A stretch of DNA of 64,000 bases from Gemmatimonadota bacterium (GTDB taxonomy: Bacteria; Gemmatimonadota; Gemmatimonadetes; Gemmatimonadales; GWC2-71-9), in NCBI GenBank assembly GCA_037440225.1, contig JBBIUN010000013.1:10936-74935 (forward strand). Reading direction: 5' to 3'. This document shows, in pieces, positions 1-64,000 of the stretch. Each line of letters starts with the position of its first letter. Positions within the stretch are counted from its first letter, which is position 1. The notes beneath the pieces are model-generated. The model ran no database searches. It worked only from the letters and a program-made list of their open reading frames with translations, and was not told the origin of the DNA. Both the position numbers and the translations under genes were made by a program.

Positions 1-2
1 GG

Positions 3-110
3 GTCCGGGATGACGGCCAACTTGCCGAGGAGATCGTCTTCGAGACCAATGCGCGGGGCGAGGTGACCCGGTTCAAGCGGAACAGCAATTACGCGACCAA
101 GGTGCGCTAG
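3..110 (+). CDS. 3' end of a gene starting upstream of the window (35 codons; product not assignable)
   Basis: Frame is open from the window edge to TAG 108-110 with GC-rich third positions (...IVFETNARGEVTRFKRNSNYATKVR*). Too short for a family call. Confidence 0.4.
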   Translation, partial: VRDDGQLAEEIVFETNARGEVTRFKRNSNYATKVR

Positions 111-197
111 CTGGCGGGAAGCAGCCTGACTGGTGCGGTTCGGCTACCACGGCGCCGGCGGCGGGTCCCCCGCGGCCCGGGAGCGCACGGGGACGTC

Positions 198-755
198 CTA
201 CGGCTCCCCGGCAGGCCTCTCGAACCGCGCTTCGAGTTCGACGCCCAATCCCTGGGCCATCCGGTTCACGAAGGCGTAATACCCCGTGATGGCGCAGATG
301 TCGTGGATGGCCCGGTCATCGAATCCCGCCTCCCGGAGGCGCTCCACGTCCGCCGCGGTGACGCTGCTGGGGCGTTCGGTCACCAGGATCGCGTACTCCA
401 GCATGGCCCGGTCGGCGGGGCTCAGGTCCACGCTCCGGAAATCGGCCGCCAGCGCCGCCACGAACTCCCGCGCCGCGCCCGCTGAGCGGCCACTCGACTG
501 CAGCAGCTGACGGAGCCCCGCCCCGTGGTGCGCCACTCAGTAGTGGCAGTGGTTGGCGGCGGACACCACCACCGCGATCATTTCCCGCTGGACCCGCGAG
601 AGCGGGCCTGGCCCCCGCATCAGCTCCCGGTAGAACTCGTAGTGCTGCCGCATGATGCGGGGGTGCACGCCGTGGATGCGCACGATGTTGTCCCGGTCCG
701 GAACCCGATCTTCCGGCGGGATGTCTTGGTCCGGGACGTACCGGATGAACGCCAG
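198..755 (-). CDS. AhpD / carboxymuconolactone-decarboxylase-family peroxidase-related protein with in-frame TGA (537-539) at the second Cys of the CxxC motif (C-H-Y-U): candidate selenoprotein
   Basis: Listed ORF 198..536 is only the C-terminal half. My translation upstream in the same frame gives LAFIRYVPDQDIPPEDRVPDRDNIVRIHGVHPRIMRQHYEFYRELMRGPGPLSRVQREMIAVVVSAANHCHY-TGA-VAHHGAGLRQLL..., the AhpD-core NxCxYCxxHH signature. There is no ATG/GTG/TTG in frame upstream. The best start is CTG 753-755, 5 nt after an AGGAG SD that overlaps the TlpA stop, so the start is uncertain. Confidence 0.7.
510..526 (-). promoter_or_regulatory. Candidate bacterial SECIS hairpin for the AhpD-like UGA
   Basis: The mRNA is ACGGGG-CGGGG-CUCCGU (6 bp including one G-U, G-rich 5-nt loop). 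It begins 10 nt after UGA 537-539. Fold not computed. Confidence 0.45.
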
Positions 756-763
756 GCGCGCTC

Positions 764-1303
764 CTACTGGCCCAGGAGGTCCGCCACGAACATGCGGTTG
801 GCGGGCTCCGACCAGTCGGCCTCGAAGGTTTTCTTGCGGATCACGCCACCGCGGTCGATCACGAAACTCTGCGGGACCCCGATCAACTGATAAGCCTGCT
901 GGATGGCGCCGGTGGGATCGTGCCAGATCTCGAACGTGAGCCCGTACTCCTGAGCGAAGGCGTGGATGTCCGCTTCCGCGCCGGCGTCATCAACGCTCAC
1001 GGCCACCACGGCGAGACCCCGCGGGCCTAGCTCCTGGTACAGCCGCTCGATGCTGGGCATCTCACGCCGGCAGGGATCGCACCACGTGGCCCAGATGTTG
1101 AGCAACACGACCCGGCCCCGGTATTCGCTCAGCCGGACGGTCCGCCCCGGCTCGCCCGGTCCCACCCGGCGAGCCACCACCTCCGGTGCCGGGCCGCCCA
1201 CGTCCACCGCGGCCGGCACCTGAAGCCGCGCCAGGCCCAGCACCGCCCCCACGCCGCCCCCCACGCACAAGGCAGCCACGAGGTACCACCGGGAACGGCT
1301 CAC
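764..1303 (-). CDS. TlpA/ResA-like membrane-anchored thiol:disulfide oxidoreductase
   Basis: 179-aa ORF with an N-terminal TM helix and thioredoxin-fold active site NIWATWCDPCRREMP. GTG start overlaps the upstream TGA stop (GTGA). Confidence 0.9.
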   Translation of the reverse strand: MSRSRWYLVAALCVGGGVGAVLGLARLQVPAAVDVGGPAPEVVARRVGPGEPGRTVRLSEYRGRVVLLNIWATWCDPCRREMPSIERLYQELGPRGLAVVAVSVDDAGAEADIHAFAQEYGLTFEIWHDPTGAIQQAYQLIGVPQSFVIDRGGVIRKKTFEADWSEPANRMFVADLLGQ

Positions 1304-1908
1304 CGGATAGCCTCCAGCGCTTCCAAGATCATGGCGTTCGACGGCCGGATCTTATAGTTCACCTCCGTAAACTTCCAGCGCACCACGCCTTGCCGGTCTA
1401 TCACATAGGTCGTGGGATGGGGAATCCCCCGCGGGTCGTCCGGATTGAGCAGCCCGTAGCGGTTGATCACGCGATGCCCCGGATCCGACAGAAAGACGAA
1501 CTCCGGCCGCCGGCCGTCCTCCTGGGCAATCCGATCCGCCATCTTCTGCAGATCGGCCTTGGGATCCACGGACACCGCGAGGATCTCGGTTTCCCGTTTT
1601 TGGGCCGGGGTCAACAGGTCCCTCAGCTCGCCGAGCTGACGCGCGCAATAGGGTCACCAGTGGCCCCGGTAAAACACCAGCACCACGTTCTTGTGGCCCC
1701 GGTAACTCGATAGGGTCACCACGCTGCGATCCAGCGCTTCCAGCGTGAAATCCGGAGCCACATCACCGACCTTGACGCGGTTCAGATCGCTAGGCGGATC
1801 CGTGGGGCCGTCCTTGGGCCCGAGCGCCGGCACCCCCTGGGACCAAAGCTCACCACTCCCCGCCAGGACCAGCACCAGCGCCACCCTCGTCGCCATCGCC
1901 AGAGACAT
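1300..1908 (-). CDS. Secreted peroxiredoxin (AhpC/TSA-redoxin family) with in-frame TGA (1654-1656) at the peroxidatic Cys position (W-U-P-Y-C): candidate selenoprotein
   Basis: ORF 1300..1614 and the tail of ORF 1654..2559 share one frame and are separated only by TGA. The joined sequence is MSLAMATRVALVLVLAGSGELWSQ...[69 protein letters not shown]... ATG 1906-1908 is preceded by GGAGGGAGG. A signal peptide is present. Confidence 0.75.
1623..1639 (-). promoter_or_regulatory. Candidate bacterial SECIS hairpin for the peroxiredoxin UGA
   Basis: The mRNA is UCAGCUC-GGC-GAGCUGA (perfect 7-bp stem, G-rich apex). It begins 14 nt after UGA 1654-1656. Fold not computed. Confidence 0.45.
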
Positions 1909-1928
1909 GGGGCTACCTCCCTCCGCGC

Positions 1929-2156
1929 CTAGGCCACCACCAGCTCCCGCAGGCGCTCCAGCAGTTCCTTCGGCGGCTTCGGCGCCGCCTCTCGCTGCCG
2001 AGCCAGCGCTTCGAGAAAGGCGAACTCGTAGCGGTACTGCGGGTAGCAGCGCGCACACTCGGCCAGATGGGCGGCGATCTCCTCGGTCCAGACGGGATCC
2101 AATTCGCCGTCCAGGTAGTCCCACAAGCGCTCGATCACTTCCCGGCACGATACCAT
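1929..2156 (-). CDS. Zinc-binding anti-sigma factor (ZAS, RsrA-like)
   Basis: 75 aa with the H-x3-C-x2-C motif (HLAECARC) plus N-terminal Cys4. ATG directly abuts the sigma-factor TAG (TAGATG). Confidence 0.85.
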   Translation of the reverse strand: MVSCREVIERLWDYLDGELDPVWTEEIAAHLAECARCYPQYRYEFAFLEALARQREAAPKPPKELLERLRELVVA

Positions 2157-2738
2157 CTAGCCCACCTCCTCCCGCGACCGCAGCAGGCCAGCGTCCTCGG
2201 CGTAGGCCAAGAGGTCCTGCTGCAACAGCCTCCGGCCCCGGAACAAGCGCGAGCGGACCGTTCCAATGGGAACGCCCAGCACGCGCGCTGCCTCCGCGTA
2301 CGATTGGTCCTCGATGTCCACCAACATCACCGCCGTCCGATACTCCTCCGGCAGCTTGGCCAAGGCGCGCTGAATCGCCTCCGCCAAGTCGCTCCGCTCG
2401 AAGAGCGCCCCTTCCGGATCCGCCCCCAGCACGCTGGCGTGGATGCCTGCCGCCGCCAGGGCTTCCAATGCGGCATCCTCCGTGACGACCTCCCGCTCCG
2501 CGCGGTGCATCCCCTTGAGGAAGGCGTTGCGGCAAATCGTAAAGAGCCAAGCCCGGCAATCGGTCCCCATCTCGAACTGATCCCGGTGGGCCAGCGCCCG
2601 GACGTAGGTCTCCTGGACCAGATCCTCGGCGCGAACCGGGTCCCGCGTGAGCGCCAAGGCAAACCGATAGACCGCATCGGCCGCTGCCAACAGTTGGCTT
2701 TCGAACGTGGGACCCGGGGTCTCAGCCATCGTCTCCAC
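2157..2738 (-). CDS. ECF-type RNA polymerase sigma-70 family factor
   Basis: 193 aa with sigma region 2 (DLVQETYVRAL...) and region 4 (EEYRTAVMLVDIEDQSYAEAARVLGVPIGTVRSRLFRGR). Start is GTG 2738 or ATG 2729. Confidence 0.9.
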   Translation of the reverse strand: METMAETPGPTFESQLLAAADAVYRFALALTRDPVRAEDLVQETYVRALAHRDQFEMGTDCRAWLFTICRNAFLKGMHRAEREVVTEDAALEALAAAGIHASVLGADPEGALFERSDLAEAIQRALAKLPEEYRTAVMLVDIEDQSYAEAARVLGVPIGTVRSRLFRGRRLLQQDLLAYAEDAGLLRSREEVG

Positions 2739-2798
2739 CGACTACCAGGAAAATCGCTCCCTCCCTCCGAAGTTCCCGCGGATACGCGGCGTGTCGCC

Positions 2799-4151
2799 TC
2801 AGAGCAGGTACGGCACGTCCGATCCGGTCGTGGGGTAGGCATACAGCTGGTGCTTGAGATCCGAGGCCAGCACTCGGGATCGGATGGCCAGCGCGAAGAG
2901 GTTGATGACCTCTTCAGCGTGCGGCCCGAGCAGGTGCGCCCCCAGAATCCGGTCCTCCCCCTCCGCCAGGACCACCTTGGCCATGGCACAGGTCTCTGCC
3001 ACCCGCCGTGCCGAGTACCAGCCGGAGGTGTCTTGCTGCTTCACGCGAAGGGGAATCCCCTGGGCCCGGGCCTCGGCCTCGGAGAGCCCCACCGCCGCCA
3101 GCGGCGGGATGGTAAAGGCCACGCTCGGCACCCCGCGATAGTCCGGTGTGTGGTTGTTGCCCTCGAGGAGATTGGAGGCCACGATAGTGCCCTGATAGCC
3201 GGCCACCGGGGTGAGCGGCGCGGCCCCGGGCGAAGCCGCCACGTCGCCTGCCGCGTACACCCTCGGGTTGGTGGTGCTTTGCAGGAACGCGTTGACGCGG
3301 ACCCCGCCGCCGGGCTCCACCGCGACCTCCGCAGCGGCCAGGTCGAGGTGTTGGGTGTTGGGCACTCGCCCGCCACCATGAACCACCGCATCGGCCTCGA
3401 TCGCCGCCTTCCCATCCAGCCCGGCGAGTTCGACCCTGAAGCCGCTCCCTCGCCGCTCCACCGCCGTCACGGCCATCCCCAGCGCAAGCTCGACGCCCAA
3501 ACCCCGGGTGTGCTCCACCAGCCGCGCCACCAAGTCCGCATCGAAGCGCTTCAGCGGCTGGCCGCGGCCGATCACGATCGCCTGGGCACCGGCCCGCTGA
3601 GCCACGTGAGCAAACTCGAAGGAGATGTATCCGGCGCCCAGGAACGCCACCCGAGCGGGCAGTTGGTCCAACTCGAGGAACTGCGTGCTGGTCAGCAGGT
3701 GCTCCTCGCCCGGAATACCGAGACGCCGCGGTCTCGCTCCGGCAGCGATCACGAAATGGCGCGCGGTGAGCGTCTGGCCGTCCACCGCCAGCTGATCCGG
3801 CGCCACGAAGCGAGCCGGCCCGCGGTAGCACTCGATCCCGGCCCGCCGGAAGGCCGCGACGCGGTTCTCGGGCACGGGGTCGGTGAAGGTACGCTTGAAC
3901 CGCATCAGCTCCGCCCACGAGATCCGGGTCTCACCGGTGATGCCGCGGCCCTTCAGGCGGCGTGCCCAGTCGGCAACTTCCGCGGCCCCCACCAGCACCT
4001 TCTTGGGATCGCAGCCCCGCAAGGCGCAGGTGCCCCCGAACGGCAATTCGTCTACCACGGCCACCCGCCAGCCGGCCCGCCGGCAGCGGTATGCCGGCGC
4101 CGACCCCCCTGAGCCGGTGCCGATCACGACCAGATCGAAGCTCGCCGTCAC
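2799..4151 (-). CDS. Pyridine nucleotide-disulfide oxidoreductase (glutathione-reductase / dihydrolipoamide-dehydrogenase superfamily flavoprotein)
   Basis: FAD fold DLVVIGTGSGG and redox-active GGTCALRGCDPKK. A second dinucleotide fold is VAFLGAGYISFEFA. GTG 4149-4151 is preceded by AAGGAGA. The longer listed ORF start (4274) lacks support. Confidence 0.9.
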   Translation of the reverse strand: MTASFDLVVIGTGSGGSAPAYRCRRAGWRVAVVDELPFGGTCALRGCDPKKVLVGAAEVADWARRLKGRGITGETRISWAELMRFKRTFTDPVPENRVAAFRRAGIECYRGPARFVAPDQLAVDGQTLTARHFVIAAGARPRRLGIPGEEHLLTSTQFLELDQLPARVAFLGAGYISFEFAHVAQRAGAQAIVIGRGQPLKRFDADLVARLVEHTRGLGVELALGMAVTAVERRGSGFRVELAGLDGKAAIEADAVVHGGGRVPNTQHLDLAAAEVAVEPGGGVRVNAFLQSTTNPRVYAAGDVAASPGAAPLTPVAGYQGTIVASNLLEGNNHTPDYRGVPSVAFTIPPLAAVGLSEAEARAQGIPLRVKQQDTSGWYSARRVAETCAMAKVVLAEGEDRILGAHLLGPHAEEVINLFALAIRSRVLASDLKHQLYAYPTTGSDVPYLL

Positions 4152-4194
4152 TCGCTCTCCTTGGCGTCGCAGGTTTTCTGGCGCGGACGCGGGC

Positions 4195-4533
4195 TCAGCC
4201 GCCCTGCCGCAGCACATGGGCCAAGGCGCCCTTGAGGCTGGCCAGGGCTTTGACCCCCTGCCCCTTGGCCACACTCTCGGCGACGCACGTATCCATGTGC
4301 CCCTGCAACAATTCCACGGCCACGCCGTTGATCGCCTGCTTGACGGCGCCGATCTGGATCAGGATGTCGTCGCAGGAATGGTGCTCGGCGATCAAGCGCT
4401 GAATCCCGCGAATCTGCCCTTCGATGCGCCGCAGGCGATTTTGGATCCGGCGTTCCACCGCCGGCTTCAAGTACACGCTGGGCAAGCAAGTGCGGGCCAT
4501 ACTCTCTGCCGTCGCGTCTGGGGACGCGCCCAT
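4195..4533 (-). CDS. csoR: CsoR/RcnR-family metal- or persulfide-sensing transcriptional repressor (C-H-C type)
   Basis: Carries RRIEGQIRGIQRLI...HHSCDDILIQIGAV...LQGHMDTC (Cys, then His-x3-Cys). An alternative start is ATG 4500 (MARTCLP...). Confidence 0.85.
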   Translation of the reverse strand: MGASPDATAESMARTCLPSVYLKPAVERRIQNRLRRIEGQIRGIQRLIAEHHSCDDILIQIGAVKQAINGVAVELLQGHMDTCVAESVAKGQGVKALASLKGALAHVLRQGG

Positions 4534-4534
4534 T

Positions 4535-4550
4535 ATACCCGGCCAGGTAT
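4535..4550 (-). promoter_or_regulatory. Candidate CsoR operator (near-palindrome ATACC-N6-GGTAT)
   Basis: ATACCCGGCCAGGTAT lies immediately upstream of the csoR ORF. It resembles the GC-rich TACCC...GGGTA type of CsoR/RicR operators. Confidence 0.4.
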
Positions 4551-4569
4551 GGCCTGCGAAAGAGCCGGG

Positions 4570-6444
4570 TCAGCGGGCGGACCCAGCGGGCTCGGCAGCG
4601 TGGTCGAACTGCCGGATGGCGTCCACGAGTTCGGTCAATTCGAACGGCTTGCTCAATTGGCGGGCACCGGTCCGTTCGAGAAACTCCCGGACCTCGTGGC
4701 TCAAGACGTCGCCCGTCACAAAGAGGAACCGGCTGGCCAGCTCCGGCCGCCGGCGGACCGCTGCGTCGTATAGCTCGAGGCCACTTCGCCCTCCGAGGTG
4801 TACGTCACACACCACCAAGTCAAACCGCTCGGATGCCAGCCGGGCCAGCGCCGCCTCCGCCTCCCCAACACCGGCAACCCGCCACCCCCGGGCCTCGAGC
4901 AACCGGCTCACCGACTGCCGCAGGGCCGGTTCATCCTCCACCACCAACAGCCGCATAGCGCCACCGGTCCCGTTCCGCTCCGGCCGGGGCCGGGCCGCTG
5001 CCGGCGGTGCCGCGGGAGCCGGCTCGGAAGCTGCCGCCGGCAGCCTCAGCGTAAAGGTGGCCCCGCGACCGAGTTCAGACTCGGCCGAGAGTTCGCCGCC
5101 GTGATCCCGGGCGATGCGGCGGGCGATCGCCAGCCCCAAGCCAGTGCCTACCCCCACCGGCTTGGTGGTAAAGAACGACTCGAAGAGCTGCGGCAGATGC
5201 TCCGGCTTGATGCCCGGCCCGTCGTCCTTGACCACCACCTCGACTCCCTGCCCCGCCGGACGCGTGAAGACCTCGAGCCTACCCCGCCCCCGGGCCTCGT
5301 GCATCGCCTGCTCCGCGTTGGCCAGCAGGTTGACCAGCACCTGCTCGATCTCACCGGGCACCGCGGAGACCAGCGGCAGGCCTGGCTGCGGGTGGAACGA
5401 CACCTGAATGCCATGGGCCGCAAAACTCGCCGCTCGCGCCCGCAGCGTCCGTTCGACCAGCTCGTTCACCTCCACCGGCTTGCGAGGCTGTTCCCCCCTT
5501 CTCACCAGGTTGAGGAGCTGGCGCGCAATCCCCGCCGCCCGCCGGGCCTCGTGCGCAATGGTTCGCAGGTCGCTCGCAGCCTGCTCGCTCAGTCCCGATG
5601 CCTCCTGCAGGAGCTCGGCATAGGCCACCACCGAGGCCAGGGGATTGTTGAGTTCGTGCGCGATCGAAGCAATGGTGGCACCTAACTCGCTCAAGGTCTC
5701 CGTGCGGCGCCGGGCCTGCTCGTTCCGCACGCGGTCCGACTGATCGCGCACGGTGACCAGGTACGCGATCGGCTGCTCAGCCTCGTCGCGGACCGGCGAG
5801 ACGGCCAGTTCGGCCGCGAACGGCCGGCCGTTGATGGTGCGAGCCACGACGGGTACGGCTTGCTGGCGGTCGGCGGCGGAGGCTGCCACGGGCTCCCCCT
5901 CGCCGCTCAGGGCCAAGAGCCGGCGGAAGGGCGAACCGGCCAGTTCCCCTGGCTGCGTACCAAAGAGCCGGCGGGCGGCACCGTTGGCGTACTGAATGAC
6001 CTCGTCCGCATCCAGCAGCAACATCGCCTCCGGGAAGGTGCTCAGCGCAGCGGTCACCACTTGCGCCTGGTCTCGCCGCCGGGCCTGCTCCTGGCGCACC
6101 GCCAGCGCGAACCCTCCAACCAGGGAGTCGGTCAACCCGACGGCCGTGCTCAGGGCCAACACGGTCGCTTCGTCCGCGCCTATCCCATACCCCGCGCCGA
6201 AGAGTCGCTCCCCTCCGGCCACGCAGATCACGCTGGCCAGCGTGGCCAGCACTGCTCCTCGCAACCCGAACGTGTAGGCCAGCATGGCCACGGGCAGAAT
6301 GTGGGCGAACCACAGCAAGTGCGACGGTACGCCCACCACCGGCCGCAACAGCGGGTGCAGGGCGGGGAGCGCCGCGATCAGCGCCGCCGATCCCAGAACG
6401 AACAGCCGACGGTTGGAAGCCGGCAGGGAAGTCCATTCGGGCAC
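4570..6444 (-). CDS. Hybrid sensor histidine kinase (membrane N-terminus, PAS, HisKA/HATPase, C-terminal receiver)
   Basis: H-box IAHELNNPLASV, G-boxes DDGPGI and GTGLGLAI, and receiver MRLLVVEDEP...DLVVCDVHL. GTG 6442-6444 is preceded by GAGGAGGAAACAGC. The listed ATG 6660 adds an Arg-rich, low-GC3 extension. Confidence 0.85.
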   Translation of the reverse strand: MPEWTSLPASNRRLFVLGSAALIAALPALHPLLRPVVGVPSHLLWFAHILPVAMLAYTFGLRGAVLATLASVICVAGGERLFGAGYGIGADEATVLALSTAVGLTDSLVGGFALAVRQEQARRRDQAQVVTAALSTFPEAMLLLDADEVIQYANGAARRLFGTQPGELAGSPFRRLLALSGEGEPVAASAADRQQAVPVVARTINGRPFAAELAVSPVRDEAEQPIAYLVTVRDQSDRVRNEQARRRTETLSELGATIASIAHELNNPLASVVAYAELLQEASGLSEQAASDLRTIAHEARRAAGIARQLLNLVRRGEQPRKPVEVNELVERTLRARAASFAAHGIQVSFHPQPGLPLVSAVPGEIEQVLVNLLANAEQAMHEARGRGRLEVFTRPAGQGVEVVVKDDGPGIKPEHLPQLFESFFTTKPVGVGTGLGLAIARRIARDHGGELSAESELGRGATFTLRLPAAASEPAPAAPPAAARPRPERNGTGGAMRLLVVEDEPALRQSVSRLLEARGWRVAGVGEAEAALARLASERFDLVVCDVHLGGRSGLELYDAAVRRRPELASRFLFVTGDVLSHEVREFLERTGARQLSKPFELTELVDAIRQFDHAAEPAGSAR

Positions 6445-6533
6445 GCTGTTTCCTCCTCGACGCTGAGCGCGATGGGCGACGCCGGCGGCCTGAACCCGGC
6501 CCCCAGGCTCAACCGCCCGGCACTGACTACCCA

Positions 6534-6563
6534 GGGAACCCGAACCCATCCCCAAGGGTTCCC
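6534..6563. repeat. Inverted repeat GGGAACCC-N14-GGGTTCCC
   Basis: Read directly. It shares the GGAACC/GGTTCC core with the two units downstream. Confidence 0.6.
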
Positions 6564-6604
6564 GCTCCCGCCTAGCGATGAGCAGGCGAGGCGTCCGAGC
6601 CGCC

Positions 6605-6706
6605 TGTGGACAGGTTCCCGCCCGGGAACCAATCCGAAGCGCGCTATCGAGGCGTACCAACCGAGAGGAGGCGTGTGGAGAGGTTCCTGCCCGGGAACCA
6701 ATCCGA
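6605..6706. repeat. Two ~33-nt direct repeat units (6605-6637 and 6674-6706), each containing a GGTTCC(C/T)-GCCC-GGGAACC hairpin
   Basis: TGTGGACAGGTTCCCGCCCGGGAACCAATCCGA versus TGTGGAGAGGTTCCTGCCCGGGAACCAATCCGA (2 mismatches). They lie in the 317-nt divergent intergenic region. Confidence 0.75.
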
Positions 6707-6761
6707 GAGCCCCGGGATTGGTTGGCAGAGACAGGAACCCCTTTCTACCACAGAGGATACG

Positions 6762-7187
6762 GTGAATAGCAGAAGAATCATACTCGCGGGACTTGCCGGG
6801 ACCTTCGTGATGACCCTGCTCATGTTGATGGCGCCTCTCATGGGTATGCCGAAAATGCCCATCGGGGACATGCTGGGGCAGTTCCTGCACATCGGCCCGG
6901 TGGCCGGGTGGGTCATGCATTTCGTGATCGGCATCGTGCTGGCCGCCATCTACGCGGCGCTCTTTGCCGCTCGCCTGCCTGGGTCCGCTCCGGTGCGAGG
7001 CGCCCTGTACGGCGCCGGCGTCTTCGTGGTGGCCCAGGTCGCGGTCACGCCCATGATGGGAGGCGGCGTGTTTTCGGGCGGCAACATGCCGGTCATCGCC
7101 GGCAGCCTCATCGGGCATCTCGTCTATGGCGGCATCGTGGGCGGGCTGTACGGTCGCCCCGAAGAGCGCCGGCCGGCGTTAGCCTAG
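6762..7187 (+). CDS. Small integral membrane protein (about 4 TM helices), family not recognised
   Basis: GTG 6762 follows AGAGGATACG. Sequence runs VNSRRIILAGLAGTFVMTLLML...GWVMHFVIGIVLAAIYAALF...VFVVAQVAVTPMMGGG...AGSLIGHLVYGGIVGGLYG. The 5' part of listed ORF 6606.. is the repeat region and is not considered coding. Confidence 0.7.
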   Translation: MNSRRIILAGLAGTFVMTLLMLMAPLMGMPKMPIGDMLGQFLHIGPVAGWVMHFVIGIVLAAIYAALFAARLPGSAPVRGALYGAGVFVVAQVAVTPMMGGGVFSGGNMPVIAGSLIGHLVYGGIVGGLYGRPEERRPALA

Positions 7188-7263
7188 CGCCGAGTCGGGC
7201 GGCGTTGCTGGTTCCGTGTACCTTGTTACTCCTTTCTTACTCTTTACTCTCCAAGGAGGAAGC

Positions 7264-7659
7264 ATGTTGAAGCGCATTCTTTCCATCGCCGGCACCGGGG
7301 CGTTGATGGCCCTGGCGATGCCGGTCACCGCGCGGGCGCAGCAGATGGCCATGGGCAAGGAGCCCAAGGGCGTCGAAAAGACGATCACGGGCACCGTGAT
7401 TGACGTCTCCTGCAAGTTTCGGCACGGTCTCTCCGGCGCGGATCATGCCATGTGTGCCCAGGTGTGCGCCGACAAGGGCATCCCGCTCGCCATTCTCGGT
7501 ACCGACGGCAAACTCTACGTCCCGGTCAGTGCCGGCATGCCTGGTGAGGGCTCCAACGCCCAGTTGAAGCCGCACGCGGAACACAAGGTGACCGTCAAGG
7601 GCACGGTGTTCGAGGCCGGCGGCGCGAACGCCATTCAGATCGCCAGCATCAGCATGTAG
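7264..7659 (+). CDS. Small secreted protein with three Cys, unknown function
   Basis: ATG 7264 follows CCAAGGAGGAAGC. Signal peptide is MLKRILSIAGTGALMALAMPVTARAQQ. The mature part carries C-x11-C-x3-C (VSCKFRHGLSGADHAMCAQVC). Confidence 0.75.
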   Translation: MLKRILSIAGTGALMALAMPVTARAQQMAMGKEPKGVEKTITGTVIDVSCKFRHGLSGADHAMCAQVCADKGIPLAILGTDGKLYVPVSAGMPGEGSNAQLKPHAEHKVTVKGTVFEAGGANAIQIASISM

Positions 7660-7737
7660 CTCGAGGGGCAGCCGGTCGCGCTCCCGGCGTGGGGTCGCGA
7701 CCGGCCGGCTCGAACCCGGGCGCAACCTGCCGACGTC

Positions 7738-9360
7738 ATGCTCCCTCAACCTGGTACCGTCACCAACCGGCAACGCGGCCTTCGGCCCGTGGTTCGGGCC
7801 GTGCTGCTCCTGGGAGGGGCCGGTGTCGCCTGGGCGCTGTTCGGTCCCAGCGCCGGGCCACCCCGCCGAGGGCCGATCGCCATCCGGGTCGCCCGCAGCA
7901 AGCCCGTCACCGAGTTCCAATCCGGTGGAGTGCGGCACGTATTGGCGCCCGGAGCGCCGGAAGAGTTGGTACTGGACACAGTCTTCCCCACGCGGCCGGT
8001 CCGGCTCTTGTGGTTCCAAGGCCGCGCCGCTGCCCCCTTGCCGGATGGCGGCTCGGCGGTGCTGGACGGGGCAGGTGGCGTTATCCTGTTCACCCCCCGG
8101 CTGGGGCAGAGCCGGCCGCCGCTCGACGAAGGGCGGGACGTCGTGAGCGTCGCGGCCACCAGGCACGACCTGTGGTTCAGTGACGCCGATGGCATGCTCC
8201 TCCGATGGGACGGAGGAGGTCGGATGGCGCCCGCGCCACCTTCAGCCATTCGGTACCCGGCCGTGGCGGCCGACCCGCGGCGCGACGACCTCTGGCTGGT
8301 GCGCCGGCCAGGGTACTGGGAGTACCGGTTGCCCGACGCCGGGGCCCGGCTCTTGGCTCGCCTGCACGGAGCAGGCGCCCCGCTCGGAGGCGTGGGAGCC
8401 ATGATCGTCCCGCAGGAGATGCTGCTTTTCGAGTTCGCCAACGCGGGCCATATTGCCGTCGCCGGAGACACGGTGTACTTCGCCCCGTTCCTGCGCGATC
8501 AGATCATCGCCTACTCGGCCGCGGGGGACACCCTGTGGGTCACCAGGAGGGAGCTGGCTCAGGACACTCCCCAGCCGCGCTTCGTGCTCGCCGGCCGCAC
8601 GGCGCAGCTGGACTATCACCCGGTCAACCTGGGCATCGTCGTGGGACCGGACGATCGGCTCTACGTACTGAGTACCCCCGGGTTCACTACGACGGAGGCC
8701 CGCCTCGATGTCCTGGATCGGTTCAGCGGGCACCCGCTCCGATCGGTCCACCTGACCGACGCCTTGCCGACGCTTGCGGCCGATCAAACGGGCCGGGTCT
8801 ACGAGCTGAACCCGTTCCGGTTGCTCACCGGTACCGATCCCGCACACCGGCTGCCGTTTGCCGCATTCGACCTCGAGCAGCGTTCCGGCGGCCGCATGAC
8901 ACTCGACTCGTTGAACGGGTCGGTCACGCTCATCAACTTCTGGGCCAGTTGGTGCGGTCCCTGCCGCAGCGAAATGCCCGCCCTCGACAGCTTGCGCCGA
9001 GAGGTGTCTCATCCGGACTTTCGCTTCGTCACCATGAATGAAGATGTGAGCCGCGAAGCCGCCGAGGCCTTCCTGCGAGAGTTCGGCTTCGATTTCCCCG
9101 TCTTGTGGGGCGGCGGGCGCCTGCGGGCCACGTATCACTATACCGGGCTTCCCTTCACCGTCTTGCTCGATCGCCGGGGACGCGTGGTCCAGCGCTGGCT
9201 GGGCTTTGCCGGACCCCGGCAAATCCAGGCCGTGCGGGCCCTGATCCGTGCCGAACTGGAGCGCCTCCCATCGGCCGCGGACCCATCACCTCACGCCGGA
9301 CATCAGGCGGCGTCCCCGGGCCCGTCGTCGCCCGCCGAACCGCACCGCCACCAGCACTAG
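7738..9360 (+). CDS. Membrane-anchored protein with a large N-terminal (propeller-like?) domain fused to a C-terminal TlpA-type thioredoxin domain
   Basis: TM helix VVRAVLLLGGAGVAWALFG. The C-terminus carries LINFWASWCGPCRSEMPALDSL...GLPFTVLLDRRGRVV. Confidence 0.85.
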   Translation: MLPQPGTVTNRQRGLRPVVRAVLLLGGAGVAWALFGPSAGPPRRGPIAIRVARSKPVTEFQSGGVRHVLAPGAPEELVLDTVFPTRPVRLLWFQGRAAAPLPDGGSAVLDGAGGVILFTPRLGQSRPPLDEGRDVVSVAATRHDLWFSDADGMLLRWDGGGRMAPAPPSAIRYPAVAADPRRDDLWLVRRPGYWEYRLPDAGARLLARLHGAGAPLGGVGAMIVPQEMLLFEFANAGHIAVAGDTVYFAPFLRDQIIAYSAAGDTLWVTRRELAQDTPQPRFVLAGRTAQLDYHPVNLGIVVGPDDRLYVLSTPGFTTTEARLDVLDRFSGHPLRSVHLTDALPTLAADQTGRVYELNPFRLLTGTDPAHRLPFAAFDLEQRSGGRMTLDSLNGSVTLINFWASWCGPCRSEMPALDSLRREVSHPDFRFVTMNEDVSREAAEAFLREFGFDFPVLWGGGRLRATYHYTGLPFTVLLDRRGRVVQRWLGFAGPRQIQAVRALIRAELERLPSAADPSPHAGHQAASPGPSSPAEPHRHQH

Positions 9361-9485
9361 CCGCCCGCGCCACGCGGGCCTTCGCGAGCGCCCTCTTGAC
9401 GAGCGCGGGGCGGGCGCGCTTGATATCCAGCAGCCTGCGGAACGTCCCGACTGTCCGGTCTCACATTCAGTGACGAGGTGCCGAC

Positions 9486-12308
9486 ATGACGCAGTCCATC
9501 CGACGGCGGAACGCGGCGACCGTGCTGGCGGCCGCCATGCTGTTCGCCGGGTCCCCGGCGCTCGCCCAGGGGGCCAAGATCACCACACCGAAGGAAGCCC
9601 TGGGCTTCGACCTCGGTGATGACTACCACATGGCTAGTTACCGGCAGCTCGAGACCTACTGGAAAACGCTCGATGCCGAATCCGATCGCATGACCCTGGT
9701 GGACATCGGCCCCACCGCCGAGGGGCGGCGGCAATACATGGCCGTGATCACCTCGCCGGAAAACCAGCGCAAGCTGGATCGCTACCGCGAGATTGCCCGT
9801 CGCCTGGCGCTGGGTGAAGGGCTGACGGACGACGAGGCTCGGGCGTTGGCCCGGGAAGGCCGAGCCGTGGTGTGGATTGACGGCGGGCTTCATGCCAGCG
9901 AGACCGTCGGGTCCCAGCAGCTCATGGAGACGGTCTATCAGATGGTGAGTCGCTCCGATCCAGAGACGTTGCGCTTCCTCAATGACGACATCCTGCTCGC
10001 CGTTCAAGCCAACCCGGACGGCCAGGATCTCGTGGCGGACTGGTACATGCGCGAACCCGACCCCGCCAAGCGCTCCCTGCTCAACCTGCCGCGGCTCTAT
10101 CACAAGTACATCGGGCATGACAACAATCGCGACTTCTTCATCGCCAACATGCCCGAAACCCAGAACATGAACCGCATCATGTTCCGGGAGTGGTTTCCCC
10201 AAATCGTCTACAACCACCACCAGCCGGGGTTCAACGCCACCGGTGGGGTGATCTTCATGCCGCCGTTCCGCGATCCCTTCAATTACCGCTTCGACCCGCT
10301 GATTCCCCTGGAAATCGAGCAGGTCGGCGCCGCCATGCACGCGCGGCTGGTAGCCCACGGCATGCCGGGCTCCGGCATGCGCAGCTTCTCGAGCTATTCG
10401 ACCTGGTGGAACGGCGGCCTGCGCACCATCGGCTACTTCCACAACGTGATCGGGCTGCTCACCGAGATCATCGGCAATCCCACCCCGATCGAGATTCCCC
10501 TGATCCCCGAGCGCCAGTTGCCGAGCGGCGACTTGCCCTACCCGGTGCCGCCGCAGCTGTGGCATTACCGCCAATCCATTGACTACGACGTGGAAAACAA
10601 TCGGGCCGTCTTGGATTGGGCCTCGCGCAACCGCGAGACCTTGCTGTACAACATGTACGTCAAAGCCAAGCGCGCGATCGAGGCGGGAAGCCGCGACTCC
10701 TGGACCATTACGCCCCGGCGCATCGAGGCCTTGCGGCGAGCGGGCCAGGAGGCGTCGGGACAGCGCGCCGGTTCCCGGCAGCTCCCCGCCGAACTCTACC
10801 AGCGCGTCCTGCACGATCCCCGGTATCGGGACCCGCGGGGCTATATCCTGCCCGCGGACCAGCCCGACTTCGCCACCGCCACCAAGTTCGTGAACGCGCT
10901 GTTCAAGGCCGGCGTCACCGTGCTCCGGGCCACGGCACCGTTCGAGGTGGGCGGCAAGCGCTATCCGGCCGGCTCCTATGTGGTGAAGACGGCGCAGGCC
11001 TATCGGGCTCATGTCCTGGACATGTTCGAACCCCAGGACCACCCCCACGACTTCCGCTATCCCGGCGGTCCGCCCATCCCGCCGTACGACATCACCGGCT
11101 GGACCCTGGCGATGCAAATGGGGGTCCGTTACGACCGGATCCTCGACGGTTTTGACGGGCCCTTCGTCCCCCTGGTGTCTCCAGCGTCTCCGCCACCCGG
11201 CCGACTGACCGGCCCGGCGAACCCCGCAGGCTACCTGGTGAGCCATCGTACCAACGACCAATTCATCCTGGTCAACCGCCTGCTGGCGGCCAAGATCCCG
11301 GTCTACTGGCTGAGCGGCGAGCAAACGGCCGAGGGCGACTCGCTGGGGACGGGCGCCATCTGGATCCCCTCCGCCCCGGCCGCCCGCCCCATTCTGGAGC
11401 GCGCCGCCCGGGAACTGGGTCTCACGGTCCACGGCGTGGCGCAGGGGCCGGAAGCCGCGGCTCTGGCGCTCAAGGCGCCGCGCATCGGCGTGGTGGACCT
11501 GTACGGCGGCCTCATGCCCACGGGGTGGACCCGCTGGCTCTTCGAGCAGTACGAGTTTCCCCACGAGATCGTCTATCCTCAGACGCTGGACGCCGGCAAC
11601 CTCAACGCCAAGTACGACGTGCTGGTTTTCCCCGATGGGGCGTTTCGCCGCGCCCGGGCCGCGAGCGCGGCCGGAGAGATGCGCGGCGGCAGCGCCGAAG
11701 GCACCGGCGGCCCCGATCCGATGACCATCCCCGCCGAGTACCGCGGCTGGCTGGGCCGAGTGAGCGAAGAGAAGACGGTGCCTCAGCTCCGGCGCTTCGT
11801 CGAAGCGGGAGGCACCCTGCTCGCCATCGGCAGCTCGACCGACTTGGGGGAGTTGCTCGGCCTGCCGGTCGCGAACCATCTGACCGAAATGGGGCCCGAC
11901 GGCTCCGAGCGCCCCCTGCCGCCTGAAAAATTCTACATCCCGGGTTCGCTCCTGCGGGTGGAGGTCAATCCCAACCACCCGCTCGCCTACGGCATGGCGA
12001 AAGAAGCCACCGTGGTATTCGACAACAGCCCGGTCTTTCGCCTGCTCCCCGACGCCGCGCTACGACGCACCACCGCGGTAGCTTGGTTTGCCGGCACGCA
12101 CCTGCTGCAGAGCGGCTGGGCTTGGGGCGAGCCGTATCTGGACGGCGGCGCCGCCATCGTGGCATCTTCCCTCGGCGCCGGCAAGGTGATCCTGCTGGGA
12201 CCTGAGGTTGCCTTCCGCGGGCAACCGCACGGCACGTTCAAGTTGTTGTTCAACGGCGTGCTGTGGGGATCGGCCGGCGCAGCGCCTCCCGGGCCCGTGT
12301 CTCCTTGA
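9486..12308 (+). CDS. Secreted M14-family metallocarboxypeptidase-like protein (large, 940 aa)
   Basis: Signal peptide present. Zn-ligand HxxE in WIDGGLHASETVG, plus NPDGQDL and GHDNNRDFF motifs. Confidence 0.85.
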   Translation: MTQSIRRRNAATVLAAAMLFAGSPALAQGAKITTPKEALGFDLGDDYHMASYRQLETYWKTLDAESDRMTLVDIGPTAEGRRQYMAVITSPENQRKLDRYREIARRLALGEGLTDDEARALAREGRAVVWIDGGLHASETVGSQQLMETVYQMVSRSDPETLRFLNDDILLAVQANPDGQDLVADWYMREPDPAKRSLLNLPRLYHKYIGHDNNRDFFIANMPETQNMNRIMFREWFPQIVYNHHQPGFNATGGVIFMPPFRDPFNYRFDPLIPLEIEQVGAAMHARLVAHGMPGSGMRSFSSYSTWWNGGLRTIGYFHNVIGLLTEIIGNPTPIEIPLIPERQLPSGDLPYPVPPQLWHYRQSIDYDVENNRAVLDWASRNRETLLYNMYVKAKRAIEAGSRDSWTITPRRIEALRRAGQEASGQRAGSRQLPAELYQRVLHDPRYRDPRGYILPADQPDFATATKFVNALFKAGVTVLRATAPFEVGGKRYPAGSYVVKTAQAYRAHVLDMFEPQDHPHDFRYPGGPPIPPYDITGWTLAMQMGVRYDRILDGFDGPFVPLVSPASPPPGRLTGPANPAGYLVSHRTNDQFILVNRLLAAKIPVYWLSGEQTAEGDSLGTGAIWIPSAPAARPILERAARELGLTVHGVAQGPEAAALALKAPRIGVVDLYGGLMPTGWTRWLFEQYEFPHEIVYPQTLDAGNLNAKYDVLVFPDGAFRRARAASAAGEMRGGSAEGTGGPDPMTIPAEYRGWLGRVSEEKTVPQLRRFVEAGGTLLAIGSSTDLGELLGLPVANHLTEMGPDGSERPLPPEKFYIPGSLLRVEVNPNHPLAYGMAKEATVVFDNSPVFRLLPDAALRRTTAVAWFAGTHLLQSGWAWGEPYLDGGAAIVASSLGAGKVILLGPEVAFRGQPHGTFKLLFNGVLWGSAGAAPPGPVSP

Positions 12309-12377
12309 ACCGGTCACCAGCGGACCGGAAGCCTGGTCGAAGAAGCCCTGATGTGAACCTTTTCTCGGAGGCATAAC

Positions 12378-13196
12378 GTGAAGCGATCCCTCCTCGCATC
12401 CCCCGTGGCGCTTGCCGCGGTTGCCCTTGGCGCACTGCTCAACAGCCCGGCCAACGCGCAGGTGACCTCGTCCATTCCGGACGCCATCGTGGGCAAAGCC
12501 CCACCCCCTTCGGGCCAGCCGGTCCGATACCTCCCCGGCGACTCGCTCACCCGAGGCTACTTGGCGGTTCCCAAGGGCCAGGGCCCCTTCCCCGCACTGA
12601 TCCTCATTCACGAGTGGAACGGCTTGGTGGACCGGGTGCGGCAGGTGGCGGACGCCTTCGCGGCCCACGGTTACGTCGCCCTGGCCGCCGATCTCTACCA
12701 CGGTCGCACCGGGAGCAGCCCGGAGGAAAACCGCCGCTTGGCCACGGAAACGCGGAGCAACATGGCGGCCGTCATCGCCAACCTGGACGCGGCGCAGCGC
12801 TTCCTGCGGGCCCGCCCCGACGTGACCGGCAAAGTGGGCGTCATGGGATGGTGCTTTGGCGGCGGGGTGGCCTTGAGCTACGCCTTGGGCGGCGCCCGCC
12901 ACGACGCCACCGCCATGTTCTATGGCTCGCTCATCACGGACCCGGCCGAACTCCGCAGGCTGAGCCACCCGATCTACGGCACGTTCGCCGGCCAAGATCA
13001 GGGCATTCCCCCCGACCAAGTCAAGCGCTTCGCCGCCGTCTTGGACTCGCTGGGCATCTCCAACGACATCCACATCTACGACGGTGTAGGCCACGGCTTC
13101 TGGCTCTACGTGGACCAGGACCCTGCCGCTCGGCAACAGCCGGCGCAGGATGCTTGGGACCGACTGATGCGGTTTTTCGCGCGGGTACTGCGCTAG
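12378..13196 (+). CDS. Dienelactone hydrolase family protein (secreted)
   Basis: Signal peptide present. Carries LILIHEWNGL, nucleophile elbow MGWCFGGG, and HGF near the C-terminus. Confidence 0.85.
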   Translation: MKRSLLASPVALAAVALGALLNSPANAQVTSSIPDAIVGKAPPPSGQPVRYLPGDSLTRGYLAVPKGQGPFPALILIHEWNGLVDRVRQVADAFAAHGYVALAADLYHGRTGSSPEENRRLATETRSNMAAVIANLDAAQRFLRARPDVTGKVGVMGWCFGGGVALSYALGGARHDATAMFYGSLITDPAELRRLSHPIYGTFAGQDQGIPPDQVKRFAAVLDSLGISNDIHIYDGVGHGFWLYVDQDPAARQQPAQDAWDRLMRFFARVLR

Positions 13197-13262
13197 CGGC
13201 CCGCCGGGCGGCGGGGGGAGGCGGGCGCGGGGCGGTGCCCCGGCGCCGCGCCGGCCTCCCGC

Positions 13263-14579
13263 TCACATCTGATCGAGCCTGAGCACCGTTTGCAGCAGCA
13301 CGTTGGCTCCGTTGGTCACGTCCTCGGGCTTGGTGAACTCCGCGGGCGAGTGGCTGATGCCCTTGACCGACGGGACGAAGATCATGCCCATGGGGCAAAT
13401 CCGGGCCAAGTCCTGCGCATCGTGGCCCGCGCCGCTGGGCATGAGCTGGCTGGTCAAGCCCAGATCGCGCACCGCTTCGGCGATCGTTCGACGAATCCGG
13501 GGATCCGAGAGGGCGGCCTCGTTGGAGTGCTGCTTGAAGAAGGTGAACGTGGTCCCGTACTTGGCCGTGATGGCCTGGAGTTCGCCGTAGATCTCGTTCC
13601 AGAGCGACTCGATGGTCTCCATGGAGAGATCCCGGAGTTCCACCGTGAGCTGCACCTCGCCCGGGATCACGTTGGGCGCTCCGGGCTTCACGATGAGGCG
13701 GCCCACCGTGCCCACCTGGCGTCCGGGGCGGGCGCGCACGATCCGATCCACGGCGAGCACCAGTTCCGCCGCCGCGAGCAACGCGTTCCGGCGCTGATCC
13801 ATGGGGGTGGTGCCGGCGTGGTTGGCAAAGCCCGTGATGGTCACGTCGTAATGGTCGATGCCGACGATTCCTTCCACGATGCCGATCTGGATGCCCTCGC
13901 GATCCAAGATGCCACCCTGCTCGATGTGCAGCTCGAGGTAGGCGGCCACGCTGCCAGGAGCGTGCTTGGCCTCGGCTATCCGCGTCGGGTCTCCCCCGAT
14001 CCGCCTGATCTTCTCCATCAGGGGAACGCCGTCGCGGCCCGGCGCCCGCAACTCCTCGTCGCTCAAGTCGCCGATGAACCCCCGGCTCCCCGTCAGGCCG
14101 CTTTCCTCATCGGCCCAGATCACCACCTCCAGCGGATGGCGATTCCGGTAACCCCGCTCCCCCAAAGTCTGGGCCACCTCGATGGCCGAGAGCGATCCCA
14201 CGTCGCCGTCGTAGTTGCCTCCCTCGGGCACCGAGTCAATGTGCGAGCCGAAGAGCAAGGGCAAAGCGTCCGGCAGCGTGCCCTCCCGGCGGCCCAGGAT
14301 GTTGCCCGCCGGATCCACCCGCACCGAGAGGCCCGCCGCTCGCATCAGGTCCATCGCGTAGGCCCGGCCCTCGATGTCCGCCTGACTGTACGCCACGCGG
14401 GAGACCCCGCCTTGGGGGTTGCGCCCAAAGCGCGACAGCTCGGCCAAATGGCGGTTGACGCGCTCTCCGTTCACCCGCCAGGCCCGCCAGTCGGCCTGAG
14501 CGCCGACTGTCGGACCTCCCAGCAGGGCCACGGTGCCCCACGCTGCCCGCTCGACAAATTGCCGCCGGTCCATGTCCAC
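13263..14579 (-). CDS. M20-family amidase (allantoate amidohydrolase / N-carbamoyl-L-amino-acid hydrolase type) with Tat-like signal
   Basis: MDMDRRQFVERAAWGTVALLGG is a twin-arginine motif. Carries GSHIDSVPEGGNYDG and ELHIEQG motifs. Confidence 0.85.
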   Translation of the reverse strand: MDMDRRQFVERAAWGTVALLGGPTVGAQADWRAWRVNGERVNRHLAELSRFGRNPQGGVSRVAYSQADIEGRAYAMDLMRAAGLSVRVDPAGNILGRREGTLPDALPLLFGSHIDSVPEGGNYDGDVGSLSAIEVAQTLGERGYRNRHPLEVVIWADEESGLTGSRGFIGDLSDEELRAPGRDGVPLMEKIRRIGGDPTRIAEAKHAPGSVAAYLELHIEQGGILDREGIQIGIVEGIVGIDHYDVTITGFANHAGTTPMDQRRNALLAAAELVLAVDRIVRARPGRQVGTVGRLIVKPGAPNVIPGEVQLTVELRDLSMETIESLWNEIYGELQAITAKYGTTFTFFKQHSNEAALSDPRIRRTIAEAVRDLGLTSQLMPSGAGHDAQDLARICPMGMIFVPSVKGISHSPAEFTKPEDVTNGANVLLQTVLRLDQM

Positions 14580-14588
14580 CGATCCCTC

Positions 14589-16946
14589 CTAGGGCGCAGG
14601 CGGCGGCGCGATGCGATAATCCGCCGGCGGCCGCTGGCCCAACAAGTGCTCGACGAAATAGTCCCAGGTTCGCCGAATGACGTAGGGATGCTGCGTAAGA
14701 TCGTGGTTCGCGTCCGGAAGGATCAAGAAGTCGAACGTCTTGTTCGCCTTGATCAGGGCATCCACGAGCTGGATGGTGGTGGCCGGGTGGACGTTGTCGT
14801 CCATGTCTCCATGGATCAAGAACAGGTGCCCCGCAAGCTGAGGCGCGAGGCTCTTGTTCGCCTGGTTCTCGTAGTTGTCGCTCTGGCGCAGCGTGTCCCG
14901 GACCAGCAAGCCCTGGAAGCGCTCGCCCCAGCCATAGTAGTAGCTGCGATTGTCGTGGTTGCCGGAGGTGGAGACCGCCACCTTGTAAAAGTCCGGATAC
15001 CGCAGCAGCGCGTCCGTGGAGGCGAACCCGCCACCGGAGTGCCCGTAAATACCCACGCGGTCGAGGTCGAGTTGGGGCATGCGCGCCGCCAGTTGCTCGA
15101 GGGCCGCGATGTGGTCGGGGATGCCGTTATCGCCCATGTTGCCGTACCAGGTGGTCTCCACGGCCTTGGACCGCCCCACGTTGCCCAGCGCGTCGAGTTC
15201 CACCACCACGAACCCCAGCTCCGCGATCGCTTGGACCTGACCGAACGTCGAGTACGACAACCCCGGCCCACGGGTGGGATAGAACTCCTTGGCGGCGGGG
15301 CTGATCAAGGGACCGGGATAGATGTGGTCGAGCACGGGGTATTTCTTGGTCGAATCGAAATGACTCGGCTTCCAGAGCACCCCGGTGAGGTCCGTGACCC
15401 CGTCGCGCGCCTTGACCGTGAACGGCTCTCCGGGCCGCCAGCCCAAGGCTTCGAGCGCCGAGATGTCCGCTCGCTCCAGGGTGGCCGTCACCTGCCCCGC
15501 CGCCGGCCGCAGCACCGTAACGGGCGCCTGATTGACCCGCGAGTAGGTGTCCAGGAACACCCGGGCGCCGGGAATGCGCGTGATCCGATGGTAGGCATCC
15601 TCGGGACTGAGCAGCGCGAGGCCCGCACCGTCCAGGCCCACGCTGTAGAGGTGCAGATAGTCGGGGTGCCGTCCCGGCTCCCGGCCGTGGGCGGTGAAAA
15701 AGAGACGCCCCGTCGTCTCATCCACGCTGATCAGGTTCGCCACCACCCACGGGCCGCTGGTGAGCTGCCGCTGGAGCACGCCATCCCACCCGAAGCGGTA
15801 GAGATGCCCGAACCCGTCGCGCTGGGAGAACCAGATCACGTCGCCGTTGCGCAGGACCGCCCAATTCCGGTTTCCCCCGCTCAGCAGGTCCACGTTGCCG
15901 ATCACGTAGGTCTTGCTGCTGTCGGCCAGCACCAGCCGAGTCTGGCCGGTCGCGGCATCGGCTTCGAGCAGCCGGACCCGCTTGGGCCCCCGGTCCACGT
16001 GCGTGAAGTAGATCCGATCCGACGCCGCGCCCCAGACCAAGGGCGGGCTCGCCGCGTCGCGGAAGTCGTAATACGACTGCGCCGATTGCGGGGGCGCGTT
16101 CACCCGCACCACGCTCCGCGCCGCGACGTCCACCACGTACACCTCGGACCGCGGCACCGCCGAGTCGCCGGGCAGGGCGTAGGGATAGGCAAAGTGCTTG
16201 GGCCGCTGCGAGGTGAACGAAATCAAGTCTATGTCGGCCACCTGCCGCTCATCGAAGCGCAGCACCGCCAGCCGTTTGGCATCGGGCGACCAGACGATGG
16301 CGGGACGCGCAAACTGCTTCCGGATGATCTGGGTGGGACGAGGCGTGGGCTCGCCGTAACCGTAGCGCGGTGAGCCGTCCTGCGTGAGCTGGATGGAGTC
16401 GCCGCCGCCTGGAGGCCGAATCCAGACGTTGTAACCCGAGACGAACGCGTCCCAGCGGTCGTCAGGCGACCGGACCAGTCGCGTAGGATCCGGCAGCGTA
16501 TCCGTCACGCTGCATTGATAGGCCGTGATGTCGCACCGGAAGCCCCGCTTGCCTACCGTCACCCGAATCGCGGCCTCGTTGCGGCCATCCTCATCGAACG
16601 CGAAGGTCCGGAAGGGCAGCTTGACCGGATCGAAGGCGGTATCCCCGGCGAGCGATAGCGCCGCGGCCAGCTTGGCATTGTCCCACAGCAGCGCGCGGGT
16701 GCCCGCCAAGGGATTGACCGTGACGAACTCCTCGCCACGCGGCGTGTGCACCCGATACCAGAACCGCGTGCTGTCGCGGTAGAAGGTGGGCGCCACCTGA
16801 TCGTGATAGATCTGCCGCAGCAGGTTCCAGCTCAGGAACTGCTCGGCACGATGATAGTCGGGCTGTTGGGCCCCGGCGGCCCCCGTCCAGAGCCACCAGG
16901 CCGCCTGCCAGGCCCAAGCGAGACCCGTCCGTCTCCCCATGTGCAT
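14589..16946 (-). CDS. S9-family dipeptidyl-peptidase IV-like serine peptidase
   Basis: N-terminal DPP-IV propeller region followed by GIYGHSGGGF (GxSxGG). ATG 16944-16946 follows AAGGGGG. The listed start 17465 overlaps the neighbouring gene. Confidence 0.9.
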   Translation of the reverse strand: MHMGRRTGLAWAWQAAWWLWTGAAGAQQPDYHRAEQFLSWNLLRQIYHDQVAPTFYRDSTRFWYRVHTPRGEEFVTVNPLAGTRALLWDNAKLAAALSLAGDTAFDPVKLPFRTFAFDEDGRNEAAIRVTVGKRGFRCDITAYQCSVTDTLPDPTRLVRSPDDRWDAFVSGYNVWIRPPGGGDSIQLTQDGSPRYGYGEPTPRPTQIIRKQFARPAIVWSPDAKRLAVLRFDERQVADIDLISFTSQRPKHFAYPYALPGDSAVPRSEVYVVDVAARSVVRVNAPPQSAQSYYDFRDAASPPLVWGAASDRIYFTHVDRGPKRVRLLEADAATGQTRLVLADSSKTYVIGNVDLLSGGNRNWAVLRNGDVIWFSQRDGFGHLYRFGWDGVLQRQLTSGPWVVANLISVDETTGRLFFTAHGREPGRHPDYLHLYSVGLDGAGLALLSPEDAYHRITRIPGARVFLDTYSRVNQAPVTVLRPAAGQVTATLERADISALEALGWRPGEPFTVKARDGVTDLTGVLWKPSHFDSTKKYPVLDHIYPGPLISPAAKEFYPTRGPGLSYSTFGQVQAIAELGFVVVELDALGNVGRSKAVETTWYGNMGDNGIPDHIAALEQLAARMPQLDLDRVGIYGHSGGGFASTDALLRYPDFYKVAVSTSGNHDNRSYYYGWGERFQGLLVRDTLRQSDNYENQANKSLAPQLAGHLFLIHGDMDDNVHPATTIQLVDALIKANKTFDFLILPDANHDLTQHPYVIRRTWDYFVEHLLGQRPPADYRIAPPPAP

Positions 16947-16993
16947 GATGCCCCCTTGCGGGTTGCGGAGAACCGCTGCCGAGTCGCCGGACG

Positions 16994-18601
16994 CTACCGC
17001 CGCCGGCCCGGCCCGTAGAGCACCCGCCCCGGCCGCGCCGCCGTCATGCGTTCGCCGTCCAGGACGATCTCTCCGTTGACCACCACCAACGAGAAGCCTA
17101 TAGCGTACTGGTGCGGCTGCTCGAACGTTGCGAGATCCCGCACCCGCGCGGGATCGAAGACCACCAGATCCGCCTCGAGGCCCTCCCGAAGCACCCCGCG
17201 ATCCTGAAGCCCCAGCCGCGCGGCCGGAAACGACGTCATCTTCCGAATCGCATCTTCCAGCGTGAGCAGGTGCTGGTCGCGCACGTACACGCCCAGCACC
17301 CGCGCGAATGTCCCGTAGCTGCGCGGGTGCGGGCTGCCGCGGCCGAAGATCGGAATCTCGCCGTCCGTGGCCACCATGGTGGCGGGATGCCTCAAGATGC
17401 GCTCGAGGTCCTCCTCGCCGATGGCGTGGAAGATGCCCTGGCAGCCGCCCTGCTCCGTGATCCACAGCGCGGCCTCGGCCGCGTTTTCGACCGTGGGAGC
17501 CAAGCCCCTGAGCCGGGTCACGTCGGCCAGCGTCTTGCCCGCCAAGGTCGTGTCCCAGTCGCAGCGCGCCAGCGACACGTTCTTCGGATCGCCCCCGCCG
17601 CGCTCCATCCGGATGATCCGGGCACTTTCAGCCTTGATCCGCGCGCGCGTCTCGGGATCGCGCAGGCGCTGCAAGATCGCCTCCCGGCCGCCCTCCTGCG
17701 CCCAGCTCGGCAGCAGCGCCGCCGTCACACTGGTGCTCGAGGCGGTGTAGGGATATTGGTCTATGGTGACGTCCACCCCCCGAGAACGCGCCTCGTCCAC
17801 CAGGCGCAGGGTCTCGGCGCTTTTGCCCCAGTAGGCCGGCCCCACCACCTTGTGATGCGTGATCTGCGCCGGCAAGCCGCCTTCCTCGCCGATGCGGATG
17901 GCCTCCCGCACGCTCTCGACCACCTGCGAGGCCTCCTCCCGCAGGTGCGAGATGTAGATCCCGCCGTACCGGCCCGCCACCCGCGCCAGCTCGATCACTT
18001 CTTCGGTGGGCGTGAAGGTGCCCGGCACGTAGAACAAGCCCGAACTCAACCCGAACGCCCCCTCCCGCATGCCCTGTTCCACCAGCGCTTTCATGCGCTC
18101 GATCTCCTCCGGCGTGGCCTGGCGGTTCACCTCTCCGATCACCGCCGATCGAATCGAGCCCTGGCCGATGAAGCTCCCGATGTTGATGGACTTGGGCAGC
18201 GAATCCAGCCGCTCGAGGAACGGTCCCAGCGGCACGGGCGAGCTGCCGTCCGGGCCCTCGATCACGGTGGTCACACCCATGCGAACGTCGTTTTCCGCCG
18301 TGGGCACCTCGAAAATCCCCCGGCGCGCATGACTGTGAATATCAATGAACCCGGGCGCGATCACCTGATCCGCCACGTCCACCACGCGCCTGGCCGAACC
18401 GGAGATCTCCGGCGCAATGCGCGCGATCACGTCGCCCCGAATGGCCACGTCCGCCCGGTACCAGGGGCTCCCCGTGCCGTCCACCACCCGGCCGTGCTTC
18501 AAGAGGAGATCGTAGGGCTGCTCTTGAGCGGGAAGAGCCGGCGACCCGATGACGAGTCCGCCCCAGAACCACATCGCCAATCCGCGCATGCCTGCACTCA
18601 C
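16994..18601 (-). CDS. N-acyl-D-amino-acid deacylase (D-aminoacylase) family amidohydrolase
   Basis: Carries [33 protein letters not shown] and FIDIHSHA (HxH metal site). Signal peptide present. Confidence 0.85.
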
Positions 18602-18739
18602 CGTGAGGACGGGGGAGATTCTCTCCCGTCGGAGCCGGCGTCAAGGGTGGTGCCGGCCGCCACCTCGTGCCATCTTCCAAGCCGGCGTACGATGGACCAC
18701 GTTGGCCCCCAAGACGCTGGCTCCCCAAGGAGGACACCG

Positions 18740-20914
18740 ATGCGCCTCAGTCGCTTGGCCTGGATCGCTCCGCTCGCCGCCGTGCCGGCAGGCTGTAGCC
18801 GCGCAGCCGCTCCGCCGGTCGCTCCCGCTGTGGCTCCCGCTCCGCTTCCTGCCGCACCACCGATGGAGGCCGGCCCCGCCGGCTGGGTCAAGGAATTCGG
18901 CACCATGTGGACCTTCGACGCCCCGCCGTTCGACTACTGGCAGGCCGCCTACGGCTTCCGCCCCAGCCCCGGCTGGCTGGAGCACGTCCGCCTGTCCGCC
19001 GGCCGGCTGCCGGGGTGCTCGGCATCGTTCGTGTCGCCCAGCGGCTTGGTGATGACCAACCATCACTGCGCCCGCAGTTGCATCACGGCGGCCTCTACGC
19101 CGGACTCCAACTACCAGGAAATCGGCTTCGTGGCGCGGCGGCGGGAGGAGGAGAAGCCCTGTCCTGGGATGTGGGTGGACCAGCTTCAGTCCACCGAGGA
19201 CGTCACCGCCAGGATCCGCGCGGCCCTCACCGCGCCCGATGCGGCCGGCCAGGCGCGGCAGCGCGACTCGGCCATTGCCGCGCTGCAGGAGAACTGCGGG
19301 CGAGAGACCCGGCTGACCTGCCAGGTGGTGAGCTTGTACCAGGGCGGTCTCTACTCCCTCTACCGCTACCGGCGCTTCAGCGACGTGCGCCTGGTCATGG
19401 CCCCCGAGGGCCAGACCGCCTTCTTTGGAGGAGACCCGGACAACTTCACCTATCCCCGCTACGACCTGGATGTGACGTTCCTGCGGGTGTACGAGAACGG
19501 CGCGCCGCGCGCCACCGATCACTACCTCGCCTGGAGCGCGGCCGGCGCGGCCGAAGGGGAACTGGTCTTCGTGATCGGCAACCCGGGATCCACGGGCCGG
19601 CTGCTGACGCTGGCGCAGATGGAGTACTTGCGCGACGTCGCCTACCCCGCGCAACTGGCGGGCTACGAGCGCACCTTGTCCGTCCTGCGACGCATCGCCG
19701 CCCGCAGCGAGGCGGATCGCCGCCGAGTGGAAAACCAGATCTTTTCCCTGGAGAACTCCCACAAAGCGGTCACCGGCTATCGCCGCGGTCTCCTGGATCC
19801 CGCCATCATGGCGCGAAAGGCCGCCTTCGAACGCGACTTCCGCGCCCGCATCGCGCGCGACCCCGCACTCGCAGCCCGCTATGGCTCCGTCTGGGACGAT
19901 ATCGCTCGGGTCCAGGCCGAACTCGCCTCCTTCGCGGTCCAGGCCCGCTGGTATGGCTTTGGGGGCTCCCAACTCCTGAGTTTGGCAGGGGGGATCGTGC
20001 GCCTGGTCGAGCAGGGCGCGCTGCCCGATTCCCTGAGGCTCGCCGCGTACCGCGGCCAGGGGTTGGAGCGCTTGCGCGCCCAGCTCTTGCGCGAGGTTCC
20101 CCTCGACCTCGAAACTGAACGGCTCACCCTCAGCGGCCAGCTCGAGGCAGCGCAGCGCGAGCTGCCGCCGGGCGATCCCTTCCTCGAGGCGGTGCTGGCC
20201 GGGCGGACGCCCGAGGCCGCCGCCCAGGCCCTCGTGGGAGGAACCCGTCTGGCCGATCCCGCCGTGCGACGCGCCTTGATCGAAGGCGGCGCTGCCGCCG
20301 TGTCCGCCTCCACCGACCCCATGATCGTGCTGGCCTCCAAGATCGCGCCGCTGGCCACGCCCTACGCCCGGCGCGCGGAAGCCCTGAACGCCACCCTCGC
20401 AGCCAAGGGCGAGTTGCTGGGCCAGGCGATCTTCGCCGCCTACGGGAAGTCGCTGCCGCCCGATGCCACCTTCACGCTCCGCATCTCGGACGGCGTGGTG
20501 CGCCGCTACCCCATGAACGGCACCGTGGCGCCCTACAAGACCAGCTTCTACGGGCTCTACGCCCGGTCGGCGGAGTTCGACGGCCGGCCGCCCTGGAACT
20601 TGACCCCGCGCTGGCAGGCCGCCCGGGATCGGCTGGACCTCGCCACCCCGCTCAACTTCGTTTCGACCAACGACATCATCGGGGGAAACTCGGGAAGCCC
20701 GGTCATCAACCGCCAGGCGCAGGTCGTGGGCCTCATCTTCGACGGCAACATCGAGAGCCTGCCCAACCGCTTCATCTTCACCGACGAGGTGGCGCGTGCG
20801 GTGAGCGTCCACTCGGCGGGGATCCTCGAGGCCTTGCGCAAGGTGTACGGGGCCGACTGGCTGGCCGACGAGCTGGTAGGAGGCGCCGCACCGGCCGGAG
20901 CGCCTCCGAAGTGA
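18740..20914 (+). CDS. S46-family dipeptidyl-peptidase (DPP7/DPP11-like)
   Basis: ATG 18740 follows AAGGAGGA. Lipoprotein-like signal (LAAVPAGCS). Catalytic His is in VMTNHHCA and catalytic Ser in [12 protein letters not shown]. The 5' 1.6 kb of listed ORF 17111.. is antisense to the D-aminoacylase gene. Confidence 0.9.
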
Positions 20915-20932
20915 TCCGGCCTCGCGCCGCTC

Positions 20933-23900
20933 CTACTTCGGGTCCAGCTTCCGCCCCGCGTCCAAGTGGTCGAAATGGAGCAACGTGTTGAATACCAGCG
21001 CGTAGCTCCCGATGGTCTCGCCCCGGTAGATCGGATTATGGGCGAACAGGACCACATGGCCCCGGTCCACCGGCACATCCACCACCACGGCTCGCTCGGC
21101 GATGTCGCCGCCCCCGTCCAGGAGGCCCGACACCAGCAGGTCGCGCTGCTCGCTGAACCGCAGCACCACCCGCGGCCGCTGCTCCGGGGGAATCAGGTTG
21201 ATCGGGTTGCGAAGCTGTTCGTCGGTGGGCGGCGGAGCCTGCCACGGCTTCACCTCGGGCCGCGGCGGCGCTTCGAATCGAGGATCCAAGGACCGACCCT
21301 GGGGCACATCCGGATCCTCCGGCGTGCCGCGCCCCGTGGGTCGCCCGGTCGCCGGCCCCCCAGGCCCGCCGCCTCCGAACCCGAAGCCGCCGCCGCGGAA
21401 GTTGCTGACGGAAAAGCTCTCGCCGGCCGCGCTATAGACTGCGAGTCCGTCCTTGACGCCATAGGCAACGGGGCTGGCGTCATCTACCAGCCGGCTGCGG
21501 AGCAAGCTGCCTACCACCCGGCCCCGCGGGGGCTGATTCAAGCTCACGCCGTGGGCCAAGCCATACTGGATGGCGAACTCTGCGGTGTTGTCCGCCGTGA
21601 TCAACACCCCGCCCCGCTCGACAAAGGCCTCCAGATTGGCCAACCCCTGCCAGCCCAAGCCGGGCCGAATGTCGTCGGTCTGCGCCCAGGTCCCGATGTT
21701 GGGCGTCTCGGGCGTGTTCTTCCACGGCATCGGGTTGCGCCACATCGGAAGGCCGGCCACGATCCCGCTCACGCTGCCGCCGGCCGGCGGGAAGACGATC
21801 ACGTCGTAGCGGGCGTTCAAGTTGGCGGTGCGGGATACGTCCTGGACGCTGATGTACTCGTAGGGCAGGCCTACCTGATCGAACGCCTGGCGCCACCACC
21901 CTTCCGTTTGGGTGCCGGTCCAGGTATGGAGCAGTGCCACCCGCGGCGCCCGCACCGGATGGCGGGCGACGGCAGGAACCTCGCCTAGGGCCCTGATCTC
22001 GATACCGAGTTCCCGGCCCAGGGCATCGAGCTGCGCGGGCGACACGCGAAAGATCAACCACGACCCGCGGTTGAACCGCATGCCGCCGGCCTCGAACGGC
22101 TCCTCGGCGGCCTGGATGTCGGCGTCCTTGAGCCGGTACCGGAGCGCAATCAAAAGGGGATCGCCGTTGGCGTTGACCGCGAACACCGTTCCCGTGCCGC
22201 TGGCGCCGCCCCGCGCGCGGATGTCGCCGCTGACGCGCTCCATCGGGACGCTGAGCACCGTGGTATCCGTGATCCGCACCGCCTCCACGCCGAAGCCTTC
22301 GGGGAAGGTCCAGCCGGTATCGTCGTAGGGATTCTTTTGGGGATCGTTGGGGCTCCAGTATTGGTAGTCCAGCAGGGCGTCGGCGATGCGCGAGTAGGGC
22401 TGGTCCATGCGAATCACATAGCTCCCGGCCGGGAAGCTCCGGCGCTGCGGTCCTGCCGCCGAGTCTCCTCGCGTCCGACTGCTGTCGGGCCCCCGCCCCC
22501 GCGCACCGGCCCCGCGCGCCGGCAGCGAGACGCTGAAGGAGGCCGTGGCACGGGAGATCTCCACGTGCTGGCGCTGGAGCACCCGCAGCAACTCCGCCTG
22601 CGCGCCGGCACGGGGCTCGTCGGCCGGCAGCACGTAGGCCGCCGGCCCTTCCGTCCTGGCTTTGAGCACGGAGCGCTTGCTCTTCTGGTAGAAGTTCCAG
22701 AGGAACAGCTCCCGGTTCTCGGCCAGGTAGCTGAGCGACACCAAGAGGCCGGTCTGCTCGTAGTTGTTGTTGTTCCGGAGCGACCACTTGACCCGCGGCA
22801 GCGGGGGATTCTGCCGATACCAGGTACGGGCGGTCTGCTGCGGCGACAGCGTTCGCTCCACGGTTTCCGCGCTCCCGCCGTTGCCGAAGGTCTCGTACAG
22901 GCGGCTGATCCCGTTGTGGGTCGCGGCCATGAACATGAGGTAGCCCGGCGACCAGGTGTCGAACGTCCCGAAGGCGAAGACTCCCGGCATCCCGAAGCGG
23001 GTCATCTCCTGCACGTTGTTCCAGGCGATCATCTGCCACTCGTTGGTGACCAAGGGGTCCAGCCAGGCGTTGTAGGGGCCGTCGCCCACGGTGTTGTCGT
23101 AGAGGTAGGGCACCGACTCGTGGAGGTCGTGCAGCACCAGCGCCTTCCAGCCGATGAACGTGTTCAGCACGTTCTGCGACAGCTTGAGCGTCAAGCCCAT
23201 GGCGTCGCGATTGTTGTCGTGCGCCACGTAATGGCCCCAATAGACCAGGGCGGGCCAGGTGTCCTTGGGGTGCGCCAGATGCCAGCGAAACACATCCACC
23301 TGCCGGTCCCGCCCGTCCACTTCCACGATGGGCGTGATCAGGGTGATGACGCGGTCGCGGATGTTCTTGAGGTACGCACTCTCGTCCACCGCCAGCCGGT
23401 AGGCCAACTCCATGAGCGCCGTGGGAGCGCCCGCTTCCGGGGAATGAATGGTGCCCGTGATGTAGTACACCGGCGCCGCCTCCCGCACCAACTCGGCGGC
23501 CACGCTGTCATCCAGCCCGATGGTGCGCGGGTCCGCCAAGCGGGTCAGCCGATCCCGGTTCTCCTCCAGGCGCGCCATCAGCGACTCGGAGGCCACGGCC
23601 ACCGCGATCATCTCGCGACCCTCCTCCGTGGTGCCGATGGAATAGACCCGTACCCGGGGGCTCGCCTCCGCCAGCATCCGCATGTAGCGGTACACCTCGG
23701 CGGAGTAGGGAAGAATGTTCGGCGCGCCGGCAATGTCACCCAGCACCGCCTTGGGGGTGGGCACCGTGGGGGAGGCCGGTAGGTAGTCCACCAGCGGCGA
23801 AAGGAAAAACGGCTCCGTGGTGTACTCGCGGATCTTGCGGGTGTACTCCTCGTCAATCGGCTGCGCGGGCGCGCGACGGAAGCCCGTGACGGCGGGCGGG

Positions 23901-24085
23901 GCGGCCGGCGCCGCCTCTGCGCGCCGATCCGCACCCTGCTGGGCCTGGACCCCGGCCGGCGCGCCCCATACAAGCCATACCAAGACGCTCGACGCCACCG
24001 CCCGGCGCAGGGCAGCGGCCCCCACCAGAATCCGCTGCGGGGTCGGGCCCAAGCGAGACATCGGTCGCAACCACATGCCGTCCAT
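20933..24085 (-). CDS. Secreted M14-family metallocarboxypeptidase-like protein (about 1050 aa), paralog type of 9486-12308
   Basis: HxxE in ITGTIHSPEAG, plus GHYVAHDNNRD. ATG 24083-24085 follows a GAGGAG SD. Starts at 24076 or 24061 are also possible. Confidence 0.85.
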   Translation of the reverse strand: MDGMWLRPMSRLGPTPQRILVGAAALRRAVASSVLVWLVWGAPAGVQAQQGADRRAEAAPAAPPAVTGFRRAPAQPIDEEYTRKIREYTTEPFFLSPLVDYLPASPTVPTPKAVLGDIAGAPNILPYSAEVYRYMRMLAEASPRVRVYSIGTTEEGREMIAVAVASESLMARLEENRDRLTRLADPRTIGLDDSVAAELVREAAPVYYITGTIHSPEAGAPTALMELAYRLAVDESAYLKNIRDRVITLITPIVEVDGRDRQVDVFRWHLAHPKDTWPALVYWGHYVAHDNNRDAMGLTLKLSQNVLNTFIGWKALVLHDLHESVPYLYDNTVGDGPYNAWLDPLVTNEWQMIAWNNVQEMTRFGMPGVFAFGTFDTWSPGYLMFMAATHNGISRLYETFGNGGSAETVERTLSPQQTARTWYRQNPPLPRVKWSLRNNNNYEQTGLLVSLSYLAENRELFLWNFYQKSKRSVLKARTEGPAAYVLPADEPRAGAQAELLRVLQRQHVEISRATASFSVSLPARGAGARGRGPDSSRTRGDSAAGPQRRSFPAGSYVIRMDQPYSRIADALLDYQYWSPNDPQKNPYDDTGWTFPEGFGVEAVRITDTTVLSVPMERVSGDIRARGGASGTGTVFAVNANGDPLLIALRYRLKDADIQAAEEPFEAGGMRFNRGSWLIFRVSPAQLDALGRELGIEIRALGEVPAVARHPVRAPRVALLHTWTGTQTEGWWRQAFDQVGLPYEYISVQDVSRTANLNARYDVIVFPPAGGSVSGIVAGLPMWRNPMPWKNTPETPNIGTWAQTDDIRPGLGWQGLANLEAFVERGGVLITADNTAEFAIQYGLAHGVSLNQPPRGRVVGSLLRSRLVDDASPVAYGVKDGLAVYSAAGESFSVSNFRGGGFGFGGGGPGGPATGRPTGRGTPEDPDVPQGRSLDPRFEAPPRPEVKPWQAPPPTDEQLRNPINLIPPEQRPRVVLRFSEQRDLLVSGLLDGGGDIAERAVVVDVPVDRGHVVLFAHNPIYRGETIGSYALVFNTLLHFDHLDAGRKLDPK

Positions 24086-24193
24086 GATCCATCTCCTCGT
24101 CCCATGGCTCAAGCGAAACCGCCTCCCTCCATACCCCACCCCCACGTCACCCACCACCTCCGGCGTCCTTGCCGGTTCCCGGGTGCACGCGCC

Positions 24194-26404
24194 TCAGCGG
24201 GCTCCCGGATGGTATTCCCGCTCCGTGTGACCCAGAAGCTGCGAGCGGTAGAAGTACACCTCGCGCAAGTCACCGGTGCTGTATCGCAGCGCCTGATCGT
24301 TGAAATGGGGCGAAGCGGGGTCCCCGCTCTCGCCGCCGGCCGTGATCGCCCGGGCTTTCACGCTGTCGGCGAACTCGACCACCGCGACAAAGCTGTTCCC
24401 GCTGGTACCGTACCACCGCTTGGTGCCGGGATACGCCCGCGCCCCGAAGGCCGCCAGCGATCCCCAGCGCGCGGACGTAAAGCCCACCGGGATGCTGGGC
24501 CGCTCGTCGCTGAAGGGCTGTACCAGGTCACCCGTGAGGCGCTGGAAGCGGTTGATCTCGCCCCAGGGCGTCCGCCACGTGCCAAAATCGCGCTCCAGCT
24601 TGGCCACCGCGGCGGCCAGCGCCTCCAGGCGCTCGCCAGGCGAGGCCTGCGTGGCCAGGTAGTCGTACACCGTGCCCCCCGCGGTCCGTGCCGCGGCCCC
24701 GGCGCGCTGCCACAGTTCCTCGCCCCAGAAGATCGCCAGCGACGTCGGCACCGAACCCACCGACCACCGCAGGTCCCAGGAGCGGAGCGCGGCCACCGGC
24801 TGAGCCAGTCGCACCTTGAGCGGGCTGCCAGCCGGCAGCCGGTCGTAGGCCGCAAAGAGCGGCGGCAAGAGGGGTTCGAACGCCGGCAGGTAGCTGTCGA
24901 ACGCCGCCGCGGTCAGCGTGGCCATGGTGAAATCGTGCCGGTTCGCCAAAACTCGCAGCGCATGCAGTCCCCGCGGATTCTCGCCCCCGGTTTCCACGTA
25001 GGCAGGATACTGCTCCCGCTTGGGGCTGTACGGTCCCGCGGCGGACCAGGGCGCATTGTTGGTGTTCTGGACCCAGCCGTTCGGCGGGTTCAGCACGTTG
25101 GGACTCTCGTCCACCGACAAGAGCCCCTGCCACTCCGTGGCCGGGTCGCTGCCGTCCACCGGCTGGGTCCAATCGAAGCGCGGATCCCGCTTGGGGATGA
25201 AGTTGGCGTGAAAGTACGCGATGTTCCCGTCCGCGTCCGCATAGACGGTGTTGTTCGACGAGTTGGTGTGCAGCTCCAGGAGCTGCCGGAACTCGCGCAA
25301 GCTCTTGGCCTTGGTGCGCTGGTAGGACTGCGTCAGGGCCTTGATGGGCTCCTGCATCAGCCGCACCGTGATCCACTTGCCGCCGGCTTCCCGGACCACG
25401 GGCCCGTGGTGCGTCCGATAGACGGTGAAGGTGCGTTGGGCCATGCCGTTCGCGGTCTTGTAGGGCACGACGATGGTGCGCACCATGACCGGCCGCTCCT
25501 CGCCGCCGTAGCGGTAGTAGTAGCCGCCGGGTCTCCGGATCACGGTTTCCGCGTACTCGTCAATCGCATCCACCCCGCTCGACGTGTGCATCCAGCCCAA
25601 GCGCTCGTTGAAGCCCTGATAGACGAAGAACTGCCCCCAGGTCACCGCGCCGTAGGCGTTGAGTCCCTCCTCGCTCGCCATCTTCAGCTCGGCGCGGAAG
25701 AAGAACGTGGTGTGAGGATTGATCCAGAGCAGGGCATGATGCGAGGCCGTGTTGGCCGGCGCGACGGCGAAGCCGTTGGAGCCCGAAGGCTCCTCCGCGG
25801 CGCCTTCCCCCACGGGGAAAGCCTCCGCTGGGCGCGCCGCCTCCCCGCCGGATGCCGGCGGCCCACCAGGCGGCTTGCCGTAAAACGCTTCCAGGTCCTT
25901 CAACGAGATCCGCTCGATGTCTCCCCCGATGCTTCCCTCCGTGAACGTCAGCGCCATCCACGGTTCGAAGCGGGTGATGACCTTCGGCTTCACGTCGGGA
26001 TGGGTGGCCAAGTAGTAGTTCAGGCCGTCGGCAAAGGCGTCCATCAACGCCCGGAGCCACGCCGGGCTTTTCCGGTAAAGGGCGCGCATGGAGTCCGGGT
26101 CAATGAACAGCTTCATCCGCAGGTCGCGGTACACCTCCCCCTCGCCCTCGGCTTCGGCCAGGCGCCCCATGGCGTTGAGGTAGTTGATCTCGATCCGGTT
26201 GAAATCGTCCTCCGCCTGGGCGTAGAGCGCTCCGAACACCGCATCGGCGTCGCTCTTGCCGTAGATGTGGGGGATCCCCCAGTCGTCGCGAATGATGGTC
26301 ACGTTGCGCGCCCGCCGTTCCCACCGGGCCTGCTCGGCTTGCCGGTCGCCCTGAGGCGAACAGGCGGCGCACGCCGCCAGCACCATCCATACCAGACGCT
26401 TCAT
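24194..26404 (-). CDS. Penicillin acylase / Ntn-hydrolase (S45) family protein, lipoprotein-like
   Basis: MKRLVWMVLAACAAC signal. The autoprocessing nucleophile context is GSNGFAVAP. Confidence 0.85.
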   Translation of the reverse strand: MKRLVWMVLAACAACSPQGDRQAEQARWERRARNVTIIRDDWGIPHIYGKSDADAVFGALYAQAEDDFNRIEINYLNAMGRLAEAEGEGEVYRDLRMKLFIDPDSMRALYRKSPAWLRALMDAFADGLNYYLATHPDVKPKVITRFEPWMALTFTEGSIGGDIERISLKDLEAFYGKPPGGPPASGGEAARPAEAFPVGEGAAEEPSGSNGFAVAPANTASHHALLWINPHTTFFFRAELKMASEEGLNAYGAVTWGQFFVYQGFNERLGWMHTSSGVDAIDEYAETVIRRPGGYYYRYGGEERPVMVRTIVVPYKTANGMAQRTFTVYRTHHGPVVREAGGKWITVRLMQEPIKALTQSYQRTKAKSLREFRQLLELHTNSSNNTVYADADGNIAYFHANFIPKRDPRFDWTQPVDGSDPATEWQGLLSVDESPNVLNPPNGWVQNTNNAPWSAAGPYSPKREQYPAYVETGGENPRGLHALRVLANRHDFTMATLTAAAFDSYLPAFEPLLPPLFAAYDRLPAGSPLKVRLAQPVAALRSWDLRWSVGSVPTSLAIFWGEELWQRAGAAARTAGGTVYDYLATQASPGERLEALAAAVAKLERDFGTWRTPWGEINRFQRLTGDLVQPFSDERPSIPVGFTSARWGSLAAFGARAYPGTKRWYGTSGNSFVAVVEFADSVKARAITAGGESGDPASPHFNDQALRYSTGDLREVYFYRSQLLGHTEREYHPGAR

Positions 26405-26423
26405 CGCTTCCGCCTCCGCTGGG

Positions 26424-27734
26424 TCACCTGATGTTCCATCCGTTGACCGGCCCGCCGTGGAAAAACTGGGCCGGCGTCATCACCCCGTCCCGCTTGAACA
26501 CCAACCCGTCTTTCATCACGAACCGCACGTCGCGCAACGCATCAATGTCCTGCAGGGGGTTGCCCGGCACCGCGATCAGGTCCGCGGCATACCCCACCTT
26601 GATCGGTCCCCGGGTGTCATAGGTTTCGCTCACCTTGTAGCCGTTCACCGTCATGGCGCGCAGAATGTCCACCGGGGGGATCCCCGCCGCCTTCCAGGTC
26701 TCGAGGAACTCGATCGCCACCTCGCCCCGCGTCTTGCCCGGCACGTAGTAGTCCGCGTCGGTCGAGAAGGTCAGGGGCACTTTGTTCTGGTACGCGTTCC
26801 TGAGCCCGGCCACCGTCGCCTGGTACCGCGCCGGCGTGGTGTGGCCGGCCAGCGAGATGGGCGTCTCCGTGCCCGCCCGCCAAATGCCTTTCTGCGCCAT
26901 CAGCTTGTGCATCTCGTCGGTGAGGCCCCGGTCATGGGCAATGGACCAGACGCCGGCCTCGATCGCCCGGCGCGCTCCATCCACCGTCTGCACATGGCCT
27001 TCCACCTTGAGCCCCGCCTTGGCCGCCTCGGCGATCACCAGCTTGATCTCGTCCACCGTGTAACCCCAGGGCTTACAGTCCACGCAGATCTTGATCACCT
27101 TGGCGCCAAAGAGGGCGTTCTGCCGCACCGCCTTGACGATCTCCTCCGGCGTGTCCGCCTCGAGATACTCGGGATACACGATGCCCTTGCCTATCGCCAT
27201 CTCCGGCGTGGGCCAGAACTGGCCCCCCAAACCGCCGATGATGATCCCCGAATTGATGATGGTCGGCCCCGGAATCCACCCTTGCTCGATCGCCACCCGG
27301 AGCGCGGCATCGGCATAGTTGCCGTTGTTGCCCATGTCCCGCACGATCGTGAAGCCCGCGTTCAGCATCTGGATGGCGTTGGAGACCGCCTGAATCGCGC
27401 GGATCGGCGTCCCATCCAGTACGTACGTCAGGTAATAGACGTTGCTCTCCGGCTCCTCCTTGTAGGTCAGCGCCAGGTGGTTGTGCGCATCCACCAGCCC
27501 CGGCAGCGCCGTGAGCCGCGAGAGATCGATCACCTCGGCGCCGGGAGGAATGGCCACGTTCGGGCCGATAGCGCGGAATTTTCCCCCTTCCACCACGATG
27601 ATCTGATCGGCCGCCGCCGTGCCCGCCTCCGGGTCCACCAACCGCCCGGCCTTGATCACCGTCACCTGGGCTGCGGCCCCGGAGGCGCTCGCGCTCATCA
27701 GCCCCAACATCAATCCCAAGCTCGCGATCCGCAT
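26424..27734 (-). CDS. Metal-dependent amidohydrolase family protein (secreted)
   Basis: Signal peptide present. Carries LPGLVDAHNHL (HxH). Confidence 0.85.
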   Translation of the reverse strand: MRIASLGLMLGLMSASASGAAAQVTVIKAGRLVDPEAGTAAADQIIVVEGGKFRAIGPNVAIPPGAEVIDLSRLTALPGLVDAHNHLALTYKEEPESNVYYLTYVLDGTPIRAIQAVSNAIQMLNAGFTIVRDMGNNGNYADAALRVAIEQGWIPGPTIINSGIIIGGLGGQFWPTPEMAIGKGIVYPEYLEADTPEEIVKAVRQNALFGAKVIKICVDCKPWGYTVDEIKLVIAEAAKAGLKVEGHVQTVDGARRAIEAGVWSIAHDRGLTDEMHKLMAQKGIWRAGTETPISLAGHTTPARYQATVAGLRNAYQNKVPLTFSTDADYYVPGKTRGEVAIEFLETWKAAGIPPVDILRAMTVNGYKVSETYDTRGPIKVGYAADLIAVPGNPLQDIDALRDVRFVMKDGLVFKRDGVMTPAQFFHGGPVNGWNIR

Positions 27735-27839
27735 AACGTCCGTTCTCCTTCGTTCTCCTTGCCTGAAGACCTCAGAATGCCTAAGGGTTACCGCCGGCTT
27801 CGCTCGTGCCCCATACGGTGCTCATCGCGATCCGCCCCC

Positions 27840-28358
27840 TCAGGCGGGATAGATCACCTGAGCGCCCTCCAGCACGCGCGCTGCCGGATCCAGCCGGTGC
27901 TCCTCCATCCGCCCCGCCGCCATCAGGTGGCAGACCCGGACACCGCGCACCACTAACGCATCGGCGATGAGCCGCCGGTGACACCGCCACGGAAGCGCCT
28001 CGGCGCACATGACCGCGGTGGCGCTGCGCGCGGCCGTGGCGATGAGCCGGTCCAGCGCCGCGCGAAAAGGCGCACTGGCCATGTGGTCCGCGTACCCCCG
28101 AAACCCCTTCACCCGCCAGGCGGTATTGGGCGAGTCGCGCCGGGGCGTCCTCCGCCCTCCCAGATCCCGCTCGTGCAGGTATGCCATGCCCGCACGCCTC
28201 AGCGCCTCCGCCAGCGCCGGCCCGGCGAAGTGCGGATGGCGTTGCGACCCCGGAAACCGGCGGACGTCCACCAGCGTCAACACGCCGCCCTCGCCCAGCA
28301 GGGCGAGGAACTCTTCCAGCGTCCGCGTCGAGTGCCCAACCGTATAGACCAGCGCCAA
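27840..28358 (-). CDS. DUF488 family protein
   Basis: (M)ALVYTVGHSTRTLEEFLALLGEGGVLTLVDVRRFPGS. TTG 28356-28358 lies 7 nt after GGGAG and gives the canonical N-terminus. The listed ATG 28535 would run into the arsR promoter. Confidence 0.7.
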   Translation of the reverse strand: MALVYTVGHSTRTLEEFLALLGEGGVLTLVDVRRFPGSQRHPHFAGPALAEALRRAGMAYLHERDLGGRRTPRRDSPNTAWRVKGFRGYADHMASAPFRAALDRLIATAARSATAVMCAEALPWRCHRRLIADALVVRGVRVCHLMAAGRMEEHRLDPAARVLEGAQVIYPA

Positions 28359-28528
28359 GGCTATGCTCCCGGCCAACCGCCTCCCCGGCCTTAGGCTCCG
28401 GCAAGCCCGCCTGGTGGCCGCGCCAGGCACCCTGCGATCGCGGCGGCGCCCCGCTCCGGCCATCACCTCCGGCGCCCGCAACCCGGCCCCAGGCCAAAGA
28501 TGCGCTCCCCGCGTTGCCCTGCCAAGGC

Positions 28529-28558
28529 TTGACACTCATCAAGTATCATTGATATATA
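28529..28558 (+). promoter_or_regulatory. Candidate sigma-70 promoter (TTGACA-N18-TATATA) with embedded inverted repeat ATCAA-N6-TTGAT (28538-28553); near-leaderless arsR transcript
   Basis: This is the only strongly AT-rich patch in the region. The -10 ends about 10 nt before ATG 28569. The palindrome sits between -35 and -10, as expected for an ArsR operator. Confidence 0.5.
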
Positions 28559-28568
28559 TCGCGGTACC

Positions 28569-28886
28569 ATGGTTCGGCTGAGCACCGCCGAGCGCCGCCG
28601 CCTGACCCGGGTGGCCCGCGCCCTGGGGGACGAAACCCGCCTCCGGATCCTAGAACGGCTTTCGGCCGGCGAGCGCTGCGTGTGCGAACTCACCGGCGCC
28701 TTGGCAGCCGGCCAGTCGCGGCTCTCCTTCCACCTCAGGGTGCTGGGGGAGGCCGGCTTGGTCACCGCGCGCCGCGAAGGCCGTTGGATGTATTACGCCC
28801 TGAATTCTCAGCCGCTGGCCGCCCATGCGGCGCTGGTGGAACGCCTGGCGGCGCCGGCGCCCGCAACCCTGCCGGTGCTGGCGTAG
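28569..28886 (+). CDS. arsR: ArsR/SmtB-family metalloregulator
   Basis: LGDETRLRILERLSAGERCVCELTGALAAGQSRLSFHLRVL, with the CVC metal site in the HTH. Confidence 0.9.
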   Translation: MVRLSTAERRRLTRVARALGDETRLRILERLSAGERCVCELTGALAAGQSRLSFHLRVLGEAGLVTARREGRWMYYALNSQPLAAHAALVERLAAPAPATLPVLA

Positions 28887-28964
28887 GGGCGGAGCCTGAC
28901 GAGCCGAGGAGCGGACTCATCTATCAGCAATTCTTGATGCAATCGCTCTCGCCATGAGGACCTC

Positions 28965-29819
28965 ATGAGCCCCGATGACCTCAGGGAACTGATCCGCCAG
29001 CGGTACGCGGACCAAGCTCGCCGCGCGGCCCGCGGAAACGACGAGCCAGGCAGCACCTCCTCTGGCTGTTGCGCCTCGTCCGGGTGCTGCGGCTCCAGCG
29101 GTTGCAACGACCCGGTCACGGGAGAGCTGTACGCCGCGGATCAAGTCGCCGTGCTGCCGGAGGAAGCGGTGCGAGCCTCGTTGGGTTGCGGCAATCCCAC
29201 GGCACTGGCCGACCTGCGCCCCGGGGACGTGGTGCTCGATCTGGGCTCGGGAGGCGGCGCGGACGTCCTGCTGTCGGCCCGGCGGGTGGGGCCGAGCGGC
29301 AAGGCCTACGGCCTGGACATGACCGACGAGATGCTGGAGCTGGCTCGAGCCAGTGCCCGGAAGGCCGGGATCGAGAACGTGGAGTTCTTGAAGGGGGAGA
29401 TCGAACACATCCCGCTGCCCGACGAGTCGGTGGACGTCGTCATTTCCAACTGCGTGATCAACCTCTCGGCGGACAAGCGGCAGGTCTTGCACGAGGCTTA
29501 CCGAGTGCTGCGGCCTGGCGGCCGCTTCGCCGTCTCGGACGTGGTGGTGCAGGGGCCCTTGCCCGCACCGGTGCGCAGGAGCCTGGAACTGTGGGTAGGA
29601 TGCGTGGCGGGGGCCCTCGAAGTCGCCGAGTTCGAGAAGTTGCTCGCAGCGGCAGGATTCGAGGAGATCTCGATCGATCCGACCCGCATCTACCGTACCG
29701 AGGACGCCCGTAGCTTCCTCGCGAAGGCGGGACTGGCCGTGCTCTCGGGTGTCGAGGGGCGCCTCATGGCCGCCTTCGTGCGGGCCCGCAAGCCGGCCAC
29801 CGTGTCATCTCCCGCCTGA
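28965..29819 (+). CDS. arsM: Arsenite S-adenosylmethionine methyltransferase
   Basis: SAM motif VLDLGSGGG. Conserved Cys residues lie in [15 protein letters not shown] and WVGCVAGA. The N-terminal Cys cluster is [15 protein letters not shown]. Confidence 0.85.
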
Positions 29820-29855
29820 GCCGCCCTGCCGGATGGCAACCTTGCCAGCCGCCGG

Positions 29856-30581
29856 TCAGCGCTGCCGCCGCGCCAGGATCACCTCGAACAGGGCCGGCTG
29901 GACCGCAGCTTCGGTGAGCCCATGCGCCAGGATGACGGGCAGGAGGCTGCGGCCGGCCTCCACATAGAGCAGCGCGTACAGCCCGCCGAACGCGGTCGCC
30001 GTGCCGGCAATCGCCGCCGCCGCCTTGAAGGAGGCCGGCCGTGCCCCCGCTCCCCAGCCCAGCCGCGCCAGCCCGAAGAGCAGCGCCGAAGCCGCGATCT
30101 GCGGCGTCAGTCCCCACCCGCCCCAGGCCAACGCTGAAATCACGAACCCGCGAAAGACGATCTCTTCGCCGAAGCCGGCTCCCACCGCCGCCAGCAGGGC
30201 TCCGCTCGCCCGATAGGCGCTCCACTCGCGAAGCGTGGCGCTCCGGCGCAGGGGACCCGCCATCAGCGCGCCCCCGCCGGCCAGGCCGAGCGCCAAGGCG
30301 GCGCCCCACGCCTGCCAAGTGACCGGCCGGACCAGTCCCAGGTCCCGGAGGCTCAGCCCGGCGCGGAGCAGCAACGTGGCGATCAGCGTGACCGAGAGGG
30401 CCTGCCCGATGGCCGACCCCAACAAGTGGCGCGAGGCCCGGCCTCGGGTCGAGGGTTGTTCCACCGCGGGGGTAAGCCAGGCGGTTACCCGATCGCCGAT
30501 CCGCACCAGGAGCACGTAGGCGGCGGTGGCGCCCAACGCTAGCACCACGGCATTCAGGCCGCTCAATCCCAAGACCGCCAA
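29856..30581 (-). CDS. CPBP (CAAX) family intramembrane metalloprotease
   Basis: Carries GFGEEIVFRGF and a C-terminal H motif (VILAHGL). The proposed TTG 30579-30581 follows GAGGAA. The listed start 30764 overlaps the upstream gene. Confidence 0.7.
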   Translation of the reverse strand: MAVLGLSGLNAVVLALGATAAYVLLVRIGDRVTAWLTPAVEQPSTRGRASRHLLGSAIGQALSVTLIATLLLRAGLSLRDLGLVRPVTWQAWGAALALGLAGGGALMAGPLRRSATLREWSAYRASGALLAAVGAGFGEEIVFRGFVISALAWGGWGLTPQIAASALLFGLARLGWGAGARPASFKAAAAIAGTATAFGGLYALLYVEAGRSLLPVILAHGLTEAAVQPALFEVILARRQR

Positions 30582-30610
30582 TGGAGGGTTCCTCGTGCCG
30601 CCGGCCGGCC

Positions 30611-31213
30611 CTACCGCGGCCCCCCGAGCGCCACCCGCACCGAAATCGCCCCACGCAAATCCCCCACCGCATAGCCCGTCGCCCGATCCTCCGGATAGCG
30701 CTGCGCCAGCGCCTGCCGCACGTCCGGGCTGAAGGTCTCGGGATCGCCGTGACAGGGAAGACAACGCGGTTCCACCAGAATGGGGCGCAGGTACTGGAGC
30801 TGGTAACTGCCGTCCGCCCCTCGGACCACCTCCACTACCTCCGCCGGGAGTCGGCCCGCTCGGTGGGCGGCGGCCAGGCGCTCGAGTAGCTGCCGCTCGA
30901 TGGCATCCGGCGTGTCATCCACGTTCCGCACGCGATCGCTCACCCGCCGGACATACACCCCCGCACGCCAGTGGCGCAGGGTGCGCTGCTGCGCCGAGTC
31001 CGCACAGAAGCGAATCGCCAGGGCGGGACCTCCGCGATCCATCGCAGCACGCAAAAGCTCCCAGAGTTCGTCCCCTACCGAGTCCGCGACCGCTCGGGCC
31101 ACCGCCACGGCCTGCGAATCCGCCGGGGGGATCGCAGGAAGGTTCTCCCTGGCTCGCCGCCCGCACGACGTCCCCGCCAGGGCCAGGCCGAGCGCGAAGG
31201 CCCAACACCGCAT
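30611..31213 (-). CDS. DUF3365 haem-motif (CXXCH) periplasmic protein, lipoprotein-like
   Basis: MRCWAFALGLALAGTSCG signal. Carries YLRPILVEPRCLPCHG. Confidence 0.8.
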   Translation of the reverse strand: MRCWAFALGLALAGTSCGRRARENLPAIPPADSQAVAVARAVADSVGDELWELLRAAMDRGGPALAIRFCADSAQQRTLRHWRAGVYVRRVSDRVRNVDDTPDAIERQLLERLAAAHRAGRLPAEVVEVVRGADGSYQLQYLRPILVEPRCLPCHGDPETFSPDVRQALAQRYPEDRATGYAVGDLRGAISVRVALGGPR

Positions 31214-31285
31214 ACCGGCCCCCAACGTATCTCGGCGCTCTTTGGCGAAACCGTGAGACGCGGATGAAGCGCCCCACAAGCGTCT

Positions 31286-34200
31286 TCATGGAACCGCGAT
31301 GGCCTCGAGCTTGCCCGCCACGGCCCGGTTAAAGGCGGGCACCTCGCGCTCGACCAGCACCGCAAAGGCGGCCTGGGCCGCGGCCAGCTCGCGTTCCAGC
31401 CGATCCAAGGTGGCAAGCTCGGCGTCCGTGGGACGGTAGTCCGCTCCCCCGGCGACATCGGAGGCCCCGGTTCCCACCTCGCCCGCGAGCCACACTAGGT
31501 TGAGATACACCCGGTAGGCCTCCACGTACCACTTGTCGTCGCTGTGGAGTTCGGTGCGGGAAAGCAGCTTGAGTTCCACGTCCAGCATCTTCTGATCCAG
31601 CTCCCGCAGCGGCCGCACCAGCTCGCTCCGATCGGCGTGCGCTTTGAGCTGATCTTCGATCTGCTTGCGCATCCGCTCCAGCCGGTTGATGAGATCCACC
31701 GTGGCATTGATGTCGTCCCGGATCCGGATCTGGGTGGCGGTGGACAAGGCCAGGTCCGCGTCCGCCGAAGGAATGGTGGGATCCTTCAACACCACGAAGG
31801 CCTCCGTTGGAGAGTCTTCGCCCACCTTCAGGCGCACCGCGTACCGCCCGGGCAGGGCGAGCGGGCCCAGCCGCTGGGGACCCTGAATGCCCCAGTGCAC
31901 GACCGGCCTCGTCTCCTTCCCCTTGAAGCGGGCTTCCTCCCAAATGTGAGGGTTGTCGGGCGGGGTGGTCCGGAGTTCCACTTGGCGCGGGCCGTCGTAG
32001 CGCAGGTCCCAGACGACCCGATTCATCCCTGCGCGAGCGCGCGCCCGCAGGGTGCGGATCACGGCCCCGGTCGAATCCAACACCTCGAGCGTCACCGAGT
32101 CCGCAGGCTGCGCGCCGAGTTCGAAGGTGAAGAGCGCCTGGCCGCTCCGGGCCTCGCGGTAGCCCGCCGCGGGAGCGAAAAGCCGGTGGCCGCCGGCACC
32201 CGCCGCGCGATCGCGCTGCTCCAGCGGGGTGATATCGCGCAAGACGTACAGGCCCCGCCCGTAGGTCGAGACCACCACATCGTGGAACGGCTTGGACACC
32301 TCGATCCAGGTGACCGGTGCGGCGGGCAGCCCCTCCGCAAAGCGGGTCCAATGGGTACCATCGTCCAGCGAGTAGTAGAACCCCCGCCCGGTGCCGGCCA
32401 ACAACATCCCCCGCCGGTTGGGATTCTCGGCCACGGTGAGGACGTAGTCCAAAGGATGGCCGGACGGCAGATCCCCGCTGACCCGCGTCCAAGTGCGACC
32501 CAAATCCGCGGTCTTGTAAATGAACGGATCCCGCTGGTCCATCAGGTGGTAGTCCACCGCGACGTAGGCCGTGTTGGGATCGAAGCGCGAGGGTTCGATC
32601 CGCCGAATGGTACCCCAGGGGGGAAGATCCTTGAGATTGGCGGTCACATCGTTCCAGGTGGCACCCCCGTCGGCGGTGTACCAGACCTTGCCGTCGTTGG
32701 TCCCGGCCCAGATGAGCCCGCGCTGGATTTCCGACGGGGCGATGGCGAAGACCACCTCCCCATAGAACTGGCCCAGGTTGTCGCCGATGATCCCGCCCGA
32801 CGACACGATCCGCGACGGGTCCCGGGTGGAAAGGTCCGGGCTGATCACGCTCCAGCTCTGGCCGCCGTTGATGGTCTTGAAGATGACCTGGCAGCCGTAG
32901 TACACCGTGTTGAAATCGAAGGGATCGAGCGCGAGCGGCGGCGTCCAGTGACAGCGATACTGGAGCACGTCGGGCGGGGAGTCCAAGGTATGCATCCACG
33001 GACTCACCGACCGGGCGTGCCCCAGCCGGGCATCGTACCGCGTCACCTTGTTCCCATAGCAGGTGGCCCAAACGATGTCCGGATTCGAGGGGTCGGGCAG
33101 GGTGAAGCCCGATTCACAGCCGCCCAAGCCTGCCTCCCATCGGCTCCCGCCGCCCTCGCCGAAGCCGCCGAAGCCCCCAAACCCTCCGCCCGGCCCGCGG
33201 TAGCGGGGCACATTGGGCACGGGAACCGGCGCATTGGTGGGACCTCGCATGGTCCCGTCGTCCTGGCGATTGCTGTAGATCCAATAGGGAATGCGGCGAT
33301 CGATCGCCACGTGATACATCTGCCCGATGGGCAGCGTGAACTGGGTGAACGTCTTGCCGTGGTCGCGGGTGAAGCCGGCTCCGCCGTCCCCGGTGACCGC
33401 CCACCGGTCGGGATTGGTGGGATCCATCCAGATGTCGTGACAATCCCCGCAGCCGCGGTCCTGATTGGGGAAGGTGAGACCGCCGTCGGTGGACCGGTGA
33501 AACGTGCTGTTGGCCACCAGCACCTCGTCGGCGTTCGCGGGGTTCACCTCGACCCGGATGTAATAGCCGGCCCGGCCGATCAGCCGGCGATCCCAACTGA
33601 CCACTCTCCACGACGCCCCGCCGTCGTCCGAGCGCCAGAGCGAGCCCTGATTGGCCGTCTGGATCAAGGCATACACCCGCTTGGGATCGGACCGGGCGAC
33701 CGCGACGTCAACCTTGCCCACCGGCGGCCGCGGCAGGCCGTTCTCCAGCCGCCGCCAGGTGGTGCCGCCGTCGCGCGAGACGTAGACCCCGCTTCCCGGC
33801 CCCCCGCTGAACATGGCCCAGGTGTGCATCACCACTTCCCAGGTTCCGGCGAACAGCACCTTGGGGTCGCTGGGATCCAGGGCGAGGCCGGAGCAGCCGG
33901 TATTGGGATTGACGAACAGCACCCGCTCCCAGGTGCGCCCGCCATCCCGCGTCCGATAGACCCCGCGCTCCTGCTGCGGCCCGGTGGTGCGCCCCAGCGC
34001 GCACACGAAGACGATGTCGGGGTCGGTGGGGTGGATCACGATGCGCCCGATGCGCCCCGTCTCCCTGAGCCCCATGTTGGTCCACGTGGCTCCCCCGTCG
34101 GTGGACTTGTACACGCCGTCGCCCATGACATCCGAGTCTCGGATGGCCCAGGCCTCGCCCGTCCCCGCCCACACGATCTTGGGGTCGGAGGGAGCCACGG

Positions 34201-34477
34201 CCAGGGCGCCGATCGCCTGCACCGGCTGGTCGTCGAACACGGGCGTCCAGGTGCGCGCGGCGTCGGTGCTCTTCCAGACGCCGCCGGACGCGGCGCCCAC
34301 GTAGTAGGTCGAGGGATCTCCCGGCACACCGGCGATGGCGGCGATCCGCCCCCCGCTCGGCGGGCCCACGTACTCGAAGCGGAAGGGATTGCGAGGTGGG
34401 GGCGTGGTGTCGCTGCGCTGCTGCGCCGCGAGCGGCGCACTCCAGCACCAGACCGCGATCAACAGGGCGATGCGCAT
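31286..34477 (-). CDS. Secreted BNR/Asp-box repeat (sortilin/VPS10-like) protein, 1063 aa
   Basis: Repeated SxDxGxTW boxes (KSTDAARTW, KSTDGGATW, RTRDGGRTW, VSRDGGTTW, RSDDGGASW). ATG 34475-34477 follows GGAGAG. Signal peptide is MRIALLIAVWCWSAPLAAQQ. Confidence 0.9.
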   Translation of the reverse strand: MRIALLIAVWCWSAPLAAQQRSDTTPPPRNPFRFEYVGPPSGGRIAAIAGVPGDPSTYYVGAASGGVWKSTDAARTWTPVFDDQPVQAIGALAVAPSDPKIVWAGTGEAWAIRDSDVMGDGVYKSTDGGATWTNMGLRETGRIGRIVIHPTDPDIVFVCALGRTTGPQQERGVYRTRDGGRTWERVLFVNPNTGCSGLALDPSDPKVLFAGTWEVVMHTWAMFSGGPGSGVYVSRDGGTTWRRLENGLPRPPVGKVDVAVARSDPKRVYALIQTANQGSLWRSDDGGASWRVVSWDRRLIGRAGYYIRVEVNPANADEVLVANSTFHRSTDGGLTFPNQDRGCGDCHDIWMDPTNPDRWAVTGDGGAGFTRDHGKTFTQFTLPIGQMYHVAIDRRIPYWIYSNRQDDGTMRGPTNAPVPVPNVPRYRGPGGGFGGFGGFGEGGGSRWEAGLGGCESGFTLPDPSNPDIVWATCYGNKVTRYDARLGHARSVSPWMHTLDSPPDVLQYRCHWTPPLALDPFDFNTVYYGCQVIFKTINGGQSWSVISPDLSTRDPSRIVSSGGIIGDNLGQFYGEVVFAIAPSEIQRGLIWAGTNDGKVWYTADGGATWNDVTANLKDLPPWGTIRRIEPSRFDPNTAYVAVDYHLMDQRDPFIYKTADLGRTWTRVSGDLPSGHPLDYVLTVAENPNRRGMLLAGTGRGFYYSLDDGTHWTRFAEGLPAAPVTWIEVSKPFHDVVVSTYGRGLYVLRDITPLEQRDRAAGAGGHRLFAPAAGYREARSGQALFTFELGAQPADSVTLEVLDSTGAVIRTLRARARAGMNRVVWDLRYDGPRQVELRTTPPDNPHIWEEARFKGKETRPVVHWGIQGPQRLGPLALPGRYAVRLKVGEDSPTEAFVVLKDPTIPSADADLALSTATQIRIRDDINATVDLINRLERMRKQIEDQLKAHADRSELVRPLRELDQKMLDVELKLLSRTELHSDDKWYVEAYRVYLNLVWLAGEVGTGASDVAGGADYRPTDAELATLDRLERELAAAQAAFAVLVEREVPAFNRAVAGKLEAIAVP

Positions 34478-34639
34478 CGGCGGTTGCTCTCCGTGCTCAG
34501 GAACAGGATGCGGGTACGTACGCGCGTACCGGCGTCGGCCCCCGCTGGCCGACGCCGTCGCTCCCGAATGGTCCGATACGGCACGACGGGCAGCAAGGCC
34601 AAAGTCCCAACGAAGCATAGGCTGGCAGCACTGCGGCAG

Positions 34640-35530
34640 CTAGTCGGGCCGCGCTCCAGCCCTGAGCGGTGCCTCGGCGAACCCGCGCAGCGCCTTGAGC
34701 CACTGGCGAGTCATGATCTCGAGCGCCCGCCTCCCCTTGGCCGCGCTGGCCAAGGTGGGATCCCCCGACACCCCGCTTCGGGAAAAGGCGGGGTCCGCCG
34801 CATCGCGGGAAAACTGGCCCGGCTGATAGCCGGGGTAGTCTTTTCGCACCGCGCCGCCGTAATCGGCCGCGGCTCGCTCCAAGTGCACCAGCTCGGGCTG
34901 CAAGTACAGACTGATCGAGGTTTCGATCTCGTCGGCGTGGCCGCCAGCTCGCTGCTGCTGGAGCGCCCGGTATTCCGGCGTCTCCAGGTCGTCCCAAGAA
35001 ACCACCAGTGTCGGCGTCCCGGTCGCTGCGCGAATCTCCCGCGCCACGATGGACAGCGGCAGTCCGGTGGCCGTCGCAATCCCGGTATTGAGAAACACCA
35101 ATCGCTTGGCCCCTTGCCGCACCAAGGACTGGGAGATCTCCCGCACGTACTCGATGAACACGCTGGGGTCCGCCACCTCCGTCCCCGGAAAGTCCCGGAA
35201 CGCAGGGAACCAGCCGTGGAGGATGGGCGGCGCCGCGATCACCGGCAGTGAGTCCACCGCCACGCGCACCAGGTACTCCAGCACCTTGGCATCGGCGTTC
35301 ATGGGTAGGTGGGGCCCGTGCTCCTTCGCCCCGGCGCCAAAGGGCACGATCACGAGCGGCGCCTGCCGGAGCCGCTGTTCCGCCTCCGGCCAGGCAAGGT
35401 CGCCCAGGTAGGCCCCGCGCACTTGGGCGACAAGCGACCAGGGCAGAGCGCTGTCCAGCACCAGCACCGCCAGCGCTATGCGCCAACGGCGGCATCCAGC
35501 GAGTGCGAGCCTAGGCCTTCGCGACGGCAT
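34640..35530 (-). CDS. Creatininase (creatinine amidohydrolase) family protein
   Basis: ATG 35528-35530 follows GAGGAGG. Carries PLVIVPFGAGAKEHGPHLPMNAD...HADEIETS. Confidence 0.85.
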   Translation of the reverse strand: MPSRRPRLALAGCRRWRIALAVLVLDSALPWSLVAQVRGAYLGDLAWPEAEQRLRQAPLVIVPFGAGAKEHGPHLPMNADAKVLEYLVRVAVDSLPVIAAPPILHGWFPAFRDFPGTEVADPSVFIEYVREISQSLVRQGAKRLVFLNTGIATATGLPLSIVAREIRAATGTPTLVVSWDDLETPEYRALQQQRAGGHADEIETSISLYLQPELVHLERAAADYGGAVRKDYPGYQPGQFSRDAADPAFSRSGVSGDPTLASAAKGRRALEIMTRQWLKALRGFAEAPLRAGARPD

Positions 35531-35541
35531 CTGGGGCCTCC

Positions 35542-35982
35542 TCAACGCAGGGGATCTTCCGCCCGCAGCACCCAGGCGCTCTCGTGCTTGGTGAACCCCA
35601 AGCGCGGGTAATATCCCACAGCCTTGGGTGCCGCGAGCAGCACGATCTTGGCATGCGGGCTCATCTGCTCCCGCGTCCGGCGAATCAGCTCCCGGCCGAT
35701 CCCCCGCGACCAATGCGATTGGCGCACCGCCAAGTCGGAGAGGTAGCCCACGTAGGTGAAGTCCGTGAGCGTCCGCGCAATCCCCACCAGCACATCGCCA
35801 TCCCACGCCGTGACCACCAAGTTGGCGTGCGCCAGCATCCGGGCCATGCGCGCGCGATCGTCCACCGGCCGCCGCTCTCCCAGCGTCGAGGCGCGATACA
35901 GCTCGATCAGTTGATCTACGTCCAGGTCGTTGCCCACGCGATACGCGATCGAGCCCGCCAGCGCCGGCATCCCCGGTTTCAT
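35542..35982 (-). CDS. GNAT family N-acetyltransferase
   Basis: Acetyl-CoA motif VRQSHWSRGIGRELI. The start is uncertain. Listed TTG 36018 lies inside a strong hairpin. Confidence 0.75.
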   Translation of the reverse strand: MKPGMPALAGSIAYRVGNDLDVDQLIELYRASTLGERRPVDDRARMARMLAHANLVVTAWDGDVLVGIARTLTDFTYVGYLSDLAVRQSHWSRGIGRELIRRTREQMSPHAKIVLLAAPKAVGYYPRLGFTKHESAWVLRAEDPLR

Positions 35983-36012
35983 GGCTGCGATATTGCGAGT
36001 CGGGCCGCGCCG

Positions 36013-36037
36013 CCGCAAGCGCCCCTTCCGCTTGCGG
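36013..36037 (-). terminator. Strong hairpin (9-bp stem CCGCAAGCG / CGCTTGCGG, 7-nt loop) downstream of the MFS gene
   Basis: Read directly. There is no U-tract, so this is a terminator-like structure only. Confidence 0.35.
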
Positions 36038-36126
36038 GTCCGGTGCGCAGCCGGCGCCGTCGTCCTCGCAGACCAGCGCTCCGGCGAAGCGCTCGACCCC
36101 GCGGCGCAAACGCCGCGGCACCGCCT

Positions 36127-37416
36127 TCAAGAGCCGCTGCCGGCTGCCGCGATGCCCCGCCGCTCGTTCACCCAGAGGAGCAGCAAGCCGCCCGCCACGA
36201 AAAACCCGATCACAGTCGCCATGCCCGCCCGCTGCGAATCCGCCATTTGGGCCACCGCGCCTAACGCCGCCGGCCCGAGAAACGAGGTGATCTTGCCGGA
36301 AAGCTGAAAGAACCCGAAGAACTCGCTGCGATGCGCGGGCGGGGCGAACCGGCCCATGAGCGACCGGCTGGCCGCCTGGTTGGGGCCTCCGAACAAGCCG
36401 ATCAACACGCCTGCCGCCCACAACCAGCCCTTGCTGGGCGCCCACACGCCCAGGCCCGCGGCCGCGGCCAGCGCCACCAGCGAGACCAGCACGGTCTTCT
36501 TGCCGCCGATCTTGTCGTCCACGAACCCGAAGGCCAGGGCACCGAGCCCCGCCACCACGTTGAGCACGATGCCGAAGACGATGATCTCGGAAAACGCCAT
36601 GTGGAACGTGCCGGCCGCGTAGATGCCGCCGAAGGCAAAGACGGTGATCAACCCGTCGTTGTACACCAGATGCGCCATCAGGAACTTGACCACTTCCCCA
36701 TAGCGCCGGAGGTGACTCAGCGTCTGCCGCAGTTCATCGAGCGTCCCGGCCAAGTCGAAGTGCCTCCCGGGCACGGGCCGCTCCGCCACGAACAGGAACA
36801 ACGGCACGCTGAACAGCCCGAACCAACCGGCCACCAGGAGATTGGTGGCCCGGACGTTGGACCCGTCCGCCTTGGAGATACCGAACCACGGCGCCTCCGG
36901 CTGGACGAAGCCGACCAAGGCCAGCACCAGGCACACCAGGCCGCCCACGTACCCCAGCCCCCAGCCGTAGCCCGACACGCGGCCGATGCGTTCCGGAGAC
37001 GCGATGGTGGGCAAGAACGAGTTGTAGAACACCATGCCCAGCTCGAAACCCACGTTGCCCACCACGAAGATCGCGAGCGCCAGCCCCACGGCGTGCGGCA
37101 TCCCAGGCTTGACGAACGCCAGCGCCGCACTGGCTGCGACACCCAGCAGGGTGGTCGCCGCGAGGTAGCGCTTGCGCCGGTTTCCCCGATCCGCGGCGGC
37201 CCCGAGCACCGGCGACAGCAAGCCGACCAGCACCGCCGAGGCCGCTACCGCCCGCGACCACAGCGCGGTGCCGGTGACTGGGTCGGGGGCAATGGCTTGG
37301 GTGAAATAGGTGGAGTAAACGAACGTGACCACCAGCGTGGTGAACGCCGAGTTGGCCCAATCGAACAAACACCAGGAAAAGATCGTCCTGGGATCGTCCC
37401 GCCCCGGCCCGCTCAT
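36127..37416 (-). CDS. MFS transporter (UMF1 / Atg22-like family)
   Basis: 429 aa with about 12 TM helices. The N-terminus IFSWCLFDWANSAFTTLVVTFVYSTYF is typical of this family. Confidence 0.85.
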   Translation of the reverse strand: MSGPGRDDPRTIFSWCLFDWANSAFTTLVVTFVYSTYFTQAIAPDPVTGTALWSRAVAASAVLVGLLSPVLGAAADRGNRRKRYLAATTLLGVAASAALAFVKPGMPHAVGLALAIFVVGNVGFELGMVFYNSFLPTIASPERIGRVSGYGWGLGYVGGLVCLVLALVGFVQPEAPWFGISKADGSNVRATNLLVAGWFGLFSVPLFLFVAERPVPGRHFDLAGTLDELRQTLSHLRRYGEVVKFLMAHLVYNDGLITVFAFGGIYAAGTFHMAFSEIIVFGIVLNVVAGLGALAFGFVDDKIGGKKTVLVSLVALAAAAGLGVWAPSKGWLWAAGVLIGLFGGPNQAASRSLMGRFAPPAHRSEFFGFFQLSGKITSFLGPAALGAVAQMADSQRAGMATVIGFFVAGGLLLLWVNERRGIAAAGSGS

Positions 37417-37480
37417 GGGCCGGCTCCACCTCCCCGAGCCCGCGCGCGCTCCGGAACCCCCCGGTCCCCCGGCCGGGCGC

Positions 37481-38449
37481 TCACTTCGCGGCCAGCTCGC
37501 GGGCCCAGGCCTGGAACGCCACCCGGAAGTACTGAGGAGAGAACATCACCCAGTCGCTCAACGCCGCGGGGAGCCGGTAGGCATCCGCCGCTTGCTCGAC
37601 CGGCATTCCCGCGGCCAGCGCAGCCCGGGCCTTGGATTCGACGTCGTCCAACAGGGCGAGGCAGCGCTCCACCGCCCGGCGATCGGCCAGCTCGCCGTGA
37701 CCGGGCACGTAGATCGCCTCCCCCGCGCCGAGCAAGTCCCGGACGCTCGCGGCTTGCTTGGAGGGCGTGGCGTCCCGGTAGTTGGGGAACATGCCGTTCC
37801 ACACCAGGTCGCCGCAAAAGACCACGTGGGGCTCGACCACTTCCAAGGTGACGTCGCTCGGCGTGTGCCCCGAACGCGGCGTCAGGCGGACTTCGCGCCC
37901 GCCTAAATCCAGGCGCGTGGCTTCCCCCTCCGCAATCGTGGCCTCCGGCAACGATCCCTGGCTTTGGAGAAGCGCGCGGGTAGTTGGCGTCGAACGCACC
38001 GCCATCCGCTCCGTCGCGCTCGCGTAGGCGGGAATGCCCGTGGTGTGGTCGCCGTGAAAGTGCGTGACCACGGCAAGGGTAGGTGGCCGGCCGGTCAACT
38101 GCTTGGCCGCCTGCGCCAGCCAGCTCGCTCCCTCGGGGGTGGCGAAGGCTTCGAGCACCAGCACCTCCGAGCGGCCGGCGATGATCCCGCCGTTGCACAC
38201 CGTGCGCCACGTCTCGCTTCCCCGCGGGCCGGCGAGCGGCGTGGAGATCACCGCCCACACGCCGGGACCCAGCTCTTCGATGCGAGCCCAGGGTTCGATC
38301 AGAACCACGCGACCCAAGGCCGGAGCGGCGAACAACCGCCGCGCTACCCCGTAGCCGGCCGACATCCAGAGCAGGTGCGCCGCACACCCGCCGACGCTCC
38401 CTAAGAAGCTGCGCCGGCTGAGGCCGGCCGGCGAACCGCTTCGTCGCAT
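37481..38449 (-). CDS. MBL-fold metallo-hydrolase with Tat-like signal
   Basis: ATG 38447-38449 follows AGGAGG. Carries SRRSFLGSVGG and the HxHxDH motif (THFHGDHTTG). Confidence 0.85.
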   Translation of the reverse strand: MRRSGSPAGLSRRSFLGSVGGCAAHLLWMSAGYGVARRLFAAPALGRVVLIEPWARIEELGPGVWAVISTPLAGPRGSETWRTVCNGGIIAGRSEVLVLEAFATPEGASWLAQAAKQLTGRPPTLAVVTHFHGDHTTGIPAYASATERMAVRSTPTTRALLQSQGSLPEATIAEGEATRLDLGGREVRLTPRSGHTPSDVTLEVVEPHVVFCGDLVWNGMFPNYRDATPSKQAASVRDLLGAGEAIYVPGHGELADRRAVERCLALLDDVESKARAALAAGMPVEQAADAYRLPAALSDWVMFSPQYFRVAFQAWARELAAK

Positions 38450-38952
38450 ACCGCCTCCTGGTTCATCGCGAGGGGGGCAGTTAGGCTCGGCTGAGCCGCA
38501 GCTACGCTCACCCGCCCGAACCCGCCCAAGCTGCTCCATCGCATCCTCGGCGTCAACCCGATTGGTGTCGCCCGCAATTTCACCACCGCGCCAGGGACGC
38601 TGCTCAGCCTCGCGTCTGCAGCCCGCGCTTCCGTGGGGCCTGGGTTTGGCGTACCTGGCCACCCCGGAGCGCGGCTCCACCTGCAACGCGCCGCCCTGCG
38701 GCGACCCCAACCAGCACCGCGAACTGTACCTGACGGCAGCGCGGCGCCTTGTCCATCCGCTTCGAGTCAGTCATGCGCCAGGCGCGGTGCGGCTGACGGT
38801 TGGTGCTCCCCCGGTGCTCCAGCCGCAGCAGCTGACCGCCGGTGCTCACGCCCCCTCCGGAGTCACGCCGCGCCGGGACCTGACGAGCCGCGGTTGCGAC
38901 GCCGCAGTTGCGCCGCATAATTGAACGTCCTGTCTCGGTCTGGATGCCGACC

Positions 38953-41244
38953 ATGAGAACCGCTTCCTGGTTGCTGGCCGCAGCCCTGGTGCGGGGCGCG
39001 CTGGCTCAAGCGCCCCCCGCCCTCACCCCCGACGACTACGCCCGTGCCGAACGCTTCATGGGGTACAACACCGCTCCCCTCGTCTCCGGCGCCACCGTGC
39101 GACCCACCTGGCTTTCCGGCGACCGCTTCTGGTATCGCAACACCATCCCCGGCGGCGCCGAGTTCATCCTGGTGGATCCCGCGCGGCGCACCCGGGTGCG
39201 GGCCTTCGACCACGAAGGAGTCGCGGCGGCGCTCTCCCGCGCGGCGGATACCGCCTACTCCGCCTTCCAGCTCCCCTTTACCCAGTTCACCTTCACCGCC
39301 GATGAACGCTCCATCGCGTTCGACGCCCGGCAACGGAACTGGATCTGCGACCGCGAAGGCAGCCGGTGCACCGCCGCCGAGGCCCCGCCGGAGCGCCCGG
39401 CCAACGCCGTGGTCTCGCCCGACGGCAGGCGCGCCGCCTTCATCCGCGATCACAACCTGTGGCTCCGCGATCTCGCTACCGGCGCCGAGACCCAGCTCAC
39501 CACCGACGGCGCACCGGACTTCGGTTACGCTACCGACAACGCCGGCTGGACCAAGAGCGACCGGCCTGTCCTGCTCTGGTCTCCCGACTCCCGCCGCATC
39601 GCCACCTTCCAGCACGACGGCCGCGCGGTGGGCGAGATGTACCTCGTGGAAACGCGGGTGGGACACCCGAGGCTCGAGCGCTGGAAGTATCCGCTGCCCG
39701 GCGACAGCGCCATCTTCACCATCCACCGGGTGGTGATTGACGTGGACCGCGCCCGGGTGGTCCGCCTGCACATGCCGCCCGACCCCCATCGCTCCAGCTT
39801 GTGCGATCACGTGGTCTGCCGCGGCGAGTGGGTGGACGTCGAATGGAGCCCTGACGGCACCCGCCTGTTTTTCCTCTCCACCTCCCGTGATCACAAGATC
39901 GAACAGCTGCGGGAAGCGGACCCCAACACCGGCATGGTCCGCGAGATCCTGGCCGAGTCGGTGGCTACCTTCTTCGAGTCGGGATTCGGACGGGTGAACT
40001 GGCACGTCCTGCCCGGCTCGAACGAGGTCTTGTGGTTCTCACAACGAGACGATTGGGGGCATCTCTACCTCTACGACCTGGGCAGCGGGCAACTCAAACA
40101 GCAGATCACCCGCGGCGCCTGGAATGTCCTCCAAGTGCTGAGGGTGGACCCGGAGACGCGGACCCTGTATTTCACCGCCGCCGGCCGAGAGCCCGGGGAC
40201 CCGTACTTCCGCAAGTTCTATAGCGTCCGCTTCGACGGCACCCGGCTGGCCCTGCTCACCCCGGAAGACGCCGATCACGAGATCACGCTGTCGCCTTCGG
40301 GCCGGTACTTCGTGGACAGCTACTCCCGGCCCGACGTGCCGCCGGTCACGGTGCTGCGCGATCTCGAGGGCCGCACCATCCTCGCTCTGGAACGCGCCGA
40401 CATCTCGCGGCTGCTGGCCACCGGCTGGACTCCGCCTCTGCCCTTTACGGTCAAGGCCCGCGACGGCAAGACCGACCTCTACGGCCTGATGTTTCGCCCC
40501 ACCAACTTCGACTCCACGCGGAAGTACCCCATCATCGCCAACGTGTACCCGGGACCCCAGACCGGCAGCGTGGGCAGCCGGAGCTTCTCCGCCGCCCGCG
40601 GAGACGCCCGGGCCTTGGCGGAGTTGGGGTTCATCGTGATCCAGCTCGACGCCATGGGCACCCCCATGCGCTCGAAGTCCTTCCATGCCGCCTACTACGG
40701 CAACATGGGCGACAACGGCCTGCCCGACCAGATCGCCGGCATGCGGGAACTGGCCCGCCGCTATCCCTGGATTGACCTGGATCGGGCCGGCATTTACGGC
40801 CATTCCGGCGGCGGCTACGCCGCGGCCGATGCCATTCTCCGGTATCCCGAGTTCTTCAAGGTTGCCGTCGCCCAGGCAGGCAATCACGACAACCGCGAAT
40901 ACGAAGATGACTGGGGCGAGAAGTGGCAGGGCTTGCTCGAACGCCTGCCGGACGGCACCACCAACTACGACAACCAGGCCAACCAGCTGCTGGCGGGGAA
41001 CCTCAAGGGAAAACTCCTCATCGCGCACGGCACCTTGGACGACAACGTGCCGCCGTACAACACCCTCCTCCTGGTGGACGCCCTCATCCGCCACAACCAG
41101 GATTTCGATCTGATCCTCTTTCCCAATCGCCGGCACGGCTTCGGCAACGAAGCCTACATGGTGCGGCGGAGATGGGATTACTTCGTGCGCTGGCTCATGG
41201 GCGCCGAGCCGCCGCAGGGTTACCAGATGCATCCCCGTCCCTGA
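38953..41244 (+). CDS. S9-family dipeptidyl-peptidase IV-like serine peptidase (second copy)
   Basis: Signal peptide MRTASWLLAAALVRGALAQ. Carries GIYGHSGGGY. Architecture matches 14589-16946. Confidence 0.9.
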   Translation: MRTASWLLAAALVRGALAQAPPALTPDDYARAERFMGYNTAPLVSGATVRPTWLSGDRFWYRNTIPGGAEFILVDPARRTRVRAFDHEGVAAALSRAADTAYSAFQLPFTQFTFTADERSIAFDARQRNWICDREGSRCTAAEAPPERPANAVVSPDGRRAAFIRDHNLWLRDLATGAETQLTTDGAPDFGYATDNAGWTKSDRPVLLWSPDSRRIATFQHDGRAVGEMYLVETRVGHPRLERWKYPLPGDSAIFTIHRVVIDVDRARVVRLHMPPDPHRSSLCDHVVCRGEWVDVEWSPDGTRLFFLSTSRDHKIEQLREADPNTGMVREILAESVATFFESGFGRVNWHVLPGSNEVLWFSQRDDWGHLYLYDLGSGQLKQQITRGAWNVLQVLRVDPETRTLYFTAAGREPGDPYFRKFYSVRFDGTRLALLTPEDADHEITLSPSGRYFVDSYSRPDVPPVTVLRDLEGRTILALERADISRLLATGWTPPLPFTVKARDGKTDLYGLMFRPTNFDSTRKYPIIANVYPGPQTGSVGSRSFSAARGDARALAELGFIVIQLDAMGTPMRSKSFHAAYYGNMGDNGLPDQIAGMRELARRYPWIDLDRAGIYGHSGGGYAAADAILRYPEFFKVAVAQAGNHDNREYEDDWGEKWQGLLERLPDGTTNYDNQANQLLAGNLKGKLLIAHGTLDDNVPPYNTLLLVDALIRHNQDFDLILFPNRRHGFGNEAYMVRRRWDYFVRWLMGAEPPQGYQMHPRP

Positions 41245-41262
41245 CGGCAGCCGCCAAGGATC

Positions 41263-42636
41263 CTAGCGGATCCAGACCGTCTTGATGTTCACGAATTCCC
41301 GGATCCCGAAGCTCGACAGCTCGCGCCCGTAGCCCGAGTCCTTGATCCCGCCAAAGGGGAGCCGGGGATCCGACCGCACCAGGGCGTTGACGAAACAGGA
41401 GCCCGCCGCCAGCTCTTCTCGGGCGATCCGCTCGCCCCGCGCCACGTCCCGGGTGAACACGCAGGCGCCCAAGCCGAAGGCGGTATGGTTGGCGATGCGG
41501 ATCGCGTCGCGCTCATCTTCGGCCTCGATGATCGCCGCCACCGGGCCGAACAGTTCCTCGTCGTAGGCCGGCATGCCCGGCTTCACCTGGTCCAGCACCG
41601 TGGGCGGGTAAAACGCACCCATGCCCCCCGGGACGCTGCCCCCCACGAGCAGCCGCGCCCCTTGGGCCACTGATCGCTGGACCTGTTCCTGCAGTTGGTC
41701 CCGGAGATCCTGCCGGGCCAGCGGGCCCAAGTCAATGCCGGGCTCCAGCGGCGGGCCGGCCTTCTTGGTCCGGATCAGCGCCACGTACCGGTCGGTAAAT
41801 TCGGCAATCAGCGGCCGCACCACGATGAACCGCTTCGCCGCAATGCAGCTCTGGCCGGCGTTGATGAGCCGCGAGTTCACGCAGGTCTCCACCGCCAGAT
41901 CCAGGTCTGCATCCTCCAAGACCACGTAGGGGTCGCTGCCGCCCAGTTCCAGCACCGTCTTCTTGACCACCGCCCCCGCTTGGGAAGCGACCGCCCGGCC
42001 TGCGGGCGTGCTCCCCGTGAGCGTCACGGCCCGGATCACCGGATGCTGGATGATCTTTTTCACCCGCTTGGAGCCGACCAGCAGAGCGCGGAACAAACCG
42101 GTCGGAACCCCCGCTTCCCGGAAGATCTCCTCGATAGCCAGGGCGCAGCCGAACACGTTGCTGGCATGCTTCAAGACCGCCGCGTTCCCCGCCATCAGCG
42201 CCGGCGCGGCAAAACGAAAGACCTGCCAGAACGGGAAGTTCCAGGGCATCACGGCGAGGATCACGCCCAAGGGTTCGAAGGCCACGTAGCTCCGCGAGGC
42301 ATCCGTGGCCACCCCTTCCGGGCTCAGAAAGCGTTCCCCGTTTTCGGCGTAATACTCGCAGGCCCAAGCGCATTTTTCGGCCTCCGCCCGGCCTTGAGCC
42401 AAGGGCTTGCCCATCTCCTTCGCCATCAGCTCGCCATAGCCCTCCGCATTGCGGCGCAGCATCTCCGCCGCCCGCCGCAAGCACGCCGCGCGCTCGGCAA
42501 AGCTCGAGCGCCGCCACTCCTCCTGCGCCACCGCCGCACGTTCCAAGGCCCGTTCCACCTTCTTCCAGCTCCACTCCCGGTACTCGGCGATGACCTCGCC
42601 GTCCACCGGGCTGATGCTGCGGATCACATTGGTCAC
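41263..42636 (-). CDS. NAD(P)-dependent aldehyde dehydrogenase (succinate-semialdehyde dehydrogenase-like)
   Basis: Carries VLELGGSDP and NAGQSCIAAKRF (catalytic Cys). GTG 42634-42636 follows GGAGAG. Listed ATG 42708 is also possible. Confidence 0.85.
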   Translation of the reverse strand: MTNVIRSISPVDGEVIAEYREWSWKKVERALERAAVAQEEWRRSSFAERAACLRRAAEMLRRNAEGYGELMAKEMGKPLAQGRAEAEKCAWACEYYAENGERFLSPEGVATDASRSYVAFEPLGVILAVMPWNFPFWQVFRFAAPALMAGNAAVLKHASNVFGCALAIEEIFREAGVPTGLFRALLVGSKRVKKIIQHPVIRAVTLTGSTPAGRAVASQAGAVVKKTVLELGGSDPYVVLEDADLDLAVETCVNSRLINAGQSCIAAKRFIVVRPLIAEFTDRYVALIRTKKAGPPLEPGIDLGPLARQDLRDQLQEQVQRSVAQGARLLVGGSVPGGMGAFYPPTVLDQVKPGMPAYDEELFGPVAAIIEAEDERDAIRIANHTAFGLGACVFTRDVARGERIAREELAAGSCFVNALVRSDPRLPFGGIKDSGYGRELSSFGIREFVNIKTVWIR

Positions 42637-42709
42637 GTCCGTCTCTCCGGCTGAGGCTCCTTGCTCCGTCACCGAACCGCCGGCATCCGCCGACGGCAAC
42701 CGCCCCATG

Positions 42710-43967
42710 CTAGCCGCCTCGGGGGGCAGCCGGGCTCCCGCTCGCTTCGTGCTCGAGAGCGGGCGGCTCGCGCGCCCGCTCGATCAGCCGCACCGGCCGG
42801 TCGTAGCGAAAGTAATCCCACGCCCACTCCAGCAGCACCGCGACGCGGTTCCGAAAGCCGATGATGTAGTAGAGGTGCACGAAAAGCCAGGTGAGCCACC
42901 CCATCAACCCCTTGAGCGCCCAGCGACCCAGTTGCGCCACCGCATCGTGCCGGCCGATGGTCGCCATGATTCCTTTATCCATATACCGGAAGGCTTCCAG
43001 CTCCTCGCCCCGGACCGCGCGGAGGATGTTCCGCGCCGCCCAGCGCCCTTCCTGTTACGCGCTCGTGCCCCTCGACTCGCAAGTACGGATCCACCCGCAC
43101 CCGCCCGCTCCGCGTGGTGCGAAGTCCGAGGCGGGCCACCAGATCGTTGGGCTTGACCCCCGCAGCCCACACCACGGTCCGCGCTTGAAGGCTCCGGCCG
43201 CCGGAAAACGTGACCAGACCGCCCGTTACCTGTTCCACCCGAGTGCCTAGCCATACTTCGATGCCCCGCTTCCGGAGTCTCGCCTCCGCGTCGTCGCCCA
43301 AGGCCTTGGGAAACGTGGGCAGTACCTGCTCGCGGGCTTCGGCCAGCACGATCCGCACCCGCCCGAGATCCAGCTCCGGGAAGTCCTTGACCAGCACCAA
43401 CCGCACCAGCTCCCACAAAGCCCCCGCGTACTCCACGCCCGTGGGCCCGCCGCCCACGATCACGAAGTTCAACCAGGGCTGCCGCCGGGCTGCGTCCCGC
43501 TCGCGCGCCGCCGCCTCGAAACAGCGCAACACATGGTTGCGCAGCGCCAGCGCCTCGCCCAAGTCCTTGAGCCCGTGCGCGGCCGCGGCCAGCGACGCGT
43601 TGCCGAAGTAGTTCGACGTGCTGCCCATCGCCAGCACCACGTAGTCATAGCCCAACGCTCCGGGCTCCTCCGCTTGCGGAACGCCGCCAACCGGCGCCAC
43701 GTGCACCAGACGGCGCTCCCAGTCCACACCGGTCACTTCGCCCGCCCACACGCGCACGTTGCGCGCCCTCCGAAAGACCGCTCGGATCGGATAGGCGATG
43801 TCGCTGGGGTTGAGCAGCGAGCTGGCCACCTGATACAAGAGCGGCGTAAAGAGGTGGTAGTTGTGCCGGTCCACCAGCACCACTTCGACCGGCCGCCCGG
43901 CGAGCGTGCGGGCGCACGCCAGGCCCCCAAAGCCGGCACCGACGATCACCACCCGCGGAAGCGGCAT
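42710..43967 (-). pseudogene. ndh: Type II NADH dehydrogenase (NDH-2) disrupted by an internal deletion plus frameshift
   Basis: ORF 42975..43967 (RVVIVGAGFGGLACA...VDPYLRVEGHERV) and ORF 42710..42982 (QEGRWAARNILRAV... then FRYMDKGIMATIGR...GFRNR) are the N- and C-parts in different frames. The segment that normally holds the (Y/F)AIGD motif is absent at about 43055. Confidence 0.65.
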
Positions 43968-44095
43968 GCTGTTGCTAACCTAATCGGCCCGGCGCCGTGC
44001 GCTACGCCGGTATGCCGGCCCAGCTTGACCACGCCCGCCGGCAGCGCGATACTGGCCGCCGGTGGCGGGCCGATTCGGGGCCCAGGAGCCGCAAC

Positions 44096-44890
44096 ATGAT
44101 CTTCCAAGCAAACCTCTTGCAGGGCCGCGTGGCCCTGGTGACCGGCGGCGGCACCGGCATCGGCTTCGGGATCGCCACCGAACTCGCCCGCTACGGCGCC
44201 GACGTCGCCATCGCCAGCCGCAAGCCGCAACACCTCGAGCCCGCCCGCGAGCGTCTGGCAGGCTTCGGCCGGCGCGTCCTGGCCATCGAAGCCAACGTGC
44301 GCGATCCGGAGTCGGTGCGCGCCATGGTGGGACGGGTGGAGGTGGAGCTGGGCCGGCTGGACATCCTGGTCAACAACGCGGCGGGCAACTTCTACGCGCC
44401 AGCAGCCCAGCTCACACCCAATGGCTGGCGCGCCGTGGTGGAAACCGATCTGTACGGCACCTTCTACTGCTCCCAGGCAGCCCACGCCGCCATGCAGCGC
44501 CAAGGCGGAGGGCGCATCATTTCCATCTCGATGACCCTGCACTACCGGGGCTGGCCCCTCATGGCCCACGCCACCGCCGCCAAGGCCGGCGTGGACGCGC
44601 TCACCCGTACCCTGGCCTTGGAATGGGCCTCCGACCACATCACCGTGAACGCCATCGCCCCCGGACCGATCCCGACCGAGGGTGCGACCGCTGCCTTCCA
44701 GCCGCCGCTTGGCGAGCCCGCCGACGCGGCCCAGCCCCTGGACGAAAATCTGCTGCGCCGCATCCCGTTGGGCCGCTGGGGCAGGCCCGAAGACGTGGCC
44801 AACTTGGTAGTTTACCTGGCCAGCCCGGCGGGCGATTGGATCACAGGAGCCATCTTCGTGGTGGATGGGGGCTCCTGGCTGGCCCGCTGA
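44096..44890 (+). CDS. SDR-family oxidoreductase (2,4-dienoyl-CoA-reductase-like)
   Basis: ATG 44096 follows AGGAG. Carries VALVTGGGTGIG and NNAAGNF. Confidence 0.85.
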   Translation: MIFQANLLQGRVALVTGGGTGIGFGIATELARYGADVAIASRKPQHLEPARERLAGFGRRVLAIEANVRDPESVRAMVGRVEVELGRLDILVNNAAGNFYAPAAQLTPNGWRAVVETDLYGTFYCSQAAHAAMQRQGGGRIISISMTLHYRGWPLMAHATAAKAGVDALTRTLALEWASDHITVNAIAPGPIPTEGATAAFQPPLGEPADAAQPLDENLLRRIPLGRWGRPEDVANLVVYLASPAGDWITGAIFVVDGGSWLAR

Positions 44891-44906
44891 CACCCTCTAC
44901 CTGAGA

Positions 44907-45392
44907 ATGGACGGGAGGATGGACCCGACGCCTGTTGACGCACTCTCGGCGGCGCAACGTGCCGAACTCGAAGAGCGCTGGAACAGCCATCCGGGCATGC
45001 AGCACTTGGGCGCCCGCGTAGACCTCTCCACTCCCGGATTGGTGCGGGCCACGATCGACCCCGTCCAGCCCTACCACCGCGGCGGCCTCGGCACCGAGGC
45101 TGTCAACGGCGCCGTCATCGCCGGCATGTTCGATCTGGTCATCGGCCTGGCGGGCTATCTGCACACTCTGGGGCGCCGGGCCGGCGTCGCGGAACTCAGC
45201 ATCCACTTCCTCCGCCCTGTCGAGGGCGATCGCTTTCAAGTGACCGGCTGGCCGACCCGCGTGGGACACAACCTGGTTTTCGCCCGCGCCGAACTGCGCG
45301 ACCAACGGGGCGTGGTGTGCGCCGAATCCAGCGGCGTGGTCGCCGTGTCCGGGCGAGCGCACGGCGAACCGCCCAGCGCGGTGGCCCTGTGA
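44907..45392 (+). CDS. PaaI/hotdog-fold thioesterase
   Basis: Carries HPGMQHLGARV...HRGGLGTEAVNGAVIAGMFDLVIG. Start is ambiguous (44907 or 44919). Confidence 0.7.
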   Translation: MDGRMDPTPVDALSAAQRAELEERWNSHPGMQHLGARVDLSTPGLVRATIDPVQPYHRGGLGTEAVNGAVIAGMFDLVIGLAGYLHTLGRRAGVAELSIHFLRPVEGDRFQVTGWPTRVGHNLVFARAELRDQRGVVCAESSGVVAVSGRAHGEPPSAVAL

Positions 45393-45477
45393 CGCCCTCA
45401 ACACCCCGGGCGGCCCTCGCGTAGCTAGATAGATCCCCCCGAAGCGTATGGCGACCATTCCCAGCCAGGAGGCCCAG

Positions 45478-45927
45478 ATGCCAATTGCGCTCATGCAGCA
45501 GCTCAGGGACATCACCTTCAACGCCCTGCGAATCGTGGCGGGGGTGGCTTTCATGACCCACGGCGGCCAGAAGCTCTTCGGCTGGTTCGGGGCCGAGCAG
45601 GCGGCCGCGCCGCTCTTGTCCTTCGGTACCTTCCTCGAACGCTTCTGGCCCGTGGGCCTGGCGGGCGTGCTGGAGTTCTTCGGGGGCCTGCTCGTAGCCG
45701 TCGGCCTGTTCACCCCCCAAGTGGCCTTCGTGATCGCGGGCGAGATGGCCGTCACCTACTTCTGGCGCCACTGGGGGTTCGGGGAGCGATCCTTCTGGTG
45801 GTGGGCCAATCGAGGCGAATTGGCGCTGCTCTATTGCTACCTCTGGCTCTTTTTCTGGAGCCACGGCTCGGGAAGCTTCAGCCTGGACGCCTGGCTGAAG
45901 CGGGCCAAGGCTCCTCGCGCCGGATAG
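45478..45927 (+). CDS. DoxX family membrane protein
   Basis: ATG 45478 follows AGGAGGCCCAG. Carries RIVAGVAFMTHGGQKLFGWFG. Confidence 0.8.
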   Translation: MPIALMQQLRDITFNALRIVAGVAFMTHGGQKLFGWFGAEQAAAPLLSFGTFLERFWPVGLAGVLEFFGGLLVAVGLFTPQVAFVIAGEMAVTYFWRHWGFGERSFWWWANRGELALLYCYLWLFFWSHGSGSFSLDAWLKRAKAPRAG

Positions 45928-45955
45928 GCCGCCCGCCGGCCCTCCCGCTCCGCCC

Positions 45956-47077
45956 CTAGGCTCCGAGCCGGAAGACGTCCTCCACCCGGCCTCGCGCCAC
46001 TGCCTGCTGGAAGGCCGAGTTGATCATCATCAGCTCGCCCACGTTCTCCAGCGTCACCAGCCCCACCAGCCGGCCGCCCCGCACCACCGGCAGGGTCGGG
46101 CAGCCGGCCGCCCGCATCCGCTGAAACGCCCCTTCCAGCATCTCGGTATCCTCGGCTATGGCGCAGTCGCGGCGCATGACGTCACCCACCCGGGCATGCT
46201 GCCCCTTCTCGGCCAGGGCCTTGACCAGGTCTTGGCGCGGCAACACCCCGATGACCTCGCGGTCACGCACCACGGGGAAATCCTGCTGGGAGCCCGCCAA
46301 GAGTTCGCGCACCGCGGTCGCCAGCGTGTCGTCTTCTCCCAGCACTACGAATCGCGTGATCATGGCGTCCCGTACCGGAATCCCCCGCAGCACCGATCGC
46401 ACCTGCACATGGTGCGCCTCTTCCTGCGCCCCGAGGTACACGAACAGCGCGATGAACATCAGCATCGGGTTGGAGAGCAGCCCCACCACGCCGAACAGAA
46501 TCGCCATCCCCTGCCCCACGTTGGCCGCGATCTGCGTGGCCCGTACATACTCCATGCGCTGCGCCAAGAGCGCCCGGAGCACTCGCCCTCCATCCATGGG
46601 GAACGCGGGCAGCAGGTTGAATCCCACCAGCACCAGGTTGATCCACATGAGCTGGCCCGCGAACCCGCCGCCCACCCGCGCCGCCTCGGATAACGACCTG
46701 AGGCCCGCCGTCAGTTCGAGCGACACGAACAGCGCGCCGGCAATCACCACGTTCACGGCCGGCCCCGCCAGCGCCACCCACAGCTCCTGGCGAGGATCGT
46801 CCGGCATGCGCTCCAACCGCGCTACCCCGCCGATCGGCAACAGCGTGATGTCGCGTGTCCGAATCCCATACCGGCGCGCCGTCAGGGCGTGCCCCAGCTC
46901 GTGCAGCACGACGCAGGCGAACACCGCCAGCACCAACGCGACCCCGGCGGCGGCCGCCGCCAGACTCGCGCCCCGCTGGACGTGTACCAAGACAATCCAG
47001 CCCACCAACAGCAGGAAGGTCCAGTGGACGAAGATCCCGATCCCCGCAACCGAGCCCAGTTTCCAGGACCACCTCAT
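45956..47077 (-). CDS. Site-2 protease (M50) with CBS domain pair
   Basis: Carries HELGHAL (HExxH) and a second motif [14 protein letters not shown]. The C-terminus holds a CBS pair. Confidence 0.9.
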
Positions 47078-47120
47078 ACGCTAGAATGTACCCTGACCGG
47101 AGCACGGAGAGGAGACGCCA

Positions 47121-48515
47121 GTGTCCACATCCACGACCGTAACCTTCCTGGGAGGAGCGGGCACGGTTACCGGCTCGATGCACCTCGTCAGCAGCCGCGG
47201 ACGGCGCGTGCTCCTGGACTGCGGCCTCTTCCAAGGCCTCAAACCGCTCCGCCAGCGCAACTGGACCGACCGCGTCCCCCAAGCCGCTAGCCTGGACGCG
47301 GTGGTGCTGAGCCACGCGCACCTGGACCACACCGGCTACCTGCCCCGCCTCTTCCGCACCGGATTCCAGGGGCCCGTCCACTGCACGCCGGCAACCGGCG
47401 ACTTGCTGCGCATCATGCTGCCCGACGCGGCCCACCTGGAGGAAGAACAGGCCGAGCACGCCAACTTCAAAGGCTTCACCAAGCACCGGCCTGCGTTGCC
47501 CCTGTACACCGCGGCGGATGCTCGCCAGGCGCTGGATCACTTGGTCGTTCACCCTTACGAGCACGACTTTCCCGTGGGCGATGGCTTGATCGCTCGATTT
47601 CGCCGCGCCGGCCACATCCTGGGCTCGGCCACCGTGGAACTGCGGGCCCACGGCGCCACGCCCGCGACCCTGATGTTCTCCGGGGACCTCGGGCGCCCCC
47701 ACCAACCCATCCTCAGGGGCCCCGAACCCACCCCGCCCGCAGACCTCCTGCTGCTCGAATCCACCTACGGCGATCGCCACCACCCGAGCGACGCCGCCGC
47801 CTGCCTGGCGCGGATCGTCACGGAAACCGCCCACCGCGGCGGCGCCCTCGTGATCCCCGCGTTCGCGGTGGGCCGCACCCAACTGTTGCTCTGGTGGCTC
47901 CGCCAACTGGAGGAAGCCGGCCGCATCCCCACCCTGCCTACGTACGTGGACAGCCCCCTCGCCATAGACGCCTCCGCCATCTACCTCCGCCACCCCGAGG
48001 ACCACGACCTCGCCATGGAAACCCTCCTCGACCAGGGGCGGAACCCCCTGAGAACCCGTCACTTCCAACTGGCCCGCACCCGCGAGGAATCGCGCGCCTT
48101 GAACGACCTCAAAGGCCCCGTGATCATCATCTCCGCCAGCGGCATGGCCACCGGAGGCCGCGTCCTCCACCACCTCAAGCTCCGCCTGCCGGATCCCAGG
48201 ACCACGGTCCTCCTGGTCGGATTCCAAGCGGCCGGCACCAGAGGCCGGGCCCTTCAGCAGGGCGCCAAACAGGTGCGCCTGCTTGGCGCCGACGTGGCGG
48301 TGCGCGCCCGCATCGAGACGCTGGATGGACTCTCGGCCCATGCCGACCAATCCGAGCTGGTGGCCTGGCTCGAGGGCGCCACGGCCAAACCCCGCCGCAT
48401 TTGCCTGGTGCATGGCGAGCCCGAGAGCGCTAGGACGCTGGCCCGCGCCATTCGCGATCGGTTGAACGTTCCCACCGAGGTGGCGGAGGACGGATCGGCG
48501 GTGCCGGTGCGCTGA
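47121..48515 (+). CDS. MBL-fold / beta-CASP hydrolase (RNA-metabolising type)
   Basis: HxHxDH motif (LSHAHLDHTG). The C-terminus LDGLSAHADQSEL is typical of beta-CASP. Confidence 0.85.
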   Translation: MSTSTTVTFLGGAGTVTGSMHLVSSRGRRVLLDCGLFQGLKPLRQRNWTDRVPQAASLDAVVLSHAHLDHTGYLPRLFRTGFQGPVHCTPATGDLLRIMLPDAAHLEEEQAEHANFKGFTKHRPALPLYTAADARQALDHLVVHPYEHDFPVGDGLIARFRRAGHILGSATVELRAHGATPATLMFSGDLGRPHQPILRGPEPTPPADLLLLESTYGDRHHPSDAAACLARIVTETAHRGGALVIPAFAVGRTQLLLWWLRQLEEAGRIPTLPTYVDSPLAIDASAIYLRHPEDHDLAMETLLDQGRNPLRTRHFQLARTREESRALNDLKGPVIIISASGMATGGRVLHHLKLRLPDPRTTVLLVGFQAAGTRGRALQQGAKQVRLLGADVAVRARIETLDGLSAHADQSELVAWLEGATAKPRRICLVHGEPESARTLARAIRDRLNVPTEVAEDGSAVPVR

Positions 48516-48519
48516 GTCG

Positions 48520-48535
48520 GCGCGGCATACCGCGC
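48520..48535 (+). terminator. Hairpin GCGCGG-CATA-CCGCGC 5 nt after the stop codon
   Basis: Read directly. There is no U-tract. Confidence 0.3.
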
Positions 48536-49066
48536 GCACCACGCTACGGCGTGACCGCGAGGCCGCGAGCGCAAGCCGGCACCGCAGGCACCGGCAACTC
48601 GCTCCATCGGCCCGCGGGACAACACGGCCCCCTGAGCGGTGCGACTGCCCCGGGGGCCGCGGGGGGAAGGACTCCGACGGCTTGGCACCCTGGAGGGCGC
48701 CGGATGGCCCGGTCGTAGGACCCCATGCCCGCGTCCCCACAACCGGCTCACCCTGGTGCGCGGGAGTTTCTCGCGGGATGGGCGGCGGCTCGCGCCACGT
48801 TCTCCCGCCTGCGGCCCCCGCTCCGGAACCAGATGGCTCCGGCGGCGCTCGGAGAACGCCGGCCTCTCCCCCGAAAGGCGTTACCCGCAGTGAGTCGCCA
48901 CATCCGTGGCGGCTAGCCCCAACCCTGCGGCGGAGCCCCTGAAGCCATGCTGAACCCGGCGTGAATCCCGCCTCTCAAGGCCCGTTCACCTGGGCTTCAC
49001 CGGAGCTTTAGCCAACACCGGTCACTATCGGGGCACGACGCTGGGCTCCTGCAAGCGAGGCCGCCG

Positions 49067-49996
49067 ATGAGCTGGACCCCTATCGTGGTGGGCGTGGACC
49101 AGTCGCCCCAAGCCGCGGCAGCGGCGGCCTTCGCCTGGGAGCTGGCCCAGATCGCCAAAGCGGAGTGCTACTTCGTGCACGGCACGCGCCCGATGTTCAC
49201 CTCCACGGCGGCGGTCGAGTTCGTGGCGGATGTGGACGCGTTGCTGGAGCAGCAGGTGGACGCCGCCCGGATGGGCGTGGCGGCGGCGCTGGAGCGCGCC
49301 CTGCCTGCCGAAGCGCTTAGCCGGCTCGAGGTCCGGCTGGGTCGCGGCGCCGCGGTCATCACGGAGGTCGCCCGCGAACGCGGGGCGGCGCTGATCGTGC
49401 TGGGGGGCAAGCACCACTCCGCCTTGGGGCGCTGGATGGGGGGCAGCACCGCTCATCATGTGGTGCGCGCCACCGACGTCCCGCTGCTGGTCACGGGCGA
49501 GCATCCCGGCCCGATGCGCCGGGTCCTGGTGGCGGCCGATCTGTCGTACGCGGTGAAGCCCACGTGCGAGGCGGCGCTCCGGCTGGCAGAGGTACTGGGG
49601 GCCCAAGTCCGCGTGCTCCACGCCATCGAGCCGGTGCCCATTTTGGCGGAGATGCCGCTGGTGTTCGACGAGGAAGCCTTCTACCGGGACTCCGAGGAGC
49701 AGTTCGGCAGGTACGTCGAGCCCATCGTCGCCGGCTCGCCGGCGGAGACCGTTGCCCGCCGCGGGCCGGCAGCCGAGGTCATCGCGCAGGAAGTGCGCGA
49801 GTGGGGAGCGGACCTCGTGGCCGTGGGCTCCCACGGGAAGGGCTGGATGGACCGACTGCTGCTGGGGAGCACCACCGAGCGCCTGCTCGATCAGCTCCCC
49901 TCGTCGCTGCTGGTGGTGCCGGTGCGGGCTCCTCCCGGCGAGACCGGGCGCAGGTACCGCGGCGCGCCGGCGCTGCAGCGCTCGCCGGTGAGCTGA
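49067..49996 (+). CDS. Tandem-domain universal stress protein
   Basis: Two UspA-like halves (IVVGVDQSPQ...LIVLGGKHH and VLVAADLSYA...LVAVGSHGKG...SSLLVVP). Confidence 0.85.
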   Translation: MSWTPIVVGVDQSPQAAAAAAFAWELAQIAKAECYFVHGTRPMFTSTAAVEFVADVDALLEQQVDAARMGVAAALERALPAEALSRLEVRLGRGAAVITEVARERGAALIVLGGKHHSALGRWMGGSTAHHVVRATDVPLLVTGEHPGPMRRVLVAADLSYAVKPTCEAALRLAEVLGAQVRVLHAIEPVPILAEMPLVFDEEAFYRDSEEQFGRYVEPIVAGSPAETVARRGPAAEVIAQEVREWGADLVAVGSHGKGWMDRLLLGSTTERLLDQLPSSLLVVPVRAPPGETGRRYRGAPALQRSPVS

Positions 49997-50074
49997 TGGG
50001 GAACGAGCGGCGGCCCTGCCCGCTTCCGGGGCCGCGGCTCCAACGTTCGCCGACGGGCGGATTGGGGGGTCGTC

Positions 50075-50476
50075 GTGAAGGTTCGGGATCTCATGCAAAC
50101 CGATCTCAAAACCGTGACCCCGGACACCACGGTGGCCGAGGCGGTGCTCCTGCTCTCGGAAAACCACGTGTCCGGGGTGCCGGTGGTAGACGCTCGGAGC
50201 CGGGTCGTTGGCGTCCTGACGACCACCGATGTGCTCAACGCCGCCGCCGAGACGGCGGGATCCGAGGATCGCGAGCGCCTGTTCGAAGCCACCCGGGTCG
50301 AGGAGATCATGACGCCGCGGCCGATCACCATCAGCCCGGACAGCGACGTCAAGGAAGCCGCACAGCAAATGCTGTATCTTGAAGTGCATCGCCTGTTCGT
50401 GGAAGCGGACGGGCGGCTGGTGGGCGTGATTTCGCAAAGCGATATTGTTCGAGCCGTGGCCTTAGCGAGGATCTGA
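50075..50476 (+). CDS. CBS domain pair protein
   Basis: 133 aa with two CBS repeats (VSGVPVVD... and HRLFVEADGRLVGVISQSDIV). Its TGA overlaps the next ATG (ATGA). Confidence 0.85.
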   Translation: MKVRDLMQTDLKTVTPDTTVAEAVLLLSENHVSGVPVVDARSRVVGVLTTTDVLNAAAETAGSEDRERLFEATRVEEIMTPRPITISPDSDVKEAAQQMLYLEVHRLFVEADGRLVGVISQSDIVRAVALARI

Positions 50477-50616
50477 TGAGCCACCAAGACCCGAGCCTCG
50501 GCAATCATCCCCGGGGCACCCTAGCCATCGTCGGCCTGTACGGTCTCCTGTTCGCCATAGGCTGGCTGGCGTTTTTCTTCTTCATCTATCTCCCGCGCGG
50601 GGCCGTGACCCCGTAG
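50476..50616 (+). CDS. cbaD: ba3-type cytochrome c oxidase subunit IIa (46 aa; below the ORF-track length cutoff)
   Basis: My translation is MSHQDPSLGNHPRGTLAIVGLYGLLFAIGWLAFFFFIYLPRGAVTP*. It forms a single TM helix with the PxG(A/T)LA...RG pattern of Thermus subunit IIa. Position is directly 5' of subunit II. Confidence 0.7.
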   Translation: MSHQDPSLGNHPRGTLAIVGLYGLLFAIGWLAFFFFIYLPRGAVTP

Positions 50617-50623
50617 GACTGCC

Positions 50624-51100
50624 ATGTACATCGATCGCTACGAGCGTTTCTGGATGTGGAGCGCAGGCGTCATCTGCGCCGCCTTCTTCGGCGCCATCGT
50701 GATGGGTTTGGTCACCCAGGGCACCCGCCCGCCCAGCCACGTGGAAACCATTGACCCCAAGGGCGTTTGGACCGACGCCCGGTTCGCCGAGCGCGGCGTG
50801 CGCGTGAACTCCGACGGCAGCGTCACGGTGACCGCCGTCGCCATGATGTTCGCCTTCCAGCCCAACGAGATCCGCGTACCCGCCGGACGCCCCGTTACCT
50901 TCCGGCTGGCCAGTCCGGACGTGGTGCACGGGTTCGAGATCGTGGGTAGCAACGCCAACACCATGGTCATCCCCGGTTACGTGAGCCAGTTCACCACCAC
51001 CTTCACCACCCCGGGCGAGTATCTCATCGTCTGCAACGAGTACTGCGGCCTGGGCCATCACTCGATGATGGGCAAGCTCATCGTGGAGGAGGTGCCATGA
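50624..51100 (+). CDS. cbaB: ba3-type cytochrome c oxidase subunit II (CuA cupredoxin)
   Basis: CuA site HGF...CNEYCGLGHHSM. One N-terminal TM helix. Confidence 0.9.
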   Translation: MYIDRYERFWMWSAGVICAAFFGAIVMGLVTQGTRPPSHVETIDPKGVWTDARFAERGVRVNSDGSVTVTAVAMMFAFQPNEIRVPAGRPVTFRLASPDVVHGFEIVGSNANTMVIPGYVSQFTTTFTTPGEYLIVCNEYCGLGHHSMMGKLIVEEVP

Positions 51101-52719
51101 ACACCGAACGCCGCTTGGCCACCGCCAACATCGGGATCGCCGTCGCCGCCTTCGGGGTGGCAGCGGCCATGGCCCTGATGCAGGCGGTCTCCCGCGCCAA
51201 TCTCGACCTGCCCTGGCGGTCTCCCAAGATGTACTACCTCTCGGTGACCGCCCACGGCGTCCTGATGGCGCTGGTGTTCACCACCTTCTTCATCATGGGC
51301 CTGGGGATCGCACTCACTACCCACGGCCTCGGCCGGCCGCTCCGCTGGCCGCGGATCGGCTGGGCCTCGTTCTGGGTGGCCGTGGCCGGGACGCTGGCTG
51401 CGCTCTGGGCGATTTTCTGGGGCAAGGCCACGGTACTCTACACCTTCTACCCCCCACTCCAGGCCCACCCCGCGTTCTACATCGGCTTGACGCTCCTGGT
51501 GGTGGGCTCGTGGGTGTGGAGCGCAGTGATCGTCGCGACCTACCGCGCCTGGCGGGCCGAGCATCGCGAGCAACCCGTCCCGCTGGCGGTCTTCGGGATG
51601 CTCGCCACGATCATCGTCTGGCTGCTGGCCACGATCGGCGTGGCGGCGGAGATGTTGTTCCAGCTCATCCCGTGGTCCTTAGGGCTCACCCGCACCGTAG
51701 ACCCGTTGCTGGCACGCATGCTGTTTTGGTTTTTCGGCCACCCGCTGGTCTATTTCTGGTTGCTGCCGGCCTACGTGATCTGGTACACCGTGCTCCCCAA
51801 GGCCGCGGGCGGCAAGCTCTTCAGCGACCCGCTGGGCCGCATGGTGTTCGCCTTGTTCATCATCCTGTCCACGCCGGTAGGGTTCCATCACCAGTTCATG
51901 GACCCTGGCATCGCTTCGGGCTGGAAGCTGTTGCACACCTTCAACACGCTGGGCATCCTGTTTCCCAGCTTCGTGACCGCGTTCACGGTGGTGGCCTCGC
52001 TGGAGATCGCCGGCCGTGCTCGCGGCGCCACCGGCTGGTTCGATTGGCTCGGTAAGCTCCCCTGGGGCGATCCCTTGGTCGCTTCCGTCCTGCTGAGCAT
52101 GCTGTTGTTCGCGGTGGGCGGCTTCGGCGGCGCGATCAACGCCGCCTACGGCATGAACTCCATGGTTCATAACACCGCCTGGGTCCAGGGTCACTTCCAC
52201 CTTACCGTGGGAAGCGCCGTCGCGCTCACCTTCATGGGCACGGCTTACTGGCTGGTGCCCAAGCTGGTGGGCCGGGAGCTGGAACTGGCCCTCCTCGCCA
52301 AGGTGCAGCCCTATCTCTGGTTCGCAGGCATGATGCTCTTTTCGATCGCCAACCACGTGACCGGCTTGATGGGCATGCCCCGGCGCATCTACGACCCGAC
52401 CTACCTCGGCAGCACGGTCGCGGAGCGATGGGGCGGCCTCACCGCGCTCTCCGCGCTGGGGGGCGTCTTTCTCTTCGCCAGCGCCACCTTTTTCCTCTTG
52501 GTGATGCTGGGAACGGTGCTCGCCGGGCGCCCCACCACGGATACCGCCATCAGCTTCGCCGAGCCGCTGGAGGGTGAGCCGGCCAAGCGCCTGGTCTTCG
52601 ACCGGCTGGGACTCTGGATCACGGTGGCTGTCGTGCTGGTCTTGATCGCCTACGCCTATCCCCTAGCCGACCACCTCAGCATGACGACCTACGGCTCCCC
52701 CGGCTTCAAGCCGTTCTGA
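51097..52719 (+). CDS. cbaA: ba3-type (B-family) cytochrome c oxidase subunit I
   Basis: 540 aa and polytopic, with FFGHPLVYFWLLP and HHQF motifs. Overlaps subunit II by ATGA. Confidence 0.9.
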   Translation: MNTERRLATANIGIAVAAFGVAAAMALMQAVSRANLDLPWRSPKMYYLSVTAHGVLMALVFTTFFIMGLGIALTTHGLGRPLRWPRIGWASFWVAVAGTLAALWAIFWGKATVLYTFYPPLQAHPAFYIGLTLLVVGSWVWSAVIVATYRAWRAEHREQPVPLAVFGMLATIIVWLLATIGVAAEMLFQLIPWSLGLTRTVDPLLARMLFWFFGHPLVYFWLLPAYVIWYTVLPKAAGGKLFSDPLGRMVFALFIILSTPVGFHHQFMDPGIASGWKLLHTFNTLGILFPSFVTAFTVVASLEIAGRARGATGWFDWLGKLPWGDPLVASVLLSMLLFAVGGFGGAINAAYGMNSMVHNTAWVQGHFHLTVGSAVALTFMGTAYWLVPKLVGRELELALLAKVQPYLWFAGMMLFSIANHVTGLMGMPRRIYDPTYLGSTVAERWGGLTALSALGGVFLFASATFFLLVMLGTVLAGRPTTDTAISFAEPLEGEPAKRLVFDRLGLWITVAVVLVLIAYAYPLADHLSMTTYGSPGFKPF

Positions 52720-52819
52720 GTTGGGCGCCGCGTGGCGGGAGCCGGCGCGACCGACCGGCCTCGCGCGGAGCGTGGCGCGGAAAACCTCCGCCGCCGCGCT
52801 CTCGCTATCTGCGCCCTGA

Positions 52820-53554
52820 TCAGCGGCCGAGATACTGCTGAAACACCACCATGCCCACCAGCGTCAAGCACACCGCCAGTGCTACGCCCGCGCGACGCGC
52901 CTGGTCGTACGCTTCCGGCAGCAACTCCACCAGCACCATGAAGACCATGGCCCCGGCCGCGAAGCCGATGCCGTAGGGCAAGGCCGGAGCCACAGCTTCC
53001 ACGAAGAGGAACGCCGGCACCGCCATCAGCGGCTGCGGCAGGGACGAAACCACGCTCCAGGCCGCGCACCCGGCGACCCCCACGCCCCGCGGGTAGAGCA
53101 CCGCACTGATCGCCAAGCCCTCCGGCACGTTGTGCACCGCGATGGCGATAGCGATGGCCGCGGCCAGCGAAACGCTCCCGCCGAAGGCCACGCCGACCGC
53201 GACGCCTTCCGAGAAGGAGTGCACCGTCATCACGACCATCATGAGCAGCACCCGCCGGGCGCCTCCGCGCCCGGCGGCGGCCCACCGCAACTGGCATGTC
53301 GCCAGGAGCCGCTGCGTCGCCAGAATGAACAGCACGCCTGCCGTGGCCCCGACGACGGTCTCCCCGGCGCCGTGCCGCGTCCCCTCGGCCACGAGCCCAA
53401 AACTTGCGCCGAGCATGAGACCCGACGCCACGGCGTTGGCCCACGCCACCCCCGCCGGCGAGACGGTACGGACCAAAGCGAAGGGCAAAGCGCCCAAGCC
53501 CGTCGCGGCCGCGGTGAGCAGGGCGTACCAGAACACCAGCGCCGCGTCGGGCAC
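52820..53554 (-). CDS. ZIP-family divalent metal transporter
   Basis: Carries HSFSEGVAVG and AIAVHNVPEGLA. GTG start directly follows the upstream TGA. Confidence 0.85.
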   Translation of the reverse strand: MPDAALVFWYALLTAAATGLGALPFALVRTVSPAGVAWANAVASGLMLGASFGLVAEGTRHGAGETVVGATAGVLFILATQRLLATCQLRWAAAGRGGARRVLLMMVVMTVHSFSEGVAVGVAFGGSVSLAAAIAIAIAVHNVPEGLAISAVLYPRGVGVAGCAAWSVVSSLPQPLMAVPAFLFVEAVAPALPYGIGFAAGAMVFMVLVELLPEAYDQARRAGVALAVCLTLVGMVVFQQYLGR

Positions 53555-54283
53555 TCAGCGAACTCCGCTCGCCAGCACCACGATCCCCATAGCCAGAATC
53601 GCCACCAGGGCGACGCTGGTGGGCCCCGCCTGCCGATAACAGTGCGGCAGCAGCTCAGCCATCACCAAGTAGACCAGGGCCCCTACCGCCACGCCCAACA
53701 CCCACCCGACCAGCGCCGGAGCGGCGGACAGCACAGCGAACGTGGTGACGGCCAGCAGCACCTGGCTGACCCGCGTCGCGCCGGCCGCCGCCACGGCCCC
53801 GCCCAAACCTAGCCCCCGGCTGTGCAGCACCGTCGCAAGGACCGCCACTTCGGCCACGTTGTGGACTGCGATCGCCGAGGCCATGAGCAACCCCAACGCG
53901 GGCGCCAACACCATGGCCACCCCGATCGCGATCCCTTCGGGCGCCGTGTGCAGCATGTTGACCAACAGCAACTGGTAGCCGTAGTCCGGGGCCGTCTCGC
54001 CCAAGCGATTCAAATCCAGCTCCTGCATACCCGCCGCCCGGTGCACCCAGTACAGGAACCCGATGCCCGCCGCTGCCCCCACGGCCGCCCGAGCAGGCGC
54101 CGGCCCGAGACCTGCGGCCATCAGGAGATACGCCCCGCCCAACATCAACCCAGCCGCCACCCCGTTGGCCCAGCCCAGCCAGGACGCCGGCAATCGGCGC
54201 CGGAACGCCACCGGTATGGCGGCCAAGCCCGCAGCAGCCATGGCAACACTCGCATAGGCCAGCACCGCCAGCGTGGGGTGCAC
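53555..54283 (-). CDS. ZIP-family divalent metal transporter (divergent paralog)
   Basis: Carries HTAPEGIAIG and AIAVHNVAEVAV. The second metal motif is degenerate. Confidence 0.8.
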   Translation of the reverse strand: MHPTLAVLAYASVAMAAAGLAAIPVAFRRRLPASWLGWANGVAAGLMLGGAYLLMAAGLGPAPARAAVGAAAGIGFLYWVHRAAGMQELDLNRLGETAPDYGYQLLLVNMLHTAPEGIAIGVAMVLAPALGLLMASAIAVHNVAEVAVLATVLHSRGLGLGGAVAAAGATRVSQVLLAVTTFAVLSAAPALVGWVLGVAVGALVYLVMAELLPHCYRQAGPTSVALVAILAMGIVVLASGVR

Positions 54284-54402
54284 GGCTCGCCTCCTGGACG
54301 CCCCGGCTGCCAGTATACCACGCGCGCGGCCAAGCCGTCACCCACGCGGCGTCCCAGGGACTGGCAAGCCGGCTTGACCGGCTGGGCGGCACCCCTGGGC
54401 TC

Positions 54403-55716
54403 GTGCCTGCACCCATCCGCCCTAGCGGCGCCGGCGGATGGCGCGCTACGTTTGAGCTGGGAAGCCCTCCCGAGACCGCGACCGTGGCCGAACCGTGTAA
54501 CCCGCCAGACCGGCTCCAGCAGCGCCTGGAGCGCTTGGTTCGCGCCGGCATCCGTATCTACGCCGAGCGGGAGCTGCCAGCCGTGCTCCAACAGGTGGTG
54601 GATTCCGCGCGCGAGGTGATCGGCGCGCGGTACGCGGCACTGGGGGTGTTGAACCCGGCGGGCACCGGCTTAGGGACCTTTGTGACCAGCGGCATCAGCG
54701 CCGAGGAGCACGCCCGCATCGGCCAACCGCCTCAGGGGCACGGCATCCTGGGCCTGCTCATCCGCGATCCCAAGCCCTTGCGGCTCGCCAATCTCACCTG
54801 CCACCCGAGCTTTCACGGGTTTCCTCCCCACCATCCCCGCATGCGCTCGTTCCTGGGCGTCCCCGTGGTGGGGCGCCAAGGGCCCATCGGCAACCTCTAC
54901 CTCGCAGAGAAGCTGGGTGCGGAGGAATTCAGCGCTGAAGACGAGAGCATCGCGGTGATGCTGGCGGCCCAGGCGGCGGTGGCGGTGGAAAACGTGCGGC
55001 TTATCGAAGAGACCCAGCGCCTGCTGGGGGACCTCCGCTCCATGCAGCGGGCGCGGGATCGCTTCTACGCCATGATCAACCACGAGTTGCGCAATGCGCT
55101 CACCGCGGTGTACGGGTGGGCCGATCTGCTCATCCGGCGCGGAACCGAGGGCCTGCCCCGCGCCGCCATCGAAGTGTACGAATCGGCCGAACGCACCCTG
55201 ACGCTGCTCAACGACCTCCTCGACTTGAGCCGCCTCGATGCCGCGCAGCTGGTGCCCGTAGTTCGAGAAACCAACGCCCGCGACGTCATCGGCGAAGCCA
55301 TCCGAGCGGTGCTGCCCGCCGCCGAAGCCCGCCAGGTCCGCATCGAGACCGTGGCCAAAGACGGCGAGCTGCTCTGCCGCACCGACCCGGTCCGGGTCCG
55401 GCAAATCATGATCAACCTGCTCTCCAACGCCGTCCGACACAGCCCCACGGGCGAGACCGTCCGCGTCGAGGTCAAGGACAGCGAGTCCCGGCTCCGCATT
55501 GACGTGGTGGACTGCGGCGAAGGCTTGAGCCCCGAGGAGCAGGCCATCATCTTCGATGCCTTCGTGCGAGCCGGCTCCGAACACGAACGGGGCACCGGCT
55601 TGGGGCTCACCCTGTCCCGCCAGCTCGCCCGACTGCTGGGCGGGGACCTCAAGGTCGAGAGCCAGAAGGGAGCCGGCGCTCGCTTCATCCTGGATGTCGC
55701 CCGGTTTCTGAGCTAG
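54403..55716 (+). CDS. GAF-domain sensor histidine kinase (cytoplasmic)
   Basis: GAF region (ARYAALGVLN...FLGVPV...GNLYLAEK), H-box INHELRNALTAV and GTGLGL. Start uncertain (alternative GTG 54484). Confidence 0.85.
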   Translation: MPAPIRPSGAGGWRATFELGSPPETATVAEPCNPPDRLQQRLERLVRAGIRIYAERELPAVLQQVVDSAREVIGARYAALGVLNPAGTGLGTFVTSGISAEEHARIGQPPQGHGILGLLIRDPKPLRLANLTCHPSFHGFPPHHPRMRSFLGVPVVGRQGPIGNLYLAEKLGAEEFSAEDESIAVMLAAQAAVAVENVRLIEETQRLLGDLRSMQRARDRFYAMINHELRNALTAVYGWADLLIRRGTEGLPRAAIEVYESAERTLTLLNDLLDLSRLDAAQLVPVVRETNARDVIGEAIRAVLPAAEARQVRIETVAKDGELLCRTDPVRVRQIMINLLSNAVRHSPTGETVRVEVKDSESRLRIDVVDCGEGLSPEEQAIIFDAFVRAGSEHERGTGLGLTLSRQLARLLGGDLKVESQKGAGARFILDVARFLS

Positions 55717-55779
55717 ACTTAAAGAAGCCTTCATTCGAAGTTCAGGCACCAGTCACCAAAACGGCGATACGGTTCGGCC

Positions 55780-56466
55780 ATGAAGATCCTGGTAGTCGAG
55801 GACGACCGCAAAGTCGCCGGATTCATCGAACAAGGCCTGCGGGAGGAAGGCTACGCCGTGGACGTCGCCCGTGACGGGGACGAGGCGACCACCTTGGCCC
55901 ACGTCAACGACTACGACGCCATCCTGCTGGACCTGATGCTCCCCAAGAAAAACGGCCTCCAGGTCGCCTCCGAATTGCGGCGGGAGGGCCGCCGCACGCC
56001 GATCCTCATGCTCACCGCCCGGGACTCCACCGAAGACGTGGTCCGGGGACTGGATGCCGGTGCGGACGACTACCTTGCCAAACCGTTCAAGTTCGACGAA
56101 CTGCTAGCCCGCTTGCGGGCTTTGACCCGCCGGGGCGGGGCCGCCAGACTCGACCGCCTGTCCTACGGGCCTCTCGAGCTCGACCGCCTGCGCCACAAAG
56201 CCCGCGCCGCCGGGCACGTGCTCGATCTCACCCCCCGGGAGTTCCAACTCCTGGAACACTTCATGCTGCACCCGGAAGAGGTCATCCGCCGGACCGAACT
56301 CCTGGAAAAGGTCTGGGACATGCACTTCGACCCCGAAAGCAACGTGGTGGACGTCCACGTCGGCAACCTGCGGCGCAAGCTCCGGGAAGCCGGCTGCGAT
56401 GGACTGATCCAAACGGTGCGGGGGGTCGGCTTCTGCCTCAAGAGCCCTGAGGCCGCTGACGCCTGA
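55780..56466 (+). CDS. OmpR-family response regulator (CusR/CopR-like)
   Basis: Carries MKILVVEDD...ILLDLMLP and a winged-helix C-terminus (LTPREFQLLEHFM...VRGVGF). Confidence 0.9.
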   Translation: MKILVVEDDRKVAGFIEQGLREEGYAVDVARDGDEATTLAHVNDYDAILLDLMLPKKNGLQVASELRREGRRTPILMLTARDSTEDVVRGLDAGADDYLAKPFKFDELLARLRALTRRGGAARLDRLSYGPLELDRLRHKARAAGHVLDLTPREFQLLEHFMLHPEEVIRRTELLEKVWDMHFDPESNVVDVHVGNLRRKLREAGCDGLIQTVRGVGFCLKSPEAADA

Positions 56467-57854
56467 TGTTTTCGCTGCGCCGCACCCTGGCGGTGCGGTT
56501 CTCCCTTACCATCTTTGCTGCCCTGCTGCTGATCGCGCTCTGGGCGTTCTTGGGCGCCCAGCACACCTTGCGCCAGCAGCTCGATAACGGCCTCAACAGC
56601 GCTCTCAACCTGGAACGCGACGTGCTGGCCTCCGGCAGCTCCCTGCCCCCCCACCCCGGCCCGGTGGATTTCGAGAGCTTTGTCCAACACCTGAACCGCT
56701 TCGTTGTGGTGCGGGACACCCACGGCAACATCCTGGACATGAACACCGCCCTGGCCGGCGATCTCCCCTTGGACTCGAGCGCCTTCGCCGCCGCCCTGGC
56801 CGGCCGTACCGTTTGGGCGACCCATCGCTGGGGCGATCAGTGGATCCGCTCCGTCTATGCCCCCGCGCCAGCCGCCAGCCCCCCCGGCATGCGCGTGGTG
56901 CAGGTCACCGCCTCGCTCAGCCAGCTCGAACGCGAAAACCGCGAGGTCTTGTTCTTGCTGTTGGGCACCGTCCTGTTGAGCACCGTGGCCACCGCCTTCG
57001 GCGCCCTGTGGCTGGCCGGCTCGGCCGTGCGCCCCGTCACCGAGATCACCGAGCAGGCCCAGCGGATCGGCCCGCGCGTGGCGGGCCAGCGCATCACCGC
57101 GCATGCCGACGTCGCCGAGTTCCAGGGCCTGGTCAAGGTGCTCAACTCGATGCTGGAACGCCTGGATCGCGCCTTCGAAACGCAACGCCGCATCATCGCC
57201 GACGTGGCCCACGACCTGCGCACGCCGATCACGGCCGTTCAGGGCGAACTGGAGGTCGCCCTGCGCGGGCAGCGAAGTCCGGAACAGTACCGGGTCGCCC
57301 TGACCAGCATCCTGGAAAGTGTCGAGCACTTGAGCAGCATCAACGAGGCGCTTATCCTTCTCGCCCGAATCGAGGCCGGCGAGCTTCGGCCCCAGCCCGC
57401 CCGGGTGGACCTTGCCCTGCTCGCGGCCGCCGCCGTCCAGCGGGTGCATCCCCGTGCCGGGGGCCGCCCGCTTCACTTCCAGCGCGTAGGCGACGGAGAC
57501 ACCACCGTATGGGCCGATCCCGCGATGATCGGAGTCATGCTGGATCAACTGCTCGATAACGCCGTACGCCATACGCCGCCCGAGACCCGGGTCGAAACCC
57601 TGGTCACCGGCAATCACGGCCAGGTCACCGTCGCCGTGCGGGACAACGGGCCTGGGATCCCGCCCGAAGTCCTGCCCTATCTGTTCGAGCGCTTCTACCG
57701 AGCCGATCCGGCCCGCTCCCGTACCGCCGGGCCCGGCCTGGGCCTCACCGTTGCGGCCGCCATCGCAGACGCTCATCACGGCGCCATCCGCGCGCACAAT
57801 CTGCCCTCGGGCGGGCTCGAGGTCGCCGTGACCCTCCCCACCGGATCCGCCTGA
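56466..57854 (+). CDS. Membrane sensor histidine kinase (CusS-like: 2 TM, HAMP, HisKA, HATPase)
   Basis: H-box VAHDLRTPITAV, plus DNGPGI and GPGLGL. ATG overlaps the regulator stop (TGATG). Confidence 0.9.
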   Translation: MFSLRRTLAVRFSLTIFAALLLIALWAFLGAQHTLRQQLDNGLNSALNLERDVLASGSSLPPHPGPVDFESFVQHLNRFVVVRDTHGNILDMNTALAGDLPLDSSAFAAALAGRTVWATHRWGDQWIRSVYAPAPAASPPGMRVVQVTASLSQLERENREVLFLLLGTVLLSTVATAFGALWLAGSAVRPVTEITEQAQRIGPRVAGQRITAHADVAEFQGLVKVLNSMLERLDRAFETQRRIIADVAHDLRTPITAVQGELEVALRGQRSPEQYRVALTSILESVEHLSSINEALILLARIEAGELRPQPARVDLALLAAAAVQRVHPRAGGRPLHFQRVGDGDTTVWADPAMIGVMLDQLLDNAVRHTPPETRVETLVTGNHGQVTVAVRDNGPGIPPEVLPYLFERFYRADPARSRTAGPGLGLTVAAAIADAHHGAIRAHNLPSGGLEVAVTLPTGSA

Positions 57855-58091
57855 GTGGACCTTCACCGCCTGTTCCGATCGCTTTCATCGCTTTGCCGCG
57901 AGCTTGTTCCCCCGCATACGGACACCGGAAATTCGCATGCCGGCCAACGTGGGAAGGACGGACGCGGCGGTGATCTTGGCGGGAACCGCCGTGACCCGCG
58001 TCTGCCCGCTGTGGTCCCTGCTCCACGTCAATACCTCTCGCACTTCGTCTAGACAACCCGGAGATCGAACGAAAGGAACGCAACGCGCTTT

Positions 58092-59306
58092 ATGACGATG
58101 AACACGCTGCGCTCCGGTCTGGCTGCGCTCGCCGGCGCCCTGGCCCTCGCGGTCTCGAACGTACGGCCCGCCCCGGCCATCCCGGCCTTCGCCCGGCGCT
58201 ACCACGTCAGTTGCCAGTTGTGCCACAACCCCATCCCCAAGCTCACCGCCTTCGGGGAACGGTTCGCCGCCAACGGGTATCGCTTCGCTCCTGGAGAACA
58301 ACCCCGGGACTCCGCCGGCACCGGGGACTCGCTCCTGGTGCTGCTGGGCCAGCTTCCCCTGGCCGTCCGCCTGGACGCCTACGCCCAGGCCTACGCCAAC
58401 GGCCGAGCGGCGACGGACCTCGAGCTTCCCTACAGCCTCAAGCTGTTGAGTGGGGGCTCGATCTCCGGCGACCTGTCGTACTACCTCTACTTCTTCTTGT
58501 TCGAACGCGGCGAGGTGGGAGGCATCGAGGACGCGTTCGTGTACCTGAACGATGTGGCCGGCACGCCGGTGGACGTCGCGGTGGGTCAGTTCCAGGTGTC
58601 GGACCCGCTCTTCAAGCGGGAACTGCGGCTCGAGTACCAAGATTATGCCGTCTACCGCACCCGCGTGGGCAGCCAGCCCGCCGACTTCACCTACGATCGC
58701 GGCATCCTGGTGAGCGCCGACGTGGCCGGATTCACCGCCTCCGCCCTCGTGGTCAACGGCAACGGCCGGGGTCCTGCCGGAGGCAACCGCCGGCTCGATG
58801 ACGACCCCAACAAGAACTTCATGGGTTACCTCACCCGCGACCTGGCCAAGGGACTGCGCCTGGGTGCACTAGGGTACTACGGGCGCCAACAAGGTGCTGC
58901 AGCCGCCGGCCCTCTGGTCACTAACCGGATCCGGATGTGGGGAGCCGACGCTACCCTAGAGGCCGGACCCGTTGAACTGAACGGCCAGTTCATTTGGCGA
59001 GAAGACGACAAACCCACCTTCAACCCCGGCGAGCCTAAGACCATTACGAAGGGAGGCTTTGGCGAACTCATCTTCCGGCCTCGCGGCAACCGCTGGTACG
59101 CCGTGGGCCTCTACAACCTCGTCAAGGCCGACCGCCCGCTCCTCGACCCGAGGCTGGGCGGGCCCGCCAACATCGCCCGCTACGAAACCGTGACCGCGGG
59201 CTTGGGATACCTGCTGCGACGCAACGCTCGTGTCTTCGCCGAAGGCACCTGGGATCGCCAAGCGCAAAGTACCGCTTGGACGGTCGGCCTGGTGACGGCC
59301 TTCTAG
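58092..59306 (+). CDS. Outer-membrane beta-barrel protein with one N-terminal CXXCH haem motif (Cyc2-like fused cytochrome-porin candidate)
   Basis: Signal peptide, then FARRYHVSCQLCHNPIPKLTAFGERFAANGY (CXXCH at 58212-58226). About 350 aa follow with alternating beta-strand-like pattern, ending in the aromatic terminus ...WTVGLVTAF. Confidence 0.75.
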   Translation: MTMNTLRSGLAALAGALALAVSNVRPAPAIPAFARRYHVSCQLCHNPIPKLTAFGERFAANGYRFAPGEQPRDSAGTGDSLLVLLGQLPLAVRLDAYAQAYANGRAATDLELPYSLKLLSGGSISGDLSYYLYFFLFERGEVGGIEDAFVYLNDVAGTPVDVAVGQFQVSDPLFKRELRLEYQDYAVYRTRVGSQPADFTYDRGILVSADVAGFTASALVVNGNGRGPAGGNRRLDDDPNKNFMGYLTRDLAKGLRLGALGYYGRQQGAAAAGPLVTNRIRMWGADATLEAGPVELNGQFIWREDDKPTFNPGEPKTITKGGFGELIFRPRGNRWYAVGLYNLVKADRPLLDPRLGGPANIARYETVTAGLGYLLRRNARVFAEGTWDRQAQSTAWTVGLVTAF

Positions 59307-59446
59307 CGCGCCCCAGATGAGCCCAAAGAAACGGGCCAACCGCCCCTGGGGCCCTGGCCGCGCCGTCGCCCGCCCGGCACACCGTCGCCTGGTGCCGGCC
59401 TACCGGTTAACTTCCAGCCGACTACCAGACTCTTCGTGGGGGACGT

Positions 59447-59848
59447 ATGGCCGGTCGGACATCGGGCACACTAACCGTAGCAGTCCTCGCCCTGGGAGCA
59501 GGCACGTTGGCGGCACAGCAGCAAACCAGCTCGCTGCCGCCAGGAGTGACGGCCCAGATGGTCAAAGAAGGAGAGACCCTCTTCAAGGGCGCCGGGCTCT
59601 GCGCGGCATGCCACGGTCCGGACGGCAAGGGCGTACCTAACCTCGGGGCCAACCTCACCGACCAGCAATGGCTCCACAGCAAGGGCACCTACGACGACAT
59701 CGTCAAGCAGATCATGACCGGGGTCACGGCGGATAAGTCCACCACCGGAACGGTCATGCCACCCAAGGGCGGCTCCAACCTCACCGACGCCCAGGTGAAG
59801 GCCGTGGCGGCCTACGTGTGGACCTTGAGCCACCCGCCCAAAAAATAA
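59447..59848 (+). CDS. Periplasmic class I c-type cytochrome
   Basis: Signal peptide present. Haem site GAGLCAACHG, with distal Met in GTVMPPKG. Confidence 0.9.
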   Translation: MAGRTSGTLTVAVLALGAGTLAAQQQTSSLPPGVTAQMVKEGETLFKGAGLCAACHGPDGKGVPNLGANLTDQQWLHSKGTYDDIVKQIMTGVTADKSTTGTVMPPKGGSNLTDAQVKAVAAYVWTLSHPPKK

Positions 59849-59866
59849 CCGGACCGAGGGCTCGGG

Positions 59867-60493
59867 TTACCGCCAAGGCCGGGGGCCCATGTGTCCCCGC
59901 GGCACCCAGAAACGCATCCCCTGCCCGGGACGGCCGAACCACCGCTGGCGCATCGCCATCCGCCTGGCGTCCGCCCAACCCTCCAGCCGACCGCGCTGCT
60001 CGGGCGTGAGCACCGCCTTCGCTTGGGCTGCCGCGACCAGGTGCGCCAGCCTCGCGGCCTGCATCGCTTGCATCGCCGCCTGCGCGTGGCTGCGCACTTG
60101 GTTGGCGTCGGGCGCGGGCTGCTTCCAGATCTCGGCTAACTGATCCCAATGGGTCCGGGCCTCGGCGGTGGCCTTGTCAGCCGCCTGCCGGGCCTCCTGG
60201 GCCAATGCCTCCAGCCGGGAGACTTGCTCGGCGCTCAAGCCCAGCGCCTGGCGCCGAGCAATGAGCAACCGGGGAGCGTAAAACCCCGCCGCGCGGAACT
60301 CCCGCCCCGGTCCCTGCATGCCCATCATCCCGGGCATACCCATCATGCCTCCCATGCCCCTCATCCCCATGCGGGGCCCCTGGGCTGGTGCCGGCTGCGG
60401 GGGCGGAGGCTGCTGTTGCTGCTGCTGTTGCGCCGCCAGTGGCCCGGCCATCAGAACCAACGGTACCGACAACGCCAAGATCTTCGAGCCCAT
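59867..60493 (-). CDS. Spy/CpxP-family periplasmic protein with poly-Gln and Met-rich N-terminal region
   Basis: Signal peptide present. Q7 run (60410-60430) and MGMRGMGGMMGMPGMMGM (60317-60370). LTxxQ-type motifs are LSAEQ and LTPEQ. Confidence 0.8.
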   Translation of the reverse strand: MGSKILALSVPLVLMAGPLAAQQQQQQQPPPPQPAPAQGPRMGMRGMGGMMGMPGMMGMQGPGREFRAAGFYAPRLLIARRQALGLSAEQVSRLEALAQEARQAADKATAEARTHWDQLAEIWKQPAPDANQVRSHAQAAMQAMQAARLAHLVAAAQAKAVLTPEQRGRLEGWADARRMAMRQRWFGRPGQGMRFWVPRGHMGPRPWR

Positions 60494-60643
60494 AGTACCT
60501 CCCTAAGAGTGAACCTGTGCTTCGATCACGATAGACGCCGCCGGGCGCCCGGTGTTAGCCCCGGGGGATTGCCCGGCGCCAGAGGTGTGAACACATTTCC
60601 CGCCCGCCGATACCCTCACCATCCCCAAAGGAAACCACGAACC

Positions 60644-61720
60644 ATGCGCACCTTGCTAGGGACCTCCACTGCTCTTGCGTGCTTGGGCCTGGCGGGCCTC
60701 GTGACCCCCGGGTCCGCCCAGACCACGCTGCACACCCAGGCGGCCGAAATCACCCTCTCCGGCCGCATCCATACGCAGTTCAACACCACCTCGGTCGCCG
60801 CCGAGCCGGGCTCCGAGTTTCTCATCCGCCGGGCACGCCTGGATGCCACGGTCCGGGTGAACGATTTCGTGAGCGGGTTCGTGCAGCCGGAATACGGGCA
60901 GGGCAAGGTCCTGCTGCGCTTGGGATACCTGCGCCTCAACTTCCACCGGGCGCTCCATGCCACCCTGGGCCAGTTCCGCCGGCCGTTCGACGTGTTCCAG
61001 ATCACCAGCTCCACCGACATCCTGGTGGTCGAGCGCACCGGCGACCTACGCGGCGTGGATAGCTGCACCGGCATCGGGGGCTTGTGCTCCTTCAGCCGGT
61101 TCACCGAACAGCTCCAATACGGCGGGCCGGACATCGGGATCGTGCTCGACGGGACGGACGCCAAGGGCAAAGTGGCCTACTTCGTCTCCGTGGCCAACGG
61201 GACCGGGGGGAACGTAGCGGATGAAAATGGCGCCAAGTCCTTTGCCGCCCGCCTGGTCGTCTCTCCCTCACCGAGCGTGCACCTGGCAGGCAACATGGCG
61301 GTGCACGATTACCCCAACGCGATTACCCGAAAGACGGCGTACGCCACGGTGCTGGGCGCCGACGCGGAGGTCGGATCCTTCGCGCGCGGTTTTCACCTGC
61401 AAGCAGGCGCCATGACGGGCGCCAACTGGCGGTATATCTCTGGCGGCACGCCGGCCAGGTTCGCCGCCGCCCAAGTGATCGCCACCTACAGGTTCCCCAT
61501 CCACCGCGCTCCCTATGCCGAGGCCGTGGAGCCCCTGGTCCGGATCAGCTGGGGCGATCCCGACCACTCCGCCCCGCAGGACGGCGGCTGGCTGCTGACG
61601 CCAGGGCTGGTCTGGCACATTACCGGCCGCAACAAGCTCGGAGCCAACCTCGACGCGTGGCGCCCCCAGCGGGGCCCCGGTGCGTGGGGCCTCAAGCTGC
61701 AGTCGTATCTCTTCTTCTAG
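60644..61720 (+). CDS. Phosphate-selective porin O/P-like outer-membrane porin
   Basis: ATG 60644 with a signal peptide. Carries LSGRIHTQF...FLIRRARLD...LGQFRRPF and the C-terminal ...LQSYLFF. The 5' part of listed ORF 60149.. is antisense to the CpxP-like gene. Confidence 0.8.
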   Translation: MRTLLGTSTALACLGLAGLVTPGSAQTTLHTQAAEITLSGRIHTQFNTTSVAAEPGSEFLIRRARLDATVRVNDFVSGFVQPEYGQGKVLLRLGYLRLNFHRALHATLGQFRRPFDVFQITSSTDILVVERTGDLRGVDSCTGIGGLCSFSRFTEQLQYGGPDIGIVLDGTDAKGKVAYFVSVANGTGGNVADENGAKSFAARLVVSPSPSVHLAGNMAVHDYPNAITRKTAYATVLGADAEVGSFARGFHLQAGAMTGANWRYISGGTPARFAAAQVIATYRFPIHRAPYAEAVEPLVRISWGDPDHSAPQDGGWLLTPGLVWHITGRNKLGANLDAWRPQRGPGAWGLKLQSYLFF

Positions 61721-61891
61721 GTCTTGGTACGGTCTACCGGGTGGGGGTTCTCGCGATCTCTGGTAGCCGGGTTCATGGCGCACGCCAGCATGTGGCCATC
61801 GGTGATCGGCCGGGCGTCCTGGGCTGGGAGTAAAGATTTCTTACACCACTGCTCACAGCCGGTTCACCGCGCCGCGGCATGTTTGGGGCCC

Positions 61892-62359
61892 ATGAAAGCT
61901 CATATGCGTATGCGGAAATCCGAATTCGGTGCCCTGGCCCTTTGGGTAGGGGTCGCCGCCCTGTCGGCCTGCGGCGGCGAGCGGGAAGCCCGCGAACGTG
62001 AAGGCGAGGTCCCGTCGGCTGCCCGTCCACCGTCCGCGACAGCCGCCGCCCCGGCCCCGGCAGGTCCAGTGGACGAGGCCCTCGCGGAACGAGGCGAGCG
62101 CGTCTTCCAGACCAAGGGTTGTGTGGGCTGCCACACGATCGGCAAGGGGAGGCTGACCGGGCCCGACTTGAAGGGCGTCACCGAACGCCGGCCCTACGAA
62201 TGGTTCGCTCCCTGGGTCATGAATCCCGATTCCATGCTCAAGGTGGATCCGATCGCCAAGCAGCTCCTGGCCGAGTACATGACGCCCATGCTGGGCATGG
62301 GGGTCACGGCCGACGAAGCGCGGGCACTCTGGGAGTACCTGCGGCACGAATCACACTAA
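61892..62359 (+). CDS. Lipoprotein-type monohaem c-type cytochrome immediately upstream of nosZ
   Basis: MKAHMRMRKSEFGALALWVGVAALSACGG (lipobox). Haem site KGCVGCHTIG and distal Met region YMTPMLGMG. Start may be 61892, 61904 or 61910. Confidence 0.85.
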   Translation: MKAHMRMRKSEFGALALWVGVAALSACGGEREAREREGEVPSAARPPSATAAAPAPAGPVDEALAERGERVFQTKGCVGCHTIGKGRLTGPDLKGVTERRPYEWFAPWVMNPDSMLKVDPIAKQLLAEYMTPMLGMGVTADEARALWEYLRHESH

Positions 62360-62376
62360 GCATCACGGAGTCAGTC

Positions 62377-64000
62377 ATGCTCACTCGACGACGCGTACGT
62401 TGGCTGTCGCTGGCGGCCTTGGGTGCCGTGTTCGCGGCAGCCGGGCTCGAGTCCTGTGGCGGGCGAGGCGGAGCCGACATCGGCAGCATCGCCCGCGAGC
62501 GCGGCCTCACCGACGCGGATGTCGTGGCGGCGGTCAAGACCTACCAGCCCACCGGCAAGATGGACGAGTATCTCATGTTCGCCTCGGGCGGGCATTCGGG
62601 GCAGGTCTTGGTGATCGGGATCCCCTCCATGCGCCTGCTCAAGGTCATTGCCGCGTTCACGCCGGAGCCCTGGCAGGGCTATGCCACCGGCGCCGACGAG
62701 CACAAGGCCCTGATGCGCAGCGCGCGCATGGCCAACCACGATATCACGTGGGGCGACACCCACCACCCGGCGCTGTCGGAAACGGACGCCGACTACGATG
62801 GGCAGTTCCTGTTCATCAACGACAAGGCCAACCCCCGCATCGCGGTGATCGATCTGCGGGACTTCGAAACCAAGCAGATCGTCACCAACCCCAACATCGG
62901 CACGGATCATGGAGGCGCCTTTGTCACGCCCAACACCGAGTACGTGATCGAGCCGTCCCAGTACTCGGTACCGCTGTGGAAGGAGTACGCCGGGCTGGAC
63001 AGTTACCAGCAGGACTACCGTGGCCTAGTGACGTTCTGGAAGTTCGACCGCCAGCGGGGGCGCATCGCCGAGGACCAGTCGTTCTCCATCGAGCTGCCGC
63101 CCTACTGGCATGACCTTTCCGACGCCGGCAAGGGACCCTCGGCGGGCTGGGCGTTCCTCAACTCCTTCAACACCGAGATGGCCACCGGCGGCATCGAGGA
63201 GGGCAAGCCTCCCTTCGAGGCCGGCGCGTCGCAGAATGACATGGACTATCTCCATATCATCAACTGGCAGAAGGCAGCCCAGGTCGCGGCGCAACCGGGC
63301 AAGGCTCGGGCCCTGCGCGGCATGAAGGTCATTCCCTTGCAGACCGCCATTGACGAGGGGCTGGTGTACTTGGTCCCCGAGCCCAAGAGCCCGCACGGGG
63401 CGGACGTGACGCCCGACGGTGCCCGCATCGTGGTTTCCGGCAAGCTCGACCCCCACGTGACGGTCTATTCGTGGTCCAAGATCAAGGCGGCCATAGACCA
63501 GAAGCAGTTCAGCGGCAAAGACCGCTACGGCATCCCCCTGTTGGACTTCGCCTCCGTGATTGACGGGCAACTGGAACTCGGCCTGGGACCGCTCCACACC
63601 CAGTTCGACAACAACGGGAACGCCTACACCAGCCTCTTCCTCGAGACCAAGGTTGCCAAGTGGCGGCTCGACCCGCTTCAGCTGCTGGAGAAAATTGACG
63701 TGCATTACAACGTGGGGCACATTGCCGCGGCCGAAGGCGATACCAAGTCTCCGGACGGCAAGTACCTGGTCTCCCTCAACAAGTGGTCGCTGGACCGGTT
63801 CAACAACGTGGGTCCGCTGCTCCCCCAGAACTTCCAGCTCATTGACATCTCCGGCGAGCACATGCAGCGGCTCTACGACATGCCCATCGGCATCGGCGAG
63901 CCCCACTACGCCCAGATCATCAAGGCCGACAAGCTCAAGCCCTTTACCGTCTATCCCCAGATCGGCTACGACCCCGGCACCATGGGTCCCGCCCGCGACG
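62377..64000 (+). CDS. nosZ: Nitrous-oxide reductase, clade II (atypical, Sec-type); 5' 541 codons, runs off the window
   Basis: Not in the ORF track because there is no stop. My translation from ATG 62377 (GGAG SD) gives MLTRRRVRWLSLAALGAVFAAAGLESCGG...KMDEYLMFASGGHSGQVLVIGIPSMRLLKVI...WGDTHHPALSETDADYDGQFLFINDKANPRIAVIDL...PKSPHGADVTPDG...GPLHTQFD...HYNVGHIAAAEGDT...GEPHYAQI. This is the NosZ propeller with the CuZ His ligand contexts. Confidence 0.9.
   Translation, partial: MLTRRRVRWLSLAALGAVFAAAGLESCGGRGGADIGSIARERGLTDADVVAAVKTYQPTGKMDEYLMFASGGHSGQVLVIGIPSMRLLKVIAAFTPEPWQGYATGADEHKALMRSARMANHDITWGDTHHPALSETDADYDGQFLFINDKANPRIAVIDLRDFETKQIVTNPNIGTDHGGAFVTPNTEYVIEPSQYSVPLWKEYAGLDSYQQDYRGLVTFWKFDRQRGRIAEDQSFSIELPPYWHDLSDAGKGPSAGWAFLNSFNTEMATGGIEEGKPPFEAGASQNDMDYLHIINWQKAAQVAAQPGKARALRGMKVIPLQTAIDEGLVYLVPEPKSPHGADVTPDGARIVVSGKLDPHVTVYSWSKIKAAIDQKQFSGKDRYGIPLLDFASVIDGQLELGLGPLHTQFDNNGNAYTSLFLETKVAKWRLDPLQLLEKIDVHYNVGHIAAAEGDTKSPDGKYLVSLNKWSLDRFNNVGPLLPQNFQLIDISGEHMQRLYDMPIGIGEPHYAQIIKADKLKPFTVYPQIGYDPGTMGPARD

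Follow-up and report, generated by a model that had tools for sequence, protein, structure and literature searches.

Within the stretch of DNA analyzed here (64,000 nucleotides of a Gemmatimonadota contig, hereafter the window), a minus-strand frame resembling AhpD-like proteins carries a TGA codon in its active-site motif and begins without an obvious start codon. This locus raises the question of whether the region encodes one selenoprotein and where its translation starts, or whether the TGA is a true stop or a sign of decay. The following features of the gene were considered:

198–755, minus strand: coding sequence of an AhpD-like selenoprotein (TIGR01926, CMD fold), assigned from translation, profile and PDB matches and full-length alignment to 17 homologs
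537–539, minus strand: in-frame TGA, probably read as Sec (U73), second position of C70-H-Y-U73; TGA in 83/83 loci, Cys in CxxC homologs
546–548, minus strand: TGC (Cys70), the Cys that opens the CxxU redox pair, nearly invariant in the alignment

Reading Frame and Gene Product

Translation of the minus strand showed that a single frame runs from CTG 755–753 to the stop codon TAG 200–198, with TGA 539–537 as its sole interruption. The open frame described in the first-pass annotation, ...REMIAVVVSAANHCHY-TGA(539–537)-VAHHGAGLRQLL..., was thus confirmed on this strand. The product comprises 185 residues including Sec73, and the peptide spanning this residue reads SAANHCHYUVAHHGAGLR. In public gene calls, the locus is split into pieces of approximately 72 (or 48) and 112 residues, or the TGA is rendered as Trp or Gly. 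A TlpA–AhpD fusion produced by read-through from the upstream gene was also considered and was rejected, because the two frames are one base apart.

Family Assignment and Fold

A search against NCBIfam profiles, with Cys put in place of the TGA, attributed the product to TIGR01926 (peroxid_rel) with 130.5 bits (cutoff, 81.8); residues 23–172 were aligned with profile positions 31–173 of 178. The Pfam CMD profile was matched with 63.5 bits. Sequence matches were found to the PDB entries 3c1l, 2pfx, 2oyo, 2prr and 6k40, with E-values from 4.5e-30 (3c1l) to 3.8e-20. These entries (3c1l is Mlr4105 and 6k40 is the AhpD of D. radiodurans) belong to the same subfamily and share the active-site helix N-x-C-x-Y-C-x-x-x-H with the window protein. 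However, they are solved Cys forms of "uncharacterized peroxidase-related proteins", in which Cys stands in place of Sec and the N-terminal segment is longer and different. The structural comparison was carried out using an AlphaFold model (pLDDT 88.9) of P0005, the Cys homolog closest to the window protein (59% identical), in place of that protein; TM scores of 0.83–0.86 were obtained against 3c1l, 2prr and 6k40. The Pfam match, 3c1l and this model all indicate the all-helical CMD/AhpD fold.

The protein shares with the M. tuberculosis AhpD (PDB 1knc and 1gu9) the CMD-type all-helical fold, a CxxC-type pair and a Glu/His proton relay. In contrast to that enzyme, it has Tyr for His132 and Sec for Cys133, and it matches the ahpD core domain alone (TIGR00778, 43.2 bits over 51 positions). 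A match to a bona fide M. tuberculosis-type AhpD beyond this core was not found, and the NCBIfam list contained no AhpD-named model except TIGR00778. The similarity of 1knc, 1gu9 and 1lw1 to the Cys-homolog model was weak (TM 0.52–0.57, E about 0.01–0.04).

The AhpD-like CxxU selenoprotein family was first reported in 2005 by Zhang, Fomenko and Gladyshev (PMC1088965), appeared as "AhpD-like 1" in the GOS study (PMC2398784) and corresponds to TIGR01926, listed as "AhpD-like protein, CxxU" in a 2026 review (PMC13188914). The tendency of its genes to cluster with those of Prx-like selenoproteins has also been described previously. Like other members of this family (TIGR01926/COG2128), the window gene scores above the cutoff, has CxxU with Sec in the second position and, just 3', a SECIS hairpin whose apical loop contains G, and is adjacent to a Prx-like selenoprotein gene, an arrangement reported to be frequent in the family. 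No difference in kind was found: the window copy is probably gemmatimonadal and has CTG where the other 73 aligned loci have ATG, GTG or TTG. The gene is intact and unremarkable within a family of antioxidant-type selenoproteins that has been known for many years, its sole unusual trait being a rare, lineage-fixed CTG start, and these findings leave existing knowledge of selenoproteins unchanged.

TGA Codon and Active Site

A comparison of related loci (83 rows, the window locus included) revealed TGA at the Sec73 column in 83/83 cases, and TAA or TAG in none. The loci come from about a dozen phyla, including Gemmatimonadota, Acidobacteriota, Planctomycetota, Calditrichota, Chloroflexota and Marinimicrobia. 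Among 122 protein sequences, this column aligned with Cys in 39 CxxC homologs. The codon 3' of the TGA was variable (GTG, ATC, CTG, ACG and others) in the 83 loci; therefore, the C-terminal half has no start codon of its own in most of them. Both flanks of the TGA are conserved in orthologs, with dN/dS of 0.11–0.26 among close relatives. None of the outcomes named in advance as speaking against a selenoprotein was observed: there was no decay, no frameshift and no TGC in place of the TGA, and dN/dS in the closest clade was 0.11–0.14.

E58, Y72 and H77 are invariant in the alignment and C70 is nearly so. Together with U73, these residues have the spacing of the proton relay of AhpD (Glu118/Cys130/His132/Cys133/His137) and of PA0269 (Glu36/Cys48/Tyr50/Cys51/His55; PMC3141380). 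The first-pass annotation correctly placed the TGA at the second cysteine of CxxC, but its description of this residue as "resolving" should be replaced. In the M. tuberculosis AhpD, it is the second Cys (Cys133) which attacks the partner peroxiredoxin AhpC (PMC6626918), so Sec73 occupies the attacking position. By analogy, Sec73 would act as Cys133 does, Cys70 would resolve the mixed selenosulfide, and Glu58, Tyr72 and His77 would serve at the proton-relay positions.

Hairpin Downstream of the TGA

510–526, minus strand: bacterial SECIS core hairpin, a 6–7 bp stem ACGGGG(C)/(G)CUCCGU with the G-rich apical loop CGGGG; identified by pairing, covariation, synonymous freezing and folding

The predicted 17-nt hairpin ACGGGG-CGGGG-CUCCGU was found at 526–510, beginning 10 nt past the UGA; its loop begins 16 nt past the UGA and its folding energy is −9.0 kcal/mol. 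The published bSECIS model (PMC13188914) specifies a loop of 3–9 nt, an upper stem of 4–16 bp, G within the first two loop positions, a UGA–loop distance of 16–37 nt and an MFE of −7.5 kcal/mol or lower, and the hairpin agrees with all four criteria of that model. Its short upper stem-loop, fixed distance from the UGA and apical G(G/U) correspond to the minimal SECIS of E. coli fdhF and the bSECIS consensus, and the loops of Planctomycetota orthologs even read GGUCU. In contrast to the fdhF element, the stem sequence is different and overlaps the conserved HHGAGLR coding segment, and binding of SelB is putative. Due to this overlap, protein and RNA constraints are superimposed.

Across 82 sequences, 91.7% of the stem cells were paired, as against 29–52% in slid registers. 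Double changes were found in 4/6 stem pairs, the observed values were reached by 0/500 shuffles, and fully compensated stems were present in Planctomycetota. The compensatory changes that the first-pass annotation named as a check were thus recovered in the orthologs. In addition, codon usage in the stem is close to fixed (Ala GCG 63/63, Arg CGT 64/77, Leu CTC 68/82, Gly GGA/GGG 69/71), in contrast to a codon entropy of 1.4–2.2 bits for the same amino acids elsewhere; the loop Gly codon is free (1.73 bits). The three closest Cys homologs (three distinct genes) retain 6, 4 and 5 of the 6 stem pairs, but GGG is no longer present in their loops (in L090, it is replaced by AAU). Inheritance or constraint at the protein level could therefore account for some of the conservation of the stem, and these genes may have changed from Sec to Cys recently. 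In the G+C-rich 76-nt region 3' of the UGA, the folding energy was not exceptional relative to shuffles (z = 0.42) and was therefore not used as evidence. The evidence from sequence comparison is strong. A scan of the 64-kb window at Rfam gathering thresholds gave no match at all, and thus none to a curated SECIS family. The set of 82 orthologs offers an unusually clean view of a SECIS element embedded in the conserved peptide motif HHGAGLR.

Operon Neighbors and Sec Decoding

764–1303, minus strand: TlpA/ResA-like thiol:disulfide oxidoreductase with WCDPC, upstream operon neighbor (ORF; ResA 104 bits, TlpA 87 bits, Pfam AhpC-TSA/Redoxin)
1300–1908, minus strand: Prx-like (AhpC/TSA family) selenoprotein with TGA 1656–1654 in W-U-P-Y-C (sequence and profile matches)
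1929–2738, minus strand: ECF sigma factor (2157–2738) and zf-HC2 anti-sigma factor (1929–2156), head of the gene string (ORFs; Pfam of syntenic genes in the related loci L001, L003 and L085)

The Prx-like gene has the hairpin CAGCUC-GGCG-AGCUG 3' of its TGA, and its stop codon overlaps the GTG start of the TlpA-like gene. The TGA and the hairpin are kept in L001, L003 and L085–L088; in L050 and L051, the stem is different (CAGUUG/CAACUG). The same operon is also present on contig JBBIRZ010000009.1 of assembly GCA_037441545.1. Since this neighbor also contains a conserved TGA, the lineage very probably decodes Sec, as judged from sequence. A tRNA scan of the 64-kb window was empty and did not reveal selC, and tRNA scans did not reveal tRNA-Sec in the flanks of 92 related loci. 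A tblastn search of the window with E. coli SelA, SelB and SelD did not find selA, selB or selD; this was a weak test. A search of the literature on Sec usage among Gemmatimonadetes yielded no usable information, and a promoter and terminator scan was likewise uninformative.

The suggestion of a second selenoprotein in the same operon is well supported by the TIGR01926 score above the cutoff, the invariable TGA, the covariation of the hairpin and its frozen synonymous sites. With the annotation corrected, the fragments become a full-length redox enzyme, and the operon under the ECF sigma/anti-sigma pair contains two selenoprotein genes. By inspection, hydrophobic N-terminal leaders are present on the Prx-like and TlpA-like proteins and absent from the AhpD-like protein. 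Both neighbors belong to the AhpC/TSA family; a partnership of the AhpD-like protein with AhpC or Lpd/DlaT is putative. Candidate partners are these two proteins and the flavoprotein disulfide reductase encoded upstream.

Start Codon

753–755, minus strand: CTG, probable initiation codon, orthologous to ATG/GTG in relatives (alignment of 17 homologs; L001, L003 and L004; L085–L089)
761–765, minus strand: AGGAG, Shine–Dalgarno-like, ending 5 nt 5' of the CTG and overlapping the stop codon TAG 766–764 of the TlpA-like gene; kept in the CTG clade

The statement that the N-terminal 73 codons lack in-frame ATG, GTG and TTG proved to be wrong: GTG 683–681, GTG 668 and ATG 653 are in frame, and GTG 683–681 opens a 48-aa ORF in the ORF list. 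From the upstream stop to codon 25, none of these codons occurs, and CTG 755–753 stands exactly at the Met of the homologs. All 17/17 full-length homologs begin with M-A-F/Y-I at this column, which is occupied by ATG in L001, GTG in L003 and ATG in L004. Among the 83 rows (window included), ATG was found in 57, GTG in 12 and TTG in 4, and CTG in the window only. The same CTG is present in five other independent assemblies from other samples (L085–L089) and is thus fixed in six assemblies; a sequencing error was ruled out on this ground. The overlap of AGGAG 765–761 with the TlpA-like stop and its distance of 5 nt from the CTG were verified, and AGGAG is kept in all six CTG-clade alleles despite a differing spacer.

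The CTG clade is under purifying selection: its dN/dS is about 0.12 (0.11–0.14), with 3 codon changes being non-synonymous and 12 synonymous (P about 2e-5 if evolution were neutral). The first 24 codons contain 0 non-synonymous changes and 1 synonymous change, a divergence too small for a separate test. Because it is aligned with the Met of the homologs, recurs in the five assemblies and belongs to a clade with this dN/dS, the CTG is a real codon and probably the start. The proposal of a rare CTG start or coupled re-initiation thus gained support, as the CTG occupies the Met/Val start of all close homologs. The N-terminus expected from CTG initiation is (M)AFIRYVPDQDIPPEDR.

Alternative Explanations

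We consider it highly likely that a single intact oxidoreductase of the thiol/selenol type is encoded here (185 residues, cytoplasmic; TIGR01926, CMD fold), acting on a presumed substrate, with UGA 539–537 recoded as Sec, the SECIS at 526–510 and, most likely, a CTG start. An opposite assumption is that the TGA is a true stop and that the locus comprises two small proteins (72 aa and 112 aa) or a CMD gene that lacks selenocysteine and has been split or has decayed. This is strongly disfavored, its probability being close to negligible. It agrees with public gene calls, which give the two halves separately, with the GTG directly 3' of the TGA in the window and with the Sec machinery not being seen within the 64 kb. 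However, it does not account for a stop that is always TGA and lies exactly at the catalytic Cys column in all of the loci from many phyla, nor for the hairpin covariation and synonymous constraint; the codon after the TGA is usually no start codon, neither half alone contains the whole CMD fold, the same operon contains a second TGA-at-Cys gene, and AhpD-like CxxU is an accepted selenoprotein family. It is also very unlikely that the gene is an early pseudogene, silenced by loss of its ATG/GTG start, in which the TGA and the hairpin are undecayed leftovers. The uniqueness of CTG in the locus set, where 73 of 83 rows have ATG/GTG/TTG, and the absence of the N-terminal part from the gene calls of L085 and L086 agree with such an origin, but the frame, TGA, hairpin, Shine–Dalgarno motif and stop are all retained in three CTG alleles with a divergence of up to dS = 0.09, and the clade departs from neutrality as described above.

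An unlikely but credible alternative retains the selenoprotein and places its start at GTG 683–681, so that the first 24 residues would be absent, the N-terminus would read (M)RIHGVHPR and CTG 755 would remain as the relic of an earlier start. No canonical start codon precedes GTG 683 in this frame, the mechanical ORF list opens the N-terminal ORF there, and a 48-aa gene of matching extent is called in L087–L089. Residues 1–22 of the homolog model are mostly coil and of lower confidence (pLDDT 64–79), alignments to the solved relatives and to the TIGR01926 profile begin only near residue 22, and in E. coli, CUG initiates poorly (1–2% of AUG; bioRxiv 10.1101/063800). On the other hand, no AGGAG-like motif lies 5' of GTG 683 (upstream sequence CCGGGACAACATC), whereas the one before the CTG is kept in the six alleles with a variable spacer. 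Within the clade, the 24 N-terminal codons are free of non-synonymous changes, and they are conserved relative to ATG and GTG sisters; and codon 683 corresponds in homologs to the conserved I/V/L position of DNI[VIL]RIHG and not to a start.

For the intact selenoprotein with the CTG start, we infer the following course of translation. Initiation would most likely occur at CTG 755–753, aided by the well-spaced AGGAG and by ribosomes terminating at the TlpA-like stop 8 nt upstream, and its efficiency would probably be low. The hairpin at 526–510 would then act as a bacterial SECIS and recruit SelB with Sec-tRNA(Sec), and Sec would be inserted without termination. There is about an even chance that near-cognate CUG is a conserved functional start of this gemmatimonadal gene, used by means of the strong AGGAG and termination–reinitiation coupling to the TlpA-like gene; it was possibly fixed because it throttles the translation of an mRNA in which UGA is recoded, for example, where the capacity for Sec insertion is limited or where output has to suit the stoichiometry of the redox operon. 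The lineage-fixed CTG offers a small but tangible natural system in which bacterial initiation at near-cognate codons can be tested.

Reading frame and family assignment

On the minus strand, the sequence and its translation revealed that the AhpD-like gene is one frame, LAFIRYVPDQDIPPEDRVPDRDNIVRIHGVHPRIMRQHYEFYRELMRGPGPLSRVQREMIAVVVSAANHCHY-TGA-VAHHGAGLRQLL...PAGEP-TAG. The following elements were located in the sequence:

765-761, minus strand: AGGAG, 5 nt 5' of the CTG, sharing bases with the TlpA-like gene stop TAG (766-764)
755-753, minus strand: CTG, start candidate
539-537, minus strand: in-frame TGA, the predicted Sec73 codon
526-510, minus strand: hairpin ACGGGG-CGGGG-CUCCGU, 17 nt, 10 nt 3' of the UGA
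200-198, minus strand: TAG, stop codon of the AhpD-like gene

The open frame with its TGA, the hairpin and the overlap of AGGAG with the TlpA-like stop were all described correctly in the first-pass annotation. Its statement that the N-terminal 73 codons lack a canonical start was wrong: GTG 683-681, GTG 668, ATG 653 and others are in frame, and the ORF list contains a 48-aa ORF from GTG 683-681. The narrower claim is true that no ATG, GTG or TTG occurs from the upstream stop to codon 25.

With Cys in place of the TGA, the product scored 130.5 bits against the NCBIfam model TIGR01926 "peroxidase-related enzyme" (curated cutoff 81.8) and 63.5 bits against Pfam CMD. The nearest solved structures were the Cys-form "uncharacterized peroxidase-related proteins" 3c1l (E = 4.5e-30), 2pfx, 2oyo and 2prr; D. 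radiodurans AhpD (6k40) was also among them. Modeling of P0005, a Cys homolog 59% identical to the window protein, used as a stand-in, led to an all-helical model (pLDDT 88.9, pTM 0.87) with TM 0.83-0.86 to those Cys-form entries. M. tuberculosis AhpD matched in the core domain only (TM 0.52-0.57 for the same model), which rules out an equivalog of that type. Glu58, Tyr72 and His77 are invariant in the alignment and Cys70 is nearly so; the spacing of these four residues is the same as in the AhpD proton relay (Glu118/Cys130/His132/Cys133/His137) and in PA0269 (Glu36/Cys48/Tyr50/Cys51/His55) (PMC3141380). By every membership criterion that could be tested, the gene belongs to the AhpD-like CxxU family. 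The family model also matched the thiol-dependent debrominase Bmp8 (PDB 6ohi/6ohj; TM 0.77-0.78, E about 3e-5), a reminder that the CMD-type fold supports chemistry besides peroxide reduction.

The Sargasso Sea selenoproteome already included 27 sequences of AhpD-like CxxU selenoproteins (COG2128, SECIS shown; PMC1088965), and in the GOS data AhpD-like was the fourth most abundant family, with 299 sequences of AhpD-like 1 (PMC2398784). A review from 2026 has an entry for "AhpD-like protein, TIGR01926, CxxU" and notes that Prx-like and AhpD-like selenoprotein genes cluster in operons (PMC13188914). The first-pass identification was correct and careful, yet both the family and the arrangement were already known. 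The modest novelty lies in a CTG start fixed in a lineage and in a clean comparative view of a SECIS laid over a conserved peptide.

Conservation of the TGA codon

A scan limited to one genome per species supplied 80 loci, and close relatives were added by protein look-up. In the ortholog comparison proposed earlier for the UGA, a stop was found at exactly the Sec73 codon in 83/83 loci, and it was always TGA. According to record titles, the hosts include Gemmatimonadota, Acidobacteriota, Planctomycetota, Calditrichota, Ignavibacteria, Chloroflexota, Marinimicrobia, Lentisphaeria, Fidelibacterota, Desulfobacterota, Synergistaceae and Eisenbacteria. The codon 3' of the TGA varies (GTG, ATC, ATT, CTG, ACG and others), so in most loci the C-terminal half lacks a separate start. 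On these comparative grounds, TGA 539-537 is a conserved recoding site and not decay.

Sorting of 122 proteins (120 best protein matches and two cluster members) by the Sec column gave 39 CxxC, 27 "CxxW", 4 "CxxG" and 20 C-terminal fragments starting just past the Sec site. In P0004, one "CxxW" entry that was checked, table 11 reads the W codon as an in-frame stop; thus, entries of this type are gene-caller artefacts of alternative codes. Many database entries (P0001, P0002, P0004, P0007, P0012, P0017 and others) carry Trp or Gly at the Sec position, and these represent TGA to which metagenome gene callers applied alternative genetic codes. Such translation masks selenoproteins as seemingly full-length proteins.

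Probable SECIS hairpin

The folding energy of the region 3' of the UGA relative to shuffles (z = 0.42) is uninformative alone in this G+C-rich context. The hairpin, for which compensatory changes among orthologs had been proposed as a check, was compared across 82 distinct sequences aligned without gaps. The six stem pairs were paired in 91.7% of cells and four of them had changed on both sides, values attained by 0/500 shuffles; slid registers of the same alignment gave only 29-52% pairing. Pirellulaceae and other Planctomycetota have wholly different yet complementary stems at the same site, for example:

L071: GGCCAA/UUGGCC
L070: GUCGC/GCGAC
L075: ACGCAG/CUGCGU

Since the codons of the conserved peptide HHGAGLR overlap the hairpin, a codon-level control for coding constraint was included.

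Codon use at peptide positions overlapping the hairpin
Gly +5, stem: GGA/GGG in 69/71
Ala +6, stem to loop: GCG in 63/63
Gly +7, loop: free variation, 1.73 bits
Leu +8, stem: CTC in 68/82
Arg +9, stem: CGT in 64/77

Elsewhere in these genes, codon entropy at Gly, Ala, Leu and Arg columns was 1.4-2.2 bits, with CGT and GGA rare. The hairpin agrees with the bSECIS model (PMC13188914) in all four of its criteria. Its stem is 6-7 bp and its loop 5 nt, or 3 nt if closed by a C-G pair; the second loop position is G, followed by G. The UGA and the loop are 16 nt apart, and the element has a folding energy of -9.0 kcal/mol.

In six Planctomycetota loci (L047, L057, L070, L071, L027, L031), non-HHGAGLR complementary stems lie 13-30 nt past the TGA, with GGUCU/GGUC loops resembling that of E. 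coli fdhF. The peptide motif shifts along with the stems (e.g., HHARGLR, HHGQGLG).

One caveat is that the three closest Cys-form genes, a small sample, still kept 6, 4 and 5 stem pairs, and all three have lost the GGG loop (CGAAU, GCAAC, UCUGG); they may be recent Sec-to-Cys conversions. The closest of them, that of P0005 (L090:3001-3540), has a perfect ACGGAG/CUCCGU stem with the loop CGAAU instead of CGGGN, and looks like a fossil SECIS after such a conversion.

Probable Sec decoding, proposed redox role and gene neighbourhood

Scans of the 64-kb window found no tRNA and no Rfam match, and a tblastn search with E. coli SelA, SelB and SelD, a weak test, found no homologs in it. The upstream neighbourhood contains:

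1908-1300, minus strand: Prx-like (AhpC/TSA) selenoprotein gene, two genes upstream of the AhpD-like gene
1656-1654, minus strand: its TGA, in W-U-P-Y-C
1929-2156, minus strand: zf-HC2 anti-sigma factor
2157-2738, minus strand: ECF sigma factor
2799-4274, minus strand: pyridine-nucleotide disulfide oxidoreductase (flavoprotein disulfide reductase), further upstream
4195-4533, minus strand: CsoR-like metal-sensing repressor, further upstream

A hairpin, CAGCUC-GGCG-AGCUG, starts 17 nt past the Prx-like UGA. The conservation of this TGA and hairpin in the close relatives L001, L003 and L085-L088 provides good indirect support for Sec decoding in the genome of the window. The Marinimicrobia and Lentisphaeria copies (L050, L051) have a stem of other sequence, CAGUUG/CAACUG.

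In Sec/Cys pairs, Sec usually occupies the attacking position. The TGA had been described as replacing the resolving Cys, a role that needs correction: the attacking residue of M. tuberculosis AhpD is its second Cys, Cys133, which forms a disulfide with AhpC Cys61, and Cys130 is partly buried (PMC6626918). Cys133 being the AhpC-bonding residue, Sec73 is placed at the attacking position; Sec73 would attack and Cys70 would resolve the selenosulfide. Inspection shows a hydrophobic leader on the Prx-like and TlpA-like proteins but none on the AhpD-like protein, so a direct AhpD-to-Prx relay inside one compartment is hypothetical. The string with the two selenoprotein genes follows the sigma/anti-sigma pair, and L001, L003 and L085 share this gene order, including the oxidoreductase and CsoR-like genes. 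These neighbours would fit an oxidative or thiol-stress regulon, and the gene string points to a thiol/selenol redox module under stress control.

Start codon

All 17 full-length homologs (17/17) begin with M-A-(F/Y/H/W)-I exactly at L-A-F-I of the window protein. Behind the same AGGAG, the orthologous codon is ATG in L001 (90% identical) and L004 and GTG in L003; in 83 rows including the window, this column contained ATG (57), GTG (12) and TTG (4), with CTG in the window only. The same CTG was found in the NCBI MAG GCA_037441545.1 (L085) and in L086-L089, four Logan assemblies of other runs, and this recurrence excludes an assembly error. The spacers in this CTG clade differ (GAGCGCGC, GAGGGCAC, GAGAGCGC), and the coding sequences show 7-17 base differences.

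All members of the clade have an intact frame, TGA, hairpin and SD, and dN/dS is 0.11-0.14, from which we infer that the gene has stayed expressed and functional since CTG arose. Its codon changes are 3 non-synonymous versus 12 synonymous (P about 2e-5 if evolution were neutral). In the first 24 codons there are 0 non-synonymous changes and 1 synonymous change, an underpowered count consistent with translation from the CTG. It is unlikely that translation begins at GTG 683 rather than CTG 755, as this GTG has no SD-like motif and codes for the I/V/L residue conserved in the motif DNI[VIL]RIHG. Table 11 recognises CUG as a near-cognate start. Initiation at CUG in E. coli is about 1-2% of that at AUG (bioRxiv 10.1101/063800). 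The TlpA-like stop lies just 8 nt 5' of the CTG and the GTG start of the TlpA-like gene shares bases with the Prx-like stop (GTGA), an arrangement that makes coupled re-initiation at the CTG plausible.

Follow-up and report, generated by a model that had tools for sequence, protein, structure and literature searches.

A candidate thiol-redox operon joining an ECF sigma/zinc anti-sigma pair to two selenoprotein genes

Analysis of a 64,000-nucleotide (64 kb) stretch of DNA from a Gemmatimonadota-like bacterium, hereafter the window, revealed five abutting, co-directional genes on the minus strand (2729..198), encoding, in order, an ECF sigma factor, a zinc anti-sigma factor (ZAS), a peroxiredoxin-like (Prx-like) selenoprotein, a TlpA protein, and an AhpD-like selenoprotein. 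On balance, we favor the view that these genes form an autoregulated sigma/ZAS operon of the SigH-RshA/SigR-RsrA type, whose thiol-redox repair cargo includes two true selenoproteins.

Gene order and selenocysteine codons

The five-gene arrangement and its junctions match those given in the initial annotation. The sigma and ZAS genes meet at TAGATG, 20 nt separate the ZAS gene from the Prx-like gene, the latter overlaps the TlpA gene by 4 nt (GTGA), and a gap of 8 nt precedes the AhpD-like gene. All five families were confirmed by Pfam and NCBIfam profiles, and no internal promoter or terminator signals were seen within the operon. From the overlaps, the gaps of ≤20 nt, and the lack of internal signals, we infer that the genes are cotranscribed as a single compact operon.

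The identical five-gene order recurs in the related loci L081/L082 and L083, and partial versions occur elsewhere. Thus, Prx(U)-TlpA-AhpD(U), where U is selenocysteine (Sec), is found without an adjacent sigma gene in L010 and L084, and for most Prx-like and AhpD-like loci the surrounding 5–6 kb contain no sigma gene. Both observations would fit the idea that the three redox genes merely neighbor the sigma/ZAS pair and are expressed independently, with the sigma having its targets elsewhere. We hold this to be quite improbable, because the junctions described above leave no room for promoters; moreover, the linkage recurs with differing gene orders, the sigma-ZAS pair adjoining AhpD(U) in L085, L126, and L164 and the sigma gene adjoining Prx(U) in L068 and L070.

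Two TGA codons interrupt the redox genes in frame, at 1654..1656 in the Prx-like gene and at 537..539 in the AhpD-like gene (NHCHY-U-VAHHG), both on the minus strand. The initial annotation had argued that they fall on active-site Cys positions too precisely for chance, and this was borne out: In the Prx-like gene, this codon is TGA in 72 and TGC/TGT in 7 of 79 genomic relatives, while TGA is present in 77/80 metagenomic relatives of the AhpD-like gene (and also in L010 and L081–L083), the rest having Cys or a motif that was not located. In homologues that have Cys, this residue aligns with the TGA in both cases. Sec and Cys forms alternate, the Prx-like genes of L030, L035, L043, and L047 being Cys forms that likewise carry the GGGAAC element 5'. 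Public gene calls break both genes at the TGA, as would be expected if these were true stops in decayed or split genes or an assembly artifact. That explanation is effectively refuted by the recurrence of the same TGA in so many independent relatives over several phyla, by the conserved frame with low dN/dS 3' of the UGA (0.05–0.11 for the Prx-like gene and 0.19–0.21 for the AhpD-like gene), and by conserved SECIS hairpins.

The predicted hairpin of the Prx-like gene (UCAGCUC-GGC-GAGCUGA; 1623..1639, minus strand) has an apical loop beginning 21 nt after the UGA. Over 73 sequences, 95.7% of cells are paired, with compensatory changes in 4/7 pairs, and 0/500 shuffles reach the observed score; Sec forms keep 6.7/7 pairs, vs. 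4.7/7 in Cys forms. In the AhpD-like gene, the loop of the corresponding hairpin (ACGGGGC-GGG-GCUCCGU; 510..526, minus strand) begins 17 nt after the UGA, and 94.4% of cells are paired over 81 sequences, compared to 27–53% in slid controls; one pair alternates between A-U and G-U, and there were 2 compensatory events. Both hairpins (minimum free energy −8.6 kcal/mol for Prx-like and −9.0 kcal/mol for AhpD-like) conform to each of the four bSECIS constraints given in PMC13188914. Folded as single sequences, the two SECIS regions did not surpass their shuffles (z = 0.30 and 0.39), and the support for these elements is comparative. Since ordinary genes in the window also end most often in TGA (24/45 genes), we interpret the two cases as local recoding and not as a reassigned code. 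No selA, selB, selC, selD, or tRNA-Sec was found in the 64-kb window. Together, the comparisons with relatives indicate that both in-frame UGAs are selenocysteine codons.

The sigma/anti-sigma pair and its promoters

The sigma gene (2157..2729, minus strand) encodes 190 aa from the ATG at 2729, while its mechanical ORF begins at GTG 2738. The product contains Pfam Sigma70_r2 and r4_2 and is SigH/SigR-like: Its top NCBIfam match is TIGR02947 (SigH_actino; 121 bits, below the cutoff of 251), and its closest solved relative is Mycobacterium tuberculosis SigH (E 1.9e-28). Orthologues in Gemmatimonadota are 73–97% identical. The following gene (1929..2156, minus strand) encodes a soluble, RsrA-like ZAS of 75 aa (zf-HC2, 44.6 bits; TIGR03988 antisig_RsrA, 50.1 bits, below the equivalog cutoff of 62.5). 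In keeping with the RsrA-type assignment made initially, its C4, H30, C34, and C37 align with the zinc ligands C11, H37, C41, and C44 of RsrA (5frf) and are invariant in nine orthologues. Of the four flanking "redox-determinant" positions proposed in RsrA by Jung et al. (2011), the ZAS matches two, with A-E before C34 and Y-P after C37, where RsrA has E-E before C41 and L-E after C44.

By analogy with RsrA, thiol oxidation would be the trigger of sigma release. The ZAS could instead sense thiophilic metals or metalloids (Cu, Hg, As, Se, or Te) or some other cue, without sensing thiol oxidation directly, and the cargo would then serve envelope metal/metalloid stress. The partial match to the RsrA determinants is consistent with this, numerous ZAS factors do not sense redox state (PMC3177212), and some of the neighboring genes point the same way. 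Directly upstream (2799..4533, minus strand) lie a CsoR-family repressor gene (about 4500..4198; Pfam Trns_repr_metal), a metal/persulfide sensor family, and a glutathione-reductase-like FAD disulfide reductase gene (about 4150..2799; Pyr_redox_2 and Pyr_redox_dim), for which a promoter scan predicted an own sigma-70-like promoter at 4560..4532. A csoR gene is also directly 5' of the sigma gene in L083, and an orthologous reductase (55% identity) is directly 5' of Prx(U) in L074. Furthermore, the sigma-ZAS pair of L164 has a mer operon as its neighbor, and the cassette of L084 adjoins a small Cys-rich protein gene that bears an ECF motif. We nevertheless consider a metal cue unlikely. The ZAS has no sensor domain besides the anti-sigma domain, all orthologues retain the additional N-terminal Cys that aligns with C11 of RsrA, all linked cargo genes encode thiol or selenol redox proteins, and thiol-reactive metals would, in any case, work via the same ZAS cysteines.

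A predicted ECF-type promoter at 2752..2777 (minus strand), GGGAAC (2777..2772)-N15-CGATT (2756..2752), places its −35/−10 element 48 nt 5' of the sigma ATG. Initially rated a weak call, it gained support from comparative data: GGGAAC stands at the equivalent position 5' of 12/13 distinct related sigma genes, 10 of which have the full motif, written in these genes as GGGAAC-N15-17-GATT/GTT. We also analyzed the regions upstream of Prx-like genes, where GGGAAC was present in 23/74 (6.0 expected; 4-fold) and the full motif in 6/74 (0.29 expected; 20-fold). This enrichment was seen in genomes with the sigma gene located elsewhere, which again argues against mere neighborhood. Conversely, AhpD-like upstream regions generally showed no promoter enrichment (GGGAAC in 6/65). 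In relatives, the motif is also found 5' of DUF6789 and FAD reductase genes. The sigma operon is probably autoregulated from this promoter, whose conservation is observed and whose use is predicted. Because a GGAAC −35 element is generic among ECF sigmas, another ECF sigma could use these promoters.

The pattern GGGAAC-N14-17-SGWTT occurs twice in the 64-kb window (0.41 expected), and the second copy again precedes redox genes. This plus-strand locus (6693..9360) consists of the promoter GGGAACCAATCCGAGAGCCCCGGGATT (6693..6719) followed by genes for a DUF6789 protein (6762..7187; 52 bits), a secreted 131-aa Cys protein, p131 (7264..7659), and a 540-aa protein with Redoxin and Thioredoxin domains, whose C-terminal TlpA-like domain carries WCGPC (7738..9360). 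The same promoter is present 5' of DUF6789 in L083 and L085, and in L030, L083–L085, L126, L131, L138, L147, L152, and L164, genes of this operon are accompanied by AhpD(U), sigma, or Prx-like genes. The same sigma probably also targets the DUF6789/p131/TlpA-like operon, 4 kb away.

The redox proteins

The Prx-like gene (1300..1908, minus strand) encodes a secreted Prx-like 1 selenoprotein with the motif U85-P-Y-C88 (AhpC-TSA, 112.7 bits) that also matches AhpC-TSA/Redoxin families in Pfam/NCBIfam. Homologues align from end to end, each with a hydrophobic leader at the N terminus ahead of a conserved LGPxDG. A signal peptide is present in every one, in agreement with the extracytoplasmic location proposed at the outset. 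In an alignment with AhpE of M. tuberculosis, its closest solved relative, U85 is matched to the Thr of PxxxTxxC and C88 to the peroxidatic Cys, so that three of the four peroxiredoxin catalytic residues (Pro, Thr, and Arg) are missing. A catalytic peroxiredoxin was ruled against, with the catalytic Pro and Arg absent and Sec at the Thr position. Sec in place of the catalytic Thr instead identifies the protein as the known Prx-like 1, a UxxC thiol:disulfide oxidoreductase family (PMC2398784, Table 2). The role in peroxide defense assigned by the initial annotation is thus not established.

That label would hold functionally if the protein were nonetheless a true peroxidase in a pathway like that of Caulobacter ScsB-TlpA-PprX, with the selenol attacking peroxide as in glutathione peroxidase, C88 resolving, and TlpA reducing. 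Selenols react fast with peroxides. The AhpC-TSA fold with AhpE as closest solved relative is compatible with such chemistry, as is the adjacency of secreted Prx-like and TlpA genes in many genomes, which mirrors the TlpA-PprX pair (PMC3322552). We regard a peroxidase as possible but doubtful: The missing Pro, Thr, and Arg activate the peroxidatic Cys in all peroxiredoxins, the Cys homologues have a CxxC typical of disulfide oxidoreductases, and the literature files the family under "thiol:disulfide oxidoreductase."

The next gene (764..1303, minus strand) encodes a membrane-anchored TlpA/ResA-like thioredoxin-fold protein with WCDPC (AhpC-TSA, Redoxin, and Thioredoxin_8), matching the profiles of the ResA subfamily at 104 bits and of TlpA at 87 bits, both below their cutoffs. 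It follows a Prx-like gene in L001, L003, L006, L007, L010, L024, L081–L084, and L130. No DsbD/CcdA-type electron donor for an envelope branch was found in the 64-kb window.

The last gene (198..755, minus strand) encodes a cytoplasmic AhpD-like selenoprotein with E58...C70-H-Y-U73...H77 (CMD/TIGR01926, 130.5 bits vs. a cutoff of 81.8), in which E58 and H77 are invariant in the alignment. Its nearest solved structures are the "peroxidase-related" CxxC proteins 3c1l, 2pfx, and 6k40. The gene lacks an ATG, GTG, or TTG start and apparently begins at CTG (755..753), a feature of this genome at a site where orthologues have ATG/GTG/TTG. The initial annotation had raised an AhpC/AhpD-style partnership between the two selenoproteins. 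A direct relay is unlikely, because the Prx-like protein is secreted, whereas the AhpD-like protein, in which no signal peptide was found, is cytoplasmic.

Proposed working and relation to known systems

Under reducing conditions, the ZAS would bind Zn via C4, H30, C34, and C37, as ligand conservation suggests, and sequester the sigma. Thiol oxidants or thiol-reactive electrophiles would, by analogy with RsrA, oxidize the ZAS cysteines, causing Zn loss and freeing the sigma. RNA polymerase with the sigma would then initiate at the conserved GGGAAC-N15-CGATT, giving one mRNA that spans all five genes, while the second motif copy would drive the DUF6789/p131/TlpA-like operon. The comparisons with relatives show decoding of both UGAs as Sec via the SECIS hairpins. 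The exported UxxC Prx-like protein and the membrane-anchored TlpA could reduce envelope disulfides or sulfenates, and possibly peroxides, with electrons from a putative membrane reductase, while the CxxU AhpD-like protein would act in the cytoplasm, with Sec in place of the second Cys in the AhpD E...CxxC...H motif. Newly made, reduced ZAS would end the response.

Both selenoprotein families are known. The Prx-like gene is a member of the Prx-like 1 UxxC family (Zhang and Gladyshev; PMC2398784) with no essential difference, sharing the pfam00578 fold, UxxC, Cys homologues with CxxC, and a SECIS right 3' of the UGA. The AhpD-like gene is likewise a member, above the family cutoff, of the TIGR01926 "peroxidase-related enzyme" family of AhpD-like CxxU selenoproteins, with which it shares the CxxU motif and the AhpD-type E...CxxC...H residues. 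Unlike the gene for M. tuberculosis AhpD proper, it has no adjacent AhpC gene, and the neighboring Prx-like protein is exported. In C. crescentus, ScsB-TlpA-PprX (PMC3322552) likewise joins a secreted Prx-fold protein to a TlpA-type reductant, both in the envelope; however, PprX has been described as a peroxiredoxin, a class from which the present protein differs in having Sec and in lacking the catalytic Pro, Thr, and Arg. No ScsB or DsbD homologue lies near the operon.

The initial claim of novelty stands in part. That selenoprotein genes of the Prx-like 1 and AhpD-like 2 families can be adjacent was pointed out in 2008 (PMC2398784), and their clustering was noted again in a 2026 review (PMC13188914). 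Those reports concern the same two families in one read-level case and describe neither an intervening TlpA nor a regulator, whereas here Prx(U)-TlpA-AhpD(U) is resolved and linked both to a promoter motif and to a sigma/anti-sigma pair. A full-text literature search found no earlier report linking selenoprotein genes to an ECF sigma/anti-sigma pair, and only this coupling appears unreported.

The closest regulatory parallel is the ECF12 thiol-oxidative-stress switch, SigR-RsrA in Streptomyces and SigH-RshA in Mycobacterium, which shares a small soluble ZAS whose four RsrA ligands are identically spaced, a promoter under autoregulation in which a GGAAC −35 is followed 16–17 nt later by a T-rich trimer, and a thiol-redox cargo; SigH is also the closest solved relative of the present sigma. 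In contrast, the present genomes are Gemmatimonadota-like and not actinobacterial, both regulators score below the NCBIfam equivalog cutoffs, the ZAS has half of the proposed RsrA redox-determinant residues, and the −10 is GATT, unlike the GTT of SigH/SigR (SigH consensus GGAAYR-N17-18-GTT; PMC4803200). The cargo also differs, being selenoproteins and envelope oxidoreductases predicted to be cotranscribed with the sigma, vs. trxBA or mycothiol genes at other genomic sites for SigR/SigH. With the enzyme families and their pairing already known, the new element would be a SigH/RsrA-like regulatory coupling outside Actinobacteria.

Operon layout and the two in-frame TGA codons

We first give the layout of the five co-directional, abutting genes described in the initial annotation, with which the minus-strand coordinates and junctions agree and in which every family is backed by both Pfam and NCBIfam. 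The ECF sigma factor gene lies at 2729..2157 (-), with an ATG start backed by orthologues (the mechanical open reading frame begins at GTG 2738), and is followed on the same strand by genes for a 75-aa zf-HC2 anti-sigma factor (2156..1929), an AhpC-TSA-fold protein, here called Prx-like (1908..1300, with a TGA interruption at 1656..1654), a TlpA/ResA-like protein (1303..764) and a CMD/AhpD-like protein (755..198, with a TGA interruption at 539..537). The junctions are, in gene order, TAGATG between the sigma and anti-sigma genes, a 20-nt gap, a GTGA overlap and an 8-nt gap. The end of the unit was set at 198 because a convergent gene terminates near position 110, and a simple scan inside the five-gene unit found no promoter or terminator better than chance. 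The window has a GC content of 68%, and its nearest relatives are Gemmatimonadota MAGs. The AhpD-like gene has CTG at its apparent start (753..755, -), 5 nt downstream of a GGAG Shine–Dalgarno sequence, while orthologues in related loci (numbered with the prefix L) start with ATG (L081, L010 and L085), GTG (L083) or TTG (L084); either CTG serves here as a rare start codon, or the sequence or its assembly is wrong at this point.

Comparative evidence indicates that both TGAs are selenocysteine (Sec) codons, as had been proposed. Both are in frame and align with the redox Cys of Cys-containing homologues. When one genome per GTDB species was scanned for relatives of the Prx-like gene, 80 were returned, in which the aligned codon was TGA in 72 and TGC/TGT in 7, the motif not being located in the remaining one; Sec and Cys versions do alternate, a point on which the earlier reading had asked for a check. 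The TGA carriers comprised Gemmatimonadota, Rokubacteria, Binatia, Blastocatellia and deltaproteobacterial MAGs. Cys occupied the Sec position in 111/120 protein matches, in addition to 7 genomic loci. For the AhpD-like gene, a metagenome scan found 80 relatives, 77 of which carried TGA at the CxxU position, as did L010 and L081–L083, and Cys was found there in 19 protein matches. Codons downstream of the UGA are under purifying selection, with dN/dS values of 0.05–0.21 for the two genes taken together against three relatives.

Each UGA is also followed by a conserved candidate SECIS hairpin. That of the Prx-like gene, UCAGCUC-GGC-GAGCUGA, is a 7-bp hairpin immediately 3' of the UGA, with 95.7% of cells paired across 73 sequences, compared to 29–49% pairing in slid control registers. 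Two-sided changes were observed at 4/7 pairs, including replacement of the closing U-A by G-C in 16 sequences, a degree of covariation reached by 0/500 shuffles, and the seven Cys forms kept 4.7/7 pairs versus 6.7/7 in Sec forms. The AhpD-like hairpin, ACGGRGC-GGG-NCUCCGU, was 94.4% paired in 81 sequences; because it is so conserved, only two compensatory events were seen, together with systematic A-U/G-U alternation, and its support appears to come from conservation more than from covariation. The bSECIS model requires a stem of 4–16 bp, a loop of 3–9 nt with G in its two opening positions, a loop 16–37 nt past the UGA and an MFE ≤ -7.5 kcal/mol (PMC13188914). All four constraints hold for the Prx-like hairpin (7-bp stem, GGC loop, 21 nt, -8.6 kcal/mol) and for the AhpD-like one (6–7-bp stem, GGG or CGGGG loop, 17 nt, -9.0 kcal/mol). 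When the stretches after each UGA were folded as single sequences, they did no better than shuffles (z = 0.30 and 0.39); this test is uninformative in 68% GC DNA, and we therefore relied on the comparative pairing counts. Ordinary genes in the window also end in TGA more often than in any other stop (24/45 called genes), so the two in-frame codons reflect local recoding and not a reassigned code.

A scan of the window for further in-frame TGAs with two-sided coding signal gave no other credible selenoprotein candidate. ARAGORN detected no tRNA, and hence no tRNA-Sec, in the 64 kb, and Pfam scans of the called genes turned up none of SelA, SelB, SelD, DsbD and CcdA. Rfam returned no match at the gathering threshold for the whole window and chance-level matches only in a permissive scan of 150..2900; Rfam is not known to cover SECIS elements of bacteria. 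Elsewhere in the window, an ArsR-family regulator gene is followed by one for a SAM-dependent methyltransferase with an N-terminal Cys-rich stretch that looks ArsM-like (28569..29819, +), and cytochrome oxidase subunits II and I and, at the window end, a nitrous-oxide-reductase-type propeller protein (50624..52719 and 62119..64000) provide respiratory context only.

The operon is invisible in current annotation because public gene calls split at the UGA or translate it as Trp. Among the public protein matches (P0005, P0042, P0051 and others; P0121, P0128 and others; P0127, P0137 and P0140), selenoproteins were present in two wrong forms: with Trp in place of Sec, where TGA had apparently been translated as W (among the Prx-like matches, all of these are JGI calls), or as separate N- and C-terminal fragments. 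One NCBI record, P0127, is a 112-aa fragment with 99% identity that seems to derive from the window's own selenoprotein gene.

Identity and compartment of the redox proteins

The initial annotation had treated the third gene as encoding a peroxiredoxin, and as a catalytic assignment this did not survive alignment with the closest solved relative, Mycobacterium tuberculosis AhpE. C88 aligns with the peroxidatic C45 of AhpE at the N-terminus of helix 2. Sec, U85, takes the place of the conserved Thr/Ser three residues before the peroxidatic Cys, the catalytic Thr in the PxxxTxxC motif, and Cys forms have Cys there; the catalytic Pro seven residues before the peroxidatic Cys is R81, and the catalytic Arg of AhpE "GIANRGTFVVD" aligns with P165 in an invariant P-H-P motif. 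With catalytic Pro, Thr and Arg all replaced, we rejected a catalytic peroxiredoxin identity. The protein matches AhpC-TSA (PF00578) at 112.7 bits and carries the redox motif U-P-Y-C, and by domain and motif it corresponds precisely to Prx-like 1 (pfam00578, UxxC), a family that the literature lists under thiol:disulfide oxidoreductases and sets apart from true Prx selenoproteins with TxxU (PMC2398784 Table 2; PMC13188914).

The AhpD-like protein scored 130.5 bits against TIGR01926 (cutoff 81.8). It has the AhpD active-site pattern, E-x11-CxxC-x3-H, as E58, C70, U73 and H77, with Sec at the second Cys; of these, E58 and H77 do not vary in the alignment. The solved structures closest to it are those of uncharacterised "peroxidase-related" CxxC proteins.

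The compartments are as the earlier reading had them. All Prx-like homologues have an N-terminal hydrophobic leader preceding a conserved LGPxDG, so the Prx-like protein is predicted to be exported, and TlpA has an N-terminal membrane anchor, which places both outside the cytoplasm; the AhpD-like protein has no leader peptide. A direct AhpC/AhpD-type relay between the two selenoproteins was also considered and rejected: it is unlikely because the two would reside in different compartments.

Promoter, gene order and the predicted regulon

A GGAAC -35 element is common to many ECF sigma factors, and a weak call had been made of a candidate ECF-type promoter, GGGAAC-N15-CGAT, before the sigma gene (2777..2752, -). 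Comparison with relatives upheld it. GGGAAC was found at the equivalent position in 12/13 distinct upstream regions of related sigma genes, 39–50 nt before the start codon in Gemmatimonadota, and the full motif, GGGAAC-N14-18-nG(A/T)TT, in 10/13, whether the upstream gene was that for a glutathione-reductase-like FAD disulfide reductase, csoR, AhpD or Prx. This conserved promoter and the translational coupling to the anti-sigma gene at TAGATG are those of an autoregulated ECF sigma operon. In the Binatia-type loci L068 and L070, the element upstream of sigma, GGAACT-N17-GTT, is that of the SigH consensus, GGAAYR-N17-18-GTT (PMC4803200).

We then analyzed genes that are not adjacent to sigma. 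GGGAAC preceded 23/74 such Prx-like genes compared to 6.0 expected, and the full motif 6/74 compared to 0.29 expected, Cys-form genes being included; the motif was likewise found before DUF6789 and FAD-reductase genes of relatives. AhpD-like genes in general showed no enrichment (GGGAAC 6/65, full motif 1/65). On these comparative data, we accordingly take the regulatory link as firm for this operon and the Prx-like genes but do not extend it to the AhpD-like family as a whole. Within the window, the strict pattern occurs twice (0.41 expected). One copy precedes the sigma gene, and the second (6693..6719, +) lies 43 nt before the DUF6789 gene that opens an operon at 6762..9360 (+). DUF6789 is a membrane protein; the next gene encodes a secreted Cys protein of 131 aa that has no match in Pfam, and the last a 540-aa protein with a TM anchor, an unknown domain and a C-terminal TlpA-like WCGPC domain. 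In at least nine other loci, the three genes are found together with AhpD(U), sigma or Prx-like genes (U denoting the Sec form).

The region before DUF6789 also contains an 18-bp palindrome, GGTTCCyGCCCGGGAACC, in two copies (6613..6630 and 6682..6699, +), the second of which overlaps the -35 element of the ECF-type promoter at 6693..6719; this promoter holds, in addition, the inverted repeat AACCAATCC-N10-GGATTGGTT. These elements (6613..6719), which lie between the divergent genes for the PAS histidine kinase and DUF6789, may be the operator of a different regulator.

The requested synteny check bore out the linkage. The five-gene order is kept in L081/L082 and in L083 at 83–97% protein identity, and partial linkages are found elsewhere: AhpD(U)...FAD reductase-sigma-ZAS (zinc anti-sigma) with Prx(U) 5.5 kb off in L085 and L164, AhpD(U)-sigma-ZAS in L126, and Prx(U)-sigma-ZAS in L068 and L070. 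In L010 and L084, Prx(U)-TlpA-AhpD(U) occurs without sigma. That the linkage outlasts rearrangement and the promoter is shared favours a regulon over chance adjacency.

Several neighbouring genes were recorded alongside. Upstream of the operon (2799..6660, -) are genes for a hybrid PAS histidine kinase that carries a receiver domain (6660..4570), a CsoR-family repressor and the FAD disulfide reductase, with a sigma-70-like promoter, TTCGCA-17-TATAAT, at 4560..4532 (-). The PAS kinase and csoR genes are kept upstream in L083, where csoR stands directly before the ECF-type promoter of the sigma gene and there is no FAD reductase. In L084, a gene for a small Cys-rich protein (CPHCG...CHGCG...CCVFCSY; 1496..2183) adjoins the selenoprotein cassette and has a full ECF-type motif upstream (- strand, 2183). 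In L166, from one Gemmatimonadota genome, EgtB-like (DinB_2 with FGE-sulfatase) and EgtD-like (Methyltransf_33) genes at 6871..9161, which are ergothioneine-type biosynthesis genes, directly adjoin the FAD reductase-sigma-ZAS unit. The sigma homologues of L167–L170 were rejected as orthologous synteny and left out of the count, being a paralogous group (64–70% identity) with membrane-type ZAS of ~240 aa and another genomic context. There, the paralogous sigma gene adjoins a divergent cluster of radical-SAM/methyltransferase fusion, PHO4, FAD reductase and VTT genes, with an orphan 75-aa ZAS (~70% identical to that of the window), a homologue of the 131-aa protein and a GRDB-like gene nearby; L167 has five full promoter-motif copies within 12.6 kb.

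Together, these comparisons lead us to propose, tentatively, that a SigH/RsrA-like thiol-stress regulon may exist in Gemmatimonadota and in some Binatia-like and deltaproteobacterial lineages, with a selenium-dependent redox-repair set of the envelope and cytoplasm as its conserved output (Prx-like UxxC, TlpA-type, AhpD-like CxxU, DUF6789, the secreted 131-aa Cys protein and GR-like reductases). If true, two selenoprotein families that rank among the most abundant uncharacterised ones of bacteria would be stress-induced effectors of one sensor, with Sec and Cys versions swapped beneath an unchanged promoter. Both families would be set in the physiology of an inducible response to oxidative or thiol stress divided between envelope and cytoplasm, and the definable motif gives a predicted regulon that can be scanned for across genomes.

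Comparison with known sigma/anti-sigma systems

The best solved relative of the sigma factor is M. tuberculosis SigH (E 1.9e-28), and among NCBIfam models it scored best against TIGR02947, for SigH of actinobacteria, with 121 bits, far below the cutoff of 251. Its promoter, GGAACT-N16-ATT, is similar but not identical to that of ECF12, GGAAYR-N17-18-GTT. The system would work like ECF12 (SigR/SigH), in which membership is not supported by the TIGR02947 score.

The soluble, 75-aa anti-sigma factor has C4, H30, C34 and C37 aligned with the RsrA zinc ligands C11, H37, C41 and C44, giving HxxxCxxC and an N-terminal Cys 26 residues before the His, all four ligands being invariant across nine orthologues. 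Against the RsrA equivalog TIGR03988 it scored 50.1 bits (cutoff 62.5). Acidic-acidic residues before the first Cys and hydrophobic then charged residues after the second are proposed to confer redox sensitivity on ZAS proteins (PMC3177212); in the flanks A-E-C34-A-R-C37-Y-P, E33 and Y38 fit this pattern, while A32 and P39 do not. The match to RsrA is weakened by the score below the equivalog cutoff and by the agreement of only 2/4 determinant residues. On present evidence, the protein would work like RsrA, with putative membership of that family and a putative thiol-oxidation trigger.

Switches of the SigR/RsrA type are familiar from Actinobacteria. Envelope pathways that pair TlpA with a peroxiredoxin have been described in Caulobacter (PMC3322552), and adjacency of Prx-like and AhpD-like selenoprotein genes was noted once in GOS reads (PMC2398784) and restated in a 2026 review (PMC13188914). 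The initial annotation had taken the whole arrangement as undescribed; this does not hold for the two selenoprotein families or their adjacency, both already published, but it appears to stand for the sigma/anti-sigma coupling, as our full-text literature search found no paper linking ECF sigma/anti-sigma control with selenoproteins. The main text of the ECF reclassification (PMC7826278) makes no mention of selenocysteine, peroxiredoxin or Gemmatimonadetes and so offers no basis for placing the sigma factor in an ECF group. As judged from sequence comparison, the new element is the coupling of a selenoprotein cassette to a SigH/RsrA-like sensor outside Actinobacteria, together with a promoter that can be defined and a predicted wider regulon, and it would extend SigR/RsrA-type logic beyond Actinobacteria.

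Follow-up and report, generated by a model that had tools for sequence, protein, structure and literature searches.

The gene at 1300..1908 on the minus strand of the window, as we call the whole 64,000-nucleotide stretch of Gemmatimonadota DNA analysed here, contains an in-frame TGA that is almost certainly a real selenocysteine (Sec) codon with its own recoding hairpin. Taken as a whole, the gene very probably encodes an exported, Sec-decoded oxidoreductase that carries a thioredoxin-type U-P-Y-C motif on a peroxiredoxin (Prx)-like scaffold, the UGA being read by means of a downstream SECIS. The selenoprotein family to which it belongs has long been known, and within that family the gene is unremarkable; the understanding of Sec decoding is unchanged by it. 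What the locus provides is a clean example, drawn from dozens of independent sequences, of how a very short coding-region SECIS constrains both synonymous sites and the amino acid encoded by its loop, together with a single apparent stress operon that contains genes for two selenoproteins.

The complete coding sequence, like all features of the locus described below, lies on the minus strand. It extends from ATG 1908-1906 to a terminal TGA at 1302-1300 and specifies, by translation, 202 amino acids including Sec85. A preliminary description of this DNA had recognized two same-frame ORF fragments parted by TGA 1654-1656 alone, which is confirmed: this is the only in-frame TGA of 1908..1300, and the frame is open from 1653 to the terminal codon. 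The read-through product is a 202-aa AhpC-TSA/Redoxin protein with W-U-P-Y-C, matched by Pfam AhpC-TSA (PF00578) at 1.4e-32 (112.7 bits; cut-off 26) and by Redoxin at 9.7e-23. The ATG at 1906-1908 was likewise correctly described as having a Shine-Dalgarno sequence, since GGAGGGAGG can be read at 1924-1916, with 7 nt between its end and the ATG. Approximately residues 1-24 (1837..1908; MSLAMATR-VALVLVLAG-SGELWSQ) form a putative N-terminal export signal, in which a single Arg precedes a hydrophobic stretch, VALVLVLAG, with a Kyte-Doolittle value of 3.0. All homologues aligned begin with a comparable hydrophobic segment that ends in A-Q, and one of them has a lipobox. For P0001, the Cys homologue closest to the protein, AlphaFold models an isolated N-terminal helix of low confidence and, after it, a linker. 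The signal peptide of the preliminary description thus stands insofar as the N-terminus fits one, while export itself is predicted from hydrophobicity and motif logic, and the function of the protein from motif logic.

The Sec codon (1654..1656) specifies the residue that opens the redox motif U-P-Y-C, an assignment that comes from homologue alignment and from the recurrence of TGA in relatives. Full-length homologues of the protein share 50-62% identity with it, and the column at the UGA holds Cys in 27 of the 29 aligned full-length sequences and Trp in the other two. Alignment with Cys-containing homologues, suggested beforehand as a check, therefore agrees with the earlier view that TGA replaces the first Cys of W-C-P-x-C. 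At the nucleotide level, 73 species-representative genomes have TGA (42), TGC (16) or TGT (15) at the Sec85 codon, and nearly all of the closest relatives (Longimicrobiales/Gemmatimonadota) have TGA; tblastn against Longimicrobiales MAGs gave 60-69% identity spanning it. In metagenomes, YRGxW-TGA-PYC was found at at least 120 loci, every listed match being an in-frame redoxin ORF, and those ORFs among the matches listed that are unclipped by contig ends continue for about 90-220 aa beyond the TGA. Wherever the contig allows, conserved sequence continues past the TGA in these genomes and metagenome loci.

Such recurrence bears directly on the suspicion that the gene is a pseudogene or the product of an assembly or sequencing error. 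TGC or TGT becomes TGA by one base change, and gene callers do split the ORF, as they would if a nonsense change had left a gene dead or mis-read. This reading is effectively refuted by recurrence, since 42 species-level genomes and at least 120 independent metagenome contigs have TGA at this codon, with the downstream half open and conserved, and a TGA-specific downstream hairpin with compensatory substitutions, described below, argues against it as well; we consider it extremely improbable. It is hardly more credible that there are two genes here, namely one for an N-terminal secreted peptide ending at the TGA and one for a C-terminal protein beginning at TTG 1614, even though this TTG opens a 104-aa ORF. 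Each half would be an incomplete thioredoxin fold broken directly before the CxxC helix, in keeping with the earlier remark that neither holds a complete active site, and the 39 nt between TGA and TTG encode 13 conserved residues in frame. Single-chain full-length homologues are the rule.

Reading of the UGA as something other than Sec, whether through an alternative code that makes it Trp or Gly, through a reassigned tRNA that inserts Cys or through simple read-through, might be suggested by the two database homologues translated with W at position 85. For one of them, P0005, the DNA of contig L001 has TGA at this W and not TGG, so that the Trp reflects translation with a different genetic code. 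Moreover, TGA is the commonest normal stop in the window, ending 24 of 44 genes, so that the genetic code is standard, and TGA also terminates 1908..1300 itself. The redox Cys in the homologues at the Sec85 column is a hallmark of Sec/Cys pairs, and relatives encode a selD that requires Sec decoding; recoding of this other kind is accordingly judged very unlikely. In four relatives, 2-3 kb separate this selD from the orthologue of the Prx-like gene, and in all four it has Sec at its catalytic position, so it itself needs Sec decoding. Within the 64-kb window, no tRNAs, tRNA-Sec included, were detected, tblastn with the SelA, SelB and SelD proteins of E. coli found no match, and no Sec machinery turned up when 28 further ORFs of the window were scanned with Pfam.

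The hairpin UCAGCUC-GGC-GAGCUGA (1623..1639; arms 1639-1633 and 1629-1623, loop 1632-1630) begins 14 nt after the UGA, exactly as the preliminary description gave it, and the distance from the UGA to the loop is 21 nt. Folded alone, it has a 7-bp stem, a 3-nt loop and a free energy of -8.6 kcal/mol. As outlined in PMC13188914, the bSECIS model of bSECISearch calls for a loop of 3-9 nt, a stem of 4-16 bp, a UGA distance of 16-37 nt, G in the first two loop positions and an MFE of -7.5 kcal/mol or lower; with its GGC loop, 7 bp, G at position 1, 21 nt and stated free energy, the hairpin agrees with all four criteria of the model. Folding had also been suggested beforehand, but it does not set the region apart. 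A 71-nt region showed no extra stability over shuffled sequences (z = 0.32) and its MFE structure does not include the hairpin, and synonymous resamples of the hairpin region fold equally well. The sequence is GC-rich and, against this background, the hairpin region is thermodynamically unexceptional; because it folds no better than shuffles or resamples, thermodynamics was dropped as a test and comparative analysis was used. An Rfam search of the whole window at gathering scores returned no family match, and neither a bulged U nor an extended lower stem was detected at 1639-1623 by folding or RNAalifold.

In the comparative analysis, all seven pairs are present in 31 of 43 TGA forms versus none of 31 Cys forms, and synonymous resampling with the protein sequences held gave an expectation of 2.5 perfect hairpins against the 31 observed. 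Hairpin cells are paired in 94.8% of cases, versus 27-49% when the partner is slid, and RNAalifold predicts the same helix. Compensatory changes have occurred at three pairs, with U-A replaced by G-C 15 times and by C-G once at one of them, C-G replaced by U-A or G-C six times at another, and C-G replaced by U-A once at the third. In the loop, the first base is an invariant G and the second is G or U, and the encoded amino acid is Gly or Val in Sec forms, whereas it is variable in Cys forms. Conservation of the hairpin is partly a protein-level matter because it is built from codons of the conserved Q-L-G-E-L, although the synonymous-resampling control argues that this constraint is not the whole cause. 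On the sequences compared, chance is excluded by comparison and not by thermodynamics, TGA and hairpin being found at the same positions in dozens of independent genomes. The alignment of the UGA with a nearly invariant Cys, the recurrence of TGA, the covarying hairpin specific to TGA forms and a second TGA in the operon together strongly support the proposal, made in the preliminary description, that this gene is Sec-decoded and not a pseudogene.

The further claims of that description, that the protein is a peroxiredoxin and that the UGA stands at its peroxidatic Cys codon, did not survive comparison with AhpE. In alignments with AhpE, the peroxidatic Cys of PxxxTxxC (AhpE Cys45) falls on C88, which is invariant in the family, and the UGA falls on the Thr, a position that in a CxxC motif of the thioredoxin type belongs to the first Cys. 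The Pro found 7 residues before the peroxidatic Cys is replaced by the family-invariant Arg81. Arg116 of AhpE aligns with Pro165 of an invariant P-H-P segment, so that the active-site Arg is absent, and an invariant I-P-H-P-T/A-T segment sits before the central strand in place of the Prx Arg. The catalytic set thus lacks its Pro, Thr and Arg; because the UGA is at the Thr position and Pro and Arg are absent, we regard the protein as a Prx-like UxxC oxidoreductase and not as a strict peroxiredoxin. BLASTP with the neighbouring TlpA-like protein aligned WCDPC to W-U-PYC. In the P0001 model (pLDDT 86.5), which is that of a homologue and not of the window protein itself, the active-site helix begins one residue after the first Cys, and AhpE, BCP and Prx1/2 were matched with target-normalised TM-scores of at most 0.84. 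None of the curated NCBIfam selenoprotein models reached its cut-off, NF040737 (PrxU) scoring 41.6 versus 270 bits, the SelL-related NF040769 42.7 versus 120 bits and the WAxxUGC model NF041054 27.5 versus 300 bits; the ResA model NF002854, at 52.2 bits, was also under its cut-off of 170.

A Sec-decoded protein of this kind might still be a peroxidase, with U85 as the peroxidatic residue, oxidised by peroxide to a selenenic acid and resolved by C88. This would amount to glutathione-peroxidase-like chemistry on a Prx scaffold and would give the label "peroxidatic" a functional sense. The nearest structures by both sequence and fold are indeed peroxiredoxins (AhpE, BCP and Prx1/2, TMt ~0.84), and an operon partner is an AhpD-like "peroxidase-related" protein. 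In glutathione peroxidases, too, Sec caps the N-terminal end of the active-site helix. We nevertheless hold peroxidase activity to be rather doubtful, since the protein retains only one of the four catalytic residues of peroxiredoxins (Pro is changed to Arg81, Thr to U85 and Arg to Pro165) and since W-C/U-x-x-C followed, ahead of the central strand, by the proline-containing IPHP(T/A)T is the signature of a thiol-disulfide oxidoreductase. The name used in the literature, "Prx-like thiol:disulfide oxidoreductase" (PMC1794560, PMC13188914), points the same way.

The gene is the third in an apparent operon. The first encodes an ECF sigma-70 factor (2157..2738; TIGR02937, 80.9 bits, cut-off 42.9) and is followed by a gene for an RsrA-like (zinc/thiol) anti-sigma factor (1929..2156; TIGR03988 antisig_RsrA, 2.1e-13, below the curated cut-off), which ends 20 nt upstream of the selenoprotein start. 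On the other side lies a gene for a TlpA/ResA-like thiol-disulfide oxidoreductase (764..1303; ORF list, Pfam and NCBIfam) in the Cys form, WCDPC, and the overlap of its GTG start with the selenoprotein stop (GTGA) suggests translational coupling. Two genes downstream of the Prx-like gene is that of an AhpD-like candidate selenoprotein (198..757; TIGR01926, 130.5 bits, cut-off 81.8) with the motif C-H-Y-U and an in-frame TGA at 539-537. Its start is probably CTG 757-755, which stands behind AGGAG and at which the L030 orthologue has ATG. At 10 nt after this UGA, the MFE fold contains a SECIS-like hairpin, ACGGGGC-GGG-GCUCCGU (510..526), of -9.0 kcal/mol, for which the probability of seven out of seven pairs in register, given the protein and codon usage, is P = 0.002. 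Similar hairpins are found in the orthologues of L030, L109 and L168, and an AhpD-like CxxU gene with TGA occurs near a Prx-like TGA gene at eight other loci.

The neighbourhood of the Prx-like gene varies, being followed by a TlpA-like gene in few loci, by the AhpD-like gene in L030 and by selD in four. In the window, only the two redox-motif cases stand among the in-frame TGA candidates; the pair at 53555-53557 was rejected because it represents two tandem ZIP transporter genes. A promoter and terminator scan of 1-3200 gave matches at chance level.

For the Sec-decoded thiol-disulfide oxidoreductase that we favour, a mechanism can be proposed. During translation, the UGA at 1656-1654 would be read as selenocysteine, with the 17-nt hairpin 14 nt downstream presumably bound by SelB carrying Sec-tRNA(Sec). 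No hairpin of this kind accompanies the terminal UGA at 1302-1300, which would end translation. After its predicted export, the mature protein would comprise about 180 aa. The selenolate of U85, placed just before the first active-site helix, would be the attacking nucleophile and would form a selenenylsulfide with C88, which some electron donor would then have to re-reduce. The activity that we prefer to propose is that it reduces thiols which have been oxidised outside the cytoplasm to disulfides or sulfenates. It would do so as part of a putative redox-stress operon for the ECF sigma factor, the RsrA-like anti-sigma factor, the Prx-like Sec protein, the TlpA-like protein and the AhpD-like Sec protein.

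In public protein sets, this gene and its many orthologues are split, truncated or given Trp in place of Sec, so that annotation largely fails to show a selenoprotein that is abundant in Gemmatimonadota of soil and sediment. No mention of Sec use in Gemmatimonadota was found in the literature searched. A broader and more tentative idea is that Longimicrobiales and related Gemmatimonadota possess a small exported selenoproteome missed by annotation, of which the window would hold one redox-stress operon with a shared minimal 17-nt SECIS. The shared design would be a 7-bp stem with a G-G-N triloop placed 10-14 nt after the UGA in both genes. If true, this possibility would imply a lineage-specific, unusually compact SelB recognition element together with an extracytoplasmic selenium-based defence module.

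By domain and motif, the gene can be placed in the known family of "Prx-like thiol:disulfide oxidoreductase (UxxC)" selenoproteins. Such proteins (pfam00578, UxxC) were listed by Zhang et al. 2006 (PMC1794560), appear as "Prx-like 1" in Table 2 of the GOS selenoproteome (PMC2398784) and are also tabulated in PMC13188914; the reference member is WP_010940744.1. That Prx-like and AhpD-like selenoprotein genes can lie close together in metagenomes has been described before (PMC2398784, PMC13188914). Like this family, the protein has a pfam00578 domain, Sec as the first residue of UxxC and abundant Cys homologues. The clade here differs from the family as described in its predicted export, in an invariant LGPxDG segment that precedes the fold, and in its concentration in Longimicrobiales/Gemmatimonadota and other soil and sediment MAG lineages.

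The archetype of the bacterial SECIS is that of E. coli fdhF. The hairpin described here resembles bacterial SECIS elements in lying inside the gene immediately 3' of the UGA, in its sufficient stability and in its small apical loop, which starts G-G/U and is 21 nt away; unlike the consensus, it is very short, one 7-bp helix with its 3-nt loop making up the whole. PrxU of Eubacterium acidaminophilum (NF040737) shares the AhpC-TSA fold and Sec in the active-site helix region, but in PrxU Sec replaces the peroxidatic Cys (PxxxTxxU), whereas here it lies three residues earlier (UxxC) and Pro and Arg are absent. Among solved structures, M. tuberculosis AhpE, a 1-Cys peroxiredoxin (1xvw, 4x0x), is the best match both by sequence, at 2.7e-20 with the family profile, and by fold, where the P0001 model gives a TMt of 0.84 and an rmsd of 2.5 A. 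AhpE is cytoplasmic and without Sec, and has P-x-x-x-T-x-x-C and Arg116 where the window protein has R-x-x-x-U-x-x-C and Pro165. TlpA, ResA and DsbE are alike in being exported, in their W-C-x-x-C motif and in a proline-containing segment before the central strand, although this likeness is weaker than that to peroxiredoxins, with PDB ResA matched at 4.6e-12 versus 2.7e-20 for AhpE.

The Prx-like gene starts at ATG 1908-1906 on the minus strand, preceded by GGAGGGAGG at 1924-1916, and its frame ends at the terminal TGA 1302-1300, with TGA 1656-1654 as the sole interruption; when this codon is read through, the product has 202 residues. Re-reading of the sequence confirmed all coordinates that the preliminary description had assigned to the gene, the TGA and the hairpin. 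With the stop rendered as Cys, the protein matches the Pfam families AhpC-TSA (1.4e-32) and Redoxin. More than 1,400 homologues were found in a large protein collection; the top-scoring 120 are full-length (~200 aa) and 50-62% identical to the Prx-like protein, the few named among them belonging to Gemmatimonadota and Phycisphaerae. The N-terminus consists of a single Arg followed by VALVLVLAG, an export-signal-like segment that has an equivalent in all aligned homologues and a lipobox in one, and the protein is therefore predicted to be exported. Between the signal peptide and the redoxin fold lies an L-G-P-x-D-G segment (residues 29-34; window ~1810-1822, minus strand), which is invariant in 30/30 aligned sequences and was modelled as a non-regular region.

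The UGA falls in a column occupied by Cys in 27 of 29 aligned homologues, and by Trp in the other two (P0005 and P0045). On the contig of P0005 (L001, 933-935), the codon at the Trp-called position is TGA, and the Trp arises because the gene caller applied a TGA=Trp code to a short contig. Public protein sets hold family members with Trp at the Sec position (P0005, P0045). Sec forms are mostly missing from these sets as full-length proteins, so that protein searches give only Cys forms, at no more than 62% identity, and tblastn gives 65-69%.

Scanning of metagenome contigs for the exact pattern YRGxW-TGA-PYC yielded at least 120 loci. Each listed locus is an in-frame redoxin ORF, which continues for a further ~90-220 aa past the TGA wherever no contig end breaks it. 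At least five redoxin subfamilies that differ clearly from one another carry the motif YRGxW-U-PYC (L002-L121), among them those with UPYCNAELEALQ, UPYCNGQLVSFAR and UPYCRRQLVGF; predicted Sec at this position is widespread, well beyond the clade of the window. Of the 80 best loci in a one-genome-per-species collection, 73 carried the motif, with TGA (42), TGC (16) or TGT (15) as the residue-85 codon. The closest relatives (60-69% identity), from Longimicrobiales and other Gemmatimonadota MAGs, almost all have TGA, and TGA forms were further seen in Binatia, Rokubacteria, Blastocatellia, Udaeobacter and deltaproteobacterial MAGs. With such recurrence across genomes and metagenomes, neither a nonsense mutation private to this genome nor a sequencing error can explain the codon. 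In addition, 24 of the 44 genes predicted in the window end in TGA, more than in any other stop, and so does the Prx-like gene itself, indicating that the organism uses the standard code.

Fourteen nucleotides after the UGA, the transcript can form the hairpin UCAGCUC-GGC-GAGCUGA (1639-1623, minus strand). Its single-sequence stability is unremarkable, since shuffles of the region (z = 0.32) and synonymous resamples fold at least as well, but comparative evidence supports it. In the same register, all seven pairs form in 31 of 43 TGA forms and at least six in 39 of them, whereas none of 31 Cys forms has seven. Across 56 aligned TGA forms, 94.8% of alignment cells are paired, compared with 27-49% when the partner is slid, and RNAalifold recovers the same helix unaided. 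Both sides have changed at three of the seven stem pairs: one went from U-A to G-C (15 times) or C-G (once), another from C-G to U-A or G-C (six times) and the third from C-G to U-A (once). Because the stem also encodes Q-L-G-E-L, a control for protein conservation is needed: when synonymous codons were resampled for each orthologue's own peptide, 2.5 perfect hairpins were expected among the 43 TGA forms, against the 31 observed. In the TGA forms, the loop always opens with G, followed by G or U. Sec forms have only Gly or Val at the loop codon (GGN/GUG), whereas Cys forms have K, T, A, S and others there, which is the expected imprint of RNA constraint. The hairpin conforms on all four criteria to the bacterial SECIS model quoted in PMC13188914 (3-nt loop with G as its first base, 7-bp stem, distance of 21 nt to the UGA, -8.6 kcal/mol). 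The closest Cys form (L204, 523-575) retains six of the seven pairs around a loop, ACG, without the required G; this looks like a SECIS decaying after Sec-to-Cys replacement, and it matches the remnant structures described after such conversions in PMC1794560. Given the recurrence of TGA and a hairpin specific to TGA forms, the earlier proposal of a Sec-decoded candidate selenoprotein with a downstream hairpin is well supported.

On the other hand, the residue replaced is not the peroxidatic Cys, as had been proposed. In single-sequence and profile alignments with M. tuberculosis AhpE (motif F-F-P-L-A-F-T-G-I-C), the second Cys, C88, stands where AhpE has its peroxidatic Cys, and the UGA occupies the catalytic Thr position. 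The catalytic Pro becomes Arg81, and the catalytic Arg (R116) aligns with Pro165 within an invariant I-P-H-P-T/A-T segment, three of the four peroxiredoxin catalytic residues being missing. W-U-P-Y-C aligns with W-C-D-P-C of the neighbouring TlpA-like protein. The closest Cys homologue was modelled with AlphaFold (pLDDT 86.5); in this model the active-site helix begins one residue after the first Cys, and the best structural matches are peroxiredoxins (target-normalised TM-score 0.84 to AhpE). By model and alignment, the protein thus combines a Prx-type scaffold with a thioredoxin-type UxxC centre. Peroxidase chemistry, to which such a scaffold might point, is the less likely reading of its activity; the active-site residues favour disulfide/sulfenate reduction, to which we give slightly better than even chances. 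In the proposed mechanism, SelB with Sec-tRNA(Sec) would bind the 17-nt hairpin while the UGA is in the ribosomal A site, and Sec would be inserted at position 85, as in the established bacterial mechanism. After export, the U85 selenolate would attack an oxidised substrate and form a selenenylsulfide with C88, and the centre would be re-reduced, plausibly via the co-transcribed TlpA-like protein.

The Prx-like gene (1908-1300) stands third in a compact run of five minus-strand genes. It follows genes for an ECF sigma factor (2738-2157) and an RsrA-like anti-sigma factor (2156-1929), and precedes those for the TlpA-like WCDPC protein (1303-764), whose GTG start overlaps the stop of the Prx-like gene, and, two genes downstream, an AhpD-like protein (757-198). 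The frame of the latter is also interrupted once, by TGA 539-537 in place of the second Cys of N-H-C-H-Y-C, and its read-through product scores 130.5 bits (cut-off 81.8) against TIGR01926, listed as a CxxU selenoprotein family, making it a candidate second selenoprotein of the window. Ten nucleotides after its UGA stands the hairpin ACGGGGC-GGG-GCUCCGU (510-526, minus strand; -9.0 kcal/mol), which shares the 7-bp stem and G-G-N triloop of the Prx-like hairpin; given the peptide and codon usage, seven of seven pairs in register have P = 0.002. An AhpD-like CxxU TGA gene also lies near a Prx-like TGA gene in eight other loci. No ATG, GTG or TTG precedes residue 25 of the conserved AhpD-like N-terminus. 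Where the L030 orthologue reads ATG-GCC-TTC-ATT (M-A-F-I), the window reads CTG-GCG-TTC-ATC behind AGGAG (~763-767), and CTG 755-757 (minus strand) is the probable start codon.

Directly upstream of the sigma factor gene lies a FAD-dependent pyridine-nucleotide disulfide reductase (2799-4274, minus), adjoined by a CsoR/RicR-like repressor (4195-4533, minus). The longest reductase ORF overlaps the repressor by 80 nt and family matches start at residue 43, so the true start probably lies further downstream. A 540-aa protein with a C-terminal redoxin/thioredoxin-like domain (7738-9360, plus) and a thioredoxin-reductase-like flavoprotein (42975-43967, minus) are possible partners of the operon. 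Elsewhere, two ZIP-family transporter paralogues of ~242 aa (52820-53554 and 53558-54283, minus) stand head to tail in the same frame with only a TGA between them; a recoded gene was rejected here, as both paralogues cover one and the same stretch of the Pfam profile, which points to tandem duplication.

Within the window, we found no tRNA, no Rfam match and no match to E. coli SelA, SelB or SelD, and a scan of 28 further ORFs returned nothing relevant to Sec machinery. Indirect support for Sec decoding is nevertheless good. Two independent selenoprotein-type TGAs with matching hairpins occur within one operon, and four relatives carry selD at a distance of 2-3 kb from the TGA-containing orthologue (L123, 8612-9670; L147, 5004-6080; L159, ~8670-9600; L019, ~177-1118). 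In all four, the selD frame itself contains a TGA at the catalytic position, SHGAG-U-xCK (SHGAG-U-ACK), so that a working Sec system is required in that lineage. The hairpin downstream of this TGA has an apical GCAGGUC(C)UGC, which we take to resemble the E. coli fdhF SECIS loop.

The protein belongs with the published selenoprotein family termed Prx-like thiol:disulfide oxidoreductase (UxxC). True Sec-peroxiredoxins are of the TxxU type, from which the UxxC arrangement found here is distinct (PMC2398784 Table 2; PMC13188914; PMC1794560). In the literature searched, no paper tied Gemmatimonadota to Sec use. The family, its motif, the AhpD-like selenoprotein neighbour and even their co-location are already described, the pairing of the two genes having been noted in metagenomes (PMC2398784; PMC13188914), while the prevalence of Sec forms in Longimicrobiales/Gemmatimonadota and their compact, uniform SECIS may be under-documented.
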